This document shows positions 1-48,942 of a stretch of DNA of 48,942 nucleotides, piece by piece. The number at the start of each line of letters is the position of its first letter. Positions within the stretch are counted from its first letter, which is position 1. The DNA comes from Anaeramoeba ignava BMAN (Eukaryota; Protista; Anaeramoebae): the NCBI GenBank assembly GCA_028826165.1, contig JAPDFW010000049.1:1-48942 (forward strand), in the 5' to 3' direction. The notes beneath the pieces are model-generated. The model did no database searches, was not told the origin of the DNA, and saw only the letters and a program-made list of their open reading frames with translations. The translations under genes were made by a program, and so were the position numbers.

Positions 1-420
1 TGATGAATAAAATAAAGAATAGATGAAATTTCTTATCAAAACTTCTTTAAAACAAAACCCAATAATTTTAATATTGTTTTAGTATATTTTCAACAGAAAA
101 ATTTATCTTCAAAAATGTTTCATTTTAATTCTTTTCTTTTTCCAATTTGATTTGAATAATTTCCATTTTGTTTTTGAATTTTTGATTTAAATTCATTAGT
201 ATTATATATGATGTTCTTTTATTTTTCAGTTTGTTTTTAATTAAGATTTTTGTTTTCTGATCAATATATTTACAGTTTTCTTTTTCCTTTTCATCCTGAT
301 TATTCTTTACGAATTCATAATTTACATTTTAATTCTTGTTTTCTTTTCAAGCTTTTTGGATAATGATATAAAATTCAATCTTGAAATTATTGAAAATAAC
401 ATTTAGAATCAATTTTTAAA

Positions 421-1443
421 TTATTAATTAAATTATTAATTAAATTATTTATTAAATTATTAATTAAATTATTAATTAAATTATTTATTAAATTATTAAT
501 TAAATTATTTTTAAATTATTAATTAAATTATTAGTAAATTATTTATTAAATTATTTATTAAATTATTTATTAAATTATTTATTAAATTATTAATTAAATT
601 ATTTATTAAATTATTTATTAAATTATTTATTAAATTATTTATTAAATTATTTATTAAATTATTTATTAAATTATTATTTAAATTATTGGTAAATTATTTA
701 TTAAGTATTTATTAAATTATTTATTAATTTATTTATTAATTTTGTTAAATTATTAATTAAATTATTAATTAAATTATTTATTAAATTATTTATTATAAAT
801 TAAATTAATTAAATTATTATTAATTAATTATTAATTAAATTATTTATTAAATTATTTTATTAAATTATTTATTAAATTATTAATTTTAAATTATTAATTA
901 AATTATTTATTAAATTATTTATTAAATTATTTATTAAATTATTTATTATTTATTTTATTAATTTATTTATTAAATTATTTGTTAATTTATTTATTAAATT
1001 ATTTTGTAAATTATTTATTAAATTATTAATTAATTTATTTATTAAATTTATTAATCAATTTATTTATTAAATTATTTATTAAATTATTAATTAAATTATT
1101 AATTAAATTATTTATTAAATTATTTATTAAATTATTTATTAAATTATTTAATTAAATTATTAATTAAATTATTTATTAAATTATTTATTAATTATTTATT
1201 AATTATTTATTAAATTATTAATTAAATTATTTATTAAATTATTGAATTAATTTTATTAATTAAATTATTTATTAAATTATTTATTAATTTATTAATTAAA
1301 TTATTTATTAAATTATTTATTAATTTATTAATTAAATTATTTATTAATTTATTTATTAATTTATTAATTAAATTATTAATTAAATTATTAATTAAATTAT
1401 TTATTAAATTATTAATTAAATTATTTATTAAATTATTAATTAA
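421..1443. repeat. 12-bp tandem satellite (TTATTWATTAAA)n, uninterrupted copy
   Basis: Alternating TTATTAATTAAA / TTATTTATTAAA units; inverted counterpart at 35461..39727. Confidence 0.95.
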
Positions 1444-2578
1444 AGAAAATGCTTATACAAATTCTAAATAAAACGAAATAAGTAAATCAAAGAATATGCA
1501 CAAAAAAAAAGCACTGAAAACAAAAGAACATAAATAAAAATGAAAAGGAAAAATAAATTAAATAAAGAAAAAAATGAAAAAAATGAAAAAATGAAAAAAT
1601 GAAAAAATGTTTTTTTTTTGTAAAAATTTAGTAAATGATTTAACTTGTAATTTAGAAAAGATTTTTTAAATGAATATCTATTCAAAAGATATTTCAATAA
1701 CTATATAACTTTAATAAAAATTTGAAAAAATAAAAAAATTTGGATTTTCAAATAAAACAATGATTAATGATTTTTTAATTACAAATAATATTATAAATTA
1801 TAATTAAAAGTATATTTAAGAAAGAATATATTGATTAGAATTATTATTTTTATAAGTAATTGAAGATATAAATTTGATAAACTATTTTTAGTTAGCAAAA
1901 ATTGGGAAAAATTGAGAAAAATGGATTAGAAAAATCAATATTTTGTTTTTTTTTTGTTCTGAATTCAACAAGAAATATTGGAAAATACTTGAATCTCTGA
2001 TTAAAAATTGATTTATAGTTGTTCTATGTTAATTAAAACTAAATAATAAAAAAATCCAATTTATGTTCTTTTCAATCCATAATTTAACAAAATTTGATTT
2101 TAATTAAATTTATTATTAAAGGAAGAAATCATTGAAAAGGATAATTTAAAACAAAATTATTGATTTATTATTGTTATTTCTTGAATAAAAATTTAATAAA
2201 AATTAATCAATTTGGTTTGGAATCTCTCAAATTTAAAATATTTTATTATTCGAATATCATTATTAGAATGATTAAATTATAATTCTAAATAAAGAAAATT
2301 CATCAATTCAAAATTTAAAAATGATATTCAATTATATTCTCAATTATTTATTATTTAAAGTATTCGAATAACTAAGATTTGAAATTTAACGGTTTGAATT
2401 TTTCCTTTTTCGTTAATGATGATAAAATTAAAAACAAACAAAACAAATTTTGCAATAAAAATGAACTAAAAATATCTCTCAAATCAAACTGAAAAAGCAA
2501 TTCTAACAATTTCATTTTTCATTTTTATTTTTGATTTTATTTTTCATTTTTGATTTTTGATTTAAAAAAAGATTTTTT

Positions 2579-4786
2579 ATGAAGAAATTCAAACCTCAAA
2601 TTACAATTGACGGATATCCCTTTTCCAAGAATAGACACAACTCTACTAATACAACTGGTTGGTATAGATGTAGAAAAAGGTGTGGAATGACTGCCAAATT
2701 GTTCTATAATCCCAATCTCCAATGCACTACAAATGGACAGCATAAACCAACTTGCCAAAGGATAAGTCAATCCAGAGAAGTTGCAGATTTGTGGAATTTA
2801 GTGGAGGAATTAGCGCTGGATAATATTTTCACTCCTGATAGAGTATATAGAGAAATGTGTGTAAGAATTGATTCAGATTTAGAAAAAGCTTATATTACTC
2901 CATCTCATCAAGAAGTTAAGAACTATGTAAAGAACATCAGATTGCCATCTGGAAAAAAGAAGAAGAAGAAGATTTCCAGAATTTCAAATCACCAAACTCT
3001 TTTCCAAGACAGATTTTCTCAGGAAGTGGAGCCAAATGTCACCATTTAATATTTATATATGGGCTAGTAGTTCTATGATTTACAATTTAAGCTTGGCTGA
3101 ACAAATTTTCATAGATGGCACTTTTAAAGTGGCTCCAAAAGGATTTAAACAAATGATAGTCGTTATGGCCAAATTACCCAAACTCAATTTGTTTTATCCT
3201 GTCTTATATGGTTTAACTGAAACTAAATCATACCAAAACTACTTAATTTTCTTTGCTCAGCTTCTCGGTCTAATTCCAGATCTTAATCCAGATTATATAA
3301 CGATTGATTTTGAATTGAATTTGAAAAAGTCATTGGATCGGATTTTTCTAACTCAAAAATCATTGGGTGTTATTTTTCATTATTGTCAATGTTTAAATAG
3401 AAAATTTCAAGAACTAGGATTGAATGAACCTATACATAAAAATTAAAAAGTTACAAAAACTACCATTTGTGCCTCAAGAAAATATCTTAGATAAAGTAAA
3501 AAAGCTCAAAAAAAAATTTCCGAATCAGGAAAGAGTGTTTAGATATTTCCGTACAACTTTTATGTCTGATCTCAGATCACAGATGTGGAACTATAGTGAA
3601 CTGCCTAAGGAAATAAAAAGAACCAATGGATGTGTCGAGCGTTATAACAGGAGATTAAATGATATTTTCCCCACATCAAGAACAAATTTGGAGTCATTCT
3701 CTGCGCATCTAGCACAAGAAGAAAAGTATTGGCAAACAAGATGGTCTACCACAATATCGAGAGATGGAAATTTTGATTTCAGTTCTGAAAATTCAAATTC
3801 AAATTCAAATTCAAATTCACTTTTTCTCAATCATCCATATTTAGATCCTGATTTTGAAATTGATGAAGATTTTGAATTTGATGAAGATTTTGAGTTTCTT
3901 TCAGATTCAGATTCAGATTCAGATTACACGAATTCCCAAATATCCAAACAACAATTTGCAAAAGAAAATCAAAACCAAAATGAAAATGAAAAAGAAAAAG
4001 AAAAAGAAAAAGAAAAAGAAAAAGAAAAAGAAAAAGAAAAAGAAAAACTCACAAGAAAAACAAGAAGCAAAACAATATCAAATCAAAAACAAAAACAAAA
4101 ACAAAAACAAAAAGAAAAAGAAAATGAAAATGAAAATGAAAATGAAAATGAAAATGAAAATGAAAATGAAAAAGAAAAAGAAAAAGAAAAACTCACAAGA
4201 AAAACAAGAAGCAAAACAATATCAAACCAAAAACAAAAACAAAAACAAAAACAAAAACAAAATGAAAATGAAAAAGAAAAAGAAAAAGAAAAAAAGAAAA
4301 AGGAAACAGATGTTGGTATTGAGTCTAATATTGATTTTAGTTCCATTTCGAAAACTAATTCAATTTTAAAATCAAAAAAAATTCTACAAAGAAAATCAAA
4401 AAGAATCCCAAAAAGAAATGATGATTACAATTTAAATATTTTGAATTCAAATTCACATTCAGAAAAAGGAAAAAAAAGAAAGCTAAAATTAAAACCAAAA
4501 CCAAAATCAAAATCAAAATTAAAATCAAAATCAAAATTAAAATTAGAATCAAAATTAAAATCAGAATCAAAATTAAAATCAAAATCAAATTCAAATTCAG
4601 ATTCAGATTCAGATTTCAAATTCAAATTCAAATTCAGATTCAAATTCAGATTCAAATTCAAATTCAAATTCAGATTCAAATTCAGATTCAGATTCAAATT
4701 CAAATTCAAATTCAAATTCAGATTCAGATTCAGATTTCAAATCAAGATCAAATTCAAATTCTGAAACAGATTCAGATGAGGATTAA
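2579..4786 (+). pseudogene. MULE (Mutator-like) DDE transposase, frameshifted copy
   Basis: ORFs 2579..3049, 3036..3446 and 3424..4764 join into the protein encoded at 30340..32410. Motifs: WYRCRKRC..H..C finger, FIDGTFK, TIDFE, FHYCQ, RTNGCVERYNRRLN. Frameshifts near 3000-3030, 3345-3375, 3440 and in the tail; some are in homopolymers and may be assembly errors. Confidence 0.85.
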
Positions 4787-5220
4787 AAAGGAAAATCCCT
4801 TAGAACGCAATCAATTTCTTCAATAATTTTAATGAATTTTCTTGGTTTTTAATCGGTTTTTTTGATTGAAATTCAAAATATTCTCGATCAATAATTCTTC
4901 ATCCCTTTTTTTTAAAATTCATTTTCCTTTTTTTTTTTCAATTCATGGAATCAATTAATAAAATTCATCTTCAACAATTTTCTTTTTCCACTTTTTTTCT
5001 TTATTAATTTAAAGGAGGAGAAGAATCAAATATTGGGATCATAACTGAGCAATAATAATAATAATAAATGAAGAAAAAGCTTCTAAGTTCTTTTGTTTTT
5101 TTTCTTCTTATGTTAACTCGAAATCAATTAATTGCATTTTTTTGTTGACTTTTCAATTTCTAGAGAAAATCATAAAGAAATAAGTTCTGCACAAACAGAA
5201 AACGTATTTATCAATTAAAA

Positions 5221-5306
5221 TCGATTCAAAATTGAATTGAATTAAATTGAATTAAATTGAATTAAATTAAATTGAATTGAATTAAATTGATTTGAATTGA
5301 ATTGAA
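5221..5306. repeat. (AATTG/AATTA)n pentanucleotide microsatellite
   Basis: Directly visible; a longer inverted counterpart lies at ~29681..29895. Confidence 0.85.
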
Positions 5307-5536
5307 TATTTTAGGTAAAAAGTAAGATGAGATGATTTTCCCATAATTATTTGATTAGAAAAAAAAATGGAAAAGAGAAATAATGATAGATACATTGGAA
5401 AAACAGAAAAAAAAAGGATTGATTACTCTCACTATTATATAATTTTATCATTTTGAATTGGGATAGATTCTTTTGATAAATTGATTTTTCTGGAATTTCA
5501 TTTTCATCTTATTTTGATTCTAATTGTAAAACGAAA

Positions 5537-6515
5537 TTGGAATTAAAAATAATTTATAAAATAACATAAATTTAAAATAAAATTAAAAATTAAAAAACTT
5601 TCCAATTTTAATTAAAGATTTTATATAAAAAGAAATAAGATCAAAAAGAAAAGAAATAAAATTATTTTTAATTAGATTTTCTTTATTGAAAAAAAAAATT
5701 GGAATTAAAAATAATTTATAAAATAACATAAATTTAAAATAAAATTAAAAATTAAAAAACTTTCTAATTTTAATTAAATATTTTATATAAAAAGAAATAA
5801 GATCAAAAAAGAAAGAAATAAAATTATTTTTAAATAGATTTTCTTTATTGAAAAAAAAAATTTGAATTAAAAATAATTTATAAAATAACATTAATTTAAA
5901 ATAAAATTAAAAATTAAAAAACTTTCTAATTTTAATTAAAGATTTTATATAAAAAGAAATGAGATCAAAAAGAAAGAAATAAAATTATTTTTAAATAGAT
6001 TTTCTTTATTGATAAAAATCTCACAAGGAATTAAAATAATTTATAAAATAACATAAATTTAAAATAAAATTAAGAATTAAAAAACTTTCCAATTTTAATT
6101 AAAGATTTTATATAAAAAAAATAAGAATATAAAAAAACAAAAGAAAATAAAATTATTTTTAATTAGATTTTCTTTATTGAAAAAAAAAAATTTGAAATTA
6201 AAAATAATTTATAAAATAACATAAATTTAAAATAAAATTAATAATTAAAAAACTTTCTAAATTAATTAAAGATTTTATATAAAAAGAAATGAGAACAAAA
6301 AAAAGGAAATAAAATTATTTTTAAATAGATTTTCTTTATTGAAAAAAAAAATCTGAAATTAAAAATAATTTATAAAATAACATTAATTTAAAATAAAATT
6401 AAGAATTAAAAAACTTTCTAATTTTAATTAAAGATTTTATATAAAAAGAAATAAGATCAAAAAAAAAGAAATAAAATTATTTTTAATTAAATTTTCTTTA
6501 TTGAAAAAAAAAATC
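5537..6515. repeat. ~162-bp tandem repeat, 6 copies
   Basis: Unit TTGGAATTAAAAATAATTTATAAAATAAC...ATTTTCTTTATTG recurs about every 162 bp (ATTTTCTTTATTG near 5676, 5837, 5999, 6167, 6329, 6491). Confidence 0.9.
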
Positions 6516-8735
6516 AAAAAAAATCAAAAAAAATTCCAATTTTCTTAAAATTACTTGAATTTAATTTTTAATGGAAATTATTTATTCAATTTAAATCAAA
6601 AATTATGATATTTTTATAACTCAAAAAAAAATAATCAAATCCATTTTCTTTCTTTTTTTTGGATAATAAATATTTTATATTAAATCAAATTCAATTTTAA
6701 AATTATAATTAATGAACATTTATTTATTTTTATCTTAATTTTTATTCTTCCAATTCTTATATTCAAATGTTAAATATTATAAAATTTGAAAAGAAATCAA
6801 AAATTAATAAATTTATTTCAACTATTTTAATAATTTTAATAAATAATTAATTTGTAATTTGATTTCAGATATTAATTAAAATAAGAATATTTACTTGTTT
6901 AGGTATTTTTATATTTATCAGAATGAAAATTGATATTTTGAATAATTTTAAAAAGAATTTAAAAATTTGGAATAAAAAATCAAGAAATATTTAAGGATTA
7001 ATTTAATATATTATTTAAAAATAAATATTAGAGAGTCATAAGAGATGTTTTAAATATATTTTATTTTTAATTTAAAATCAAATTTATCAAAACAAAAAAG
7101 AATGAAATGGTTTCAATTCAATTATAAAATTAATAATAACAAAAAGTGAAATTAGATTTTGATTCAGATTAAAATTGATTTAATTCTTTTCTAATTCTCT
7201 AATTTGAAATAATGTTCAGAATTTTTAAATAATGAATGTAATATTAAACTTAATTCTATAAATTGATAAAATCTTTATATTTCTATCAAAGTGTATGAAA
7301 ATTAAAACTCCAAAAAAATAAAAATGGAAACTTTAAATTAAAAACAATTTTATTTTTGAATTAAATAATTAAATAAAAATTTATAATTTAAAATTCATTC
7401 AATCGTAATAAAAATAGTTTTTGATTAAATTGGAATTTCTTTTAAATTATAAACTTTAAGAAAAATCTTTATTTTATTATTTTTTTCCGATTTTATTTTT
7501 TTAATTTAATTTTTGATTTATGAAGATAAAAATTAAGATTAAATAAATAAAACATTCTAAAATAAATAAATATAAAAATATTACAAAAACTTTTATGAAT
7601 ATAGAATTAATTATCGAAAATAATAAAAAGAATATTTTAATAATTTATGAAATTATTTAATATGATTTAATCAAGAAAATAAAACTTATAATTAAAGCTT
7701 CAGGAACATAACTCAATTAAAAATCAAATAATAAAAAGAATATTTCTGGGAGATATTTATTAAAAATATTAAAACTTAAGATTTTATTTGAGACAACAAA
7801 AAGAAAATATGAGTATTTTGAATTTACTCAATTTATTTTATTTTTGAATACAATAAAAAGTAGAGAATAAACAACAAAAATGAATTTCCAAAATTACTAT
7901 TACATGTTTGTAATTAATATTTAAAAAAGTAAATAAAAACTTGATATTTCTTTATTGGAAAAAATGATGTTTTTTAGAGCTGAGTAATCAAAATTTAGAA
8001 AAAGAGAATTAAATTAAAAAGAGCAAGAGACATAAAATTAAGATTTAAATATCTTGAAGAAAAATTGAGAGCTTTTTGGGAATTTAAACTTGATAACTTT
8101 TTGAATTATTAGAATAAAGGAAAAATTCATCTTAAATTTGTGAGATATTATTTTGCAAATGATCTGAATAGATTGATAAAATAATAAGTGAAAATAGAGT
8201 TGGAAAAGAAAAATGAATTAAAATGATAAAAATAATCAAAAACAAAGATAGATGAAATATCTAATTTAAGAAAAATATGAAAAAGAATAACAATTAAGAG
8301 CAAAGAATTTTTGAGAATGAAAAAGATATATTAAATAAAACAAAATGAGAAAAAGTAATTAGGAGAAGAAATAAGAAAAAGAAATTAAATAAAAAGATAG
8401 TTAACTTGAAGAAAGTGAGGATTTATGAAGCAGAAAAATATTTTAAAGAGAATCAAAAAAAATGAAAAAATGGGAATGGATATTTCAGTGTAATTATTTC
8501 AGGATTCTGAATTAAAAAAAGGAAAATTAAACATAATAATGAGAAATAATTATATAAATAAAATTTATTTATGTTTGCTTCTAAATTGTTTGCACCAAAA
8601 AAAAAATAAAAAAGAGATCATAAATTTTTCATATTTTGAATTGTGATAAGGGAAATTGACGAAAAGAGAATTATTTTAATCAGAATTAAGCATCAAAAAT
8701 GTGTTTAAAATGAAAATCAAAAAAATTGTAAAAAA

Positions 8736-8785
8736 AGTAGATAAAAATAGGCAGTAGATCAAAATAGGTCAAATTTACCCCTACC
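8736..8785 (-). repeat. Element terminus with two 16-bp subterminal repeats AGTAGATMAAAATAGG
   Basis: Repeats at 8736-8751 and 8753-8768, then TCAAATTTACCCCTACC. Same terminus at 26025..26074; related sequence at 42646..42693. Confidence 0.7.
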
Positions 8786-9575
8786 ATTTATATTTATATT
8801 TATAATTATATTTATATTTATATTTATATTTATATTTATATTTATATTTATATTTATATTTATATTTATATTTATATTTATATTTATATTTATATTTATA
8901 TTTATATTTATATTTATAATTATATTTATATTTATATTTATATTTATAATTATATTTATATTTATATTTATATTTATATTTATATTTATATTTATATTTA
9001 TATTTATATTTATATTTATATTTAAATTTATATTTATATTTATATTTATATTTATAATTATATTTATAATTAAATTTATATTTATAATTAAATTTATATT
9101 TATATTTATATTTATTTTTATATTTATATTTATATTTATATTTAGATTTATATTTATATATTTATATTAATATTTATATTTTTATATTTATATTAATATT
9201 TATATATTTATATGTTTATATTTATATTTATGTTTATATTTATATTTTATATTTTATATTTTATATTTATATTTATATTTATATTTTATATTTTATATTT
9301 ATATTTATATTTTATATTTATATATTTATATTTATATTTTATATTTTATATTTTATATTTATATTTATATTTATATTTATATTTATGTTTATATTTATAT
9401 TTATATTTATATTTATATTTATATTTATATTTATATTTATATTTATAATTATATTTATATTTATATTTATAATTATATTTATATTTATATTTATATTTAT
9501 ATTTATATTTATATTTATATTTATATTTATATTTATATTTATATTTTTATTTATATTTATATTTATATTTATATA
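8786..9575. repeat. (TATATT)n microsatellite
   Basis: Directly visible, ~790 bp, starts exactly at the element end. Confidence 0.95.
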
Positions 9576-10963
9576 TTTGTTTTTGTTTTTGTTTTTGTTT
9601 ATTGAGAAATAATTATTCATTTTTTTAATATAATTTTAATTTCTTTAATTTTTTTTTTGGGATTTGATTTCTTTTTTTAAATTATTTTTTTTTTTGATTT
9701 AAGAATTGAAATAGATTATTCCTTTTTGAATACTTCTGAATCCAAATATTAATATTAATAATAATTATTATTATTGAGATTTGAACAGTAATTTTTTTTT
9801 GACCCCAAAAATTTTGATATGAAAATTTTCAAAAAATTTTCCGAAAAATTTACAAAAAAAAAAAAATGATCGAAAATTATACTTTTTTTTTTTGAGAGTG
9901 TTTCTTATTTGAAAATTATATTAAATAAATGTACTGCAGCAAATATCTTTTGTTCATCTTTTTAAAATTGTCTCTTCTTCTATTTTATTCATTTTCCAGT
10001 TAAAAAAAATCCCAGTCATTTTCGTAAATTCCTTAAGGAAACTATTTTTTCTCCTTGGACTAAATATCTTTTTCTTAAATTGAATATAATTATAATATAT
10101 TATTGATTTCCATTTTATTTTATGAAATAAATCAAAATAGCTATTATTACTTTATGTTTTATTTTTTTATTTTTTATTTTTAATTCAAAACATTTTTCGA
10201 TTTATACTGGCAAATCCTTCAAGAATTTCTTCCATCAATTAATCAAATTGGTTTTTTTCTCCTTTAATCTAGTTCCATGTTTAATAGAATATTTTCAGAT
10301 TAAATAATAATATAAATTCAATTTTTCTTATTAGTTGTTTATATCTACTTTTCTATTTTCTGTATTTTCTGTATTTCATTTTCCATAAATTTCAATTTCA
10401 ACTCTTCCTTATTTCATTTTTTACATAATTAATATCATTCTAGAAACACAAACATAATTTTAATTTCTCGTTTTAAATATTTTTATTTGACTCTTTTATT
10501 CTCTTATTATTTGTTTTTTTTCTATTTATGGAATCCGAATATTTTTTTTCTTTTTTCAAGAATAAGTACTTAAGCAACAAAAGCATTAAAATATAAACTG
10601 TGATAATTAATTTGCTCTTTTTCAATATTTTGTCTCTGTTTTTATTATCGTCTCATAATTAAATATTATTTAGTAATTTTAAAAAAATCATCAAAAAAAA
10701 TTTTTTTTTAAGTTTTTTCTTTTTTTTTATTTATGAACCCTAATTTAAAAACATCATTTTTCACTCAGAAATTATTTCTTTTTGGAATCTATATCCATTT
10801 CAAATGTGGACTTTTATTAAACTTAATAAAAGGGAAAAAAATTTTTTTTTTCATTTTTTTTTTTCATTTTTTTTTTTTCATTTTTTCTTTTCATTTTTTC
10901 ATCTATTTTTCATTTATTTTTTGATCTTTATTTTTATTTTTTCATTTCTCTGCTTTTTTTTTA

Positions 10964-12133
10964 ATGGAAAGACTTGATTTTGCAAATTTGAAATTAAATC
11001 AAAATGATGGGTTTTATTTCCAAGGGAAAAAATATGATATTTTGACAGTTATACAAATTCTTGTCTTTTTAGCAGATATGCTTCTTGAAAATTTACTTCT
11101 AGGATCTAAATCATTGACGTTAAAAAAGTTGGCATCTATATTCCAGAAAAGTACATGGTATATTTCAAAATTATTAAATACACTCAAGCAAACTATTCAA
11201 CAAGAACTTACTGAAATTAAAGATATTTCTCATGAAGAAATGATTGATACTCTTTTTAGATCAATATTTATCTCGATATATAAGATTGAAAAAAGATATC
11301 AAAATAAATTTCAAAAGAAAAAAAGAAGAAAATTGAAAAAAAATCACAAAAAATATATCAAAAAAGAAATCGAAGAGAAGCCTTCCATTTTTCTGAAAGA
11401 AATGAAGCTCAAATTAAAAAATCAATTCGATTTAGATGTCTCGGTTTCGACGTTGTATAAGACTATCCGTTATGAACTTCATTTCACACATAAAAAGTTA
11501 ATGCTCCGATCACCACGGAGATTTCTCCCAGAAAATGAAGAGTTGATTCGTGTATTTCAACAAAAAATGGAAAATTTTTTCAAGATTTACGGTCCAGACA
11601 AAATTATATTTCTTGATGAGACTGGGGTAAATCTCAATTCTGCTTCAAGAAATAAAGGGTGGGCAAAAATTGGAGAGAATTCATTGACAGAGTTTCATAA
11701 CAAAGATAAAAAGCACAGGGTGAATTCTCTCGCTGCTTTTGGAACACAAGGTTTTTTGTGCGTTTCTCATTATGACACAACAATCAAAGCAGAACAATTT
11801 TTGTACTTTATGATAAAAGTCTTACTTCCTGTAGCACCACGCGAATGTGTCTTGATATTAGACAATTGTAGGATCCATCATGCCGTTAATTTAGAAGTGT
11901 CTCGTGCCTTTATTGAAAAAAAAATTTTGGTTGATTACCTTCCACCCTACTGCCCTGAATTTAATCCCATTGAGATGGCTTTTGGAAATGTGAAACAAAA
12001 TTTAAAAAATCATCTGGAGGAATTCAAAGCCAATCCTGTACAAGTGTGGGATCAAATGTTCCAAAAGTTCAATTCAAAGCAAAAAGCAAAAAGATATTAT
12101 ATTGAAGATTATTCTTTCTTAAAAAACAAATAG
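10964..12133 (+). CDS. IS630/Tc1-like DDE transposase (DD36E), 389 aa
   Basis: HTH-like VSVSTLYKTIRYELHFTHKK; catalytic motifs IIFLDETG, VLILDNCRIHH, YLPPYCPEFNPIEMAFGNVK. 36 residues between the second D and E; uninterrupted ORF. Confidence 0.93.
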   Translation: MERLDFANLKLNQNDGFYFQGKKYDILTVIQILVFLADMLLENLLLGSKSLTLKKLASIFQKSTWYISKLLNTLKQTIQQELTEIKDISHEEMIDTLFRSIFISIYKIEKRYQNKFQKKKRRKLKKNHKKYIKKEIEEKPSIFLKEMKLKLKNQFDLDVSVSTLYKTIRYELHFTHKKLMLRSPRRFLPENEELIRVFQQKMENFFKIYGPDKIIFLDETGVNLNSASRNKGWAKIGENSLTEFHNKDKKHRVNSLAAFGTQGFLCVSHYDTTIKAEQFLYFMIKVLLPVAPRECVLILDNCRIHHAVNLEVSRAFIEKKILVDYLPPYCPEFNPIEMAFGNVKQNLKNHLEEFKANPVQVWDQMFQKFNSKQKAKRYYIEDYSFLKNK

Positions 12134-12296
12134 TTTACTTTTACTTTTACTCTTACTTTTCATTTCTTAATCAATAAAATGAATGATTTTCACAACTTTC
12201 TTTATCAATTTGAGGTGTTTTTTTTTCACAGTTTTTTCATTTCAATTTTCATTTTTTATTTCAATTTTTTAATTTTTTACAGTTTTCGAAATTCTA

Positions 12297-15200
12297 ATGA
12301 ATGAACAAAAAACCATAATTCTCCAAGAAAAAGAAGAAATTACTAATGAAGAAGATCTTTCCAATAACCAAAATGAGGAAATTACAGAACAACTCCAAAA
12401 ATCTAAGAATGAAGAAAGTCAGTCAAAAATAAACAAAAAACAAATAAAAAAATAAATAAAAAACAAATAAAAAACACAAGTGATCGTTTTAAATAAAATT
12501 TAATTAAAAATAAACAAAATAAACAAAATAAAATAAAAATAAAAAAAAAACACAAATAAAAAACAAGTGATCATTTTAAATAAAAAAACAATTAAAAAAT
12601 AAATAAAAAAATAAATAAAAAACAAATAAAAAACACAAGTGATCGTTTTAAATAAAATTTAATTACAAAATAAACAAAATAAACAAATAAAAATAAAAAA
12701 AAAACACAAATAAAAAACAAGTGATCATTTTAAATAAAAAAACAATTAAAAAATAAATAAAAAAAATAAAAAAAAAAATAAATAAAAAACAAATAAAAAA
12801 CACAAGTGATCGTTTTAAATAAAATTTAATTAAAAAAATAAACAAAAATAAAAATAAATAAAAAAAAAACACAAATAAAAAACAAGTGATCATTTTAAAT
12901 AAAAAATAATTAAAAAAATCTCAATGAAAAATTAAAAGAAAAAGCAAAATTTTTGTTCATACTAACAAAATAATTATTTAATAGATCAATGTATCAGCTC
13001 CTTCATTTCTCCTGAAAAAAGAAATATAATAATAAATAAGATAAAAACGTTCCAATGTCTTCCCGAAAAAAAGGTAATAACTATAAGGTTTTTGGTATCG
13101 GATGGAATTATAAATCCCAAGTTGAGTATAGATGATTTACTACAATCAATTAAATTTATCAAAGAATTATTCCAAGAAAAAATAATCGATGAAGATATAT
13201 TGGAAATATGTCTAAAGTTGATTTCAAATCTTATAGAAAAATTAACACAAAATTTAGTTGAAAATATGAATTTAGATTCAAATTTTTTAAAATTAGTAAA
13301 TAATTTATGTCTTACTTCTTCTGAAAATTCTTCAATGGTACATCTAAATGAAATGAAATCACAAAGTCTTTCAAGATTAAATTCAATAAAAACAGATGAA
13401 TTTATTCAAAACAAAACACAAATTAAATTTCAGAAACAACGAATTGTAATGAATTCTGAAGATGGTAAAATTATAAAATATGAATATAAATTTTTTTTCC
13501 AATTCAAAATTTAATTATTATTATTTTTCTTATTACACTTTTGATAGATATGATAAAGAATAGCAATAAAAAAAACCAATTATATTTCAATAGTGAACTA
13601 AAATACTTAAACAATCAAATGTTTCAAAATTTTCATATTCCCGAACGGGATATTACTCAAAATGATTTGTATATTGATAAGAAAATAATGATTAATGACA
13701 GATCAATGTTAATAGATAATGTTTCTAAAAATGAAAATGAAAATGAAATTGAAAATGAAAATGAAAATGAAATTGAAATTGAAAATGAAAATGAAAATGA
13801 AAATGAAAATGAAATTGGAATTGAAAATGAAAATGTAAATGAAAATGAAAATGAAAATGAAAATGAAAATGAAAATGAAAATGAAAATGAAAATGAAAAT
13901 GAAAATGAAAATGAAAATGAAAATGAAAATGAAAATGAAAATGAAAATGAAAATGAAATTGAAAATGAAAATGAAAATGAAAATGAAAATGAAAATGAAA
14001 ATGAAAATGAAAATGAAAATGAAATTGGAAATGAAAATGAAAATGTAAATGATGAAGATGAAATTGGAAATGAAATTGGAAATGAAAATGAAAATGAAAA
14101 TGATGAAGATGAAATTGAAAATGAAAATGAAAATGAAAATGAAATTGAAAATGAAAATGAAAATGAAAATGAAAATGAAAATGAAAATGAAAATGAAAAT
14201 GAAAATGAAAATGAAAATGAAAATGAAGATGAAGATGAAAATGAAAATGAAGATGAAACTGAAAATGAAGATGAAGATGAAGATGAAGATGAAGATGAAG
14301 ATGAAGATGAATATAAAACTGAAGATGAATATAAAACTGAAGATGAAAATGAAAATCAAAGTCAAAATCAAAATAACAAAAAGAAGAAGCACAAAAACAA
14401 AAAAGAAAAGAATAAGAAGAAAAATAACAAAAACAAAAAAAAAATTCCAAGAAGAAAAACAAAAAGAAGAAGCACAAAAAAAAAAGTGAAAGTGAAAGTG
14501 AAAAATGAAAAAGAAAAAGAAAAAGAAAAAGAAAAAGAAAAAGATTCAGATCGAGAATCCACTAATGATACTACTGATTATTCTTCTGATAATTCAAATA
14601 GTAGTGATATGGAGATTGATAATGATAGTGAAAGCACAGCTGAAGAAGAAAAAAGTGATTCAGAAAATGATTCAGATGTTGACCTAATTTACCAAGTACC
14701 AAAAAAAGAATTAAGAAAAAAGGGTTCCAGATGTCGCCTATGCGGCTATGTTAAAGAAGAGGGTCATTCTAAAAAATGTCGATGCATTAAACGCATGAAA
14801 CGGAGAAAAACATATTTAATATTTATAAAGCATACCAGAGGTCTCAATTGCAAAGTAAAAAAGAGGCATATCTATCACTTGGCTGTTAAACATATAAATC
14901 ATCACGAATTAGAATCCGAAATTGAATTACACGAGAATAATTGGCCCTTTTATCTGAACAAAAAAAGATCCAAACGAATAGCAGAAAAAAAGATTAAATC
15001 TATGAAAAAGGAAAACAAGATAATAAATAAATCAAAAAGTAATAAAGAAGCTAGAAAAAATCTTGTTTCATCTAGATTCAAATTGCTTTCTGAGGATCCA
15101 TCAGTCAAAACAAGCATATTTCATAACCAAAAAAAACTATCTTCAAAAAAAAAATCAAAAGCAAAAGCAAAAGCAAAATCAGAACAACATAAATTGGATT

Positions 15201-17580
15201 CAAAAAAGAAATCAACAAAAAAAAGGAAGGAAAGACAAAAAAGGAAAAAAGATTCTACTGATTCAGAAACTTTGAAAATCGCAAATCCAAAACGATCAAG
15301 ATCAAAACGAAAATCCAAGCATATATCTACATCTTCATCTGAATCATCTGAATCTTCATATGAATCAAAACCTAAATCAAAATCTAATCTAAATCTAAAC
15401 CTAAATCTAAACCTAAATCGAAATCTGTAGGAAAATCTAGATCTAAACATAAATCTAAATCAAATCACAATTCAAATTCAAAGCAAAAATATAATACAAA
15501 TTCAAAATCAAATTTAAATCACAATAATGAAAATCAAAATTCAAAATCAAAATCAAAATCAAAATCAAAATCAAAATCAAAATCAAATTCCAATTCCAAT
15601 AAAAGATCAAAATCCAATTCAAGTCAAAAAGTTAATTCCAATCAAAAAGTTAATTCCAATTCCAATTCCAATTCCAATTCCAATTCCAATTCCAATTCCA
15701 ATTCCAATTCCAATTCCAAATCAAAATCCAAATCAAATTCCAATCAAAAAGTTAATTCCAATCAAAAAGTTAATTCCAATTCCAATTCCAATTCCAATTC
15801 CAATTCCAATTCCAATTCCAAATCAAAATCCAAATCAAATTCAAGTCAAAAAGTTAATTCCAATAAAAAAGTTAATTCCAATCAAAAAGTTAATTCCAAT
15901 TCCAATTCCAATTCCAATTCCAAATCCAAATCAAATTCAAGTCAAAAAGTTAATTCCAATAAAAAAGTTAATTCCAATTCCAATTCTAATTCTAATTCCA
16001 ATTCCAAATCAAATCCAATTCAAGTCAAAAAGTTAATTCCAATAAAAAAGTTAATTCCAATAAAAAAGTTAATTCCAATTCCAATTCTAATTCCAATTCC
16101 AATTCCAATTCCAATTCTAATTCCAATTCCAAATCAAAATCCAAATCAAATTCCAATCAAAAAGTTAATTCCAATAAAAAAGTTAATTCCAATTCCAATT
16201 CCAATTCCAATTCCAATTCCAATTCCAATTCTAATTCCAATTCCAATTCCAATTCCAAATCAAAATCCAAATCAAATTCCAATCAAAAAGTTAATTCCAA
16301 TAAAAAAGTTAATTCCAATCAAAAAGTTAATTCCAATTCCAATTCCAATTCTAATTCCAATTCTAATTCTAATTCTAATTCCAATTCCAAATCAAATTCA
16401 AGTCAAAAAGTTAATTCCAATCAAAAAGTTAATTCCAATTCCAATTCTAATTCTAATTCCAATTCTAATTCTAATTCTAATTCCAATTCCAAATCAAATT
16501 CAAGTCAAAAAGTTAATTCCAATAAAAAAGTTAATTCCAATTCCAATTCTAATTCTAATTCCAATTCCAATTCTAATTCTAATTCTAATTCCAGTCAAAA
16601 AGTTAATTCCAATAAAAAAGTTAATTCCAATCAAAAAGTTAATTCCAATTCTAATTCCAATTCCAATTCCAATTCCAATTCCAAATCAAATTCAAGTCAA
16701 AAAGTTAATTCCAATCAAAAAGTTAATTCCAATCAAAAAGTTAATTCCAATTCTAATTCTAATTCTAATTCCAATTCCAATTCCAATTCCAATTCTAATT
16801 CTAATTCAAAATCAAAATCAAATTCAAATTCAAGTCAAAAAGTTAATTCCAATTCCAATTCCAAATCAAATTCAAATCAAAAATCTAATTCCAAATCCAA
16901 ATCAAATTCAAATCAAAAATCTAATTCCAATTCCAATTCCAATTCTAATTCTAATTCTAATTCCAATTCTAATTCCAATTCTAATTCCAATTCCAATTCC
17001 AATTCTAATTCCAATTCCAATTCCAATTCCTAATTCCAATTCTAATTCTAATTCTAATTCCAATTCCAATTCCAATTCCAATTCCAATTCCAATTCTAAT
17101 TCTAATTCTAATTCTAATTCTAATTCTAATTCTAATTCTAATTCCAATCAAAAAACTAATTTCAATTCTATTTACAATTCTAATTCAAAATCAAATTTAA
17201 ATCCAAATAATGAAAATAATGAAAATAATGAAAATTTAAAATCAGATCAAAAATCCAATTCCAATTCCAATTCCAAATCCAAATCCAAATCCAAATCAAA
17301 GTCCAAATCAAAATCCAAATCCAAATCAAAATCAAAATCAAAATCAAAATCCAATTCCTATTCCAATTCCAATTTCGATTCCGATTTAAAATTACAAGAA
17401 AAAACCAGTTATGAATCTTCCCTTAATACTGATTACGATTCTGCAGATATTTATGGCCAGGAGTCTGAAAAAGAAAACGAATATCATTCCAGATCACTAT
17501 CAAGAAATGAATCTGCACGTTTAATCGATGGATATATCAAAGACTTGAGGAAGAGGTTTGATACTTCATCAGACATCTGA
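12297..17580 (+). CDS. Spliced cargo gene of unknown function: helical N-terminus, (EN)n acidic tract, CCHC-like zinc knuckle, K/S-rich and (NS)n tail
   Basis: Exons 12297..12417, 12985..13464, 13548..17580. Intron 1 12418..12984 (GTCAGT...TACTAAC...ATAG) and intron 2 13465..13547 (GTAAAA...ATAG) are both phase 1 and restore one open frame. Knuckle CRLCGYVKEEGHSKKC at ~14730-14780. Three 1-bp indels in repeats (~15385, ~16015, ~17031) are needed to reach the C-terminus SARLIDGYIKDLRKRFDTSSDI*. Confidence 0.7.
12430..12915. repeat. Intronic dimeric minisatellite (~163-bp unit x3, made of two ~80-bp subunits)
   Basis: CAAGTGATCGTTTTAAATAAAA (~12477, 12636, 12803) alternates with CAAGTGATCATTTTAAATAAAA (~12564, 12718, 12883). 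Confidence 0.85.
13728..14355 (+). repeat. Coding (GAAAAT)n/(GAAGAT)n microsatellite (EN/ED repeats)
   Basis: Directly visible. Confidence 0.9.
15530..17150 (+). repeat. Coding (AATTCC/AATTCT)n microsatellite punctuated by CAAAAAGTT (NSNS...QKV)
   Basis: Directly visible; follows in frame from SKSKS sequence of the cargo gene after correcting small indels. Confidence 0.85.
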
Positions 17581-19060
17581 TGCTCAGATAAAAAATCTTA
17601 AATTAATTTCCAAAAATCAAACCCACTGAAATCGAAACTGATTTAATCCTTTTTGGTTCTTCATTCTTTTTTTTCATTCTTTTTTTTCATTCTTTTTTTT
17701 CATTCTTTTAAAGAAATTACTTCTTGAAAAATCATATGAATGAATTTCCAAAAAAAAATTAACTTTTTATTTTGATTTCATTAACAATTTTTGAATCATT
17801 CAACAAAAGACTTAAATAAATACAGAAAAGATAATATCTGAGTAAAATTATTTTGATAACTGGAAATTATATTTAAATATTATTTGTTTTTTTCTCATAA
17901 TTATTATTTGAATATTAACTTTTCGAATGAGATATTCTTATAAAAAAGTTAGAAATATGCTAATTGATTTTATTTTCATTTTTAATAGAATAAAATTCTG
18001 GAAAAAAAAACAAGAAAATCCCAAAAATCTTGCCTCTAAGTTGATTTCAAAAAAAAAATCATTTATATCCATTTTTTTTGACTCATTATTTTGGTCTCAT
18101 TTAAGTCTAATATATGATTTCTCCAAATTTGGAACATCTTTTGGATTCTATTTTGGAATATTTCTTCAGATTATCAATTAACAAATTCAAAGATTCTGAA
18201 CTATAGTATTTTCTGCGAAGTATGTCATATAAATAGTATTATATCAAGTTTTTTTTTCTGGAATTGATTGATTTTGCATTGATATACTTACATAATAACT
18301 CAATTTCTTCTAGTATCCATACCAGCATACCATATATATTTTCTTTTATTTTTGCTAATATACTTTTGATGAGTTTTTTTTGAAAGTAATTGATGATATT
18401 TTAATGGGGATTTCCAATCGATTATTTAAACAATCTATTTCTTATCCACATTTTTGTTGAATTACATTTCAATTAGAACTTTATTTATTTAATACCTTTA
18501 ACTGAAGTGAATTTATTCAAAGCTTGTTTTTTTCTGTTTTTTTTTTTCTTCATCAAATGGAGTTTTTTCTCTGATCCAATTTTGATATATCCGCAAAGTG
18601 AACTGAGTCATTGAATAAAAATAAAAATAAAAATAAAAAATAAAAATAAAAATAAAAATAAAAAAAATTTGTAAAAAAATATTTATAAACACAATTTGGA
18701 GGAAAAAATGTTTTGATCATTTAATTTTTATTTATTATTGTCAATTTTTTTTTGGTTTAAAACCCTCAGCTTAATTAAATTATATCATCATTTAATCAAT
18801 AATTTAAAATATGAAATTTGAATGAAATTTGATATTCAATTAATTTTTTCATCTTTCTGCTTCTTTTTTTTTTGTATTTTTGTAATCAAGAATTTACTTT
18901 TTTTCCTCGATTAATTATCTTAGATTATTTTAGTATCCATTTTGTTTTTTGATATAAAAATAAATCAATTCATCCATTAATTACTGAAAAATCAATGAAA
19001 TTTAACATTAGGAGAGAAAATTTTGATTCAATTTGGGAAATAATATCTTTGGTATGATCA

Positions 19061-19348
<288 letters not shown>

Positions 19349-20710
19349 ATCAACATTCTATCAATTATTTCACTTATGCTATTGTTGGGTATCTTCAAAA
19401 ATCTTTCATTAGATAACATAATCCATCAATAAAAACTTGAAAAAAAATTTTTTTTTCGATGTTTGTAACAAATCACTCCGCCGAGTTTTTCGGGAAAATA
19501 ACAAAAAGAAAGATTATTAAAAAATCTATGCTCCTTTTGTTGAATAATATTCATTTCCAGTAATTCATTAATTATCTCCTTTATTTGAAAAAAAAATACT
19601 GAAAGGGGAAAAAGCACCAGATAAAGAAAAAAGAAAGAAACAATAGGTATCAGAGGAAAAAGTATGCACAAAATCTAGATTTAAGAAAAAAAAATTCATC
19701 TCTATACACAAGTTATGAATAAGTTTGTTGGTTATAGAACAAGGCTGTTTTAAGAACGGTATTCATTCATTCATTCATTAATATTCAAAGTAATAAATTC
19801 TTAGATCTTTCAAATATAGGGGGGAAAATTATTAAGTAATTTGTAGAAGTAATCAACTTTTCGATTTTTTTCATTCCCATTAAATATAAATTCATTCATA
19901 GCAGAAATTCAAGGATTTTTTTTATCATTATTTTTTATTGAAACTTGAAGTTATTCAGAAATTTATCATTAATATTGATAACCAAAAATCTGAATTTCTT
20001 TTTTCAAACCGAAACAAATGGAATTTATAAAAGAACTCTCGGGTCTTTGTCGGTATTTTCATGACAAATGATTTGGTAATAACCCAAATTCAAATCATCG
20101 AATTTGGAAAAGAAGAGAAGAAAAAAAAAAAGGAAAATTAAACTAAATTGTAACGGGAAACAAAAAATTTGACACAAACAATATAGAGGATTTTAAACAA
20201 TAAAAAAAAAAGGGAAAAAAGACGAATAGGAAATAAAAAGAAAATTAAAATTTTAACAAAAATAAGAAAAGAATAACAAGAATAGAGAGGAATACAAAAC
20301 CAAAACCAAAACCAAACAAAACTCGAATCAATCTTGAATTTTTCATGTTACTTGATTTCATGATTTTTTGACAAACAAGAAAGTCACCGAAAAATGATTA
20401 TATGGAAAAAAGTTGTTTATATTAATTAAATTGATAGAATAGAAGAAGGAAAAATTTATTGTTTGAATTCTTGCTTACGATTTTCGTTTTAAAATGGTAT
20501 CTATTATCGAATATCAATTGTTTTTTTCTTATTATCTCTGACATTTTATTGATACTATTTCAAAATATTTCTTCCTGGTGCATTTAGTTCGAATACATCC
20601 GGTATGACTTAGCTCATTCTTTTTTTTTGGATTTTAATGAAAACGAGCAAATGAAATTTTTCAAAATAGTATAATAATTAGATTTTTTAGATCGTTGTAA
20701 TTGTCTCATA

Positions 20711-22013
20711 ATTATTATAATAAATATTATAATAAATAATAAAAATAAAACTAAGGAATAAATTAATATTTATATTTATAATAATATTTATATTTGTATT
20801 TATATTAATATTCTTATTATTTATAAATAAATTATTAATAATTAAATTAATCATATATATTATAATAAATATTATAATAAAACTAAGGAATAAATTAATA
20901 ATTATATTTATAATAATATTTATATTTATATTTATATTAATATTCTTATTATTTATTAATTAAATTAATATTAATTAAATTAATCATATATATTATAATA
21001 AATATTATAATAAATAATTAAAATAAAACTAAGGAATAAATCAATAATTATATTGATAATAATATTTATATTTGTATTTATATTAATATTCTTATTATTT
21101 ATTAATTAAATTATTAATAATTAAATTAATCATATATATTATAATAAATATTATAATAAATAATTAAAATAAAACTAAAGAATAAATTAATAATTATATT
21201 GATAATAATATTTATATTTATATTTATAATAATATTCTTATTTATTTATTAAATTATTAATTAATTAAATAATAATATATATTATAATAATATTTAAATA
21301 TTATAATAATTAAAATAAAATAAATAATAAATAATAATAAATAAAATAAAAATTAAAGAATAAATTATTTATATTTATATTATTTATTTTATTAATAATT
21401 ATTATTTAAATTAATCATATATATTTTATTTATATATTATAATAAATAAATAATATTCTTATTATTTATTATTTATATTATTGAATTAAATTAATAATAT
21501 ATATTATAATAAATATTATAATAAAATAAAAATAAAAAATAAAACTAAGGAATAAATTAATAATTATATTTGATATTAATATTTATATTATATTTATATT
21601 AATATTCTTATTATTTATTAATTAAATTATTAATTAATTAAATTAATCATATATATTATAATAAATATTATAATAAATAATTAAAATAAAACTAAGGAAT
21701 AAATCAATAATATTTATATTGATAATAATATTTATATTATATTTATATTAATATTCTTATTATTTATTAATTAAATTATTAAAATTAATTAAATTAATCA
21801 TATATATTATAATAAATATTATAATAAATAATTAAAATAAAACTAAGGAATAAATTAATAATTATATTGATAATAATATTTATATTTGTATTTATATTAA
21901 TATTCTTATTATTTATTAATTAAATTATTTATTAATTAAATTAATCATATATATTATAATAAATATTATAATAAATAATAAAAATAAAACTAAGGAATAA
22001 ATTAATAATTATA
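20711..22013. repeat. ~146-bp AT-rich tandem repeat, ~9 copies
   Basis: Anchor CTAAGGAAT at ~20751, 20883, 21029, 21175, (21352), 21545, 21692, 21843, 21990; middle copies are degenerate. Confidence 0.88.
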
Positions 22014-22904
22014 TCATGGAATTGAATAACTGAATCAGAAGGGGTTTTTTTTAGGTTGAATTAATTTCTAGTTTGAATGAAAAATGGATGAAAAGAAAGT
22101 CATAGTCTAAGAATGGGAGAGTGGGAAAAAAAAGTTAAAACCAAAAAGAAGCGAGTTTGTAACTAAAAGCAAAAAAAATCTTGGAATTATACTCAATTTT
22201 ACAAAAAACGATTTGGTTGTTGATTCTTTATTTATATTGATTATTGAATTATTAGGGAATTTAATATCAACTTCCAAAAAAAAAGAATAAATGAAAAAAA
22301 AAGAAAGAAAAGATGGAGGGCAAAAAAAAGTGAAAAGGGGGTTCTTGGATTTTTATGGATGAAACAAAAAAAATATAATAAATAATAATTGAAAAATAAC
22401 TTACAATAAGTAAAAAATAAAAGAAAAGAAAAAGAAAGTAAATTAAATTGAATTAGAGTAAGTGCGTTTTTTATGAGCTGAAAAAACTAAGAATAAGAAA
22501 AAAAGTACAAAAAAAGTTAGAAGAGTGTGTATAGAAAAAAAACAAAATATTAGAATAAATGAAACTTATCTATTCAAAACCAAGAAAGTAAGGGATATGA
22601 AAATTATTTCAAACATCAAACTGTAAAGGGAACATATGTGGGAATATTGAAAACACAATAAATAAGGAAGAGTAATTGAAAAAAAAAATGAAAAATAATT
22701 TTAATAAAAAAAAAAGCAAAAAAAAATTTTTTTTTTTGAAAAAAAGAAATTGTAACAAAAATAAACATGAAAATAAAATATACATTAGAAGTTGAGTCCA
22801 TTATAAAATTAATATTTTTCAAAAAGGGGTTTTTGTTGATCAATTAATTGATCTTGAGAAAAAAAACTTGCAAAATATGAATTTTTTCATGGATATAAAT
22901 TAAT

Positions 22905-24082
22905 TTATAAAAAATGGGATAATGAATGAATGGAATATTAATAATAAAATTTTATTTAAAATATTATTTGATTTGATTTATTTATATTTATTAATTTATT
23001 ATTTAATCTAAAATTAATATAAATTTGAAAAATTGATTAAATTGGAATTTTTAATTGATTTTTTTGAAAATGAATGTAATTTTTTAAACAACAAATAAAT
23101 ATAAATAAAATAATATTGAATAAATAAAGTATTGTTGAATAAATTAATTTTAAATTATTATTTGATTTGATATATTTATATTTAATAATTGATTAATTAA
23201 TTGGTTGTGTTAATAACAATTATGAAATGAATTAATAGAAATTTATTTTTTTTAAATTTTATTAAAAAGCAAATCAATATAAAAAATGAAATAAAGAATG
23301 AATGAAATATAAATAAATAAATTTCTTTTAAATTATAATTTAATTTGATATATCTATATTTATTCATTCATTCATTAATCCAAAATCAATATAAATTTGC
23401 AAATTTTGTTTGATTGATTTTCCTGTTGAATTTTTTGAAAATGAATGTAATTTTTATCAAAATCAATCAATATAAAAAATGGGATAATGAATGAATAAAA
23501 TATTAATAAGAAAATTTTATTTAAAATATTATTTGATTTGATTTATTTATATTTATTAATTTATTATTTAATCTAAAATTAATATAAATTTGAAAAATCG
23601 ATTAAATTGGAATTTTTAATTGATTTTTTTGAAAATGAATGTAATTTTTTAAACAACAAATAAATATAAATAAAATAATATTGAATAAATAAAGTATTAT
23701 TGAATAAATTAATTTTAAATTATTATTTGATTTGATATATTTATATTTAATAATTGATTAATTAATTGGTTGTGTTAATAACAATTATGAAATGAATTAA
23801 TAGAAATTTATTTTTTTTAAATTTTATTAAAAAGCAAATCAATATAAAAAATGAAATAAAGAATGAATGAAATATAAATAAATAAATTTCTTTTAAATTA
23901 TAATTTAATTTGATATATCTATATTTATTCATTCATTCATTAATCCAAAATCAATATAAATTTGCAAATTTTGTTTGATTGATTTTCCTGTTGAATTTTT
24001 TGAAAATGAATGTAATTTTTATTGAAATCAATTAATATAAAAAATGGGATAAACAATGAATAAAATATTAATAAGAAAATTT
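22905..24082. repeat. 565-bp tandem duplication (2 copies + start of third), built from three diverged ~188-bp subunits
   Basis: The GGGAT of AAAAATGGGATAA falls at 22916, 23481 and 24046 (period 565). Related TTTAAA..ATTT(G/A)ATTTGAT..TATATTTA blocks at ~22950, 23145, 23325. Confidence 0.88.
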
Positions 24083-25198
24083 TCTTTTCATATATTCTTC
24101 TATTGATTAATGAAATGTCCTTTCATTGAAAAATTAATTTAAAAATCAAGTGATTTCGGATATTATTAGAAGGTGAAATTCCCAGTGTAACACGATTTTT
24201 TGTTAATGATTTTTTGAGATGATAAAGGTTTTGAAAAAAATAAAAGAGGATTGAAAAGAACTACGTTGAAATATTTTAATTACATTATGATTAGATCAAA
24301 TATGTTTAAATTTATCAAATGATTATTCTGTTATTTTTTGCAATAGTAAGATAAAATCCAAAAAACAGGAAAAAAAAATTTTTGACAAAATTCTCGGAAA
24401 ACGACCCCAGTCATTTTCGAAAAAAATTTTTGGGGTCAAAAAAAAATTACTGTAAATTAAATTAAATCAAATTAATAATTTTTTTTTTGATTAAATTGGA
24501 AAATATTATTTCAATTCCTTTTTGTTTTTTTTTTTTAAAATTATAAAATTAATAAATTAATAAATTTCTTTTCTTGATTTAATATCCAAAATTTTAAATA
24601 AAATAAAATAAAATAAAATAAAAAAGAAAGAAGAATTTGAATTGAGAATAAAACAAAATTGAATTAAATTTGTAAATCTGAATAAAATAAAACAAAATAA
24701 AAAAAGAGAGAGGAATTATAATTAATTAATTAAATATTAATTTTAATTTTTTTCTTTTTCTTTTTTTTTCTTTTCAAATTTTTAAAGTTGAAAATTTTTA
24801 AAAATGAATGAATTAAAATGAAAATATTTTTTTTTTTTGGAAAATAATTGAATATTAAATTGAATTTGAAATTGAATTTATTTTTTTTTTGAATTAAAAT
24901 AAATTGAAATATAATAATCAAATAATAAATATAAATATTATTTTGATTTTTTTTTTTGGAATAAAAATTATAATTAAAATTATAATTAAAATTTATTTCT
25001 TTTTTTTGATTATATTCTTAATTTTAAAAAAAATTCAAAATTGTTTTGTTTTAATTAATAAAATAATTGAAATAAAAATATTGTTTTTGTTTATGTTTAT
25101 GTTTATTTAAAAATGGAAATGAAATATCTTCTTATAAAATTAATATTAATATTTTGAAAAAGAAAATAAATAAATTAATTAATTAATTAAAAACTTAC

Positions 25199-25294
25199 TC
25201 CACTTAAATTAAAATTAGCTCCATTATCAACTAATAATTTAATCATATCAAATGTAATTGATTCATTCCTACATAAATAATGAACTGGAGACCA
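25199..25294 (-). CDS. Single ankyrin-repeat exon of a host gene ([32 protein letters not shown])
   Basis: 96 bp, open, phase 0-0, bounded by AAAAAG| acceptor and |GTAAGT donor. Matches the ankyrin consensus TPLHxA...xxxLLxxGAxxN. Confidence 0.85.
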
Positions 25295-25641
25295 CTTTTT
25301 TGTTTTGAAATAATAAATTAAATTAAATTAAATTAAATTAATTTCTCTTTAATTTATATTTTAAATAATTTTCTCTTATATTTTTTTGTTATTTAAAATT
25401 AAAAAATTTATAATTTTATTTTGAAATAATATTTTTTTTGTGTTTTTTTGAAAATCAAATTAAAATAATAAATAAAATTACTCTCTAATTTATTATTAAA
25501 TTTAAATTTAAAAAAGAAAAGATTAGATTTAAATTGTTTTTTGTTTTTTGTTTTTTGTTTTTTGTTTTTTGAAAAAAATAAAATAATTAAATTGAGGAAA
25601 TTTTGTATATTTATTAAGATTTTCCATTAATTTCCAAATAA

Positions 25642-25700
25642 TATTTAATTTAATTTAATTTAATTTAATTTAATTTAATTTAATTTAATTTAATTTAATT
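25642..25700. repeat. (AATTT)n microsatellite
   Basis: Directly visible. Confidence 0.85.
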
Positions 25701-25830
25701 AATATATTAAAATCTTATTAAATTATTAAAAGGTTAATTGAAGAGAAATAATAATAATAATATAGATTTATATTTTAAGGTTATGGAAGATAGAGATTAT
25801 AAAGGAATAAATAATAAGATGAAAAGAGGA

Positions 25831-26024
25831 ATATATTTATATTTATATTTATATTTATATTTATATTTATATTTATATTTATATTTATATTTATATTTAT
25901 ATTTATATTTATATTTATATTTATATTTATATTTATATTTATATTTATATTTTATATTTATATTTATATTTATATTTATATTTTATATTTATATTTATAT
26001 TTATATTTATATTTATATTTATAT
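25831..26024. repeat. (TATATT)n microsatellite
   Basis: Directly visible; ends exactly at the GGTAGGGG element terminus. Confidence 0.95.
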
Positions 26025-28329
26025 GGTAGGGGTAAATTTGACCTATTTTGATCTACTGCCTATTTTTATCTACTTTTTTTACAATTTTTTTGATTTTCAT
26101 TTTAAACACATTTTTGATGCTTAATTCTGATTAAAATAATTCTCTTTTCGTCAATTTCCCTTATCACAATTCAAAATATGAAAAATTTATGATCTCTTTT
26201 TTATTTTTTTTTTGGTGCAAACAATTTAGAAGCAAACATAAATAAATTTTATTTATATAATTATTTCTCATTATTATGTTTAATTTTCCTTTTTTTAATT
26301 CAGAATCCTGAAATAATTACACTGAAATATCCATTCCCATTTTTTCATTTTTTTTGATTCTCTTTAAAATATTTTTCTGCTTCATAAATCCTCACTTTCT
26401 TCAAGTTAACTATCTTTTTTTTTATTTAATTTCTTTTTTTCTTATTTCTTCTCCTAATTACTTTTCTCATTTTGTTTTATTTAATATATCTTTTTCATTC
26501 TCAAAAAAAATTCTTTGCTCTTAATTGTTATTCTTTTTCATATTTTTTCTTAAATTAGATATTTCATCTATCTTTGTTTTTGATTATTTTTTATCATTTT
26601 AATTCATTTTTTCTTTTCCAACTCTATTTTCACTTATTATTTTATCAATCTATTCAGATCATTTGCAAATAATATCTCACAAATTTAAGATGAATTTTTC
26701 CTTTATTCTAATAATTCAAAAAAGTTATCAAGTTTAAATTCCCAAAAAGCTCTCAATTTTTTCTTCAAGATATTTAAATCTTAATTTTATGTCTTGCTCT
26801 TTTTAATTTAATTCTCTTTTTCTAAATTTTGATTACTCAGCTCTAAAAAATATCATTTTTTCAATAAAGAAATATCAAGTTTTTTTATTTACTTTTTTTA
26901 AATATTAATTACAAACATGTAATAGTAATTTTGGAAATTCATTTTTGTTGTTTATTCTCTACTTTTTATTGTATTCAAAAAATAAAATAAATTGAGTAAA
27001 TTCAAAATACTCATATTTTCTTTTTTTTGTTGTCTCAAATAAAATCTTAAGTTTTAATATTTTTAATAAATATCTCCCAGAAATATTCTTTTATTATTTG
27101 ATTTTTAATTGAGTTATGTTCCTGAAGCTTTAATTATAAGTTTTATTTTCTTGATTAAATGATATTAAATAATTTCATAAATTATTAAAATATTCTTTTA
27201 TTATTTTCGATAATTAATTCTATATTCATAAAAGTTTTTTTGTAATATTTTTTTATATTTATTTATTTTAGAATGTTTTATTTATTTAATCTTAATTTTT
27301 ATCTTCATAAATCAAAAATTAAATTAAAAAAATAAAATCGGAAAAAAATAATAAAATAAAGATTTTTCTTAAAGTTTATAATTTAAAAGAAATTCCAATT
27401 TAATCAAAAAAAAACTATTTTTATTACGATTGAATGAATTTTAAATTATAAATTTTTTTTATTTAATTATTTAATTCAAAAAATAAAATTGTTTTTTTAA
27501 TTTAAAGTTTCCATTTTTATTTTTTTTGGAGTTTAATTTTCATACACTTTGATAGAAATATAAAGATTTTATCAATTTATAGAATTAAGTTTAATATTAC
27601 ATTCATTATTTAAAAATTCTGAACATTATTTCAAATTAGAGAATTAGAAAGAATTAAATCAATTTTAATCTGAATCAAAATCTAATTTCACTTTTGTTAT
27701 TATTAATTTTATAATTGAATTGAAACCATTTCATTCTTTTGTTTTGATAAATTTGATTTTAATTAAGAAATAAAATATATTTAAAACATCTCTTATGACT
27801 CTCTAATATTTATTTTTTAAATAATATATTAAATTAATCCTTAAATATTTCTTGATTTTTTTATTCCAAATTTTTTTTAAATTCTTTTTTTAAAATTATT
27901 CAAAATATCAATTTTCATTCTGATAAATATAAAAATACCTAAACAAGTAAATATTCTTATTTTAATTAATATCTGAAATCAAATTACAAATTAATTATTT
28001 ATTAAAATTATTAAAAATAGTTGAAATAAATTTATTAATTTTTTTTGATTTCTTTTCAAATTTTATAATATTTAACATTTGAATATAAGAATTGGAAGAA
28101 TAAAAATTAAGATAAAAATAAATAAATGTTCATTAATTATAATTTTAAAATTGAATTTGATTTAATATAAAATATTTATTATCCAAAAAAAGAAAGAAAA
28201 TGGATTTGATTATTTTTTTTTGAGTTATAAAAATATCATAATTTTTGATTTAAATTGAATAAATAATTTCCATTAAAAATTAAATTCAAGTAATTTTAAG
28301 AAAATTGAAATTTTTTTTGATTTTTTTTG

Positions 28330-29452
28330 ATTTTTTTTTTCAATAAAGAAAATCTATTTAAAAATAATTTTATTTCTTTCTTTTTTTGATCTTATTTCTT
28401 TTTATATAAAATCTTTAATTAAAATTAGAAAGTTTTTTAATTATTAATTTTATTTTAAATTAATGTTATTTTATAAATTATTTTTAATTCCAGTTTTTTT
28501 TTCAATAAAGAAAATCTATTTAAAAATAATTTTATTTCTTTTTTTTTTGATCTTATTTCTTTTTATATAAAATCTTTAATTAAAATTAGAAAGTTTTTTA
28601 ATTTTTAATTTTATTTTAAATTAATGTTATTTTATAAATTATTTTTAATTCCAAATTTTTTTTTTCAATAAAGAAAATCTATTTAAAAATAATTTTATTT
28701 CCTTTTTGTTATTTCTTTTTATATAAAATCTTTAATTAAAATTAGAAAGTTTTTAATTATTAATTTTATTTTAAATTAATGTTATTTTAAAAATTATTTT
28801 TAATTCCATTATTTTTTTTCAATAAAGAAAATTTAATTAAAAATAATTTTATTTCTTTCTTTTTTGATCTTATTTCTTTTTATATAAAATATTTAATTAA
28901 AATTAGAAAGTTTTTTAATTTTTAATTTTATTTTAAATTTATGTTATTTTATAAATTATTTTTAATTCCAATTTTTTTTTCAATAAAGAAAATCTATTTA
29001 AAAATAATTTTATTTCTTTCTTTTTTGATCTTATTTCTTTTTATATAAAATCTTTAATTAAAATTAGAAAGTTTTTTAATTATTAATTTTATTTTAAATT
29101 TATGTTATTTTATAAATTATTTTTAATTCCAATTTTTTTTTCAATAAAGAAAATTTAATTAAAAATAATTTTATTTCTTCTTTTTGATCTTATTTCTTTT
29201 TATATAAAATATTTAATTAAAATTAGAAAGTTTTTTAATTTTTAATTTTATTTTAAATTTATGTTATTTTATAAATTATTTTTAATTCCAATTTTTTTTT
29301 CAATAAAGAAAATCTATTTAAAAATAATTTTATTTCCTTTTTTTTTTGTTATTTCTTTTTATATAAAATCTTTAATTAAAATTGGAAAGTTTTTTAATTC
29401 TTAATTTTATTCTAAATTTATGTTATTTTATAAATTATTTTTAATTCCAATT
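28330..29452. repeat. ~160-bp tandem repeat, 7 copies (inverted counterpart of 5537..6515)
   Basis: CAATAAAGAAAAT at ~28341, 28503, 28666, 28820, 28981, 29142, 29301. Confidence 0.9.
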
Positions 29453-30339
29453 TCGTTTTACAATTAGAATCGAAATAAGATGAAAATGAAATTCCAGAAA
29501 AATCAATTTATCAAAAAAATCTATCCCAATTCAAAATGATAAAATTATATAATAGTGAGAGTAATCAATCCTTTTTTTTTCTGTTTTTCCAATGTATCTA
29601 TCATTATTTCTCTTTTCCATTTTTTTTTCTAATCAAATAATTATGGGAAAATCATCTCATCTTACTTTTTACCTAAAATATTCAATTCAATTCAAATCAA
29701 TTTAATTCAATTTAATTCAATTTAATTCAATTTAATTTAATTCAATTCAATTTTAATTTAACTCAATTCAATTTAATTCAATTCAATTCAATTCAAATCA
29801 ATTCAATTCAGTTTAATTTAATTCAATTTAATTCAATTTAATTCAATTTAATTTAATTTAATTCAATTCAATTTAATTTAATTCAATTCAATTTTGAATC
29901 GATTTTAATTGATAAATACGTTTTCCGTTTGTGCAGAACTTATTTCTTTATGATTTTCTCTAGAAATTGAAAAGTCAACAAAAAAATGCAATTAATTGAT
30001 TTCGAGTTAACATAAGAAGAAAAAAAACAAAAGAACTTAGAAGCCTTTTCTTCATTTATTATTATTATTATTGCTCAGTTATGATCCCAATATTTGATTC
30101 TTCTCCTCCTTTAAATTAATAAATAAAAAAAGTGGAAAAAGAAAATTGTTGAAGATGGATTTTATTAATTGATTCCATGAATTGAAAAAAAAAAAAGGAA
30201 AATGAATTTTAAAAAAAAAGGATGAAGAATTATTGATCGAGAATATTTTGAATTTCAATCAAAAAAAAATCGATTAAAAACCAAGAAAATTCATTAAAAT
30301 GAATAAAGAAATTGATTGTGTTCTAAGGGATTTCCCTTT

Positions 30340-32410
30340 TTAATCCTCATCTGAATCTGTTTCAGAATTTGAATTTGATCTTGATTTGAAATCTGAATCT
30401 GAATCTGAATCTGAATTTGATTCTGAATCTGAATCTGAATCTGAATTTGAATCTGATTTTGATTTTGATTTTGATTTTGATTTTGATTTTGATTTTGATT
30501 TTGATTTTGATTTTGATTTTGATTTTGATTTTGGTTTTAATTTTAGCTTTCTTTTTTTTCCTTTTTCTGAATGTGAATTTGAATTCAAAATATTTAAATT
30601 GTAATCATCATTTCTTTTTGGGATTCTTTTTGATTTTCTTTGTAGAATTTTTTTTGATTTTGAAATTGAATTAGTTTTCGAAATGGAACTAAAATCAATA
30701 TTAGACTCAATACCAACATCTGTTTCCTTTTTCTTTTTTTCTTTTTCTTTTTCATTTTCATTTTGTTTTTGATTTTGATTTTGATTTTGTTTTTGTTTTT
30801 GGTTTTGTTTTGCTTCTTGTTTTTGGTTTGATATTGTTTTGCTTCTTGTTTTTCTTGTGAGTTTTTCTTTTTCTTTTTCTTTTTCTTTTTCTTTTTCATT
30901 TTGTTTTTGATTTTGATTTTGATTTTGTTTTTCTTGTGAGTTTTTCTTTTTCTTTTTCATTTTCATTTTGGTTTTGATTTTCTTTTTCTTTTTCTTTTTC
31001 TTTTTCTTTTTCTTTTTCATTTTCATTTTCATTTTCTTTTGCAAATTGTTGTTTGGATATTTGGGAATTCGTGTAATCTGAATCTGAATCTGAATCTGAA
31101 AGAAACTCAAAATCTTCATCAAATTCAAAATCTTCATCAATTTCAAAATCAGGATCTAAATATGGATTATTGAGAAAAAGTGAATTTGAATTTGAATTTT
31201 CAGAACTGAAATCAAAATTTCCATCTCTCGATATTGTGGTAGACAATCTTGTTTGCCAATACTTTTCTTCTTGTGCTAGATGCGCAGAGAATGACTCCAA
31301 ATTTGTTCTTGATGTGGGGAAAATATCATTTAATCTCCTGTTATAACGCTCGACACATCCATTGGTTCTTTTTATTTCCTTAGGCAGTTCACTATAGTTC
31401 CACATCTGTGATCTGAGATCAGACATAAAAGTTGTACGGAAATATCTAAACACTCTTTCTTGATTCGGAAATTTTTTTTTGAGCTTTTTTACTTTATCTA
31501 AGATATTTTCTTGAGGCACAAATGGTAGTTTTTGTAACTTTCTTTTTAATTTTTTATGTATAGGTTCATTCAATCCTAGTTCTTGAAATTTTCTATTTAA
31601 ACATTGACAATAATGAAAATAACACCCAATGATTTTTGAGTTAGGAAAAATCCGATCCAATGACTTTTTCAAATTCAATTCAAAATCAATCGTTATATAA
31701 TCTGGATTAAGATCTGGAATTAGACCGAGAAGCTGAGCAAAGAAAATTAAGTAGTTTTGGTATGATTTAGTTTCAGTTAAACCATATAAGACAGGATAAA
31801 ACAAATTGAGTTTGGGTAATTTGGCCATAACGACTATCATTTGTTTAAATCCTTTTGGAGCCACTTTAAAAGTGCCATCTATGAAAATTTGTTCAGCCAA
31901 GCTTAAATTGTAAATCATAGAACTACTAGCCCATATATAAATATTAAATGGTGACATTTGCTCCACTCTGAGAAAATCTGTCTTGGAAAGAGTTTGGTGA
32001 TTTGAAATTCTGGAAATCTTCTTCTTCTTCTTTTTTCCAGATGGCAATCTGATGTTCTTTACATAGTTCTTAACTTCTTGATGAGATGGAGTAATATAAG
32101 CTTTTTCTAAATCTGAATCAATTCTTACACACATTTCTCTATATACTCTATCAGGAGTGAAAATATTATCCAGCGCTAATTCCTCCACTAAATTCCACAA
32201 ATCTGCAACTTCTCTGGATTGACTTATCCTTTGGCAAGTTGGTTTATGCTGTCCATTTGTAGTGCATTGGAGATTGGGATTATAGAACAATTTGGCAGTC
32301 ATTCCACACCTTTTTCTACATCTATACCAACCACTTGTATTAGTAGAGTTGTGTCTATTCTTGGAAAAGGGATATCCGTCAATTGTAATTTGAGGTTTGA
32401 ATTTCTTCAT
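30340..32410 (-). CDS. MULE (Mutator-like) DDE transposase with N-terminal FLYWCH/WRKY-GCM1-type zinc finger and low-complexity tail
   Basis: 504-aa ORF 30896..32410 has the whole catalytic core intact: FIDGTFK (D), ITIDFE (D), GCYFH (CxxH), RTNGCVERYNRRLN (E). One frameshift in the repeat tail leads to ...SETDSDED* at 30340. Confidence 0.92.
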
Positions 32411-32694
32411 AAAAAATCTTTTTTTAAATCAAAAATCAAAAATGAAAAATAAAATCAAAAATAAAAAATGAAAAATGAAATTGTTAGAATTGCTTTTTCA
32501 GTTTGATTTGAGAGATATTTTAGTTCATTTTTATTGCAAAATTTGTTTTGTTTGTTTTTTTTTTTAATTTTATCATCATTAACGAAAAAAGGAAAAATTC
32601 AAACCGTTAAATTTCAAATCTTAGTTATTCGAATACTTTAAATAATAAATAATTGAGAATATAATTGAATATAATTTTTAAATTTTGAATTGAT

Positions 32695-35154
32695 CGAAAC
32701 TACCATAAGATGAAATTATCTGGAATAAAATCAATTCAAACATCTTTTGACTTATAATGTCTTTTAAACTTTTGTTTATTTTTGACTCTTGAGCTTTTAA
32801 TAAAATAAAGAATTTTTCAATTTTCAAAAAAAAAATCAAATTAATTTCCCATTCATTTTAAGTTTCAAAAGAAAGCAAGAAATGCTTTTACATTTATTGT
32901 TTTTTATAAAATATATTTTTATCAATTTTTTCTTTGTGTTCATTTGGATCAATGTAAATATTGACATAGATAAAGAGAGTATATTTTTGGAAGTGTCTAA
33001 AAGAAATAGATGCCGTCACTAGGTACTAATTTCAGTATGTGAAATTAAGAGAAGTTTCTGATAGAAGAAAATTCGGAATTGACATTCCATTACCAAGTGA
33101 CGACATCATGTTTAGAATATTCAATTTAAGAAGAAATCTGAAAAAAAAAAAAATCACAATTTCATTTTTTTTTCTACTTATGAATTATTTGTTGAAAAAA
33201 GAAATTTATCAAGAGTGGATTAACTTAAAAATCAAAGGAAGATCTCCCACCAAAATGGATTGTGAAAGAATTGTTGCAACATTAAAAGAAAAAAGAAATA
33301 TTATGTTTGATTCAGAAAAACTTAGAACAGAATTGAGAAATATTTTGAGAATTTTGAAAAAAAAAAATGTACAAAATAAAAAGGATTACCTACAAAATCA
33401 AACCTCTCTACCATTTGAAGAATCGAAATCTAATTATGATTTATGTGAAAAAGAGAACTATTCTGAGAATCAACCAAATAAACGACCGAGAGGTCGACCA
33501 AAGAAAAAATTACAAGACTGTCAATTTCCTGAAAAGAAAATAAAAAACATGCTCAAAAGTTATTTAGATAAGGAAGAGATTATGGAGATAATCAATTTTA
33601 TTAAATCCAAAAGTTCACTTGATGAAATTATTGTGAATGGATTTGGTCATCTACTAAAGCAACTTCCTCACAATAGCCCCATCAGAAAACCATTAATTTG
33701 TGAATTAGTGAAACAAGATATAAACAGGGATTTTTCTCAAAGAGAAATAGCTCAAAGATTAGATATTTCTGAACCTACTATCAGTCGATCAATTCATCAA
33801 ACAGACACATCAATTTTGTGGAATATTAAATATGCTCTTCAAGTATCTCGGAGTAGAACTACAGAAGAAGAAGAAGAAAGAATTCGAGAACTATGGTTGG
33901 AAGAAACACAAACAGACTCAGGAGATCATGTGGATGTCAATACAGATGAGGAAGATGAAAATGGAGATATGCAATCTATCAAAGTTCCAAGACATAATCA
34001 AAAAGAAACTGATCAGATTATCTGTGAGAGAATCCGGGTTCAATGGAAAAAAGAATCAGGAATTGATAGATCTCTCGCTTTTATTTTAGTAAGAAAACCA
34101 AAAAGGGTGAGAAAATTGAAATATTTTAGATGCCAAGATACTTGTTTTTGTCCTCTTTGTGCCAAGAACGATCAAACTCATTTAGAAGAAGTTAAACATC
34201 AAAGATCAGTATATATTGAATCAAAGAGAATTCATGATCCAGAGAGATTGTTTATAGTGATGGATTTTGGAAGTTTTTATCCTCCAAATGGGAAGGAAAA
34301 AAAAAAAAACAAAATCTCTGATTTAAGTATTATTAGAATTCAACAATTGGATTCAGGAAGAAGACTAGACTACTTTGATTTTTTGTGTGATAACTCCACC
34401 CAGAACTTCAATTATGTAAAAGCCAGTTTTCTATTTTTGGTCAAAGAAGGTGTACTTAATGGGTTCAAAAAATTGGAAATTTGGAGCGATGGTGGTGTTC
34501 ATTTTAAGAATTCAAAAACCTTCCAGTTTTTATCTAAATTAGCTGCCAAGACAGGAATAACAATTACACAGAACTTTTTCATATCCCACCATGGGGCCAA
34601 TGAATGTGATGGCCACTTCGGAAGATTAAAACAACTTGAAACAAGAGAAAAATTAGCAGGTCGGTCTTGTCATAATATCAATGGGTATTCAAGATTATTA
34701 AACACTTTGCCCAATCACAAAAGTCAGAACATTTCCTCTAGTATTGACCAAACTTGTGAATATATTCGCACTGTGCCCAAAACTCGTTTTTATCATGAAT
34801 ATATCTATGAGAAAAAAAATAGAGTCAAAGTGCGACATCTAAGTGGGACAGGAAATATTAAAGAGGTGAAATTACATAAACTTTCTTAATAATCAATAAT
34901 ATAATTCAAAGATTTCTTTTCTCTATAATCTGAGGATTCTTATCTTCTGATTGATTTTCTATTCTTTCTTCAAATTCAAATTTTTTTGTGAAGAAAATTT
35001 CTTCACTTAAATAAAGATCAAAAAACAAAAAATTTTTTTTTTCTTTCAAATCATTTTTTTATTCAGTTATGAAATTTTATCAAATTGAAAAAATAAAAAA
35101 AGAATGATTTCCAGAAGTATAAAAAGAAATCGATTTCATCTTCTCGTAGTTTCG
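32695..35154 (+). mobile_element. 2.46-kb Sola-like DNA transposon nested in the MULE element
   Basis: Imperfect 22-bp TIRs CGAAACTACCATAAGATGAAAT / CGAAACTACGAGAAGATGAAAT. Boundaries coincide exactly with loss and resumption of homology to the left arm (2302 and 1771). Confidence 0.88.
33039..34889 (+). CDS. Sola-like DDD transposase (first in-frame ATG at 33108)
   Basis: AT-hook KRPRGRPKK; HTH FSQREIAQRLDISEPTISRSI; CxxC..H. Catalytic IVMDF, IWSDGGVHFKN, FFISHHGANECDGHFG, similar to Sola-type SDG...HG..CDG motifs; 39 residues between second and third D. Confidence 0.8.
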   Translation: MKLREVSDRRKFGIDIPLPSDDIMFRIFNLRRNLKKKKITISFFFLLMNYLLKKEIYQEWINLKIKGRSPTKMDCERIVATLKEKRNIMFDSEKLRTELRNILRILKKKNVQNKKDYLQNQTSLPFEESKSNYDLCEKENYSENQPNKRPRGRPKKKLQDCQFPEKKIKNMLKSYLDKEEIMEIINFIKSKSSLDEIIVNGFGHLLKQLPHNSPIRKPLICELVKQDINRDFSQREIAQRLDISEPTISRSIHQTDTSILWNIKYALQVSRSRTTEEEEERIRELWLEETQTDSGDHVDVNTDEEDENGDMQSIKVPRHNQKETDQIICERIRVQWKKESGIDRSLAFILVRKPKRVRKLKYFRCQDTCFCPLCAKNDQTHLEEVKHQRSVYIESKRIHDPERLFIVMDFGSFYPPNGKEKKKNKISDLSIIRIQQLDSGRRLDYFDFLCDNSTQNFNYVKASFLFLVKEGVLNGFKKLEIWSDGGVHFKNSKTFQFLSKLAAKTGITITQNFFISHHGANECDGHFGRLKQLETREKLAGRSCHNINGYSRLLNTLPNHKSQNISSSIDQTCEYIRTVPKTRFYHEYIYEKKNRVKVRHLSGTGNIKEVKLHKLS

Positions 35155-35903
35155 ATCATTAATCATTGTTTTATTTGAAAATCCAAATTTTTTTATTTTT
35201 TCAAATTTTTATTAAAGTTATATAGTTATTGAAATATCTTTTGAATAGATATTCATTTAAAAAATCTTTTCTAAATTACAAGTTAAATCATTTACTAAAT
35301 TTTTACAAAAAAAACATTTTTTCATTTTTTCTTTTCTTCATTTAATTTATTCTTTCCTTTTCATTTTTATTTGTGTTCTTTTGTTTTCAGTGCTTTTTTT
35401 TTGTGCATATTCTTTGATTTACTTGTTTCGTTTTATTTAGAATTTGTATAAACATTTTCTTTAATAAATAATTTGATAAATAATTTAATAAATAATTTAA
35501 TTAATAATTTAATAAATAATTTAATAAATAATTTAATAAATAATTTAATTAATAATTTAATAAATAATTTAATTAATAATTTAATAATTTAATAAATAAT
35601 TTAATAAATAAATTAATTAATAATTTAATAAATAATTTATTTAATAATTTAATTAATAATTTAATTAATAATTTAATAATTTAATAAATAAATTAATTAA
35701 TAATTTAATAAATAATTTAATAAATAATTTAATTAATAATTTAATTAATAATTTAATAAATAATTTAATAAATAATTTAATAAATAATTTAATAAATAAT
35801 TTAATAAATAATTTAATAAATAATTTAATTATAATTTAATTAATAATTTAATAAATAATTTAATAAATAATTTAATTATAATTTAATTAATAATTTAATA
35901 AAT

Positions 35904-36971
35904 AGAGGTTGGGATGGAATCCCCTCTGGTTCGCGGAAATCAATCTATTCGCGAAAAAATTGATTTCCGCTTATTTTAAGTTGTTCGGAATAAAAAAAAA
36001 ATTTTTTTTTTGAGAATTTTTTATTTTCTTTCATTTCCAAAAGGAAAAAGGAATTGAAATGAGAAAAAAAAGAAAGAGATTTGTTATGAAAAAAAATTAT
36101 TATTTGAAAAATGAAAATGATTGTTGTTCTTCTTTTTAATTTAATCATTATAAGATAGAGGATGACCAGATCGAATCTCAAAATTAGTTAAGGAAACACA
36201 AACTCCAAAAATTTTTTGATAAAAATCTTCTCTTTCTCAACACCAATTATTGGACATGCATGATCATAGAACTTTTAATCTTCCGTAATAATGCTCAATT
36301 TGGATCCAAAGAGAAGATAATCTAGCATTAAAAAATTGTTCTTCTTGATTGAGTTCACATCCTCTCGGTTTTTTGAAAGGGATCACAATTTGAATTTCAT
36401 TTTGAAGATCATAATATGCTTTATCAACCATTAATGAATATTCTTGAAAAAATCTTCCATACCAAGGTCATGAGAAAAGTTGTTTCATTTGTTTGCTTCA
36501 TTCTTCTAGCTCCTCTTCCCTGATATTGAAAATCGAGTTCGACTGATTGAAATAAACTGAGAAAATCTTGAAATCCAAAATTGGTTAGAATTTCTAATCT
36601 CTGTTCATTATTAGTTGCTTGTAGTTCTTCAAATTTTATTGAATCAAAATCTCTAATTTCTTCTTCACTATCAGAAAATTCTTCAAGAAGAATTGGTTAG
36701 CGATTTTATTGAGAATTTTTATAAAATTAAAACGAATTTTCCATAAGAAAAAAATGATCAAAAATAAATTTTTTCAAAATAATTCACCGAGATCAAATAG
36801 GGGCATTTTCCGAACTTCCTCATTTTAGCGAATTAATCATTTTTCGCGAATCTCAATTAACATCTACGGAAAAAAAAATTTCGAGGATAATTTTTTGTTC
36901 GTGGATACAAAAGAGCATCCGCGACCAAATATAGATATCCGCGAACCAAGAGGGATTCCATCCCAACCTCT
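35904..36971 (-). mobile_element. Non-autonomous PIF/Harbinger-IS5 (DDE_Tnp_4-type) element, copy 1
   Basis: ~34-bp imperfect TIRs AGAGGTTGGGATGGAATCCC..TGGTTCGCGGA; AAT duplicated on both sides; transposase remnant on the minus strand. Confidence 0.9.
36147..36692 (-). pseudogene. Internally deleted DDE_Tnp_4-type transposase remnant
   Basis: N-terminal ...LEILTNFGFQDFLSLFQ*...RGARRMK..TFLMTLVW is joined directly to MVDKAY...IPFKKPRGCELNQEEQFFNARLSSLWIQIEHYYGRLKVL*SCMSNNWC*...IFGVCVSLTNF..HPL; in-frame stops. Confidence 0.82.
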
Positions 36972-37980
36972 AATAATTTAATAAATAATTTAATAAATAA
37001 TTTAATAAATAATTTAATAAATAATTTAATAAATAATTTAATAAATAATTTAATTAATAATTTAATTAATAATTTAATAAATAATTTAATAAATAATTTA
37101 ATTAATAATTTAATTAATAATTTAATAAATAATTTAATAAATAATTTAATAAATAATTTAATAAATAATTTAATAAATAATTTAATAAATAATTTAATAA
37201 ATAATTTAATAAATAATTTAATAAATAATTTAATAAATAATTTAATTAATAATTTAATAAATAATTTAATTAATAATTTAATAAATAATTTAATTAATAA
37301 TTTAATAAATAATTTAATTAATAATTTAATAAATAATTTAATTAATAATTTAATTAATAATTTAATTAATAATTTAATAAATAATTTAATTAATAATTTA
37401 ATTAATAATTTAATAAATAATTTAATTAATAATTTAATTAATAATTTAATTAATAATTTAATTAATAATTTAATAAATAATTTAATTAATAATTTAATTA
37501 ATAATTTAATAAATAATTTAATAAATAATTTAATAAATAATTTAATAAATAATTTTAATAAATAATTTAATAAATAATTTAATAAATAATTTAATTAATA
37601 ATTTAATAAATAATTTAATTAATAATTTAATAAATAATTTAATTAATAATTTAATAAATAATTTAATAAATAATTTAATTAATAATTTAATAAATAATTT
37701 AATTAATAATTTAATAAATAATTTAATTAATAATTTAATAAATAATTTAATAAATAATTTAATAAATAATTTAATTAATAATTTAATAAACAATTTAATA
37801 AATAATTTAATTAATAATTTAAATAATTTAATTAATAATTTAATAAATAATTTAATAAATAATTTAATTAATAATTTAATAAATAATTTAATAAATAAAT
37901 TAATAAATAATTTAATTAATAATTTAATAAATAATTTAATAAATAAATTAATAAATAAATTAATAAATAATTTAATTAAT

Positions 37981-39050
37981 AGAGGTTGGGATGGAATCCC
38001 CTCTGGTTCGCGGAAATCAATCTATTCGCGAAAAAATTGATTTCCGCTTATTTTAAGTTGTTCGGAATAAAAAAAAAATTTTTTTTTTGAGAATTTTTTA
38101 TTTTCTTTCATTTCCAAAAGGAAAAAGGAATTGAAATGAGAAAAAAAAAGAAAGAGATTTGTTATGAAAAAAAATTATTATTTGAAAAATGAAAATGATT
38201 GTTGTTCTTCTTTTTAATTTAATCATTATAAGATAGAGGATGACCAGATCGAATCTCAAAATTAGTTAAGGAAACACAAACTCCAAAAATTTTTTGATAA
38301 AAATCTTCTCTTTCTCAACACCAATTATTGGACATGCATGATCATAGAACTTTTAATCTTCCGTAATAATGCTCAATTTGGATCCAAAGAGAAGATAATC
38401 TAGCATTAAAAAATTGTTCTTCTTGATTGAGTTCACATCCTCTCGGTTTTTTGAAAGGGATCACAATTTGAATTTCATTTTGAAGATCATAATATGCTTT
38501 ATCAACCATTAATGAATATTCTTGAAAAAAATCTTCCATACCAAGGTCATGAGAAAAGTTGTTTCATTTGTTTGCTTCATTCTTCTAGCTCCTCTTCCCT
38601 GATATTGAAAATCGAGTTCGACTGATTGAAATAAACTGAGAAAATCTTGAAATCCAAAATTGGTTAGAATTTCTAATCTCTGTTCATTATTAGTTGCTTG
38701 TAGTTCTTCAAATTTTATTGAATCAAAATCTCTAATTTCTTCTTCACTATCAGAAAATTCTTCAAGAAGAATTGGTTAGCGATTTTATTGAGAATTTTTA
38801 TAAAATTAAAACGAATTTTCCATAAGAAAAAAATGATCAAAAATAAATTTTTTCAAAATAATTCACCGAGATCAAATAGGGGCATTTTCCGAACTTCCTC
38901 ATTTTAGCGAATTAATCATTTTTCGCGAATCTCAATTAACATCTACGGAAAAAAAAATTTCGAGGATAATTTTTTGTTCGTGGATACAAAAGAGCATCCG
39001 CGACCAAATATAGATATCCGCGAACCAAGAGGGATTCCATCCCAACCTCT
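37981..39050 (-). mobile_element. Non-autonomous PIF/Harbinger-IS5 element, copy 2
   Basis: Near-identical to 35904..36971 (differences seen only in homopolymer lengths); same orientation and AAT TSD; contains ORF 38342..38539. Confidence 0.9.
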
Positions 39051-42000
39051 AATAATTTAATAAATAATTTAATAAATAATTTAATAAATAATTTAATTAA
39101 TAATTTAATTAATAATTTAATAAATAATTTAATAAATAATTTAATTAATAATTTAATTAATAATTTAATTAATAATTTAATTAATAATTTAATAAATAAT
39201 TTAATAAATAATTTAATAAATAATTTAATAAATAATTTAATAAATAATTTAATAAATAATTTAATAAATAATTTAATTAATAATTTAATTAATAATTTAA
39301 TTAATAATTTAATTAATAATTTAATTAATAATTTAATAAATAATTTAATTAATAATTTAATTAATAATTTAATTAATAATTTAATTAATAATTTAATAAA
39401 TAATTTAATAAATAATTTAATAAATAAATTAATTAATAATTTAATAAATAATTTAATAAATAATTTAATAAATAATTTAATTAATAATTTAATAAATAAT
39501 TTAATAAATAATTTAATAAATAATTTAATAAATAATTTAATAAATAATTTAATAAATAATTTAATAAATAATTTAATAAATAATTTAATTAATAATTTAA
39601 ATAATTTAATTAATAATTTAATAAATAATTTAATAAATAATTTAATAAATAATTTAATTAATAATTTAATAAATAAATTAATTAATAATTTAATAAATAA
39701 TTTAATTAATAATTTAATTAATAATTTAAAAAATTGATTCTAAATGTTATTTTCAATAATTTCAAGATTGAATTCTTATATCATTATCCAAAAAAAGCTT
39801 GAAAAAGAAAACAAGAATTAAAATGTAAATTATGAATTCGTAAAGAATAATCAGGATGAAAAAGGAAAAAGAAAACTGTAAATATATTGGATCAGAAAAC
39901 AAAAATCTTAATTAAAAAAACAAACTGAAAAAATAAAAAGAACATCATATATAATACTAATGAATTTAAATCAAAAATTCAAAAAACAAAATGGAAATTA
40001 TTCAAATCAAATTGGAAAAAGAAAAAGAATTAAAATGAAACATTTTTTGAAGATAAATTTTTTCTGTTGAAAATATACTAAAACAATATTAAAATTATTG
40101 GGTTTTGTTTTTAAAGAAGTTTTGATAAGAAATTTCATCTATTCTTTATTTTATTCATCAATTTATTATCAAAAATCAAATGTGGTTAAATTTGTTGGAT
40201 AGAAAAAAAAACAATTTTTAAATTGAACCTTTTTTCTTTATATTTATGAAATAAATCAATGAAATCATCAATAAAGAATAAGAATTACATAAATTTATTT
40301 AAAAATGGATTTTCAAATAAATTTAATATAATTAATTAATTATTATTTGATTATAAATAAAACAAATTATCTTCAAATTTTTTCCTTTTTTTAATAATTT
40401 GAAATAAGAAAATGTAAAAAAAAATATTTTAAAAAGATAAGAATTGGTTTATATTTTGATTAAAATGATTGTATTTGTGAATATTTATTAACTTAAGATT
40501 TAATGAAAATGATTTTAATTTTTTTATTTCCAAATATAAATAAATTTTAATTTAAATAAATCAAAAAGAAAATGAACTAATTTTTTGGAAGAATTTTCAA
40601 TAATTTCAAATAATATTATATTTAGAAATATTAATTAAAACATTGATTTATAAAAGAATATTTGTTTGATTCTTTGTTTTATAATTGAAATTAAATTAAA
40701 AAATGAAAAAAAATAATTTGCAATTTTCATTCCAATTTTCATTTTGATTTTTATTAAAATTATAAAAAGAATTTGGAAATAAAATCATTTATAAAATAAC
40801 AATAATTTAAAAAGAAATAAAGAGTTAAAAAACTTTCCAAAATTAATTAAATATTTTATATAAAAAAAACTTAAAGAAAAAAATAATTCAATAACTTTTT
40901 TAATTTTAAAGGATGAGTTCACTCTAAATCAATAAAAAAATTTCAATTTTCTTAAAATTATCTGAATATAATTTTTAATGCAAAATACTTATTCAATTTA
41001 ATTCAAAAATATGGATATTTGGTTTATTATAATAAAAATAATTAATATTAATTTTATTGTTTATTCTGAATAATAAATATTTGATAATATAATTAAATTG
41101 ATTCTTTAAATTATAAATTGTTAATGTTTATTTATTTAGATTTTAGTTTTAATGATTTCAATTTTAATATTTAAATTATCAATAATATTCATTTTCAATA
41201 AATATTAAATTAATTTGATTACTTTATTTCCATTATTTTAAATAATTTTAAATTATAATATATTTATAAATTTTAATTAAAATACTCTCTTAAAAAGAAT
41301 ATTTGTTTAATTTATTAATTTTAAATTAAAAATTATTTTAAAAACATTTAAATTAATTTTTCATTTTCATTTTATTTTTGATTCTTAATTTAAATTATAA
41401 ACAAAATTTGAAATTCAAATAATTTATAAAATAATAAGAATTCATAATAAAATGAGAAATTGAAAAAGTTTAGAAAATTAAATTAAAAAATTTTTTAAAA
41501 GAAACAAGAAAAAAAATGAAATTTTCTTTTTCCAATCAAAAAAAAAATAAATTAATTTTTTACAATTATTAATAAATAAAAAGTTGAGAACTGATTTTGG
41601 AATTTGAGATATTTTTATTTATTTGCAATTGTTTCAAACCAAGGAATTGTAAAAAAAAGCATTTTAGAAAACGAGAAAAAAACCAAAAAAAAAAAGAAAA
41701 AAAAGAAAAAGAAAAAATAAATTATTCCTTTAATATTTTATTTATAAGAAAATTGATTATGAATTCAAAAATATCTCTTAGATCTTTTTTTATTCATTAA
41801 TTAGATATAAATGATTAAAAAAAAGTGATAGGTTTATTTCACTAAAATTCCACAAAATTAGAAAAAAAAATAATTCAGTTTTCTTCAAATTCAAATTGAG
41901 TTAAGTTTCTCTCAATTCTAAACTTTAAATATAAATTTAAAGAATTCATAGACAATAAATCTAATCTTGAATTAAGTTTAAAACCTTTTTAAAATATGAA

Positions 42001-43049
42001 TAATTCTCAGAGAGTGAAAGAAAATCTAATTTGAAAAAAACCAAATTGAAAACTGGAGATTCAAAATTATTTTTATTTTTGAATTAAGATCATTAAATAA
42101 AAGAAATTTATTAATTAAATAATCATTCAAATGTATTGAAAAAAATCGTTATTTTTATTATCAAAAATTTGGGCAATTTCAGACTTTAGACAATTTCAGA
42201 TAAATTGAGATTGACCTCATATTTTTGATTTAAATCATTAAATTTAAGAAAATTATAATTATTTAAAAATAACCCTTTTTACCAAATTCATTAATCTGTG
42301 ATAAAATATTTTTTCATAAAAACAAAAGGAAAATTTAATTGAAAATTTGTGATATCAAAAAAAAATCAATTTTGATTTTAAATAAAATAAATAATTTATT
42401 TGAAATAAAACATCTCAATTTTGATTTAATCCAAAAAAGATTCCTCTTGACCTATTCATTTTTACTTATTGTGGATATTTGAAAAAAAAGTTGGCTATTT
42501 TTTATTATTATTCTGGATTTATAAAAAAAGTAAAATTAAAAATTGTGCAGTAAAATGTTTTTAAATTAAAAAATAAAGAAGATTTTGAAATTGAATAAAA
42601 AGTTAAACATATTGAAAAAAATTGATATTTCATTTAAGATGAAAAATAGACAATAGTAGGCAGTAGATCAAAATAGGCAAAATTCCTATTTCCAAATTCA
42701 ATTTGAAAAAAAAAATCAAAATAATAAAAATAATTTATCAAAAAAATTAAATTTAATTAATTAATAAGAAAGAAAGAAAGAAATTGAAAATATTCAATCT
42801 AATCAATAAAAAAAATATGATAAATAATATTTTAAATAAGATTAAAGAAATAATACAAAAAAAAAAGTAATTCTTTAAATTAAATTAAATTTAAAATTAA
42901 ATTAAAATTATTCAAATAAAAATAATAAATGAATAATTTATAAATAAAAGTGTTAATTATTCTTATTTAAAAATTTATAATAAAAAATAATAAATAAATA
43001 ATTTATAACAAGAAATATCAAAATTTTTCTTATTTTATAAAATTAGGAA

Positions 43050-46000
43050 ATAGATATAAATTTAAAAGAAAGAAAAATCAAATTAAATATAGAAATTCAA
43101 AAATATTAAATTAAAAATTAATTAAAACAAGATATTACAAATTTTAAATTTATATAAATTAATTATCAGAAAATCATTTCTTAATATATTTGAAATTATT
43201 AATAATATTATCAATTTTCATCTATTAGGAATTATTCAAAAATAAAAATAAAAATAATATATTAACTCTTTTTGAAATTTTAAAAATGAAAGGAATAAAA
43301 TATCAAATAAAAATATTCAAAATTTATTTAAAAATATTAAAAAGAAAGAAAAATTGAAATAATAAAAATGAATTAAATTCACAAAAATAAATCAATTCTA
43401 AATTTAAAATATAATTTATTTATTAATATTAATGAATTAAATAGAATAAATAAACTCAAAAATTAGAAATAAATTTAAAAATATATTTTAAAATAAAAAG
43501 AATAACAATTTCCATAATACAAGAAATAAATTTGAGAAAAAGAATGTATTTTGAAAAATTATTATTAATTTAAGAAATAAATCAAAAGAGAATAAAAATA
43601 TTTATCAAATAATATATATATAAGTAAATATACTCAATAAATTAACAATTATAATAAAAATATTAATATAAATTAAAATAGAAGAATTAAATGTTATTAG
43701 AGAATATATGAAATATATAAATCAATATCAAATTATGAATAAAATAAATTAAATAATTGAATAAAAATTAGGAAAGGAAATAAAAAATATAATAAGATGA
43801 GGATATTTTAATCAAAAATAAATAAAATTGAAAAACATTTGTGATTTAATACTCAAATCATATTTTAATATTCAAAATAATGTAATAAGAAATATAAATC
43901 ATTTTTGAAAATCAAAAATTAAATTAAAAATAAAAATTATCTCAAAAATAAAAATAAATATTAATCAAGAAGAAAAGAAAAAAAAAAAAAGAAATATTAT
44001 CAATCAATAAAATAATAATTTCAAGATATAATAATGAGAAGAATTGAGAAATCAAAAAAAAAATTTAAATCAGAAATCAATTCTCAATATTTCAATAATT
44101 AGAAATATAAAAAGATAATAAATTTAAGAAAAGAAAATTTATATAAATAAATATAAATAGATAAAAATTAAGATTGGAATTAATTTAACATAATTTAATT
44201 CAAAAAAAAATATTGATAAAAATATTTTGAGGAATAATAAATAGATAATAAAAATAGATAAATAAATTAATGAATTGAAAAGAAAAGAAAAAGAAAAGGA
44301 AAAGATATTATATTTAATAATAAATAAAAAATAATTTAAATAACTTATTGATGAAATTAAAATACAAGTTAAAGAATCAATATTTAAATAAAATAAAAAT
44401 AAAATAAAATAGAAAATAAAAATAATAATCATACAATTTGATATTAAATAAATTAAATAAATAATTCTTATAATAAATTAATAAAAATAATTTAAAATTC
44501 AAGAAATAGTTCAATTTATGAATATAATAAGATAAAAATTTATCAAAAATTATTATATTTATATTATATTATATTGAAAAAGAAAATTCAAAAAATATTA
44601 TTATTATCAATTTATTAAATAAATAAACAAGAATAATGAAAAGAATAAATAAAGAATATGAACCAAAAGTAATAAATTAAATGTTTTCAAGAAGAATTAT
44701 GTTTATCTATAAACAATTTATTAATAAGAATATTTATTATTATTATTTTGAAAAATATTTGAATAAATTAAATTATTATGAGAATATATCTTGTATAAAT
44801 AAATTGATTTAGAAAAATAATGAATATAAGAATAGAAATTTTAAAGTTAAAAATAAATTAATATAAATAAAATAACCTTTATATAATAAATATAAATATT
44901 CAAAAATATTTTGGATATAATTAATTAGAAAATTAATTATAAAAATTATTATCAAATTTCATCATCAATTATTATTATTATTATTTAAAACTTCTTAAAT
45001 AAATATTATAAAAGGTAAATAAATAGGAATAAATCAGAAAAAGAAATATTATTTATCCCTTTTTAATATTTAGAATGATTAATCATTTTATTATTGAAGA
45101 GATAAAATTTATTATTGATTATATGATTATATTGATATAAAAATTTTCATATATAGAAATTGTATTTAAAGTTCAAATAATATTAACAATTCTTGAAAAT
45201 TATGAATTAAAATCAAATAAAAATAAAAATAAAAATAAAAATAAAAAGGAAATATTAAATATCTTGAAATTATTCTTAATTCAAAAAATAAATATATTGA
45301 AAATAATATTCAGAAAAATTCAAAGAAAAAAAAAACAATTTTTTAATTAAGTAATTAATTAAGGTTTATAATCAATTTAAATAATATTTCAAATCATTTA
45401 TAAAATAATTATTTATAAAATAACAATTCTTATATAATTATATTATGTAACAAAAACCCTAATATTATTATTATTATTAAAAAGAAATAATATCAAATAA
45501 TAAATTTAATTGTTAATAAACATATTAAATCGATTTTATATAAAAATTAATTTATATTCATATATTTTGACTTTTGAATGAAATAAACATTTCTAATTTC
45601 ATAATTCAAATAAATATAAGAAGATAGAAAATAATAGAAAAAAATTAAAATAAAATTAGAAAATCTTAATTCAAGAAATTATATTCAATCTTTATAAATA
45701 AGATAGAAATAAGGAATACAAAATATTTCAAAATAATTCAAAGAATATTTATTTTTTAGAAAGATAAAAAGAAATTAGAATGAATCAAGGATAGAAAAAA
45801 AAATAATTTATTTAGAAATAATTAAATTATAAACCAAAAAAAAAATCAAAGAATAAAAAAATATCTAAAATATCAATAAAAAAAATATTATTCTTCTAAA
45901 ATTAATAATTTTCATAAATGGAATCAATAAATATACTTATTAAATGAAAAATAATAATATGAAATATATCTATATTATTTAAAGAAAAAGAAATATTAAA

Positions 46001-46560
46001 TTATTTTCTTTATTTGTAAATATTAAATTTATCAAGAAATAAGAAATAAATGAATAAAAATCAATTCATTCAATTAAATAAATAAACAAAAAAAAAACTA
46101 ATAAAAGAAATTAACAGAAGGTAAATATATGAAAAAATAAACAATAAAATATATTCAGAAGATATTTGAAATTATATCATAATTTATAGTTAATGGGAAA
46201 TAGAATATAATATAAGAAAGATGAATAGAAAATGAGAAATAATGAAGAAAATCAAATTAAAAATCAAATTCAATAATGAGAATAAAATTAATAAGATAAA
46301 TAATAAGGATAATTCTGGAAATAAAAACAAATTCAAAAATAAAAATAAATTCAAAGAAGAAAGAAAGATTCAAAGAAAATAAATTATAACAAAGAAAATA
46401 AATCTAAGAAAGGATACAAAGAATATTTGGAAATATTAATTAACAAAGATATCAGAATTAGAGTTAGAATCAAAATAATGAAAAGAATAATCAGAATATT
46501 ATACAGATTATTTGATAGATTATTCTTAATTGAAAGATTAAATAGAATATGATTATAAAA
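43050..46560 (+). pseudogene. Highly decayed non-LTR retrotransposon (LINE-like) ORF2 relic; boundaries approximate
   Basis: Collinear degenerate motifs: LSENHF 43163 (cf. APE LxETH), NKEYEPKVI 44648 (cf. KAxGPDGI), KIMNIRI ~44814, GINQKKKYYLSLFNI*ND 45026 (cf. GxxQGxxLSPxLFNIYxD), LENYELKSNKNK 45192 (cf. GLxxNxxK), IKYLEIILNS 45254 (cf. KYLGxxLD). Confidence 0.6.
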
Positions 46561-48942
46561 ATTAATTTAAAAATGAATTATTCCATTTTCCTTTATTTTC
46601 TTTTATCAAAATTACTCAAAAACATAAAAAAAAACATGTAGAAATCTCACTTATGATTTTCTTAATAAAATCAAAAATCAAAATCTTATTTGATATTTCC
46701 CCAATTTCAAATTAAATTAAATTAAATTAAATTAAATTTAGATTATTTTTTTTTCAAATGAACTAAATAAATATTATTTTATTTGGGAAATTTGTTTTTG
46801 TTTTTATTCAAAAGAAAAATCACAAAAAAAATGTTTATTTTTACATACTATTTTTTTTTCAAAATAAAATAAAAACAAATTTTCATTCAATAAATAATTC
46901 ATTTTTTTCAAAAAGAGAAAAAAAGAAAAGGAAAAAAAAGTAAATTTTGATTTTGATTTATTTTTACTTCCTATTATAAATAATTTAATATTATTCAATT
47001 CAAAATAAAAATTGATTATTTTTGATATTTATTATTTAAATAAAATAATTTTAATTTAATTTTTAAGAGGAAAGGATAAAATTATTTTCAAATTATTTGA
47101 ATTTGTAAAAATAAAAATTAATCTAATTAATCTAATCTAATTAAATTCAAAAAAAAAGTTGTTTATTAAATTGAAATGATTTTGAAATAATTTAGATTTT
47201 TGTTTTGATTTTTTTAAAAAGAATTGTTATTTCATTTTAATTTTAAAAATAAATTAATTTTTGGGTTTTGAAATAAAAATATTATTCCTCATTTTAATTT
47301 TATTTTTAATTTAGAAAATAATAATTTGTTATTTTGATATTATTTTTTAATTAAATTATATTTCCAAAAGAAAAATAATGTTTATTTATTATTTATTATT
47401 GTATTTTATTTTATTTTTCAAAATATGAACATGAAAAATAATATTTATGTAAAAAGAAAAAGAATCACTTTTGAAGTTATTTCACCTTGTAAAAGAAATT
47501 TATTCTTTTCAATGTTCAGATTTATTGATTTATTAAATAAAAATTTCCTCAAAAATAAAAATGAAAAATTTATATTGTTTTATTTGAAATAGATTATTGA
47601 TAAATCTTTTCTTTTAATTATTTAAATTAAAAATCAACTGGAGAAAAATTAATCAATCAAAAATTGAACTTAAATTTTTATTTGGGAATTTTGATTAAAA
47701 AATGGGATTAAAACTTTGAGAAAAAAATGAAAAAAAAATAAAAGAATTATTAGGGAAATTATTTATTGTTAATTTCAAAAATAAGAGAATAATTCTCTTC
47801 TTTTCAAAATTCTGGATAATTTTTATGTATTCAATTTTATTCAATTTTATTTTATTTGTTCATGTTAAAATCTCTCTTCAAAATAATAATAATGATAATA
47901 TAATCTATTTTCTTTACAAATCTAAAAAAGAATAAAGAAGATATATCAATAAATCAAGAATTAGAAAAGGAAGTAAAACAATTAACAGATAATCTTATAA
48001 ATGAAAGGAATCATAAAAATAATAATTCAATTTCCCAATACTTATTGAAAATTACAAAAAAAAATTATCATACATTCCAAAATCTTTTGTAGATGATTTA
48101 TTGAATTTTTATTTATTCTCAAAATTGATACATAATTTATCTCTCTCAATTATTCAAAATTTTTAAAAAGTTTTTTTTTTAATTGATTAGTTAATTATTC
48201 AGAATTAAAGTAAAATTTACTCTTTATAATTGATGAAATTAATGAACCTCATTTTTTATAAGAATAATTAACAGAAATTTTAAAAAAAAATGAATTAAAG
48301 TAAATTATCAAAGTATGAGATGAGGGAAATTAATTGATTAATAAAAATAAAAATATTTTTCTTTTCAAATTAATGGAAGAAAAAGTGGAAGATTGGAAGT
48401 TGAAATATCTTAAATATAAATAATAAATTTTGATAAAAATTCTTCCAGAATCAAATATTTAAGTGAATAATTAACAAAATAAATATATTTTCATATTTGA
48501 AAGTTTCATTGAAGATGATAATTTTTATGAATTTTTGGAGAATAATAATAATAATAACAATAATGAATAAAAAGAAATCAAGATAATATTCAAAATGAAA
48601 AATAAATGATAATCAAAAAGAGAAAAATGAAGAAAAGTAAGTTCTCAAAACCAAAATAATAAGTAACATTAATCAAATAATCTGAAAAATTGTTATTTCT
48701 TTATTTTATTTCTTTATTTTTCTTAAGTAATATTCATCATAAATCTATTGATTTATTGATTGATTATTTGTTGATAAAATAGAATAAAATTCTTGATGAA
48801 AAGGGATATTCTTCATTTCATAATTTTTCTGTTTCCCTTTAATTTTGAAGTATGATTTAAATGATTCCCAAAAATAATGAGAATATGAATAATTAAAATG
48901 TTTGAATCAAATTTTACATTTTAATTCTTTTTATTTTATGTT

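Follow-up and report, generated by a model that had tools for sequence, protein, structure and literature searches.

Transposons of the Tc1/IS630 type are the textbook minimal transposon, in which one gene lies between two short ends, and their transposition efficiency falls with length. Ordinary members of the wider IS630/Tc1/mariner (ITm) superfamily are 1.3–2.4 kb long, with one ORF and TA target-site duplications (TSDs), and the Incomer (DD36E) family, in which 36 residues separate the second D from the E, carries terminal inverted repeats (TIRs) of ~30 bp (PMC6875036). Larger examples include Tc1-OP1 at 5.7 kb and Tn630-NC1 at 6.5 kb (PMC11544213). The TBE elements of the ciliate Oxytricha and the Tec elements of Euplotes combine a Tc1/mariner-type DDE transposase with further conserved genes under selection, one of them an accessory gene with a zinc finger, and TBEs have a short tandem-repeat region between their ORFs (PMC4724952). 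Here, an element of 14.7 kb is described from the anaerobic protist Anaeramoeba ignava BMAN, within a single contig of 48,942 nucleotides that was analysed over its whole length (the window). A first-pass annotation of this DNA had proposed an IS630/Tc1-type element of very large size. That proposal was supported, as were the element's real ends, its intact DD36E transposase and its second gene, which is spliced and runs in the same orientation. The element belongs to a two-gene IS630/Tc1 lineage, and the interval 9786–24452 is probably the only A. ignava copy of one lineage of amoeba-specific, two-gene cut-and-paste transposons of this type.

Ends of the element

The ends of the element and their sub-terminal repeats are located as follows.

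9786–9815, + strand: left TIR, 30 bp, tip CAGT, exact match to the right TIR
10011–10024, + strand: left copy of the sub-terminal 14-mer CCCAGTCATTTTCG, 226 nt inside the left tip
24406–24419, + strand: right copy of the 14-mer CCCAGTCATTTTCG, overlapping a GACCCCA box
24423–24452, − strand: right TIR, 30 bp, followed by TA, exact match to the left TIR

Perfect 30-bp, CAGT-ended TIRs 14.7 kb apart had been claimed for this locus, and the match between the two ends is indeed exact. The 30-mer begins CAGTAATTT and is identical at 30/30 bp between 9786–9815 (+) and 24423–24452 (−), similarity between the two ends stopping past ~30 bp; in 100 shuffles of the window no TIR match arose, even with up to 3 mismatches tolerated. 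The element possesses the terminal inverted repeats of the ITm superfamily, with the CAGT tip that is the Tc1-type hallmark. The 14-mer occurs as two exact copies in the window, one near each element end, a result that none of 100 shuffles reproduced, and it is a candidate transposase-binding box. At the right copy the GACCCCA box is inverted relative to that of the TIR itself. Unique DNA gives way to repetitive DNA exactly at the two TIR tips, which are considered real element ends because the homology of both flanking repeat families stops there.

The contig was assembled with ABruijn from R9 nanopore reads (PMC11550330) and is near-palindromic, positions 1–9001 matching the reverse complement of 25807–40160, so that inverted ends could in principle have been made by a fold-back or chimeric join in a repeat-rich nanopore contig. 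Such an artefact is scarcely credible here. The large arms are just ~94% identical and represent two copies from a four-copy MULE family whose own ends lie elsewhere. The TIRs are set in from the arm ends by 785 and 1355 bp, with unrelated sequence around them. Furthermore, Logan contigs from four DNA runs contain 28–86% of the sampled words of 10964–15430.

An IS630/Tc1-type transposase

The first gene within the element is the transposase.

10964–12133, + strand: intronless transposase gene, 389 aa, IS630/Tc1 type, DD36E, identified by ORF, profile and fold matches

The product matches Pfam DDE_3 (PF13358; E 1.6e-25) and scores 116.9 bits against the NCBIfam IS630 equivalog NF033545 over residues 113–354, above the cut-off of 100. 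Residues Asp218, Asp300 and Glu337 are invariant across four paralogs and in 11 aligned relatives, and the 36-residue spacing between Asp300 and Glu337 (DD36E) is kept in all four Anaeramoeba lineages. The DDE/D RNase H-like catalytic domain of the superfamily is present with its triad unbroken, which confirms the intact 389-aa DD36E transposase annotated previously. The closest folds to an AF2 model of the protein are Mos1, Sleeping Beauty and Metnase (E 1e-7 against Mos1; TM 0.61 by target against the Sleeping Beauty catalytic domain). The N-terminal region matched no Pfam HTH family at E ≤0.01; the model places helices at residues 26–171, and Foldseek aligns it with full-length Mos1 over 340–390 columns, at high rmsd. 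Outside relatives reach 27–30% identity at most. Word searches with the transposase returned no animal proteins, the best named relatives being bacterial IS630 transposases, at 27–30% identity over the catalytic half.

The downstream gene ORF2

A second gene, ORF2, begins at an ATG at 12297, 163 nt after the transposase stop.

12297–12417, + strand: exon 1 (ATG; 40 codons plus 1 nt), 5' splice site GTCAGT at 12418
12418–12984, + strand: intron 1, 567 nt, GT...TACTAAC...AG, frame restored across it, TACTAAC being the branch site
12985–13464, + strand: exon 2, weak similarity to the corresponding ORF of the C26 paralog
13465–13547, + strand: intron 2, 83 nt, GTAAAA...AG, frame restored
13548–15430, + strand: exon 3, in-frame TAG at 15428–15430
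14687–14989, + strand: conserved ORF2 domain, a C-x2-C-x7-H-x3-C knuckle followed by five predicted helices

This gene had been annotated as 5.3 kb long, spliced and co-oriented with the transposase. The splicing, the 163-nt gap and the GT–AG introns all hold, whereas the extension to 17580 was not confirmed; the open frame at 15388–17577 crosses an (AATTCC)n array that stays open by its very repeat structure, and is at most a candidate for an additional exon. Intron 1 consists mostly of a 159-bp tandem repeat, and exon 2 matches L039:9211-9543(-) at E 3e-4 (phmmer). Exon 3 encodes, in order, an acidic NE/DE tract specified by (AAAATG)n, the zinc-knuckle domain and a basic K/S tail before the TAG. 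The conserved domain, modelled by AF2 at pLDDT 74.5, had no relatives among 1.84 billion representative proteins, nor any Pfam, word-search, HMM or fold relative, and no kinase or other Pfam domain was found in ORF2. ORF2 is predicted to be an accessory protein of the element, with nucleic acid or chromatin as its binding partner.

ORF2 accompanies every transposase paralog

A profile census found six copies of the ORF2 zinc-knuckle domain in the genome, five of which lie beside the five transposase loci, downstream and on the same strand at about 2.55, 2.3, 2.0, 0.7 and 0.7 kb. These five loci comprise all four diverged lineages. The window copy of ORF2 shares 29% identity over 137 aa with the C26 copy (BLASTP, E 5e-8), which in turn matches the copies at the C40 and C146 loci at 7.5e-14 (phmmer). 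Each of the four linked lineages retains the full set of four zinc ligands; P0007, the single copy not linked to a transposase, has lost one of them. Short copies free of cargo would have counted against the first-pass annotation, but the second gene is present at every transposase paralog. On this comparison of sequences, ORF2 is a conserved partner gene of the transposase and not captured host DNA, contrary to the cargo-carrying element proposed in the first-pass annotation.

That annotation had also envisaged a young multi-copy family with several loci sharing TIRs. The TIR 30-mer has two matches in the whole 42.8-Mb genome at ≤2 mismatches, and these are the two ends in the window; the element is single copy, and its nearest transposase paralogs are 39–45% identical in protein, with no DNA similarity. 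A young family of giant elements with a captured host gene as cargo would fit the large size, the perfect TIRs and the second spliced gene, but is very improbable given the single copy, the tandem repeat that makes up 44% of the length, and a second gene whose sole host paralog is one degenerate solo copy and which is linked to every transposase paralog.

The divergence of the paralogs also bears on whether the two genes are a domesticated or otherwise immobile host gene pair, duplicated and diverged as ordinary genes, with the inverted repeats a relic. Each of the four lineages, at 39–45% protein identity, has one or two copies, and open frames and conserved catalytic residues at such distances imply long purifying selection. 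Gene order is conserved, and searches extending 10 kb around the paralogous transposases revealed no TIRs. We nevertheless regard a host gene pair as improbable. The TIRs at the window locus are perfect and have Tc1-like CAGT tips, the transposase copy at C146 is frameshifted in the manner of a decaying transposon, and the C40 and C146 loci are 93–97% identical over at least 9 kb, indicating recent duplication of a large unit. All transposase and ORF2 copies are located in repeat-rich DNA, and no ortholog was detected outside A. ignava.

The interior is bloated by tandem repeats

Outside the two genes, the element consists of the following regions.

9816–10963, + strand: non-coding leader, 1.15 kb, from the left TIR to the transposase ATG
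15431–17580, + strand: (AATCAA)n/(AATTCC)n hexamer arrays
17581–24422, no strand: non-coding tail, 6.8 kb
19062–19349: (AATA)72, in the tail
20708–22014: 146–149-bp satellite, in the tail
22906–24088: 565-bp repeat with a 193-bp sub-period, in the tail

Neither an ORF nor any remnant resembling the transposase or ORF2 was present in the leader, and the tail gave no Pfam match above threshold. Several satellites had been noted within the element, and tandem repeat does account for 6,412 of its 14,667 bp (44%), the rest of the interior being unique AT-rich DNA without a recognisable gene. No interspersed repeat at ≥80% identity was present in the interior, simple repeats excepted. With 44% of its length in tandem repeat, the element is therefore bloated rather than gene-loaded, and its size may have arisen by expansion of micro- and minisatellites in place, not by gene capture. 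The A. ignava genome as a whole is 80.65% A+T (PMC11550330).

A composite transposon resembling Tn630 was rejected since a six-frame profile search revealed no second transposase in the remaining interior; the same search found no ORF2 remnant there.

Flanks, target site and mobility

Each end of the element abuts a different interspersed repeat.

9575–9785, no strand: left flank, shortened member of the interspersed repeat LF, adjoining (ATATTT)n at 8789–9574
24453–26024, no strand: right flank, 5'-truncated member of the ~1.6-kb repeat RF (≥8 copies, 87–96% identity), with (ATATTT)n at its end (25832–26024)

Homology with the LF family (C114, C67) ends at window position 9784–9785. On the other side, the right TIR tip abuts a (TAAAT)n stretch of RF, and other RF copies continue uninterrupted across the same point. 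The left flank reads ...GAA and the right flank TA..., so a TA target-site duplication is not present at both ends; the AA at the left junction had already been remarked upon in the first-pass annotation. No TA is found at the break point in the LF paralogs. These run on into sequence not present to the right of 24452, the RF paralogs run on leftwards into sequence not present to the left of 9786, and neither missing half was found anywhere in the contig. LF and RF are contiguous in no paralogous repeat copy, so an empty site joining 9785 to 24453 cannot be rebuilt from them. With a single copy, evidence of transposition in the form of several copies with different flanks, or of an empty site, was not obtained, and the proposal that the whole 14.7 kb moved as one unit finds no support in flanks that lack a TSD and derive from two non-contiguous repeat families. 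Because the flanks are of different families with no empty site, and the left flank has no TA, the copy at 9786–24452 is, as far as its junctions can be read, rearranged or recombinant.

These flanks also suit an explanation in which the two TIRs differ in origin. One element, truncated on the right, would have supplied the left TIR, transposase and ORF2, and the solo right end would come from another copy, now lost; between them would lie several kilobases of satellite DNA that is not part of any element, so that the 14.7-kb interval never moved as a unit. Two repeat families each truncated exactly at a tip, the missing TSD and a 6.8-kb tail without an element-specific feature except in its last ~50 bp all speak for such a history. 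It is unlikely all the same, as the assembly contains neither another copy nor a fragment of this TIR or of the transposase, the tail holds no interspersed repeat or host gene like those around the element, and unique DNA changes to repetitive DNA precisely at the two tips. Under the favoured reading of one two-gene transposon, the element may have inserted at a TA in (TAAAT)n within an RF repeat. The left flank may then have been replaced, through recombination with a sister copy since lost or through a deletion or some other rearrangement that stopped precisely at the tip. Such a replacement would account for both the absent TA and the mismatched flanks.

Discussion

In the proposed mechanism, the transposase would bind the TIR together with the sub-terminal GACCCCA/CCCAGTCATTTTCG boxes and would move the element by TA-targeted cut-and-paste. 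A further, more tentative suggestion, which we consider possible though doubtful, is that an undescribed two-gene IS630/Tc1 branch depends on the zinc-knuckle protein as its obligatory second component, and that this partnership allows mobility at ~10 times the usual size. In that case the protein might load the transposase on very AT-rich, repeat-filled ends, or might instead shield the element from silencing.

In a deep-branching anaerobic protist, this transposon lineage has retained an orphan zinc-knuckle gene beside its transposase across four or more ancient splits, and it withstands many kilobases of satellite DNA in its interior. Should ORF2 prove to be a cofactor, the lineage would offer a compact system for probing the accessory proteins of cut-and-paste elements and a possible route to large-payload Tc1-type vectors. 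The locus also urges caution in annotation, as expanded repeats can make up most of a 'giant cargo transposon' in a genome of 80% A+T, and the supposed 'cargo' can be a core element gene.

In common with ITm elements, the A. ignava transposase carries the D(E)...D(N)...NPxE signature in its DDE_3 core, scores above the cut-off of the IS630 model and adopts a predicted Mos1- and Sleeping Beauty-like fold, and the element has ~30-bp TIRs and a TA at its right junction. It is unlike ordinary members in its 14.7-kb length, its conserved second spliced gene, the lack of a TA on the left and its single copy. The DD36E spacing and ~30-bp TIRs are shared with Incomer, which is ~1.2 kb long with a single ORF, has been described only from animals and groups with DD34E/Tc1, whereas the A. 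ignava element has two genes in 14.7 kb; no sequence-level relationship between the two transposases was seen in word searches. Tc1-OP1 owes its size to a transposase of 1,155 aa, in contrast to the ordinary-sized A. ignava enzyme, and Tn630 is composite, its passenger genes being enclosed by a pair of IS630 copies, unlike the present element, which has no second IS copy. The TBE and Tec elements have TIRs with telomere repeats and exist in tens of thousands of copies, compared with one copy here. Their accessory ORFs are a 22-kD ORF and a 57-kD zinc-finger/kinase ORF; compared by description, the A. ignava element has two genes, no kinase and a different knuckle.

A DD36E transposase with distant paralogs in the A. 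ignava genome

The element (9786–24452, 14,667 bp) carries a transposase ORF of 389 aa (10964–12133) that matches Pfam DDE_3 (E 1.6e-25) and the NCBIfam IS630 equivalog (116.9 bits, cut-off 100). The catalytic triad D218/D300/E337 has DD36E spacing and is invariant across all relatives aligned, with the catalytic half of the protein sharing 27–30% identity with bacterial IS630 transposases. The nearest folds to the AF2 model (pLDDT 81) are Mos1, the Sleeping Beauty catalytic domain and Metnase. The intact 389-aa DD36E transposase of the first-pass annotation is borne out.

The window spans all of contig C51 (48,942 bp), in an assembly of 42.8 Mb in 147 contigs, and the BMAN genome, assembled from nanopore reads with ABruijn, is 80.65% A+T (PMC11550330). 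The main text of that genome paper contains no description of nuclear transposons. The window has 17% G+C versus 20% for the candidate element. Sampled words of 10964–15430 were present at 28–86% in sequencing runs X1–X3 and X5 and at 58% in run X4, from a second study; no run is recorded as RNA. Searching the genome with the transposase returned only paralogs at 39–45% identity, one being deposited under the name "integrase protein-related [Anaeramoeba ignava]". No likeness at the DNA level was found between the element and the paralogous loci, and in tblastx the transposase was the sole match. The transposase on contig C36 lies within a 700-aa open frame, compared with 389 aa in its relatives, and that on contig C146 is frameshifted.

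Terminal inverted repeats and interior of the element

The element is bounded by exact copies of a 30-bp CAGT-tipped terminal inverted repeat (TIR).

9786–9815, +, left TIR
24423–24452, -, right TIR

Such a match arose in 0 of 100 shuffles of the window, and the genome, searched at up to two mismatches, holds no occurrence of the TIR beyond the two element ends, in agreement with the perfect TIR pair originally described. Likeness between the ends fades beyond approximately 30 bp. Just internal to either end lies the 14-mer CCCAGTCATTTTCG; these copies, at 10011 and 24406, are the only two in the window. No TIRs were detected within 10 kb of the paralogous transposases (n = 4) using exact 13-mers, BLAST, a 22/28 mismatch scan and motif regexes.

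Tandem repeats occupy 6,412 of the 14,667 bp. Compared with the genome, the interior matched low-complexity DNA only and contained no interspersed repeat. The multi-copy family initially proposed is contradicted by these searches, which returned diverged transposase paralogs, the TIR just twice and only low-complexity matches to the interior. No second transposase or ORF2 remnants were found in the element tail. An 89-aa frame in the tail (17912–18178, +) matched Pfam Transposase_1, a partial DDE domain of mariner, at a sub-threshold E of 0.046. The match is probably due to chance, although the frame might be left over from some other element.

ORF2 is a conserved partner of the transposase

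Downstream of the transposase lies a spliced gene, ORF2, modelled by reading the sequence, with its exons searched one by one.

12297–12417, +, exon 1, opening with ATG
12418–12984, +, intron 1, GTCAGT...TACTAAC...AG
12985–13464, +, exon 2
13465–13547, +, intron 2, GTAAAA...AG
13548–15430, +, exon 3, with TAG at its end

The reading frame is restored across both introns. The open frame onward to 17577, encoded by hexamer arrays, is a candidate extension of ORF2. Exon 2 weakly matches an equivalently placed ORF at the C26 locus (phmmer, E 3e-4). The exon 2 region (12966–13511, +) showed a sub-threshold match to the DNTTIP1 dimerisation domain (E 0.003–0.004). For its C26 counterpart (L039:9211–9543, -; L039 is a piece of a contig) the sub-threshold match was with the death effector domain (E 0.0015). 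Both domains are helical, and neither match is significant.

The non-repetitive part of exon 3 encodes a C-x2-C-x7-H-x3-C knuckle followed by approximately 70 residues with five predicted helices. A profile of this domain identified six copies in the genome, five of which are paired with the five transposase loci, on the same strand and downstream.

Zinc-knuckle domains paired with transposases (C51, the window; the others, further contigs of the same genome)
Zinc-knuckle; transposase; gap
C51:14687–14989; C51:10964–12130; ~2.55 kb
C26:51892–52182; C26:54489–55646; ~2.3 kb
C36:20449–20694; C36:17287–18447; ~2.0 kb
C40:53808–54095; C40:51951–53099; ~0.7 kb
C146:11448–11735; C146:12452–13580; ~0.7 kb

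Pairwise comparison gave E 5e-8 by BLASTP for the window and C26 copies, and 7.5e-14 by phmmer for the C26 and C40/C146 copies. The sixth copy (C35:503950–504234), in the 264-aa protein P0007, has no transposase nearby and is the only one of the six to have lost a zinc ligand, the fourth, through a Cys to Tyr change; P0007 is possibly a fragment that is decaying or has been co-opted. Its C-terminal half appears hydrophobic. At C36, ORF2 is a frame of 620 aa that includes a long NQ-rich stretch.

No relatives of the domain were found outside A. ignava, an exhaustive HMM search of 1.84 billion representatives returning P0007 only. The domain matched no Pfam family and gave no word-search match, and fold comparison (AF2 with Foldseek, VIA-align and an atlas shape search) produced no convincing match, with the ESM Atlas uninformative. 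Given the linkage to five transposase loci and the lack of relatives outside A. ignava, ORF2 is a conserved transposase partner across four lineages, whose transposases are 38–45% identical, and not a captured host gene. The earlier description of ORF2 as cargo is not tenable, since its domain sits beside all five transposase loci.

Flanks and integrity of the 14.7-kb unit

The element is flanked by members of two interspersed repeat families, LF on the left and RF on the right. These loci, together with those on C114 and C35, were read via pattern-search match lines.

9575–9785, LF member; the C114 copy aligns at 94% up to window position 9784
24453–26024, RF member; family of ~1.6 kb with at least eight copies at 87–96% identity
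C25:5833–7415, further RF copy
C57:2031–3610, further RF copy
C42:16940–18491, further RF copy
C108:191789–193395, further RF copy

RF has (TAAAT)n at its start and (ATATTT)n at its end, and no evident coding capacity. At the right junction, which appears canonical, TA follows the tip, within a (TAAAT)n stretch that is uninterrupted in other RF copies. The left flank is AA rather than TA, the same reading as in the first-pass annotation, and this copy has no target site duplication (TSD).

That the 14.7 kb forms one mobile unit is favoured by the unique TIR pair, by an interior free of interspersed repeats and by the start of interspersed repeats directly beyond either tip. Against this, the LF copies on C114 and C67 extend past the break into sequence absent to the right of 24452, and five RF copies extend leftwards into sequence that does not occur left of 9786. 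The halves that the two flanking repeats lack are absent from the entire contig. The two ends may be of separate origin and have been united here. No empty site of the kind suggested, joining 9785 to 24453, could be rebuilt from paralogous flank copies, because the two flanks belong to different repeat families. Both tips thus behave as real element ends, but this copy has no simple insertion site. On the simplest history, the element would have landed in RF, and a rearrangement stopping exactly at the left tip, or else recombination with a lost sister copy, would then have altered the left side.

The C40 and C146 loci share 93–97% identity over at least 9 kb, and no boundary to the shared stretch was found inside C40:42000–57615 or C146:2500–22499. 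At both, the two-gene core of transposase and ORF2 lies between 1–1.8-kb repeats that are direct, not inverted, and in C146 another two direct repeats, of 2.8 kb, enclose these.

The contig palindrome

The contig is a near-palindrome, with 1–9001 matching the reverse complement of 25807–40160 at 92–96% identity. The arms are two copies, in inverted orientation, of one very large MULE, both with ORFs containing PF10551, and share a tip at 8787 and 26025, each adjoining (ATATTT)n.

3036–3446, PF10551-bearing ORF
30896–32410, -, PF10551-bearing ORF
C107:201689–205287, other MULE copy, with a diverged inverted arm 9–12 kb away
C132:114657–117792, other MULE copy, with a diverged inverted arm 9–12 kb away

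The TIRs as the inner edge of this palindrome were considered and rejected, because the arms, as MULE copies, stop at 8787 and 26025, and unrelated DNA separates them from the TIRs. The right arm region contains a tandem duplication (35460–37659 / 37529–39734) and a 616-aa ORF (33039–34889, +) with only weak HTH-type Pfam matches; the corresponding part of the left arm, at approximately 1–1770, lacks any ORF of at least 120 aa. Rfam and tRNA scans of the whole window found nothing.

Comparison with known systems

By its transposase the element is a member of the IS630/Tc1/mariner superfamily and would work like it. Ordinary members measure 1.3–2.4 kb, contain a single ORF and are bordered by TA TSDs (PMC6875036), whereas this element is far larger and has a second gene, spliced and conserved; the copy here lacks a TSD. 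Large ITm elements reported to date span 5.7–6.5 kb (PMC11544213). Of the giant, cargo-carrying young family first envisaged, the large size and second spliced gene stand, while the cargo and the multi-copy family do not. DD36E spacing is common to the element and the animal family Incomer, although no sequence kinship was detected. The closest analogues in design to this two-gene element are TBE and Tec of ciliates, Tc1/mariner transposons with additional conserved ORFs, one of which bears a zinc finger (PMC4724952).
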